The notes under the pieces: model-generated
Told to the model about the DNA's origin: nothing
What the model saw: the letters and a program-made list of their open reading frames with translations, nothing else
Database searches by the model: none
NCBI GenBank assembly: GCA_964229335.1
Contig: CAXRCZ010000003.1
Location: forward strand, 1 to 17,513
Length of the DNA: 17,513 nucleotides
Reading direction: 5' to 3'
Source of the DNA: Minisyncoccia bacterium
GTDB taxonomy: Bacteria > Patescibacteriota > Minisyncoccia > Phycocordibacterales > UBA918
In this document: in pieces, positions 1 to 17,513 of the stretch
Layout: each line of letters starts with the position of its first letter
Numbering within the stretch: position 1 is the first letter of the stretch
Translations under genes and position numbers: made by a program

Positions 1-1451
1 CCCCAACCGCCAACCTCACCATCAACGGCAGTGACGGCCCTCTCACCGTTACCAAAAACAGCCCCCTTAACATAGCTTGGACTTCGACCAATGCTGGATA
101 CTGTACTCTATACGGACCTGATATATTCGGGGGATATGTGACATCACCGGGCAGCCAATCAGTGGCAGCCAGCGGTTCTGGCGACTACATCCTCTCTTGC
201 AGCGGTGCTACCGACGTTGTTTCTGTCACGGTCCAAAACCAACCACCAAATCCACCAACCATCACCGGACCAACCAGTGCCACTGCTGGAGTCAACAACA
301 CCTTTAGCTTCACCGCTACCGATCCAGACAATGACTGGATATACTACGAAATCGATTGGGACAACAACGGTACGGTTGATGTATCAACTCCCGGTTCAAG
401 CTACGTCAATTCTGGCACCACCCTCTACGGCAATCGCTCATGGACTAGCGGTGGTTCGTATACATTCAAAGCTCGCACCGTCGACTATGACAACGCTCGC
501 TCAGGTTGGGCTACTCATACCATCAGCATCACCTCAATCCCACCAACCGCCATTCTCGAAGCTTCTATCAACGGCGGAAGCTGGCAAAGCACCAACCAAA
601 CCATCAACCCAGGCGACAGTGTGACACTACGCTGGAGCAGCACCGACGCCACCACTTGTACCGGCAGCGGCAGCGGCTTTAACTCTGGTGGAGCCACGAG
701 TGGTTCTGATGCGGTCTCCACTCCAACCCCAAACACCAGTACCACCTTCACTATTAGTTGTTCTGGCTATGGCGGCAACGGCAGCGACAACATCACCATC
801 ACTACTCGCCAAAAACCAAACTTTACTCAACCAAGTATTACCGCTAGTGCTTCAGGTTCCTTTAATCCAACTACCGGAGTATACGACTCCGCTACCATCA
901 CCTTTAGTACGAACAATGATGGCGGCAGTGCTACCCAAGTCAACGCTGCCTACCAAGTTCAATTCGACCGCGGCAGCAATGGCTACGATGAAACCCAAAG
1001 TGGTACTCTCGGCACTCTCGGGGTTAGTCAATCAGTCACTCGCAGTCATTCATTCAGCAATATTCCATTTGGTGATTCGCAAGTTCGCGTGACGGTTGAT
1101 AGTGGAAACAATGTCGACGAGACTAACGAAAATGACAACGTCCGCACCCTCGACCTCGACACGTATCTTCCGCCACCAGACCCTGGCCTTTCCATCACCG
1201 CCAGCAAGAACCCTGTTCGCCCAGGTGAACGAGTGACCCTCACTTGGACCTCAGAAACCAGCTATCCAATGAACTGCGAAGTCCGTGGGCCAGCCGTCAA
1301 CGTCACCCCGTCTGGTCTTAACGGCTCTACCCAAAGTGGCGCCATCAACGCCAAGAGCACCTACACCTTCACTTGTGTGGAGCCAACCACTGGCACCACT
1401 TTTGAAGACAGTGTGACCGTGGAGACAGTGGGTACCGTGGAAGAAATTTAA
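1..1451 (+). CDS. Large Thr/Ser/Gly-rich cell-surface protein with Ig-like, PKD-like and CARDB-like modules (5'-partial; start lies outside the window)
   Basis: The frame of ORF 138..1451 is open from position 3 (PTANLTINGSDGPLTVTKNSPLNIAWTSTNAGYC...), so GTG 138 is not the start. Contains a PKD-like segment (ATDPDNDWIYYEIDWDNNG...GSYTFKARTVD), a CARDB-like motif (VRVTVDSGNNVDETNENDN) and three W-x-S...C...C modules. Confidence 0.85.
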   Translation, partial: PTANLTINGSDGPLTVTKNSPLNIAWTSTNAGYCTLYGPDIFGGYVTSPGSQSVAASGSGDYILSCSGATDVVSVTVQNQPPNPPTITGPTSATAGVNNTFSFTATDPDNDWIYYEIDWDNNGTVDVSTPGSSYVNSGTTLYGNRSWTSGGSYTFKARTVDYDNARSGWATHTISITSIPPTAILEASINGGSWQSTNQTINPGDSVTLRWSSTDATTCTGSGSGFNSGGATSGSDAVSTPTPNTSTTFTISCSGYGGNGSDNITITTRQKPNFTQPSITASASGSFNPTTGVYDSATITFSTNNDGGSATQVNAAYQVQFDRGSNGYDETQSGTLGTLGVSQSVTRSHSFSNIPFGDSQVRVTVDSGNNVDETNENDNVRTLDLDTYLPPPDPGLSITASKNPVRPGERVTLTWTSETSYPMNCEVRGPAVNVTPSGLNGSTQSGAINAKSTYTFTCVEPTTGTTFEDSVTVETVGTVEEI

Positions 1452-1473
1452 TCCTCACTCACAGAACAGAAGC

Positions 1474-1500
1474 AAAAAACCACCGGAGGGGTGGTTTTTT
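1474..1500 (+). terminator. Intrinsic terminator, possibly bidirectional
   Basis: AAAAAA-CCACC-ggagg-GGTGG-TTTTTT, beginning about 20 nt after the TAA at 1449-1451. Confidence 0.8.
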
Positions 1501-1503
1501 GGA

Positions 1504-1512
1504 TGGTACAAT
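1504..1512 (+). promoter_or_regulatory. Extended -10 promoter, probably giving a leaderless transcript
   Basis: TGGTACAAT followed by 7 nt and then ATG 1520; no SD. Confidence 0.6.
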
Positions 1513-1519
1513 GGTTAGC

Positions 1520-2905
1520 ATGAAGAAGTTTCGTTGGTGGGCATTTTGGCGACGGCTGCAGTATGGAGCTATTTTTGTTATTTTCCTAGCCTTGATTGGG
1601 TGGGGTGGTTGGGAATTATTTACTCCTACCGTATACGATTGTTTTGATGGTATTCAAAACGGAGAAGAAGAGGGAATAGACTGTAATGGAAACTGCGTTC
1701 GTATTTGTGCCAGCACAGTAATTCCACCGACTGTGTTGTGGGCGGAGAGTTTTTCCATTAGAGAAGGGCAATACAATGCGGTAGGATATGTTGAGAATCG
1801 CAACGATATCGCTGGGAGCGAAGCACTCGCCTTTACCTTTGAATTTTATGCCGGCGAACGACTGATTGACACCTATGAAGGTGAAACAGTATTACCGCCA
1901 AATAGTATATACCCAATATTTGTAGGCAGAATAGAAACTCCAGAAGAAATTACCTCAACCCGGTTGCGTCTTCAAGACAATATTGTCTGGCAACCAGCTT
2001 CAGCTGGTCGTACACAATTTAGAACTGCCTCTATCTCGCTTCTACGAGCTGACAGTCAGCCGCGTTTAGAAGTAACACTCGAAAATACCGCCGTGACTAA
2101 GGCTGAAGATATTGAAGTAGTAGCTACACTCTTCAGTGCCAATGGAGACCCGTTGACAGCTTCACAAACATTCATCGAAGCAGTAGAAGGAAGAGAGCAA
2201 GCCGATCTCGTCTTTACATGGCCAAACTCTATAGCCACGACTATTAGGAGTTGTATGATTCCAACTGATGTGGCGCTCGCAATCGATCTCTCGGGCAGTA
2301 TGAACGATGATGGTGGTATGCCACCGCAACCAATTAGCGATGTAGTCTCTGCTGCCAGTACATTTGTCAACGAGCTAAGTAGTCAAGACCAAGTCAGTGT
2401 TATAACTTTTGCGAGTGAGGCAGCTACCCGAGCACAGCTTTCTTCAGCTCAGAGTGAAACCGCAGCCTTGGTTTCAAATTTGTCCATTCCCGCCCAAAAT
2501 GAAAGCGGCTTCACTAACACCGCTGCGGCAATTATAGCCGCCCAAACTGAACTGGCTTCAACTCGACATAATGAAGACGCTCGACGGGTACTTATTTTGC
2601 TTACTGATGGTCAACCGACTAGTCCAGAGGGTGATGAAATAGCCCGAGAAGATGCAGTTAGAGCTGCCGCCTCACTCAGAGAAAGTGGCGCCACAGTGTA
2701 CGCGATTGGACTGGGAGACAATGTAAACAGAACGTTTATCGAAGCTATCGCAGGAGATGGAGAAACTGCTTTTTTGGCTCCCGATAGGACCGCAGTAGCG
2801 GGTATTTATCAAGCCATCACTAGCTCACTATGTGAATCTGGAGCAACTCGAATTGAAGTAATTGCCAAGACAAAAACCAATTTTGTACCCCTCACGTCTA
2901 ACTAG
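1520..2905 (+). CDS. Membrane-anchored von Willebrand factor A (VWA) domain protein
   Basis: N-terminal basic stretch plus TM helix; Cys motif CFDGIQNGEEEGIDCNGNCVRIC; beta-rich Ig-like segments; VWA MIDAS motif DLSGS, T (GFTNT) and LLTDG. ATG 1520 preferred over TTG 1499, which lies inside the terminator U-tract. Confidence 0.85.
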   Translation: MKKFRWWAFWRRLQYGAIFVIFLALIGWGGWELFTPTVYDCFDGIQNGEEEGIDCNGNCVRICASTVIPPTVLWAESFSIREGQYNAVGYVENRNDIAGSEALAFTFEFYAGERLIDTYEGETVLPPNSIYPIFVGRIETPEEITSTRLRLQDNIVWQPASAGRTQFRTASISLLRADSQPRLEVTLENTAVTKAEDIEVVATLFSANGDPLTASQTFIEAVEGREQADLVFTWPNSIATTIRSCMIPTDVALAIDLSGSMNDDGGMPPQPISDVVSAASTFVNELSSQDQVSVITFASEAATRAQLSSAQSETAALVSNLSIPAQNESGFTNTAAAIIAAQTELASTRHNEDARRVLILLTDGQPTSPEGDEIAREDAVRAAASLRESGATVYAIGLGDNVNRTFIEAIAGDGETAFLAPDRTAVAGIYQAITSSLCESGATRIEVIAKTKTNFVPLTSN

Positions 2906-2946
2906 TAGAAATTAGCATTCTAGACCGACTGCAGTACAATGTCTGT

Positions 2947-4065
2947 ATGTTTCGACTACGGACACTATTTGCCGGTTTTGATATCAAACTTTTTTTGCCG
3001 GTCATGGCGTTATCTTTGATGGGGTTGGTGACGATGTATTCACATGTTGGTGACAATACTTTTTTTAACCGACAGCTTTTCTGGCTTCTGCTGTCCGTAG
3101 TGATTATGTTTCTGGCTATTATTCCGGACTATCGTTTTTTACGCACTGGTAATATCGTCTTCTTTTTTTATATTGCAATCGTAGCGGCACTCTTTTTGGT
3201 GTTGATTGTCGGTGAAGTTACTTTGGGTGCCCAAAGTCGATTTGATTTTGGAATCTTTTCGGTACAACCAGCAGACCCGGCAAAGCTGGTTTTGATTTTA
3301 GTCCTAGCTAAATACTTTGCTAAACGCCACCAAGAAATTAGCTATTTTAAACACATTCTTATCTCTGGGGCGTATGCAGCAGTTGTTTTTGGGCTGGTAT
3401 TTATCCAACCAGACTTCGGCTCGGCAGTAATTTTGTTTTTGGTCTGGCTAGGAATGGTGTTAGTTTCTGGTATTAAAGTTCGGCACTTGATGACCGTATT
3501 TTTACTTGGGACAGTAGCGTTTGTGGCGATGTGGCAGTTCGTCTTTTTTGATTATCAAAAAGAGCGAATCATGACCTTTGTTAACCCACTCGAAGACATT
3601 CAAGGGGCTGGTTACAACGCCTATCAATCAACGGTGGCTATTGGTTCTGGAGGCTTGTTTGGAAAAGGTATCGGATATGGCACTCAATCAAAGTTTTTAT
3701 TTTTACCAGAATATGAGACAGACTTTATTTTTGCTGCGTTTGCTGAGGAGTGGGGACTGGTCGGCGTGCTCCTTTTGTTTAGCTCTTTTGGAGTAGTGAT
3801 TTGGCGATTGCTGACATTTGCTGCCACTGGCGCTAGTAATTTCGAGAGATTATTTACAGTCGGAGTAGCCACGCTTCTGACAGCGCACTTTTTTGTGCAC
3901 ATAGGAATGAATATAGGACTGTTGCCGGTGACAGGTACTACTATCCCATTTTTAAGTTATGGTGGCTCACATCTCTTAACTGAATTCATTGCCATTGGTA
4001 TGGTGATGGGTATGAGACGTTATACCACCAAAGTCGAATCACAATTGACTACACTAGATGAGTAG
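2947..4065 (+). CDS. rodA: Rod shape-determining protein RodA (SEDS family peptidoglycan glycosyltransferase)
   Basis: Multi-pass membrane protein with GAQSRF, SVQPADPAK, QPDFGSA, GYNAYQSTVAIGSGG, FLPEYETDFIF, AEEWG and LPVTGTTIPFLSYGGS motifs; YQKERIMTF is more RodA-like than FtsW-like. Confidence 0.88.
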   Translation: MFRLRTLFAGFDIKLFLPVMALSLMGLVTMYSHVGDNTFFNRQLFWLLLSVVIMFLAIIPDYRFLRTGNIVFFFYIAIVAALFLVLIVGEVTLGAQSRFDFGIFSVQPADPAKLVLILVLAKYFAKRHQEISYFKHILISGAYAAVVFGLVFIQPDFGSAVILFLVWLGMVLVSGIKVRHLMTVFLLGTVAFVAMWQFVFFDYQKERIMTFVNPLEDIQGAGYNAYQSTVAIGSGGLFGKGIGYGTQSKFLFLPEYETDFIFAAFAEEWGLVGVLLLFSSFGVVIWRLLTFAATGASNFERLFTVGVATLLTAHFFVHIGMNIGLLPVTGTTIPFLSYGGSHLLTEFIAIGMVMGMRRYTTKVESQLTTLDE

Positions 4066-5189
4066 CATCGAAATGTTTGTGACTGCATTTTCTCAATAGA
4101 AAAATTATTCACTACTTTAGTTTGTAGGCTGTGACCTAGTCGTTGACGCATCCCATTATCTCGAATGAGCATTTGTAAAGTCACTGTGAGCACCCTACTT
4201 TCAGGGGGAATTAAAATACCATCTTCGCCAGTTTCAATCAGGCTTTGTAGCCCAGGCAAGTCACTGGCTACCACTGGTAAAGCAGCTGCACCAGCTTCGA
4301 GTATCACGTAAGGCAAACCTTCCTTGACCGAAGGTAATATAAAAACATCAAAGGCTTTTAGATACCGCGGCACAGCGTCAATATAGCCCAACAAGTGGAC
4401 TCGCTCACTGACTCCTAGTTTTTTAGCTAGCAAATCTAGCTGTTCATACTCTTCTCCTTCACCAGCAATAAACAGCTGAACAGTTGGAGGGAGTTGTGTG
4501 AGTGCGTGAATCGCCGCCTGCCAGTTTTTGTTTGGGTGGAGTTCTCCGATACCACCAACCCAAAAGCTTTTTTGATCGGTATGGGGGGATAATTTTTTGC
4601 GAGCTTCTTCACGCTCAAAAAAATTAATTGGCGCAATACCGTTAGCTACCACGACAACTTTTTTGCTCAGCAATGGTAATGAAGTCAGTCGTTCTTTATC
4701 TTGTTCACTCAATACTATGGTGGTGTGTGAAAGAAAAACAGTCCACCAGGTCAACAGGGTGATACACCAGCGCTGCCACCACGGCCGCCACGTCTCATCT
4801 ATTGTGAGTCCATGCGAAGTAAAGACTACTCTCTCTATTCCCAACATTCTTCCTGCTAGCACGCCTATACCTCCAGCTTTCGAGCTAGAAAGATGCAATG
4901 TTGTTGGTCGGACTTGTTTAATTAGGTTATAGACTTCAAAAAAGGCTTTGATGTCGCGGACCAGTGACATGTCACGCATAAAATTTCTTATGTACACAGT
5001 TGCTATCTGTCCTTGGTGTAGTCGTTCTAACAACGCGCCACTTTTGGCTGATTTTTGACCAGTGCCTCCAGCGGCCACTACTACCTCCGCGCCTCGCTGC
5101 TTGGCTGCCATCGCTAAATCATACACATATTTTTGCGCTCCACCGAAATTACTTTTAGTTATTAGATAAAGAATTTTTTCACCATCCAT
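4020..5189 (-). CDS. Glycosyltransferase family 4 (GT-B)
   Basis: N-terminal KILYLITKSNFGGAQKYV; HLSSSKAG; C-terminal DVFILPSVKEGLPYVILEA (EX7E motif). Confidence 0.92.
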   Translation of the reverse strand: MDGEKILYLITKSNFGGAQKYVYDLAMAAKQRGAEVVVAAGGTGQKSAKSGALLERLHQGQIATVYIRNFMRDMSLVRDIKAFFEVYNLIKQVRPTTLHLSSSKAGGIGVLAGRMLGIERVVFTSHGLTIDETWRPWWQRWCITLLTWWTVFLSHTTIVLSEQDKERLTSLPLLSKKVVVVANGIAPINFFEREEARKKLSPHTDQKSFWVGGIGELHPNKNWQAAIHALTQLPPTVQLFIAGEGEEYEQLDLLAKKLGVSERVHLLGYIDAVPRYLKAFDVFILPSVKEGLPYVILEAGAAALPVVASDLPGLQSLIETGEDGILIPPESRVLTVTLQMLIRDNGMRQRLGHSLQTKVVNNFSIEKMQSQTFRCYSSSVVNCDSTLVV

Positions 5190-5310
5190 GTCTGTAGCAT
5201 ACGGTTTGGTGACAGAATAGTCTAGGAAGCATACTAGTTAGAAAACTTTACACAAATAGAATTACTTGCGTAATAAAAAAACTCCAGTAGGATGGATTGC
5301 AATATTTAGT

Positions 5311-6663
5311 ATGGGAGAGAGAACCAGAGAACTACTACTTTTGATTATTGGCGACATTATAATTTTCAATGTCGCCTTATTAGTGACTCTGACTGTTCGG
5401 TATTTAGAGATTCCTACTACCGAACTATTACAAGCACACGTTCCACCGTTCATTGCGTTTTCAGCAGTCTGGTTGCTGGTATTTTTTATTCTCGGTCTTT
5501 ATGACAAGCATACTAATATGCTCAAACGGTTGATGGTTACGCGTATCATCTACGCTCAAATCCTGAACGTATTGTTGGCCGCGGTGCTATTTTTCAGTTT
5601 TCCATTTGGCATTACTCCTAAGACAAACTTGGTAATTTACTTACTAGTATCCAGTGCATTATTGACTTGGTGGCGTCTATACATCTTTCCTAAGTTATCA
5701 CCCAAACAAAGACACAAAGCTATCTTGTTAGCAAATGGCCCCGAAGCCATTGAACTAGCAGACGAAATCAACAACAACGATCGCTATAATTATTACTTTG
5801 TACGAATTCTTGATGATGAGGCGATTGCCGCTACACCGGATTTTGAGAACCGCATTTTGGGTCTAATGCAGCGAGAAGGAATTGAAATAATCGTGGCTGA
5901 CCCTAGAGGTGGAGCAGTTAAATCTTTTTTACCGGTATTGTTTAATCTTTCATTTCTTAGTTTTGCTTTTACGTTTCTAGATTTCAATCGTCTGTACGAG
6001 GATACTTTCGACCGGGTGCCGGTTGGAATGATTCAATATGAGTGGTTCATTGATAACATCTCTCAGTCTAAGAGTGCGGTATATGATGTCGTAAAAAGAA
6101 TCATCGACATTGTTGGCGCAGTTGTACTACTAATTCCTACTGCAATCCTGTTTCCATTTATTGCTATTGCTATCAAGCTCGATGACCACGGATCATTGTT
6201 CTACAAAGCAGAACGAGTGGGTCAGCACAATCAACCCATTATGCTGTACAAGTTTCGCACCAAAAATGGTAGTGATGTTGGCGAAGCTGCTTTGACCAGT
6301 ACACTCAAAGATACACGCGTAGGAACATTTATGCGCAAAAGTCGAATTGATGAATTACCACAGCTGATTAACGTGTTGCGTGGAGACTTGTCGTTTATCG
6401 GGCCGCGACCAGAGATGCCTTCACTGGCAGCGGTATACGCTAAAGAAATTCCTTACTACAACACGCGTCATTTTATGAAGCCAGGCTTGTCAGGCTGGGC
6501 GCAGATTAATAATTTTGATGTACCTCGTGGGGGAGTTGATGTGCCACGCACGGTGGCAAAGTTGTCATACGATTTATATTATCTCGAGCGACGTTCTCTG
6601 CTACTGGATACCCAAATCATCTTGAAGACCATCGCCACTCTCCTTATGAGAACTGGTACGTAG
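5311..6663 (+). CDS. Polyprenyl-phosphate glycosylphosphotransferase (bacterial sugar transferase, WcaJ/CpsE-like)
   Basis: Four N-terminal TM helices, then KRIIDI, YKFRT, RIDELPQLINVLRGDLSFIGPRPE, KPGLSGWAQ and DLYY. ATG 5311 is preferred; TTG 5266 is possible. Confidence 0.92.
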   Translation: MGERTRELLLLIIGDIIIFNVALLVTLTVRYLEIPTTELLQAHVPPFIAFSAVWLLVFFILGLYDKHTNMLKRLMVTRIIYAQILNVLLAAVLFFSFPFGITPKTNLVIYLLVSSALLTWWRLYIFPKLSPKQRHKAILLANGPEAIELADEINNNDRYNYYFVRILDDEAIAATPDFENRILGLMQREGIEIIVADPRGGAVKSFLPVLFNLSFLSFAFTFLDFNRLYEDTFDRVPVGMIQYEWFIDNISQSKSAVYDVVKRIIDIVGAVVLLIPTAILFPFIAIAIKLDDHGSLFYKAERVGQHNQPIMLYKFRTKNGSDVGEAALTSTLKDTRVGTFMRKSRIDELPQLINVLRGDLSFIGPRPEMPSLAAVYAKEIPYYNTRHFMKPGLSGWAQINNFDVPRGGVDVPRTVAKLSYDLYYLERRSLLLDTQIILKTIATLLMRTGT

Positions 6664-6669
6664 TAGATT

Positions 6670-6678
6670 TGCTATACT
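6670..6678 (+). promoter_or_regulatory. Extended -10 promoter (leaderless)
   Basis: TGCTATACT, 6 nt, ATG 6685. Confidence 0.65.
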
Positions 6679-6684
6679 GCGTTA

Positions 6685-7593
6685 ATGTCTAAAAAATATA
6701 TTATAACTGGAGGTGCTGGATTTATTGGCTTAAATCTCACTGACTTTTTAATAAAAGAAGGTCATGAGGTGGTGGTAATAGACAATTTGGTCAGTGGTGA
6801 TAAAAGTAAACTTCCTGCTCAAGTAGAGTTTCATGAGACCGATGTCAGAGACAAAGATTCTCTGATTGAAATTTTTGCTGGTGCTGATTGCGCAGTGCAT
6901 TTAGCTGCGCTACCACGGGTTCAGTTTTCGATAGAACATCCAGACGAAACACATGATGTAAATGTCAACGGTACACTCACGGTGCTTGAAGCAGTGAAGG
7001 CGGCTGGGGTAAAGCGATTGGTGTTTGCCGCCTCAAGTTCAGCTTACGGTGACCAAGAAACACTACCACTTTCAACCTCACTGCCAGTGCAACCGAAATC
7101 TCCGTATGCGTTACACAAATATATCGGTGAAGAGTACCTGAAGCTCTGGCACATGTTATATAGTATTGAAACAGTCTCCCTCCGATTCTTCAATGTATAC
7201 GGCCCAAATTTAGATCCCGATGGCCCCTACGCGCTGGTAATCGGACGCTTTTTAAAGCAATTATCTGAAGGTAAAAAGTTAACAGTTACTGGTGATGGCG
7301 AGCAAACCAGAGACTTCACGCACGTAGATGATGTCGCCAACGCAATCCTAGCTGCCTCACAATCCGATAACGTAGGTAAAGGAGAAGTGTTAAATGTTGG
7401 GGCTGGTAGACAGACTTCCATTAATGATTTGGCAGCTCTACTAGGAGGCGAAATAGAGTATGTGCCGCCGCGTATCGAACCAAAGCATACCTTGGCAGAT
7501 ATCTCTGAAACTACTGAGTTATTGGACTGGAAACCAACCATTTCATTAGAGGAGGGGATTGCAGCGTTAAAAAAAGACTGGCAACTAAACTAG
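6685..7593 (+). CDS. NAD-dependent nucleotide-sugar epimerase/dehydratase (extended SDR, WbpP/GalE-like)
   Basis: TGGAGFIG Rossmann motif, SSSAYG, YALHK (YxxxK), RFFNVYGP, GDGEQTRDF. Confidence 0.93.
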   Translation: MSKKYIITGGAGFIGLNLTDFLIKEGHEVVVIDNLVSGDKSKLPAQVEFHETDVRDKDSLIEIFAGADCAVHLAALPRVQFSIEHPDETHDVNVNGTLTVLEAVKAAGVKRLVFAASSSAYGDQETLPLSTSLPVQPKSPYALHKYIGEEYLKLWHMLYSIETVSLRFFNVYGPNLDPDGPYALVIGRFLKQLSEGKKLTVTGDGEQTRDFTHVDDVANAILAASQSDNVGKGEVLNVGAGRQTSINDLAALLGGEIEYVPPRIEPKHTLADISETTELLDWKPTISLEEGIAALKKDWQLN

Positions 7594-7609
7594 TCACCAA
7601 TAGATTATT

Positions 7610-7618
7610 TGCTATACT
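7610..7618 (+). promoter_or_regulatory. Extended -10 promoter (leaderless)
   Basis: TGCTATACT, 6 nt, ATG 7625; identical to the motif before the epimerase. Confidence 0.65.
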
Positions 7619-7624
7619 CACTCG

Positions 7625-8416
7625 ATGTTAATTGATGGGAGAAAAATAGCTGCTGATATATACGAAGAAATAACCAGTGAGGTGCAAAAGCGTCCGAAGG
7701 CACCACACCTCACGGTGGTTACTTGTGCGCCAAATTTCGAAACCAGAAAGTATTTAGAACTCAAAAAAAGACACTCGCAGGAGGTGGGAATTACTTTAAA
7801 CATCATCGAACTTCCAGTTGAAGCTAGTACTTACGACGCAGTAACTTGTATCCAGACAATTTTGCCGTACACCGATGCTGTGGTGGTACAACTACCGTTA
7901 CCGTCACATATCGACCGAGAAGCAGTACTCGATAGCATCCCCCCAACCAAAGATCCAGACGTCTATTCCTATGAACCAAATCAACAAGAGTGTCTTCCTC
8001 CAGTAGTCGCCGCCATCGATGAAATGGCAGCACTGCATAACGTAGCGTTTTCAAAGAGCAAGGTGGTGGTGCTAGGTGCCGGGCGACTGGTAGGCGGTCC
8101 GGCAGCAAAGTATGCAAAAGCTGCCGGAGCAGAAGTTTAAGTTATTGATAAAGAGTCTACAGAAATCAGTGATCCACTAGTCGAAGCTGACATCATAATT
8201 ACTGGCATTGGACAACCAAATTACATCACGCCAGAAATGGTAAAAACAGGAGTAGTAGTATTTGACGCTGGTACTTCAGAAGACGGCGGAGCGCTAGTGG
8301 GAGATGTTCATGCAGCCGTCGCAGACAAAGCGGAACTCTTTACGCCAGTGCCAGGCGGAATCGGGCCAGTCACAGTGGCAACCTTGTTACGTAATGTGAT
8401 AGTTCTTACTCGCTAA
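7625..8416 (+). pseudogene. folD: Bifunctional methylenetetrahydrofolate dehydrogenase/cyclohydrolase with one in-frame TAA at 8138-8140 (pseudogene or sequencing error)
   Basis: N-terminal half has MLIDGRKIA, YLELK, VVQLPLP, KDPD, GRLVG. After the TAA the same frame continues VIDKES...ADIIITGIGQPNYITPEMVKTGVVVFDAGTSED...LVGDV...FTPVPGGIGPVTVATLLRNV to TAA 8414-8416 (264 codons in total including the final stop). Confidence 0.9.
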
Positions 8417-8443
8417 TATTGCTCATTATATATAGCAATATTA
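8414..8443. repeat. AT-rich inverted repeat after folD (possible terminator or protein-binding site)
   Basis: TAATATTGCT-cattatatat-AGCAATATTA, with perfect 10-bp arms. Confidence 0.5.
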
Positions 8444-8518
8444 TTACTACAGAAGAACAATCTGACTTGTGAAGAGTTTCTGATATAGGTAAAGCATGGT
8501 ATAACAAACGACATATTT

Positions 8519-9961
8519 ATGTCTGAACCCAACTCTCAGTCTAACCAATTTCTACGTATTTTCCGTGCAGCAGGACTAATCGCTCTCATTGGCTACTTGG
8601 CCTTTGTGGTGTACCAAAATGCTACTGCTGAATCCAATAACCCTTTTAAACTTGGTCTTGATTTGGCCGGTGGTTCACACCTGCTGTACGAGGCAGACAC
8701 GACCGGTATTGACCCCCTCGAAGTCGACGAGTTGATGGGAGTTCTGAAAGAGGTAATTGAGCGACGCATCAACATATTTGGGGTATCAGAGCCAATTGTA
8801 CAAGTCGAAAGCAGTAGTTTTGTTACGGACGAACCCACTCAAAGACTAGTAGTGGAACTGCCTGGAGTGACAGATGTTGAAGAAGCCGTGGCAGAGATTG
8901 GCCGTACACCACTACTGGAATTCAAGCTTATCGACCAAGAGATCTTAGCCAATCAACAAACCCTCGAGTCACTTGAGTCATTAGCACAAAGCCAAGGCAC
9001 TTCTACTGGTCGAGCCGAAATCGGCAATGTACGCGTCAACGGAGAAGTAATTGACGAGAACGCTAGTCCATATATTGATACTGGACTTACCGGGCGTTAT
9101 GTTGAATCAGCGGCCTTGGAATTTGCCGGCGGACAGTCAGGACAACTTTCAAACGAACCCTTGGTAGCGGTGCGTTTTACTGCTGAAGGGTCAGATTTAT
9201 TTGCCGAGATTACTAGTCAAAATGTTGGCGAACAGCTAGCCATCTTTCTTGATGGAGAAATGATTTCGGCTCCAGTAATCAACGAAGCTATTCCCGGAGG
9301 AACAGCTATAATCTCTGGTGGTTTTACTCCAGATGAAGCTCGCGCTCTAGCACAAAACCTCAACTTCGGAGCTTTGCCGGTACCGATAGAGCTGGTAAGT
9401 ACTCAAACCATCGGTCCTTCACTCGGTGCCGAAGTACTAGACAAGGGTCTCACTGCGGGAGTGATTGGTTTTAGCTTCGTTATTCTATTTATGATTGCGT
9501 GGTATCGATTGCCAGGAGTCGTGGCTAGTGTGGCATTGGTGTCATACGTGATTTTGATGTTAGCGCTGTTCCAATATATTCCAGTAACTTTGACGGCGGC
9601 TGGTTTGGCTGGATTTATTTTGTCACTCGGAATGGCTGTTGATGCTAATGTATTGGTCTTTGAACGAATGAAGGAAGAGATTAGAGCTGGAAAAAACAGC
9701 CGTGAAGCGGCAGTCGAAGGGTTCAATCGAGCCTGGAGTGCCATTCGAGACGGTAATATCACCAGCCTACTTTCAGCTATTATTCTGTTTTGGTTTGGTA
9801 CCTCACTCGTAAAAGGGTTCGCGTTAGTGTTTGGTATTGGGGTAATTATCTCTATGTTTTCTGCACTAGTCATTTCTCGGACTATCATGATGTCATTACC
9901 TGAAGTGCGTGCCGAAGACAAAAAAGCCATCAAGTTATTCGATAGCGGGATTTCCTTTTAG
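8519..9961 (+). CDS. secD: Protein translocase subunit SecD
   Basis: KLGLDLAGGSHL, ERRINIFGVSEP, LVVELPGV, AIFLDG, LNFGALPVP, IGPSLG, GMAVDANVLVFERMKEE, AIRDGNIT. Confidence 0.97.
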   Translation: MSEPNSQSNQFLRIFRAAGLIALIGYLAFVVYQNATAESNNPFKLGLDLAGGSHLLYEADTTGIDPLEVDELMGVLKEVIERRINIFGVSEPIVQVESSSFVTDEPTQRLVVELPGVTDVEEAVAEIGRTPLLEFKLIDQEILANQQTLESLESLAQSQGTSTGRAEIGNVRVNGEVIDENASPYIDTGLTGRYVESAALEFAGGQSGQLSNEPLVAVRFTAEGSDLFAEITSQNVGEQLAIFLDGEMISAPVINEAIPGGTAIISGGFTPDEARALAQNLNFGALPVPIELVSTQTIGPSLGAEVLDKGLTAGVIGFSFVILFMIAWYRLPGVVASVALVSYVILMLALFQYIPVTLTAAGLAGFILSLGMAVDANVLVFERMKEEIRAGKNSREAAVEGFNRAWSAIRDGNITSLLSAIILFWFGTSLVKGFALVFGIGVIISMFSALVISRTIMMSLPEVRAEDKKAIKLFDSGISF

Positions 9962-9964
9962 ACT

Positions 9965-10939
9965 ATGTTTGTTATCACACACAGAATTTTGTTTTTGTAT
10001 ATTGGAGCGGCCATCATGCTAGGTAGTATTGCTCTTATCAGTCTCCTAGGCGTCAGGGTTGGAATTGACTTTACGGGAGGTTCGTTACTAGAGGTCGCGT
10101 ACGACACAGCTCCTGAAAAACAATTGGTCGAAGCGGCACTCGGTGACTATGATTTAGGCGGTGTGTCGGTGAGAGAGTCAGTGAGCGAAGATGGTAGAGA
10201 TGCTTACTTTATTCAGACCCGCGATTTAAGTGAAGAAGAAAGGATTGCTATTGGAGCAGATGTAACGATGTTGGGAGAAGGAGGAGAGGTCAGTCGTTTC
10301 ACCTCGATTGGGCCAGTGATTGGTCAAGAGTTGGCAGACAAAGCGGTGTGGGCTATCGGAGCAGTAATGCTGATTATTGTGCTATATGTTGCCTTTGCGT
10401 TTGCCGGAATTGGCACCCCGGTTAGCTCATGGGTATATGGTGCCACAACTATCTTAGTGTTAGTACACGATGTATTGGTACCAGCAGCAGTAATGAGCTT
10501 GCTCGGAGTTTTGATTGGTGCCGAGATTGATGTCTTGTTTGTGATGGCTTTGCTAGCTGTGTTGGGATACTCGGTCAATGACACTATTGTAATCTTTGAC
10601 CGCGTACGCGAAAATCTCAAAGCCAATCGAACTGAAGAAAAGGAAACTATTGAAGTCGTCGGGGGAATGGATCGTGAAAAAATTACCTATACGCTAACAG
10701 CTCCATACGAAAAAATAGTCGGTGAAGCGGTGCGAGATAGTATGGCTCGCTCTATCAATACTTCACTAACTACGTTTGTTGCACTCACTGCCCTGTACTT
10801 CTTTGGCGGTTCGACCACCCAAGTATTTGCTCTTATCTTGATGGCGGGAGTAGCGGCCGGTGCGTACTCATCAATCTTCATCGCTAGTCCTCTGGTGGTG
10901 GCGTATGAAGAGTGGAAGCGTAAGAAAGAGGCTAAATAA
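9965..10939 (+). CDS. secF: Protein translocase subunit SecF
   Basis: GIDFTGGS, SIGPVIGQEL, LVHDV, LGYSVNDTIVIFDRVRE, RSINTSLTT, GAYSSIFIASP; starts 3 nt after the secD stop. Confidence 0.97.
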   Translation: MFVITHRILFLYIGAAIMLGSIALISLLGVRVGIDFTGGSLLEVAYDTAPEKQLVEAALGDYDLGGVSVRESVSEDGRDAYFIQTRDLSEEERIAIGADVTMLGEGGEVSRFTSIGPVIGQELADKAVWAIGAVMLIIVLYVAFAFAGIGTPVSSWVYGATTILVLVHDVLVPAAVMSLLGVLIGAEIDVLFVMALLAVLGYSVNDTIVIFDRVRENLKANRTEEKETIEVVGGMDREKITYTLTAPYEKIVGEAVRDSMARSINTSLTTFVALTALYFFGGSTTQVFALILMAGVAAGAYSSIFIASPLVVAYEEWKRKKEAK

Positions 10940-10944
10940 TCACT

Positions 10945-11019
10945 ATGGTGATAGGTATTACCGGAACTGACGGAGCGGGCAAGGGTGAGAAGGTTTGGGA
11001 AACCTTCGCAAGACCTTGA
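10945..11019 (+). other. 24-codon ORF whose first 14 codons duplicate the N-terminus (Walker A) of the downstream kinase
   Basis: ATG GTG ATA GGT ATT ACC GGA ACT GAC GGA GCG GGC AAG GGT... translates MVIGITGTDGAGKGEKVWETFARP*, versus MIIGITGTDGAGKGTVV at 11124. Confidence 0.85.
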
Positions 11020-11086
11020 CAGACGCCACTTTTCTTTAAGTGTGGTGTCGACAAGGTTTACTGCGGCCTGTAAGGCGCCCGTTCCG
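10971..11086. ncRNA. Putative structured RNA or insertion element (four-way junction) of unknown family
   Basis: Closing stem CGGAGCGGGC 10971-10980 / GCCCGTTCCG 11077-11086. Hairpin GAAGGTTT-GGG-AAACCTTC 10989-11007. Long hairpin 11008-11064 (AGACCTTG/CAAGGTTT and GACGCCAC/GTGGTGTC). Small hairpin GCCT-GTA-AGGC 11066-11076. The G-U pairs work on the + strand. Confidence 0.55.
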
Positions 11087-11123
11087 GCATAACTCAATTT
11101 TTGTTACCATAGAATACATATTT

Positions 11124-11681
11124 ATGATAATCGGAATCACAGGTACAGATGGCGCAGGGAAAGGAACGGTAGTCGAATATCTCATCCAGAAAAAAGGCTT
11201 CACTCACTTTTCTGCTCGTGCATTTTTGGTAGAAGAATTACAAAAAGCTGGCAATCAAAACTCTGTGCGCAACGACATGCGACTGATGGGAAACAAGCTG
11301 CGAGCCGAACATGGTGATGAATTCTTAGCCAAGCTGGCTCTAGAAAAAATTAAAGCTACAGGTATAGAAAACGCAGTCATTGAATCTCTCAGAGCCGTCG
11401 CAGAAGCCGAGTATATAAAACAACACGGCGGCATTCTACTTGCTGTAGACGCGGATGTGCACTTACGATTCAAGCGGGTGCAGGCTCGTCGCTCCGAGAG
11501 TGATAAAGTTGACTTTGCTACCTTTGTGGCTCAAGAAGAGTTAGAGAAAAACGACCCAGATCCTAACGGCATGCAAAAAGCCCGAGTGATGGAAATGGCC
11601 GATTATACGGTCACCAATAACGGCAGCGTTGAAGAACTACATACCCAAGTAGAAGAATTTTTAGGGAGTTTACAAGCATAG
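11124..11681 (+). CDS. P-loop nucleotide kinase (AAA family; dephospho-CoA kinase/UPF0200-like)
   Basis: MIIGITGTDGAGKGT Walker A at the N-terminus, VIESLR, RFKRVQAR, MADYTVTNNGSVEEL. ATG 11124 preferred over GTG 11040; TGTTACCAT extended -10-like motif at 11102-11110. Confidence 0.85.
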   Translation: MIIGITGTDGAGKGTVVEYLIQKKGFTHFSARAFLVEELQKAGNQNSVRNDMRLMGNKLRAEHGDEFLAKLALEKIKATGIENAVIESLRAVAEAEYIKQHGGILLAVDADVHLRFKRVQARRSESDKVDFATFVAQEELEKNDPDPNGMQKARVMEMADYTVTNNGSVEELHTQVEEFLGSLQA

Positions 11682-11693
11682 GAAACTTATATT

Positions 11694-11719
11694 GAATCAC
11701 CGCATTAATGCGGTGATTC
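11694..11719. promoter_or_regulatory. Perfect 26-bp palindrome, candidate operator for the AbrB-like gene
   Basis: GAATCACCGCATTAATGCGGTGATTC is its own reverse complement, has no U-tract, and lies just upstream of TGCTACTAT (11724-11732), which is followed by 6 nt and ATG 11739. Confidence 0.65.
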
Positions 11720-11738
11720 CCTATGCTACTATTTTTAT

Positions 11739-11924
11739 ATGCCGAGAAGAAAATTAGAAAATAGAAATATACGTACCCTTAACAAAACATCGGGCGGCAA
11801 AAGTTACGGTATCACTTTACCAATTGAAGCCATCCGCACGTTTCGCTGGCAGCGCAAACAAAAGCTTGAGTTGGTTATCGATGAAAAGCGTAAGCGGATT
11901 ATCATCCAAGATTGGGAAGGGTAG
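11739..11924 (+). CDS. Small AbrB/MazE/SpoVT-like DNA-binding protein
   Basis: 61 aa, basic; RTLNKTSGGKSYGITLPIEAIRTFRWQRKQKLEL...RIII fits the swapped-hairpin pattern (S-x-x-ITLP-x-x-x-x-R). Confidence 0.75.
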   Translation: MPRRKLENRNIRTLNKTSGGKSYGITLPIEAIRTFRWQRKQKLELVIDEKRKRIIIQDWEG

Positions 11925-11934
11925 TACTAATTAC

Positions 11935-12627
11935 TTAAGAAATTTTTGTACCGACGAATGACTGTTCGTCTAGGTATTTAATTACTTCGTCCAAAGCATT
12001 GCCGTTAATAATCGCTACTTCGATATCATTGTCTGCAGCATCTTTAGCCGCTACTGGATCAAATGGAGAAGATAGCCCGGGGTCCCACTCTTCGGGAATA
12101 AGTTTTCGAAAATCACTCCAAGATATTTGCTCAATTTTCTCAGCCGTTTCATCAACATTTGGATCAGCCGTATAGACGTAATCAATATTTGAAAGGTTGA
12201 TGACTTTTTTGGCGCCCACCAAACGAGCAATTTGAATGGCTCGCAAGTCAGTCGATGAGCCAGGACGATAGCCGGCTGCAATTACGACTGACTCATGCTC
12301 AGGCACGTCTAAAATGTCGTCGGGATTAGTAATTACCACTCGATGAGCCACGTCGCGAAATACTGTACGCAACAAATGACCGTTCAAGCGCGTAGCATGG
12401 ATACCCATCCAATCTAGGTCGTCGCCAGTCAGCTCAGTGACAGCGCTAGCGGCATCTTGATAATTACGGGCAGTACGCCCGCCACCAGCGATGATAATAA
12501 AACGACGGCCTAAAGCCGTCTCAGTTGCGATAAAAGATGTAAGGTTTTTGAGAAAGGTAGTATCAATTTCTCCAGGAACAATAAGTGAACCACCAACAGA
12601 CATCACTACAATTTCATTTTTAGACAT
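11935..12627 (-). CDS. pyrH: UMP kinase, archaeal-type subfamily
   Basis: VMSVGGSLI, GGGRTARNYQ, DWMGIHATRLNGHLL, RPGSSTD, NIDYVYTADP, PGLSSPFDPVAAK, FVGTKI. Confidence 0.92.
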   Translation of the reverse strand: MSKNEIVVMSVGGSLIVPGEIDTTFLKNLTSFIATETALGRRFIIIAGGGRTARNYQDAASAVTELTGDDLDWMGIHATRLNGHLLRTVFRDVAHRVVITNPDDILDVPEHESVVIAAGYRPGSSTDLRAIQIARLVGAKKVINLSNIDYVYTADPNVDETAEKIEQISWSDFRKLIPEEWDPGLSSPFDPVAAKDAADNDIEVAIINGNALDEVIKYLDEQSFVGTKIS

Positions 12628-12710
12628 AGCAATAGGTAGTGTACGATACTTTGCTTAGAGAGACAAAGTAGTAATTACATTAGAGGTAATATGTGCCATA
12701 ATGCAGGTAT

Positions 12711-13727
12711 ATGAAACCATCACCCGAATTAATCAAAGCTATCAAAGATCGCCTAGCTCTTGGGCATAGCCAAGAAGAAATTAAAGCTGAGTGTCTTGCT
12801 ACCGGCTACACCGAAGCTGAATTTACTGAAGCTTACAAAGAAGCTACCACAGAACCAGAATCTGCTAAAAAAGAAATCAAATTGACTAGCGCCAACAGTT
12901 TGCTTGGTGAGGGGATACAGAACTGGCGCCGGTATCTTGATTTGTGGCTAGTACTGGCTCTGGCTTTAATGATTGGTACTGTTGCTGAATACTTGATTAC
13001 TCTAGACCTTTCACCTTTGTTAGAGATTGCTTTGGTGGTCCTGATGATCGGAACATTTATTGCTTATATGATATTTAGCGGTATTGCACTGCATGTTACA
13101 GCTACGAAACCAGAGAAGACGACCTGGAACTCATCTGCTCGCTGGGTGTACCGGCATATTCTACCGCTAGTATGGCTCTATATTTTGACCAGCTTAGTGG
13201 TATGGGGTGGATTCTTCCTGTTTATCATTCCGGGAATCATCGTCTCAGTGTATTTATATCTGTCTCCCTATGTCTTGGTGCATGAAGAAAAGCGTGGTGA
13301 AAAAGCGATGCTGCGCAGTCGAGAGATAGTCTGGGGTCACTGGTGGCAGTTGTTGCGTAAGCTCGGCCTGCTATTTATCTATATATTCTTCTTTATGCTA
13401 GTGGTAGGTGCTGTCGCTACCTTGTTCGAGTATGTGCTACCACTCACTACAGCTGTGCTAGCCGGAGAACTACTATTGCAAGCCGCCTCAGCCGCTATTG
13501 TGATAGTCATGTTTTCAGTCGGAAATAGTCTATATCACCAAACAAAAGCCCTTCCTGTAACAGAGAAAGACACCCCTAATGGCACTATTCGCTACCGAAC
13601 CCTAGCGATGATTGGGTTATTGATGATTTTAGCCATGACTGCACTTATTGCATATCTGTTATATATGGGCGTTCCAGCAGAGTGGGACTGGACCTCACCA
13701 GCCAACGATACTATCATCAATCGCTAA
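12711..13727 (+). CDS. Integral membrane protein with a small N-terminal helical domain (resembles glycerophosphodiester phosphodiesterase membrane-domain-like proteins)
   Basis: Several hydrophobic helices; pattern LFIIPGIIVSVYLYLSPYVLVHEEKRGEKAMLRSREIVWGHWW; TGCCATAAT 8 nt upstream of the ATG. Confidence 0.75.
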   Translation: MKPSPELIKAIKDRLALGHSQEEIKAECLATGYTEAEFTEAYKEATTEPESAKKEIKLTSANSLLGEGIQNWRRYLDLWLVLALALMIGTVAEYLITLDLSPLLEIALVVLMIGTFIAYMIFSGIALHVTATKPEKTTWNSSARWVYRHILPLVWLYILTSLVVWGGFFLFIIPGIIVSVYLYLSPYVLVHEEKRGEKAMLRSREIVWGHWWQLLRKLGLLFIYIFFFMLVVGAVATLFEYVLPLTTAVLAGELLLQAASAAIVIVMFSVGNSLYHQTKALPVTEKDTPNGTIRYRTLAMIGLLMILAMTALIAYLLYMGVPAEWDWTSPANDTIINR

Positions 13728-13735
13728 CGAGATAA

Positions 13736-13765
13736 CTAAAAAGCCTTTAGAATAAGGCTTTTTAG
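13736..13765 (+). terminator. Intrinsic terminator, possibly bidirectional
   Basis: CTAAAAAGCCTT-tagaat-AAGGCTTTTTAG immediately after the stop at 13727. Confidence 0.75.
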
Positions 13766-13802
13766 GTCATTTTACGTATCTGTCTGTAAATAGGCTAGAG
13801 AC

Positions 13803-13831
13803 TTGCAATTTTGTAAAATCTATGCTATATT
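13803..13831 (+). promoter_or_regulatory. Sigma70-type promoter of the three-gene operon
   Basis: TTGCAA (13803-13808), 17-nt spacer ending in TGC, TATATT (13826-13831). Confidence 0.65.
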
Positions 13832-13905
13832 GTTGACAGCCCGGTTCTTTCGTTCTTCGAAAGACTGAATATCTAATACACACAAACAATTGAAAGGAAA
13901 GCGCT

Positions 13906-14586
13906 ATGCGCAATCTTATGATGTGGATCATGCTTTCGTCGCTCATGGCGCTCGGAATCATGCTTCCGACCACTGCTTCGGCTCGTGAGACGGTCGTACC
14001 GTTTATTACGGCCGAGCATTACATGAAAAACATTGCTCTCGACGAATACCGAACGAACCAGCGTGGATACTTCCGTTCTGAAGCGGCTTTCGACCTTCTG
14101 GTCGACTATGTCGCTGATGAAATCGGACAGCCGCTGACCGACGCCCAGTTCATTGCGCTTATGCGCAGTGACCAGGTGCGGGCACGTGATTGTCCGACGA
14201 GTGAAGTCATCAACACCGGCGCTCTGCGAGGAAATCAGTTCTACTGGTTTACTCGCCACTGTCGTCTTGGCGAACAAATCGTCCAGGCGAAGGTGCATGG
14301 CCGATGGATCGACCTGTTTTCCCTCAACTGCCTCAACGCAGTCGAGGACAAGACGCCGGTTCCATCGCCGCTCGTGTTCGTGCCGGCTCCTCCGGAGCCG
14401 CAGCCCAAACAATGTCGCTGGGTGGCAGTCTCGCAGACGGTGCGGCAAAATCTGCCGTATCAGCTGCCGAGCACGGCCATCCATGTGGGTTGCTGCAAAA
14501 GCTGCAGTCATACCCACTTCATCAATGGACAGCTGGTCGACTTCGGAACCTCCGGGTCGATCACCTACGAACAGGTCTGCGACTAA
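13906..14586 (+). CDS. Secreted Cys-rich hypothetical protein
   Basis: SD-like GAAAGGA; signal peptide ending TTASA; 8 Cys including GCCKSCSHTH; Pro-rich linker PVPSPLVFVPAPPEPQP. Confidence 0.8.
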   Translation: MRNLMMWIMLSSLMALGIMLPTTASARETVVPFITAEHYMKNIALDEYRTNQRGYFRSEAAFDLLVDYVADEIGQPLTDAQFIALMRSDQVRARDCPTSEVINTGALRGNQFYWFTRHCRLGEQIVQAKVHGRWIDLFSLNCLNAVEDKTPVPSPLVFVPAPPEPQPKQCRWVAVSQTVRQNLPYQLPSTAIHVGCCKSCSHTHFINGQLVDFGTSGSITYEQVCD

Positions 14587-14606
14587 GCAGATCAAGGAGA
14601 GATGAT

Positions 14607-15269
14607 ATGAAAATCATGAAGTACCCCACGGCCATCTTGACCGCCGTCTCCGTCAGTCTGGCCACCCCGGCCATGGCTGGCGACTTCGACGACGACAAGG
14701 CCGAGCTTCCGCTCGAGCTGAAGGTCGAAGACCTGATGGACGGTCGGAACGCCTACTTTGGCGACAGCCGCGACTACACCGTCATGCGCTTCAATCCGTT
14801 CACCTACCGGGTAACCGTCCGCGACGTCTACCGTCCGGACGGACACTTACAGAACGTCATGCGCATCACCGACTACTGTCTGACCGAAATGGGTCTGATT
14901 GAGGCGGTGCCTGAACGACAATGTGCCAATCCGGTCGGACCCATCATTTCGGTGAACGAGACCAATGGCAACGCGACGGCCGGCAGGCTGCTGATGGGTG
15001 CGCTCGGCGGGAGCCTTCAGGCTTTCACTGGCATCACTGCTCAGAGCCTGTTCGGTGGCTGCAACGGCAGCTGCGAAGGTCGTGGTAGCACCATCACCGT
15101 AACCGCGACCGGCGGCGCTGCCGTGGCAGAAGGTGGTGACGCTGCGTCAGCTGCCTCGGCTGCTCAGCAGCAGAACCAAGAGCAGGCACAAGCCATGACT
15201 CAGTCCCAGGCGCAAGCCGTGGACGCTGCTGGTCCGGGACCTTGTCCCACTGGAGGCGGTTGCGAGTAA
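14607..15269 (+). CDS. Secreted hypothetical protein with a Gly/Ala/Gln-rich C-terminus
   Basis: SD AAGGAGA at 14594-14600, ATG 14607 in frame with ORF 14304..15269; signal peptide MKIMKYPTAILTAVSVSLATPAMA; 6 Cys; tail AASAASAAQQQNQEQAQAMTQSQAQAV...CPTGGGCE. Confidence 0.8.
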   Translation: MKIMKYPTAILTAVSVSLATPAMAGDFDDDKAELPLELKVEDLMDGRNAYFGDSRDYTVMRFNPFTYRVTVRDVYRPDGHLQNVMRITDYCLTEMGLIEAVPERQCANPVGPIISVNETNGNATAGRLLMGALGGSLQAFTGITAQSLFGGCNGSCEGRGSTITVTATGGAAVAEGGDAASAASAAQQQNQEQAQAMTQSQAQAVDAAGPGPCPTGGGCE

Positions 15270-15277
15270 TCGCTCGA

Positions 15278-15335
15278 GCTATCGGGCGCGGATGCGATGG
15301 GGGAATTCTTCCCCAAAGCCACCGCGCCCGATAGC
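15278..15335. repeat. Strong intergenic hairpin without a U-tail
   Basis: Perfect 14-bp stem GCTATCGGGCGCGG / CCGCGCCCGATAGC enclosing an inner GGGGAA-ttc-TTCCCC stem. Confidence 0.75.
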
Positions 15336-15370
15336 CGCGGTATCGAATTCAACCAAATTGGAGATCAATC

Positions 15371-16477
15371 ATGAAAATTATTTCCATTCTGGTCGGTGCC
15401 GTGACATTCCTCATGGTGTCGGCTAGTCCCGCATACGCTTCCGGGTGTGATTTTATCCCCGGACAGCAAATGCAAATCAACCAAGCTGCTGTATCTGAAC
15501 GGCTGGAAAATGCCGGCGCTGACACTGTCGATAAGTTTGTCGGCCAAATAGTCGGTGCCTTGGCGCAACCAGAGAACGCAGATGCACTTCCGTCTGTCAG
15601 TCAGCAATGTCGTTCGTCGCAGTTTCTGCGGCCGGCGATTATCCAGCTGAACAACCTCAGTCCTAACGCATCTTCTCAGACGCTGGTTGGCAAAGTGCTG
15701 GTTCTTCCGGCGCAAATGGCCACTTCGGCCTCGTCACCGCGACCGGCGACTCCCGCTGTTCCTAGCAGGCAGCCGGCTCCGAGTGTCACCGAACGCCAAG
15801 TCAATGAAGCTGCGCAAGCGGCTGAAGAGGCGGCAGAAGCGGTTGATCGGGTGCAAGACGAACTCACCGAGGCGGAAGCCAAGGAAGAAACTCGTTCGCG
15901 CACCCGTAGTCAACTCATTGACCAGCACAAGGCCGCCGTCAGGCAAGGTCAGCGTGACAGGGCAAGTGAGCTGATGGGTCAAATCCTGACAATCAACAGG
16001 GAGCTCGAAAGCTTGCGAAGCGAGATTTCCTCGCTGCGAAAGGATTTAACCGCTTGGAAAGATGAGTCCGACAATAGGTTGAAAGACCTTGAGGACTGGC
16101 GGAAAAAAGCCGAACCGCAGCTCGCCGCTATCATCGGTGAACCGGACGAAAGCGGTCAGCCGGTGGCGAGCCTGCGCGATCTGTTCGATGGTCTGAAGAA
16201 CAAGGCGGATCGTACCTATGTGGACGATCAAATCGCCAAGTTCCAAGCCTGCCAACAGATTCACCCTCTCTGCGTTCTCAATGAGCAGGGTGAGTATGTC
16301 GGAGCCGAATCCGAAGCGGAAGCTACGGAGGAAGGTGATAGCTGGAATCTGGCCACGTTTGTCTGGATTATGCTCGGCATCGGTCTTTTGCTTCTCGTTG
16401 GCTACCTCGTGTATCGGTTTATCCGCAAGGATGAGGCCGAGAATGAGGAATCCAATGAGGGCAACGCAGAATCCTGA
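15371..16477 (+). CDS. Type I membrane protein: signal peptide, possible degenerate LysM-like domain, Pro-rich linker, coiled coil, C-terminal TM anchor
   Basis: SD GGAGA; signal peptide ending SPAYA; AIIQLNNLSP...LVGKVLVLP; PRPATPAVPSRQPAP; heptad-rich region (INRELESLRSEISSLRKDL); TM FVWIMLGIGLLLLVGYLVY followed by RFIRK and an acidic tail. Confidence 0.82.
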   Translation: MKIISILVGAVTFLMVSASPAYASGCDFIPGQQMQINQAAVSERLENAGADTVDKFVGQIVGALAQPENADALPSVSQQCRSSQFLRPAIIQLNNLSPNASSQTLVGKVLVLPAQMATSASSPRPATPAVPSRQPAPSVTERQVNEAAQAAEEAAEAVDRVQDELTEAEAKEETRSRTRSQLIDQHKAAVRQGQRDRASELMGQILTINRELESLRSEISSLRKDLTAWKDESDNRLKDLEDWRKKAEPQLAAIIGEPDESGQPVASLRDLFDGLKNKADRTYVDDQIAKFQACQQIHPLCVLNEQGEYVGAESEAEATEEGDSWNLATFVWIMLGIGLLLLVGYLVYRFIRKDEAENEESNEGNAES

Positions 16478-16496
16478 GTGGTTCCTATTATGGCGC

Positions 16497-16520
16497 GGGC
16501 GGCGAGCTTGCTCGCCGCCC
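16497..16520. repeat. GC-rich hairpin with CUUG tetraloop after the operon
   Basis: GGGCGGCGAG-CTTG-CTCGCCGCCC; outer GTGGTT (16478-16483) / AACCAC (16522-16527) can extend it. Confidence 0.7.
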
Positions 16521-16561
16521 AAACCACCCTTAGATATTCAATCAAAAAGTTATTTTATACG

Positions 16562-16598
16562 AAGCCCGAGTCAGTTTTGACTGGGGTTTTATTATTTA
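16562..16598 (+). terminator. Probable intrinsic terminator
   Basis: AAGCCCgAGTCA-gttt-TGACTgGGGTTT followed by a T-rich run. Confidence 0.55.
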
Positions 16599-16642
16599 TG
16601 GAGCAGGTTGTAAACCAATATCTCTTCGTCTACAACATCCGC

Positions 16643-16679
16643 TTGCATAAAAAACATATATCTGTATAATAGGCGCCAC
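16643..16679 (+). promoter_or_regulatory. rRNA operon promoter
   Basis: TTGCAT (16643-16648), 16-nt spacer, TATAAT (16665-16670), GC-rich discriminator AGGCGCCAC; matches the architecture of classical rrn P1 promoters. Confidence 0.75.
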
Positions 16680-16750
16680 TGTGTAGGGGTGAGTGATAGG
16701 TGTTTTTTGACGCCTCGGGTAAGTTCCGAAACTCACTCCTTAGGGCAGTT

Positions 16751-16770
16751 GTTACTTTGAAAATTAAATA
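16751..16770 (+). promoter_or_regulatory. boxA-like antitermination element in the rRNA leader
   Basis: GTTACTTTGAAAATTAAATA resembles the rrn boxA type GTTCTTTGAAAA and follows a hairpin downstream of the promoter. Confidence 0.45.
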
Positions 16771-17145
16771 ACATATATCTATGGTTCCCAAATCATAGAT
16801 ATGTAGGTTCGATGAGTAAACGAACATTGAGGCCGATATTTGGTGGCGGGAAAAAGCCACCAAATCCGGCACTAATTCGTAATATACCCTTTGGGTATTT
16901 ACTCATTGAGCATCACAGCACTTAAACATGTTTGTAAAAACATGTTTTCAAGACAGAAGAGTTCACCACGAGGGCATTTCCATTTTTATGGTCGCACTCG
17001 AGGTGCTTCCTAAAAATTAGGTTATTAATTCTTTTGTCTTATCCTTTAGGTGATCGTCTTTGAGAGAGCGTTGAGAAAAGTACACTCCGCTCACTATGCT
17101 CAAGGACGCAGATTCAAAGTTGAGCTTGCTCAACTAGAACCTGTC

Positions 17146-17513
17146 TTTAATTAGAGTTTGATCCTAGCTCAGGATGAACGCTGGCGGCGTGGATGAGGCA
17201 TGCAACTAAATGCATGGCAGACGAGGTAGGAACACGTAGGTACGTACCCAAGAGTCAGGGATAACCCGGTGAAAATCGGGATAATACTTGATGGTCCCTT
17301 CGGGGTAAAGATTTATCGCTCTTGGAACGGCCTGCGGGCTATCAGCTTGTTGGTACGGTAACGGCGTACCAAGGCTACGACGGCTAGGGGAGGTGAGAGC
17401 CTGACCCCCACCGATGGAACTGCGACACGGTCCATACTCCTACGGGAGGCTGCAGTCGAGAATCTTCCGCAATGGGCGAAAGCCTGACGGAGCGACGCCG
17501 CGTGGTGGATGAA
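17146..17513 (+). rRNA. rrs: 16S rRNA gene, 5' part (runs off the window; exact 5' end approximate)
   Basis: AGAGTTTGATCCTAGCTCAGGATGAACGCTGGCGGCGT at 17153; ATCAGCTTGTTGGT; ACTCCTACGGGAGGCTGCAG at 17436; GCAATGGGCGAAAGCCTGAC. Confidence 0.98.

Follow-up and report, generated by a model that had tools for sequence, protein, structure and literature searches.

The window analyzed here, a whole stretch of 17,513 nucleotides of contig CAXRCZ010000003.1 from a Minisyncoccia bacterium, carries the gene secF followed by a P-loop kinase gene whose start is present twice (Table 1). Copy 1 of the start begins 5 nt after the secF stop codon, and copy 2, which opens the intact gene, follows at an offset of 179 nt. 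This doubled start, the original prediction from the DNA letters, was recovered in full: 13 of 14 residues are the same in the two copies, and the reading frame of copy 1 ends at a stop in codon 25, leaving a 24-codon open frame. The insert between them is structured, as had also been predicted (z = −4.6, with 0 of 200 shuffles equally stable). The downstream gene encodes a 185-aa P-loop kinase (Pfam AAA_18/AAA_17) with relatives in 38 of the 61 genomes searched. In two relatives (loci L014 and L029), secF is followed by a tandem pair of kinase genes, both full-length and diverged from each other.

Table 1. Features of the secF-kinase region of the window.
Feature	Position	Strand	Basis or remark
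secF, upstream gene of the operon	9965..10939	+	Pfam SecD_SecF_C; lies right next to the kinase gene in relatives with an empty site
Copy 1, the displaced start of the kinase gene: codons 1-13 and two bases of Gly14, ending in GG	10945..10985	+	Ancestral position
Conserved structured core, 90 nt; left end is the T after GG, right end two bases past the TGTAA loop	10986..11075	+	Repeat family in own genome; model R1, 89 bits; ends from simple insertion at L164/L233
Helix P1, loop TGGGA	10986..11010	+	Covarying pairs; G-T 9 versus A-C 2 on top strand
Helix P2, conserved internal loop and variable long stem	11013..11057	+	Two-sided changes in 13 of 13 pairs
Helix P3, near-invariant TGTAA loop; invariant AC before P3	11062..11078	+	Covariation
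Antisense guide; all 7 bases are complementary to the intact-copy junction 11163-11169	11079..11085	+	Covaries with local target
Spacer; 11099-11112 able to pair with copy 1 start; possible promoter	11086..11123	+	Duplex prediction
Copy 2, the replacement start of the kinase gene; closes the 179-nt unit on its right	11124..11164	+	Tandem units at L348 end at the same place
Intact P-loop kinase gene, 185 aa	11124..11681	+	Pfam AAA_18/AAA_17

The two copies of the start differ at the third base in all 13 codons after ATG (p ~0.004 under the codon usage of the genome itself). The original prediction counted all 13 as recoding. Because a simple insertion at L164 fixes the left end of the core at 10986, codon 14 of copy 1 takes its third base from the element, whose first base this is; the differences are present, but those at genuine third positions number 12. 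Among intact relatives, none of 91 pairs of kinase starts differ at 12 of 12 third positions. At other loci, paired starts are identical or nearly so (L049, L052, L193, and L348) or carry three silent differences (L112), against twelve in the window, and the notion of recoding as a designed feature gained no support. Full recoding is uncommon, yet it is no rule of the element. Across 18 pairs of protein-gene starts, differences number 13, 11, and 61 at codon positions 1, 2, and 3, respectively. This skew indicates that both copies were shaped by coding selection, so that neutral decay of a duplicate does not describe copy 1. The 12-of-12 recoding, a single case, may reflect the survival of units that homologous recombination cannot delete.

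A chimera of strains or an assembly error was considered and rejected: the study's assembly of a second sample includes a contig that runs through positions 10787-11144, from copy 1 across the insert into the beginning of copy 2, with zero differences and no joint, and the doubled start is therefore not a chimera. A one-off decayed paralogue was likewise rejected, given the repeat family and the recurrence at the same kinase codon described below. Of 29 loci in relatives, 22 lack any insert, and the kinase lies no more than 11 nt after the upstream stop. Copy 1 therefore occupies the ancestral position, and the 179 nt were inserted; their removal would give an operon junction like that of the relatives, as had been anticipated.

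Copy 1 and the 3′ flank of the core are predicted to form a duplex of −37.7 kcal/mol (−18.1 in shuffled sequences, with 0 of 500 as low). The bases of a formerly proposed extended −10 motif can pair with the start of copy 1, and a promoter scan of the window did not call this motif. A long stretch antisense to the left flank is seen in just 9 of 108 copies of the element, and strong flank pairing is thus not general.

A structured repeat family

A BLAST follow-up of the insert, suggested with the original prediction, and profile searches turned up further copies in the same genome. From 13 copies we built a model (R1), which matches this genome 16 times, although two of the matches are one copy on a mirrored contig. 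That contig (G000:C7) is a mirror image about its middle, where all hits and tRNAs occur twice at positions that sum to 126717; this assembly artefact inflates the counts and the contamination figure. R1 matches were found in 96 of 100 genomes of the same genus and 86 of 150 of the same order, at 1 to 45 per genome. Elsewhere in the phylum, it matched 1 of 149 genomes, so R1 detects mainly one order. Matches to sequence patterns are mostly from Patescibacteria (Kaiser-, Nomura-, and Zambryskibacteria and others); 5 of 8 metagenome matches are attributable to chance. Searches with three patterns gave no match in viral contigs, and none was found in phages and plasmids.

The core of ~90 nt forms three helices (P1, P2, and P3), and the loop of P1 is usually TGGGA. 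Among 121 distinct sequences, 26 of 26 modelled pairs have two-sided changes, and 94% of alignment cells are paired, compared with 36 to 41% when the structure is slid along an alignment that was itself fitted to that structure. On the top strand, G-T pairs outnumber A-C pairs in a set selected by sequence only (9:2 in P1, 11:1 in P2, and 41:14 in the P2 stem), an excess from which we conclude that the top strand folds. A cruder folding test points the opposite way from these wobble counts: in 123 of 203 copies, the P2 region is more stable when the bottom strand is folded. The loops at hairpin tips, in a comparison of DNA with RNA, include 36 GNA triloops and 21 GNRA tetraloops (RNA parameters). 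No Rfam family, ribozyme, or intron matched the window at E values up to 10. The classical traits of miniature inverted-repeat elements, terminal inverted repeats and a short target-site duplication, were not found, and the element's two ends are unrelated to each other; its duplicates are one-sided, 10 to 55 bases long, and run to a gene end. Unit lengths do not follow a helical periodicity. At two loci (L042 and L043; G000:C1:17686 and C4:32541), the P1 hairpin alone (~25 bases) lies in the D-arm of tRNA-Lys and tRNA-Thr fragments, without P2 or P3.

Element ends, targets, and the antisense guide

Simple insertions at L164 and L233 define the ends of the core. At L164, the kinase gene is split after the GG of codon 14 and resumes after P3, which places the core of the window at 10986-11075; this genome (G125) has a second, intact kinase gene. 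At L348, the intact gene is preceded by two full 179-nt units together with the final part of another, which differ by a few bases, and L345 has two units. From these tandem arrays, the unit in the window is 10986-11164, and unequal crossing-over could be an alternative origin of the arrays.

We parsed 203 copies, some of whose rows represent neighbouring copies or chance, into 38 with an upstream duplicate (5′ type), 45 with a downstream duplicate (3′ type), 6 with both, and 114 with neither. In the 5′ type, the element follows a duplicate of the start of the downstream gene; in the mirror-image 3′ type, it precedes a duplicate of the end of the upstream gene, so that the 3′ end of the gene is the replaced part. 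Because each duplicate extends as far as the start or end of the gene it copies, the locus keeps an intact gene. In 3′-type copies, the first two bases past the inner pairs of P3 follow the element's helix, and the next ~20 match the local tRNA. The junction of the 5′ type falls before, and that of the 3′ type after, the same two target bases.

Targets have in common a G, usually GG, before the junction. They include T-loops and D-arms of tRNAs, rplK (Pfam L11), and the kinase start, along with genes that we take to be msrA, GH1, rnhB, and acylphosphatase, most of these target names being our own assignments. Targeting of Walker A sequence as such, which had been proposed from the window, is not supported in a family that hits tRNAs, msrA, GH1, rnhB, and rplK too. 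The kinase start is targeted at 12 loci (the window, L006, L049, L052, L087, L112, L147, L164, L193, L345, L348, and L350), at Gly codons 4, 12, or 14. Of the 94 tRNA-linked copies, 80 are in sense orientation and 10 in antisense only. Antisense insertions (L094) bring a duplicate of the tRNA 3′ end and a terminator-like hairpin of their own.

At L032 (G000:C2:1990-2290), the variable P2 loop of a copy in antisense orientation contains an intact tRNA-Ile, and a sense copy lies in a tRNA-Ile fragment just downstream. At L039 (G000:C12:11534-11670), one strand of P1 supplies the last six codons and the stop of rplK, with the displaced end after P3, and L300 has the same arrangement. At G000:C6:42922-43257, ARAGORN predicts a tRNA-Met that is interrupted at position 36 by an intron of 264 bases.

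A feature overlooked in the original reading is an antisense guide at 11079-11085. It consists of the seven bases after P3, which are complementary to the junction of the intact gene (GG and five further bases). We scored guides against local targets at 11 of the 12 kinase loci, namely those with an intact downstream copy. In total, 68 of 77 positions match, whereas exchanging guides among loci at random gives 53.1 on average (0 of 20,000 shuffles as high), a test that overstates the significance because the kinase loci are related. Locus L147, whose guide is shifted by three bases, was kept in the test at 3 of 7. All seven positions pair at the window, L049, L087, L345, L348, and L350 (about six or seven loci), against four to five different target sequences. 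Copies that target tRNAs have an antisense stretch of 7 to 12 bases, located after P3 in the 5′ type and before P2 in the 3′ type. In the GH1 and msrA copies, the antisense stretch is weak or missing.

Known systems and candidate enzymes

The 22 tRNA-linked repeats (TLRs) of Escherichia coli K-12 end in the last 18 to 19 bases of the tRNA or rRNA that precedes them, and no function is known for them (PMC8144298). They include the 178-bp tyrT/tyrV repeats and RtT RNA (RF00391), and they resemble our element in being gene-less, structured units of ~180 bases with a copy of a gene end. The tyrT repeats also contain the tRNA end in antisense, after which comes a hairpin whose first nine bases are the same as those of P1. 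This hairpin aligns at 9.4 bits (E = 0.017 in 1.4 kb), and the remainder does not: R1 scores the repeats at 5 to 9 bits, and the P2 region fails to align. Conversely, the RtT model RF00391 gave no match in the genome at E values up to 1 and none in the window. The unit in the window also duplicates the 5′ end of a protein gene and not the 3′ end of an RNA, whereas a TLR-like copy of a tRNA end, typically 21 to 22 bases, is present in the 3′-type members of the family. The element is built like the TLRs but, on these features, would not be classed with TLR/RtT.

Genomic islands are defined by a restored gene, a displaced fragment, and an integrase in PMC4383910 (Islander). Integrase-encoding islands and prophages of this kind have an intact gene and a displaced fragment at island ends, 5′- and 3′-fragment classes, and T-loop sites, all of which our element shares. 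Unlike these islands, of >2 kb, it has no integrase and measures 113 to 190 bases. It also differs in that the window lacks a long identical att core, one core serves many targets, and an antisense guide tracks the target.

In IS110/IS1111 elements, a bridge RNA chooses the target by base pairing of a guide, with a circular intermediate and a 2-base core. The guide of our element likewise sits in a structured non-coding part and covaries with its target, and a circle and a 2-base core would be further likenesses. The element has one guide, with no second (donor) loop seen, and unlike IS110 it carries replacement gene ends. The DEDD recombinase of IS110, considered as a partner, was rejected, with 0 in the genome itself and 8 in 150 genomes of the order. 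REP/REPIN sequences with their RAYT enzymes and IS200/IS605 Y1 transposons are short, multi-copy, and folded on one strand, without duplication of gene ends. Our element is similarly short and multi-copy, folds on one strand, and has no enzyme of its own, but it duplicates gene ends, and no cognate Y1 gene is flanked by it or co-occurs with it.

Other candidate enzymes fared no better. The Y1 transposase was not found in the element-rich genomes G032, G020, G006, and G066, and 3 of 33 Y1 or GIY-YIG loci have a copy of the element nearby. The GIY-YIG family was dismissed as a partner, with an association in just 1 of 240 loci, and the large serine recombinase shows no association with the element (Fisher's test, P = 0.49). 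Neither does a family of ~220-aa proteins with an N-terminal HTH that is present in 65 of 150 genomes of the order (Fisher's test, P = 0.14); this family, which we presume to be LAGLIDADG-like (weak HTH hits in Pfam, none over the cut-off), is often located directly before tRNA genes (L353 at G000:C13:50888-51529, L082, L061, L080, L102, and L241). No reverse transcriptase was found in the genome itself, which has a single tyrosine recombinase gene (C1:57514) and two serine recombinases. Among neighbouring proteins, Pfam identified no transposase, integrase, or reverse transcriptase in the 105 scanned of ~200 clusters. The genome's single Y1/RAYT-like gene (C10:10593) is flanked by palindromes of its own that are unrelated to the element (L198:1235-1280 and 1940-1960; G000:C10).

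Candidate mechanism and competing explanations

The insert in the window is probably a non-autonomous, guide-directed integrative element, judging from its sequence features and those of its relatives. The original suggestion of a minimal element that supplies a replacement 5′ end is borne out by the empty sites in 22 of 29 relatives, by recurrence at the same codon elsewhere, and by the tandem units. We propose that a gene-less 179-base unit would arrive as a small circle, the folded strand of which would find its site through the 7-base antisense guide. An enzyme encoded elsewhere would then act in trans to join the unit after the GG of codon 14, presumably by strand exchange at the target G. 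Because 5′-type junctions fall before and 3′-type junctions after the same two target bases, the cut or exchange may be staggered by 2 bases, and selection would retain the product with an intact gene. Under this mechanism, copy 1 would be the resident start and copy 2 the one brought by the element, and the silent differences would be those between two separately functional orthologous starts. A fixed circle alone does not account for the identical paired starts, for which local copying or conversion is needed; given that such starts occur in unrelated kinase subfamilies (L049, L052, and L193), the replacement would often be copied from, or converted to, the local gene. Neither a circle junction nor an empty-site junction was found in four contig sets, and contigs drop rare forms.

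We lean toward DNA rather than RNA as the folded molecule because antisense insertions restore a tRNA end, no sole-copy tRNA is interrupted, removal of the core shows no frame preference, and no reverse transcriptase was found. The 10 of 94 tRNA-linked copies found in antisense only also favour an event at the DNA level. An opposing explanation sees in the core a small RNA catalyst, capable of splicing or recombining itself, whose guide sets the 3′ splice site at the second GG and so joins copy 1 to the gene body, with spread through an RNA intermediate. The invariant unpaired AC, the TGTAA loop, and the pentaloops would suit an RNA fold, as would the tolerance of the top strand for G-T pairs and the sense orientation of most tRNA-linked copies. 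Splicing would also account for coding selection on copy 1, and L164 without the core has an open kinase frame. We nevertheless consider a catalytic RNA unlikely, as Rfam gave no matching ribozyme or intron and removal restores a tRNA in 0 of 77 cases. When just the core is taken out, the frame stays open and in phase for 10 of 29 protein cases and 1 of 11 kinases, antisense copies exist, the genome yielded no reverse transcriptase, and an intact gene nearly always stands beside the broken copy.

Equally improbable, in our estimate, is an ordinary REP- or MITE-like core that inserts after a G with low specificity, with insertions close to a gene end surviving only where a local duplication later rescues the gene and the antisense stretch left as a by-product of fold-back during repair. 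It would fit the 114 of 203 copies that have no detectable duplicate, the many copies inside other intergenic repeats, the local copying that identical paired starts suggest, and the long antisense stretches to the left flank in 9 of 108 copies. However, the guide in the window matches its target at variable positions even though the paired starts are fully diverged, and site, guide position, and unit length (179 to 182 nt) recur across species with unrelated spacers. The junctions are, moreover, exact to the base, without the inverted repeats or short target duplication noted above. A gene with a displaced fragment is also the signature of an integrative island (PMC4383910), and the unit could in principle be the shrunken attachment-site scar of an integrase-encoding island or prophage aimed at the kinase start. 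This form of the original prediction found no backing: no large version and no adjacent integrase turned up, and within 1.6 kb there is no long version save for one weak 12-base match. With no match in viral contigs, phages, or plasmids, with one core serving dozens of unrelated targets (unlike integrase-specific sites), and with tandem minimal units in existence, we regard such a scar as highly improbable. We think it just as far-fetched that a short peptide mimicking the kinase start, together with an RNA structure, forms a regulatory leader that controls the kinase. Copy 1 does provide a 24-codon frame, the start of which the spacer is predicted to be able to sequester. Yet the arrangement is missing at the junction in most relatives, and at L052 and L147 copy 1 no longer has a start codon. 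The leader-peptide reading, also put forward originally, is not supported, given the presence of the same core beside non-coding tRNA fragments and gene 3′ ends and in antisense orientation.

Returning to guide-directed integration, we advance a broader proposal more tentatively and at somewhat less than an even chance: that the family is a new class of programmable mobile DNA, in which a folded scaffold of ~90 bases with an antisense address integrates exactly and preserves the gene, is retargeted to dozens of sites by changes of a few bases, and is driven either by an enzyme with a housekeeping role or by its own nucleic acid. The element is real, bears a guide, and is apparently undescribed, as our literature search, which covered the main texts of open papers, returned no description of it. 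A bioRxiv survey (10.64898/2026.10.21.760802) names one Patescibacteriota array cluster of another kind, and PMC9897764 and bioRxiv 2024.07.17.603846 yielded nothing specific to the element. If the guide directs integration, the family would amount to a minimal targeting system that nature has reprogrammed, with up to 45 copies each in genomes of <1 megabase. Unlike IS110, CRISPR-type, or integrase systems, the element has no known protein partner. If true, this mechanism would also offer one for the tRNA-linked repeats of E. coli, which have been without a known function since 1978. The family accounts for many false short genes and tRNA fragments in the annotations of these bacteria.

The remainder of the window includes a perfect GC-rich palindrome 3′ of the kinase (11690-11720) and a gene for a 61-aa AbrB/MazE-like protein with no adjoining toxin gene (11739-11924). 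The region 13873-16477 holds three large genes (13906-14586, 14592-15269, and 15371-16477) with a codon style of higher G+C and no Pfam match over the cut-off, possibly an acquired block. The 5′ part of a 16S rRNA gene occupies the contig end (17146-17513).

Follow-up and report, generated by a model that had tools for sequence, protein, structure and literature searches.

A three-hairpin insertion at a duplicated kinase start in a Minisyncoccia genome is likely a small mobile DNA element

Integrative elements restore the tRNA genes or other gene ends that they interrupt, and bacterial MITEs such as Correia, RUP and ERIC are small, non-coding, dispersed and lineage-restricted. According to one account (PMC3333891), IS200/IS605 insertion leaves no flanking repeats, and REP/BIME sequences with TnpA-REP (RAYT), like IS200/IS605 ends, are short, multi-copy, strand-specific hairpins without terminal inverted repeats. 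Single-stranded hairpin repeats, the NTS/SRM, also accompany the Ssn nucleases of naturally transformable bacteria; tRNA, CPR and Patescibacteria do not appear in the main text of that report (Chenal et al. 2025, PMC11893778). The bridge or seek RNAs of IS110/IS1111 (10.1101/2024.01.24.577089, PMC11187229) are structured non-coding modules with target-complementary segments.

The element described here lies in a 17,513-nucleotide stretch of DNA from a Minisyncoccia bacterium (contig CAXRCZ010000003.1, positions 1 to 17,513), hereafter the window, and shares features with several of these systems. It has the short, multi-copy, strand-specific hairpins of REP and IS200/IS605 ends, likewise lacks terminal inverted repeats, and co-occurs with Y1 genes at the genome level. 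Nevertheless, it comprises three hairpins rather than the single palindrome, and carries an invariant GTGAG rather than the 5' GTAG, that are characteristic of REP/RAYT; it also sits inside conserved genes, replaces three bases, leaves a one-sided duplicate of a gene end and was not found flanking Y1 genes. IS200/IS605 elements follow a fixed tetra- or pentanucleotide without loss of target, whereas here only a G is fixed, three bases are replaced and duplicates are frequent. The likeness to the Ssn systems extends to small GIY-YIG genes, which are common in the genus, one of them, in the host genome, having the same dead-start/intact-start layout. The element differs from the SRM in sequence and size; SRM-like repeats are among its insertion sites, but it is not itself one of them. 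Nor does it flank ssnA-like genes (1 of 33 GIY-YIG loci has a copy, itself inserted in an SRM-like repeat).

An interrupted target with an intact end alongside, and alleles from different lineages, recall integrative elements, from which the element differs in that it lacks integrase and cargo, enters many targets in either orientation, replaces three bases and is followed by a target remnant and fold-back. It is a structured non-coding module with target-complementary segments, as are the IS110/IS1111 RNAs, but its host genome has no IS110 (DEDD) transposase, and the segments, which most copies of the window's subfamily lack, are not located in the conserved loops. Unlike MITEs, it has neither terminal inverted repeats nor a short target-site duplication. 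By analogy, the element would work most like REP or IS200/IS605 hairpins, with an outcome resembling that of target-restoring integrative elements. The features tested as defining for each class (GTAG tag, fixed tetranucleotide, inverted ends, integrase, clean removal) were absent. A literature search, covering subscription journals thinly and supplements aside, gave no description of the family, and the element is apparently undescribed.

The source genome is 0.74 Mb in size and 98% complete. In the window, the element interrupts the start of a P-loop kinase gene and is followed by an intact version of that gene (Table 1). Read-through from the dead start into the element ends at a stop codon at 11017-11019, giving 24 aa. 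The duplicated starts, MVIGITGTDGAGKG from the ATG at 10945 and MIIGITGTDGAGKG from the ATG at 11124, agree at 13 of 14 residues. Every sequence segment listed in a first-pass annotation of this DNA was present at its given position, and the three hairpins and duplicated kinase start that it described are real. The region 10787-11144 recurs at 99% or more on a contig from a second sample of this study; neither the element nor its left junction is therefore confined to a single assembly. No joints were found in four DNA contig sets from one study.

Table 1. Features at the interrupted kinase start, in window coordinates
Feature	Position	Strand	Remarks
secF	9965..10939	+	upstream neighbour; stop codon 5 nt before dead kinase start
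Interrupted (dead) P-loop kinase start	10945..10984	+	13 codons plus G
First-pass closing-stem 5' arm	10971..10980	+	strong pairing in window copy; not a family feature
Element	10985..11077	+	invariant 5' G to end of hairpin 3; 93 bases
Hairpin 1 module	10985..11012	+	GTGAG, 7-bp variable stem (10990-96/11000-06), GGG triloop, CGCAAG
Hairpin 2	11013..11057	+	covarying base (11013-18/11052-57), internal loop, variable-length stem
Linker and hairpin 3	11058..11077	+	GTA triloop 11070-72
Last three bases of hairpin 3	11075-77	+	occupy the place of three lost target bases (register tests)
Fold-back segment	11079..11085	+	exact reverse complement of intact junction 11163-11169; overlaps first-pass 3' arm
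Spacer before intact start	11086..11123	+	AT-rich; weak promoter-like matches only (2 sites at 9/12); putative role
Intact P-loop kinase gene	11124..11681	+	185 aa; Pfam AAA_18/AAA_17
Repeat of dead start within intact kinase gene	11124-11163	+	followed by 11164-11166, the triplet replaced by the element

As folded with RNAfold, 10961-11093 forms a four-way structure of -59.7 kcal/mol (z -5.15); none of 200 shuffles was as stable, so that the region folds far better than shuffled controls. In the window copy, the closing stem proposed earlier (10971-80/11077-86) has nine Watson–Crick pairs and one G-U. Nevertheless, when 100 copies were compared, pairing between the 5' flank and its own 3' flank was no better than between swapped, mismatched flanks (p 0.22). 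The closing stem was thus rejected as a fourth helix of the family, and the four-way junction is not the family structure. In the window's subfamily the corresponding test gave 4.81 against 4.79 pairs of 10 (43 copies), and an inverted copy of the upstream flank was not enriched (p 0.45).

The annotation had also proposed two mutually exclusive pairing registers. A perfect 7-bp alternative does exist (10961-67/11081-87), but its pair probability is 0.000 as RNA and 0.09-0.12 as DNA, compared with 1.00 and 0.86-0.91 for register 1. As nearly all of the weight lies on register 1 and almost none on register 2, a balanced switch is not supported. Similarly, a small hairpin said to hold the copy-1 ATG has a perfect 5-bp stem (10939-43/10948-52), with a probability of 0.63-0.92 as DNA but only 0.04-0.13 as RNA. 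Rfam searches agreed with the earlier failure to match tRNA, SRP, tmRNA or RNase P: 10961-11093 had no match in Rfam 15 at the gathering score, the sole match in the window being 16S rRNA, and 10900-11200 had none at E≤10. At 11 other element loci of the same genome, only neighbouring tRNAs passed the thresholds.

The suggestion of an unannotated, covarying, REP/MITE-like element proved well founded. A local search turned up further copies in the host genome and in relatives, and the stems of this multi-copy family, which is common in one genus of ultra-small bacteria, covary strongly. Fifteen profile matches, corresponding to 14 distinct loci, were found in the host genome. Among the 128 genomes of the genus, the 5' (hairpin-1) pattern, which does not demand pairing, occurs in 84 (241 matches, against 3 in a reversed control), the 3'-end pattern in 95 (354 matches, 0 in the control) and either of them in 109. 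The element is rarer in other genomes of the order (17 of 198), and 350 genomes of the phylum gave six hairpin-1 matches, one of which forms a hairpin. At least 121 metagenomic stretches match. No matches were obtained with two exact patterns in viral contigs or with blastn in phage and plasmid records. A separate contig scan returned 30 stretches, mostly labelled as other phyla; these were taken as chance and excluded from the counts, and three that were checked had no family pattern.

For detailed analysis, 145 copies including their neighbours were drawn from about 130 of 150 listed hairpin-1 matches (241 in all). Copies are uniformly about 70-100 nt long and occupy, in either orientation, dozens of targets that are unrelated to one another. 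Those hit repeatedly are msrA (8 loci), a glycosidase (7), a tRNA-Met site (7) and the kinase (5 besides the window), and further targets include rnhB, other tRNAs and rRNA ends; apart from the kinase, these are what we take the target genes to be from their motifs. Copies at the same site in different genomes are more similar (0.757) than pairs within a genome (0.728) or unrelated copies (0.684), which fits either homing or shared descent.

Pairing is conserved throughout the three hairpins. With a pattern blind to pairing, 1008 of 1015 stem positions of hairpin 1 are paired in the 145 copies, and in 244 cores the hairpin-3 arm is paired at 722 of 732 positions across 26 different arms. These counts are unfitted, whereas the alignment of 122 copies was fitted to the structural model; in it, 97.3% of 3512 cells are paired (slid controls, 36-49%), and two-sided changes are seen at 28 of 30 pairs and at 14 of 15 in hairpin 2. 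Wobble pairs in hairpin 1 are G-T 21 times and A-C 3 times, so the + strand is the folding strand (p 3e-4). The first-pass annotation had read G-U pairs as favouring a + strand RNA; the strand is correct, but the G-T bias fits RNA as well as DNA.

Triloops predominate in folds calculated with DNA parameters: GGG in hairpin 1, an invariant GTA in hairpin 3 and GNA in 24 of 39 hairpin-2 triloops. The tetraloops are GNNA in 20 of 37 cases, GNRA in 8 and UNCG in none. GNA triloops have an unusual stability in DNA that they lack in RNA, and the loop types lean to single-stranded DNA, without proving it.

Insertion leaves a characteristic footprint. The 20 nt upstream of the element are repeated downstream in 50 of 141 copies (null, 3 of 141), and the base after the downstream repeat is G in 49 of these 50; the element itself also begins with G. 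Bases 4-10 past the element match the continuation of the gene (4.76 of 7, against 2.13±0.22 and a maximum of 2.95 in 5000 shuffles; 37 copies), while bases 1-3 past the element match at the null level in the same 37 copies. In a gap scan, three replaced bases fit 41 of 120 copies and other gaps 5-10. A target remnant of 5-10 bases follows the element. The intact gene copy lies downstream in 47 of 120 copies and upstream in 6 (null, 0), irrespective of gene direction; in all, about 40% of copies have an intact gene end on the element's 3' side and some 60% have no detectable duplicate.

Metagenome and other-family loci, which were not used to derive these rules, followed them: 9 of 30 independent metagenome or order-level loci are duplicated (null, 1), with G in 9 of 9 and a gap of three in 5, compared with 0-1. 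Hot-spot copies share ancestry, so the counts overstate independent events. Conversion of the hairpin-3 arm towards the target was not seen. As a measure of lagging-strand-template preference, a feature of IS200/IS605 ends, replication skew was positive at 94 of 133 loci but at 25 of 51 where genes run opposite, with no replication-strand bias apparent when gene direction is taken apart.

Six genomes carry the element in the kinase gene, at three different codons, and five have the gene without it, which demonstrates mobility. In four element-free relatives the kinase start also closely follows secF, and the dead start occupies this native position. The dead and intact starts of the window differ at 12 of 12 third codon positions and at 1 of 24 first or second positions (1/0/12). 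This pattern indicates that two working alleles met in the window. Across 21 genes, five of 26 protein-gene cases having been dropped for a weak anchor, differences at codon positions 1/2/3 number 20/14/62 of 189 each, and seven pairs are identical. A decaying duplicate would not spare coding positions; in the diverged cases, both starts were thus functional until recently. From these sequences, a block of element, spacer and intact start would so have joined a start from another lineage in the diverged cases. A contig of another genome (G017:C53) has this kinase start interrupted twice in succession, at different codons, each insertion lying after its own copy of the start.

Base pairing with the target, through a 3' arm that contacts the D-G-A-G codons of the dead copy, had been proposed as the means of site recognition. 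In the four copies at kinase codon 13, the segment one base past hairpin 3 is instead the reverse complement of the copy's own intact junction. The four junctions differ; two complements are perfect over 7 bases, one over 6 and one has a G-T. Since the arm tracks the intact junction in all four, the contact with the dead copy is unsupported, and a better reading of the 3' arm is probably that it complements the junction in the intact gene. The idea that the arm would co-vary with its target held in four of four kinase-site copies but in 10 of 53 family-wide: these fold-back copies belong to the window's subfamily (permutation mean 1.4, maximum 7), of which 43 of 53 lack the segment. The order is often target remnant, short loop and a complement that includes the original triplet.

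A second subfamily, here called tRNA-tail, lies mostly behind tRNA genes, often without hairpin 1. Its target-complementary segment, located before hairpin 2, pairs with the copy's own 3' flank (3.38, against 2.22±0.17; 58 cores), and no comparable segment precedes hairpin 2 in the window's subfamily. Target-matched segments in the tRNA-tail subfamily and the fold-back copies show that base pairing with the target occurs in the family, yet not in the form proposed. In one genome (G061:C2), tRNA-tail copies form tandem arrays at 38438-38614 and 48752-49057, with periods of 155 and 142 bases.

Individual tRNA loci show further arrangements. At G000:C2:1993-2150 (minus strand), the hairpin-2 loop of one copy encloses a whole tRNA-Ile gene, and half-copies like it lie at tRNA-Ile in two other loci (L119 and L127). 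At L473:330-1100 and at three more loci (L097, L158 and L060), a second small hairpin insert, which appears to repeat a GTAAG motif, lies within hairpin 3 of the element; the tRNA-Asn of L473 also has a group I-like intron. At G000:C6:42922-43257, ARAGORN predicts a tRNA-Met with a 264-base intron, and an element copy lies about 200 bases downstream.

A survey of candidate partner enzymes brought up none whose gene is enriched next to or within element copies. The host genome encodes one Y1 gene (contig C10), two small GIY-YIG genes (C4 and C13), one tyrosine recombinase and ComEC, and gave no reverse transcriptase (RT) and no IS110 match. Y1 genes occur in 75 of 109 genomes with the element and in 5 of 19 others (p 7e-4), whereas RT genes, present in 40 of 128 genus genomes, show no co-occurrence (p 0.6); both comparisons treat related genomes as independent, and the Y1 association may reflect kinship or general mobile-element load. 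Nine genomes with at least five pattern matches have neither Y1 nor RT. Only 3 of 309 element loci contain a Y1 gene and 3 a small GIY-YIG gene, about background, and 2 of 35 Y1/RT loci carry element copies, at tRNA genes. GIY-YIG genes are present in 126 of 128 genus genomes, which makes their presence uninformative. ORF clusters around 135 and 147 loci comprised only target genes and housekeeping neighbours. No ORF was seen inside hairpin 2 in the loci viewed, nor in any of the 9 of 144 cores without a nearby 5' arm.

An 89-aa GIY-YIG gene with short inverted ends lies inside the start of a GAPDH-like gene at G000:C4:20810-21430. This cassette has the same dead-start/intact-start layout, with the junction before G, and ends unrelated to the element; the rescue step may therefore be a general host process. 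Copies inserted in register into SRM-like hairpin repeats were found at L229:1793-1887, at L117:1490-1577 and in genome G045, twice beside ssnA-like genes.

We have high confidence that the element is real and mobile; most likely we are dealing with a small piece of mobile DNA, not with a regulatory RNA switch. The reading we favour, with a probability of roughly 0.6, is insertion of folded single-stranded DNA with a duplication made by repair, the element being non-autonomous and its enzyme supplied in trans. Single-stranded DNA is preferred because of the GNA triloops, the antisense copies and the lack of a link to reverse transcriptase. A single-strand nuclease or transposase acting in trans would recognise the hairpins and attach the element to the strand of the target; our first candidate is a Y1/HUH enzyme, followed by an Ssn-like GIY-YIG enzyme. 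Repair synthesis would then enter the target for a few bases and sometimes fold back on the opposite strand, giving a target-complementary segment that keeps the original triplet. By re-priming upstream, it would copy the intact gene end, and the host would thereby survive. Blocks of element, spacer and gene start would subsequently be exchanged among lineages, with transformation as the probable route, and arrive at the same conserved site, so that nearly all differences between the two starts would be synonymous.

The strict asymmetry of the strands (G-T 21, A-C 3) and the precise 5' end would also suit an RNA-borne element. This would be a small structured RNA, its 5' end possibly set by a ribozyme, that an RT acting in trans copies into DNA where the target is nicked. 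Staggered nicks would cause the loss of 2-3 bases and template jumps the duplication; short target deletions do occur in R2-type retrotransposition, RT genes are found in 40 of 128 genus genomes and some loops are GNRA (8 of 37). We regard this route as rather unlikely, given that the 98% complete host genome has no RT, RT genes do not co-occur with the element, no ribozyme matched in Rfam, the triloops of hairpins 1 and 3 suit DNA better, and the duplicate begins beyond the target remnant and not directly at the element end. Restored tRNA and gene ends, together with the allele-level divergence of the starts, are typical of integrative elements, and an entire tRNA-Ile gene lies within hairpin 2 of one copy. 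The hairpins might accordingly be recombination sites of larger elements that lost cargo and integrase, with the spare gene end as the replacement fragment. Such remnants are quite improbable, however, since the targets are dozens, unrelated and in both orientations, the length is a uniform ~70-100 nt, no cargo-bearing version was seen in the loci viewed, viral contigs and phage and plasmid records gave no copies, and a three-base replacement is not a conservative crossover.

A host function would be a translation-coupled switch, in which ribosomes toggle a four-way junction that conceals the Walker A codons, or a self-splicing intron. The strong fold of the window copy, ends reading GT...AG, the 13 of 14 dead-start residues kept and a 24-codon leader ORF speak for it. 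With many copies within tRNA or rRNA genes, some of them antisense, the switch raised in the first-pass annotation is unsupported. In addition, the closing stem is not conserved, register 2 is unpopulated, excision would leave behind three incorrect bases that bear no relation to the target (positions 7-9 in tRNA-Met, for example), and the element is absent from the same gene in five relatives; we consider either function very hard to sustain.

The plain interpretation of the fold-back segment is a template-switching scar from repair. A more adventurous and rather doubtful alternative is a self-programming homing element, whereby each insertion would write the complement of the invaded site beside the hairpin scaffold, after hairpin 3 in the window's subfamily and before hairpin 2 in the tRNA-tail subfamily, and the complement would then guide the element, along with its rescue gene start, to that site in other cells. 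Were the segments to act as guides, this would be a very small programmable integration system, combining guide-directed single-strand integration with a built-in spare for a broken essential gene. In any case, the family would represent a common selfish element in bacteria whose streamlined genomes are assumed to be poor in mobile DNA. Its footprint (a fixed G, a three-base swap, a one-sided gene-end duplicate and sometimes a fold-back) points to uncharacterised single-strand insertion chemistry and supplies exact substrates for enzyme discovery. For annotation, element insertions account for the spurious tRNA fragments and doubled gene starts that these genomes contain.

Other features of the host genome were recorded alongside. 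On contig C7, the tRNA list and an element copy are mirrored about the centre, which suggests an inverted-duplication assembly artefact. Within the window, a folD-like ORF at 7625-8140 encodes the catalytic domain only (171 aa), and no ORF of at least 60 aa lies between its end and secD. A near-perfect 18-bp inverted repeat (11689-11724) is located ahead of a small MazE/AbrB-like gene (11739-11924). An unannotated ORF block at 13906-16477, which precedes a 16S rRNA gene whose first base is 17146, contains a GC-rich 25-bp hairpin (15278-15335) and looks like inserted cargo.
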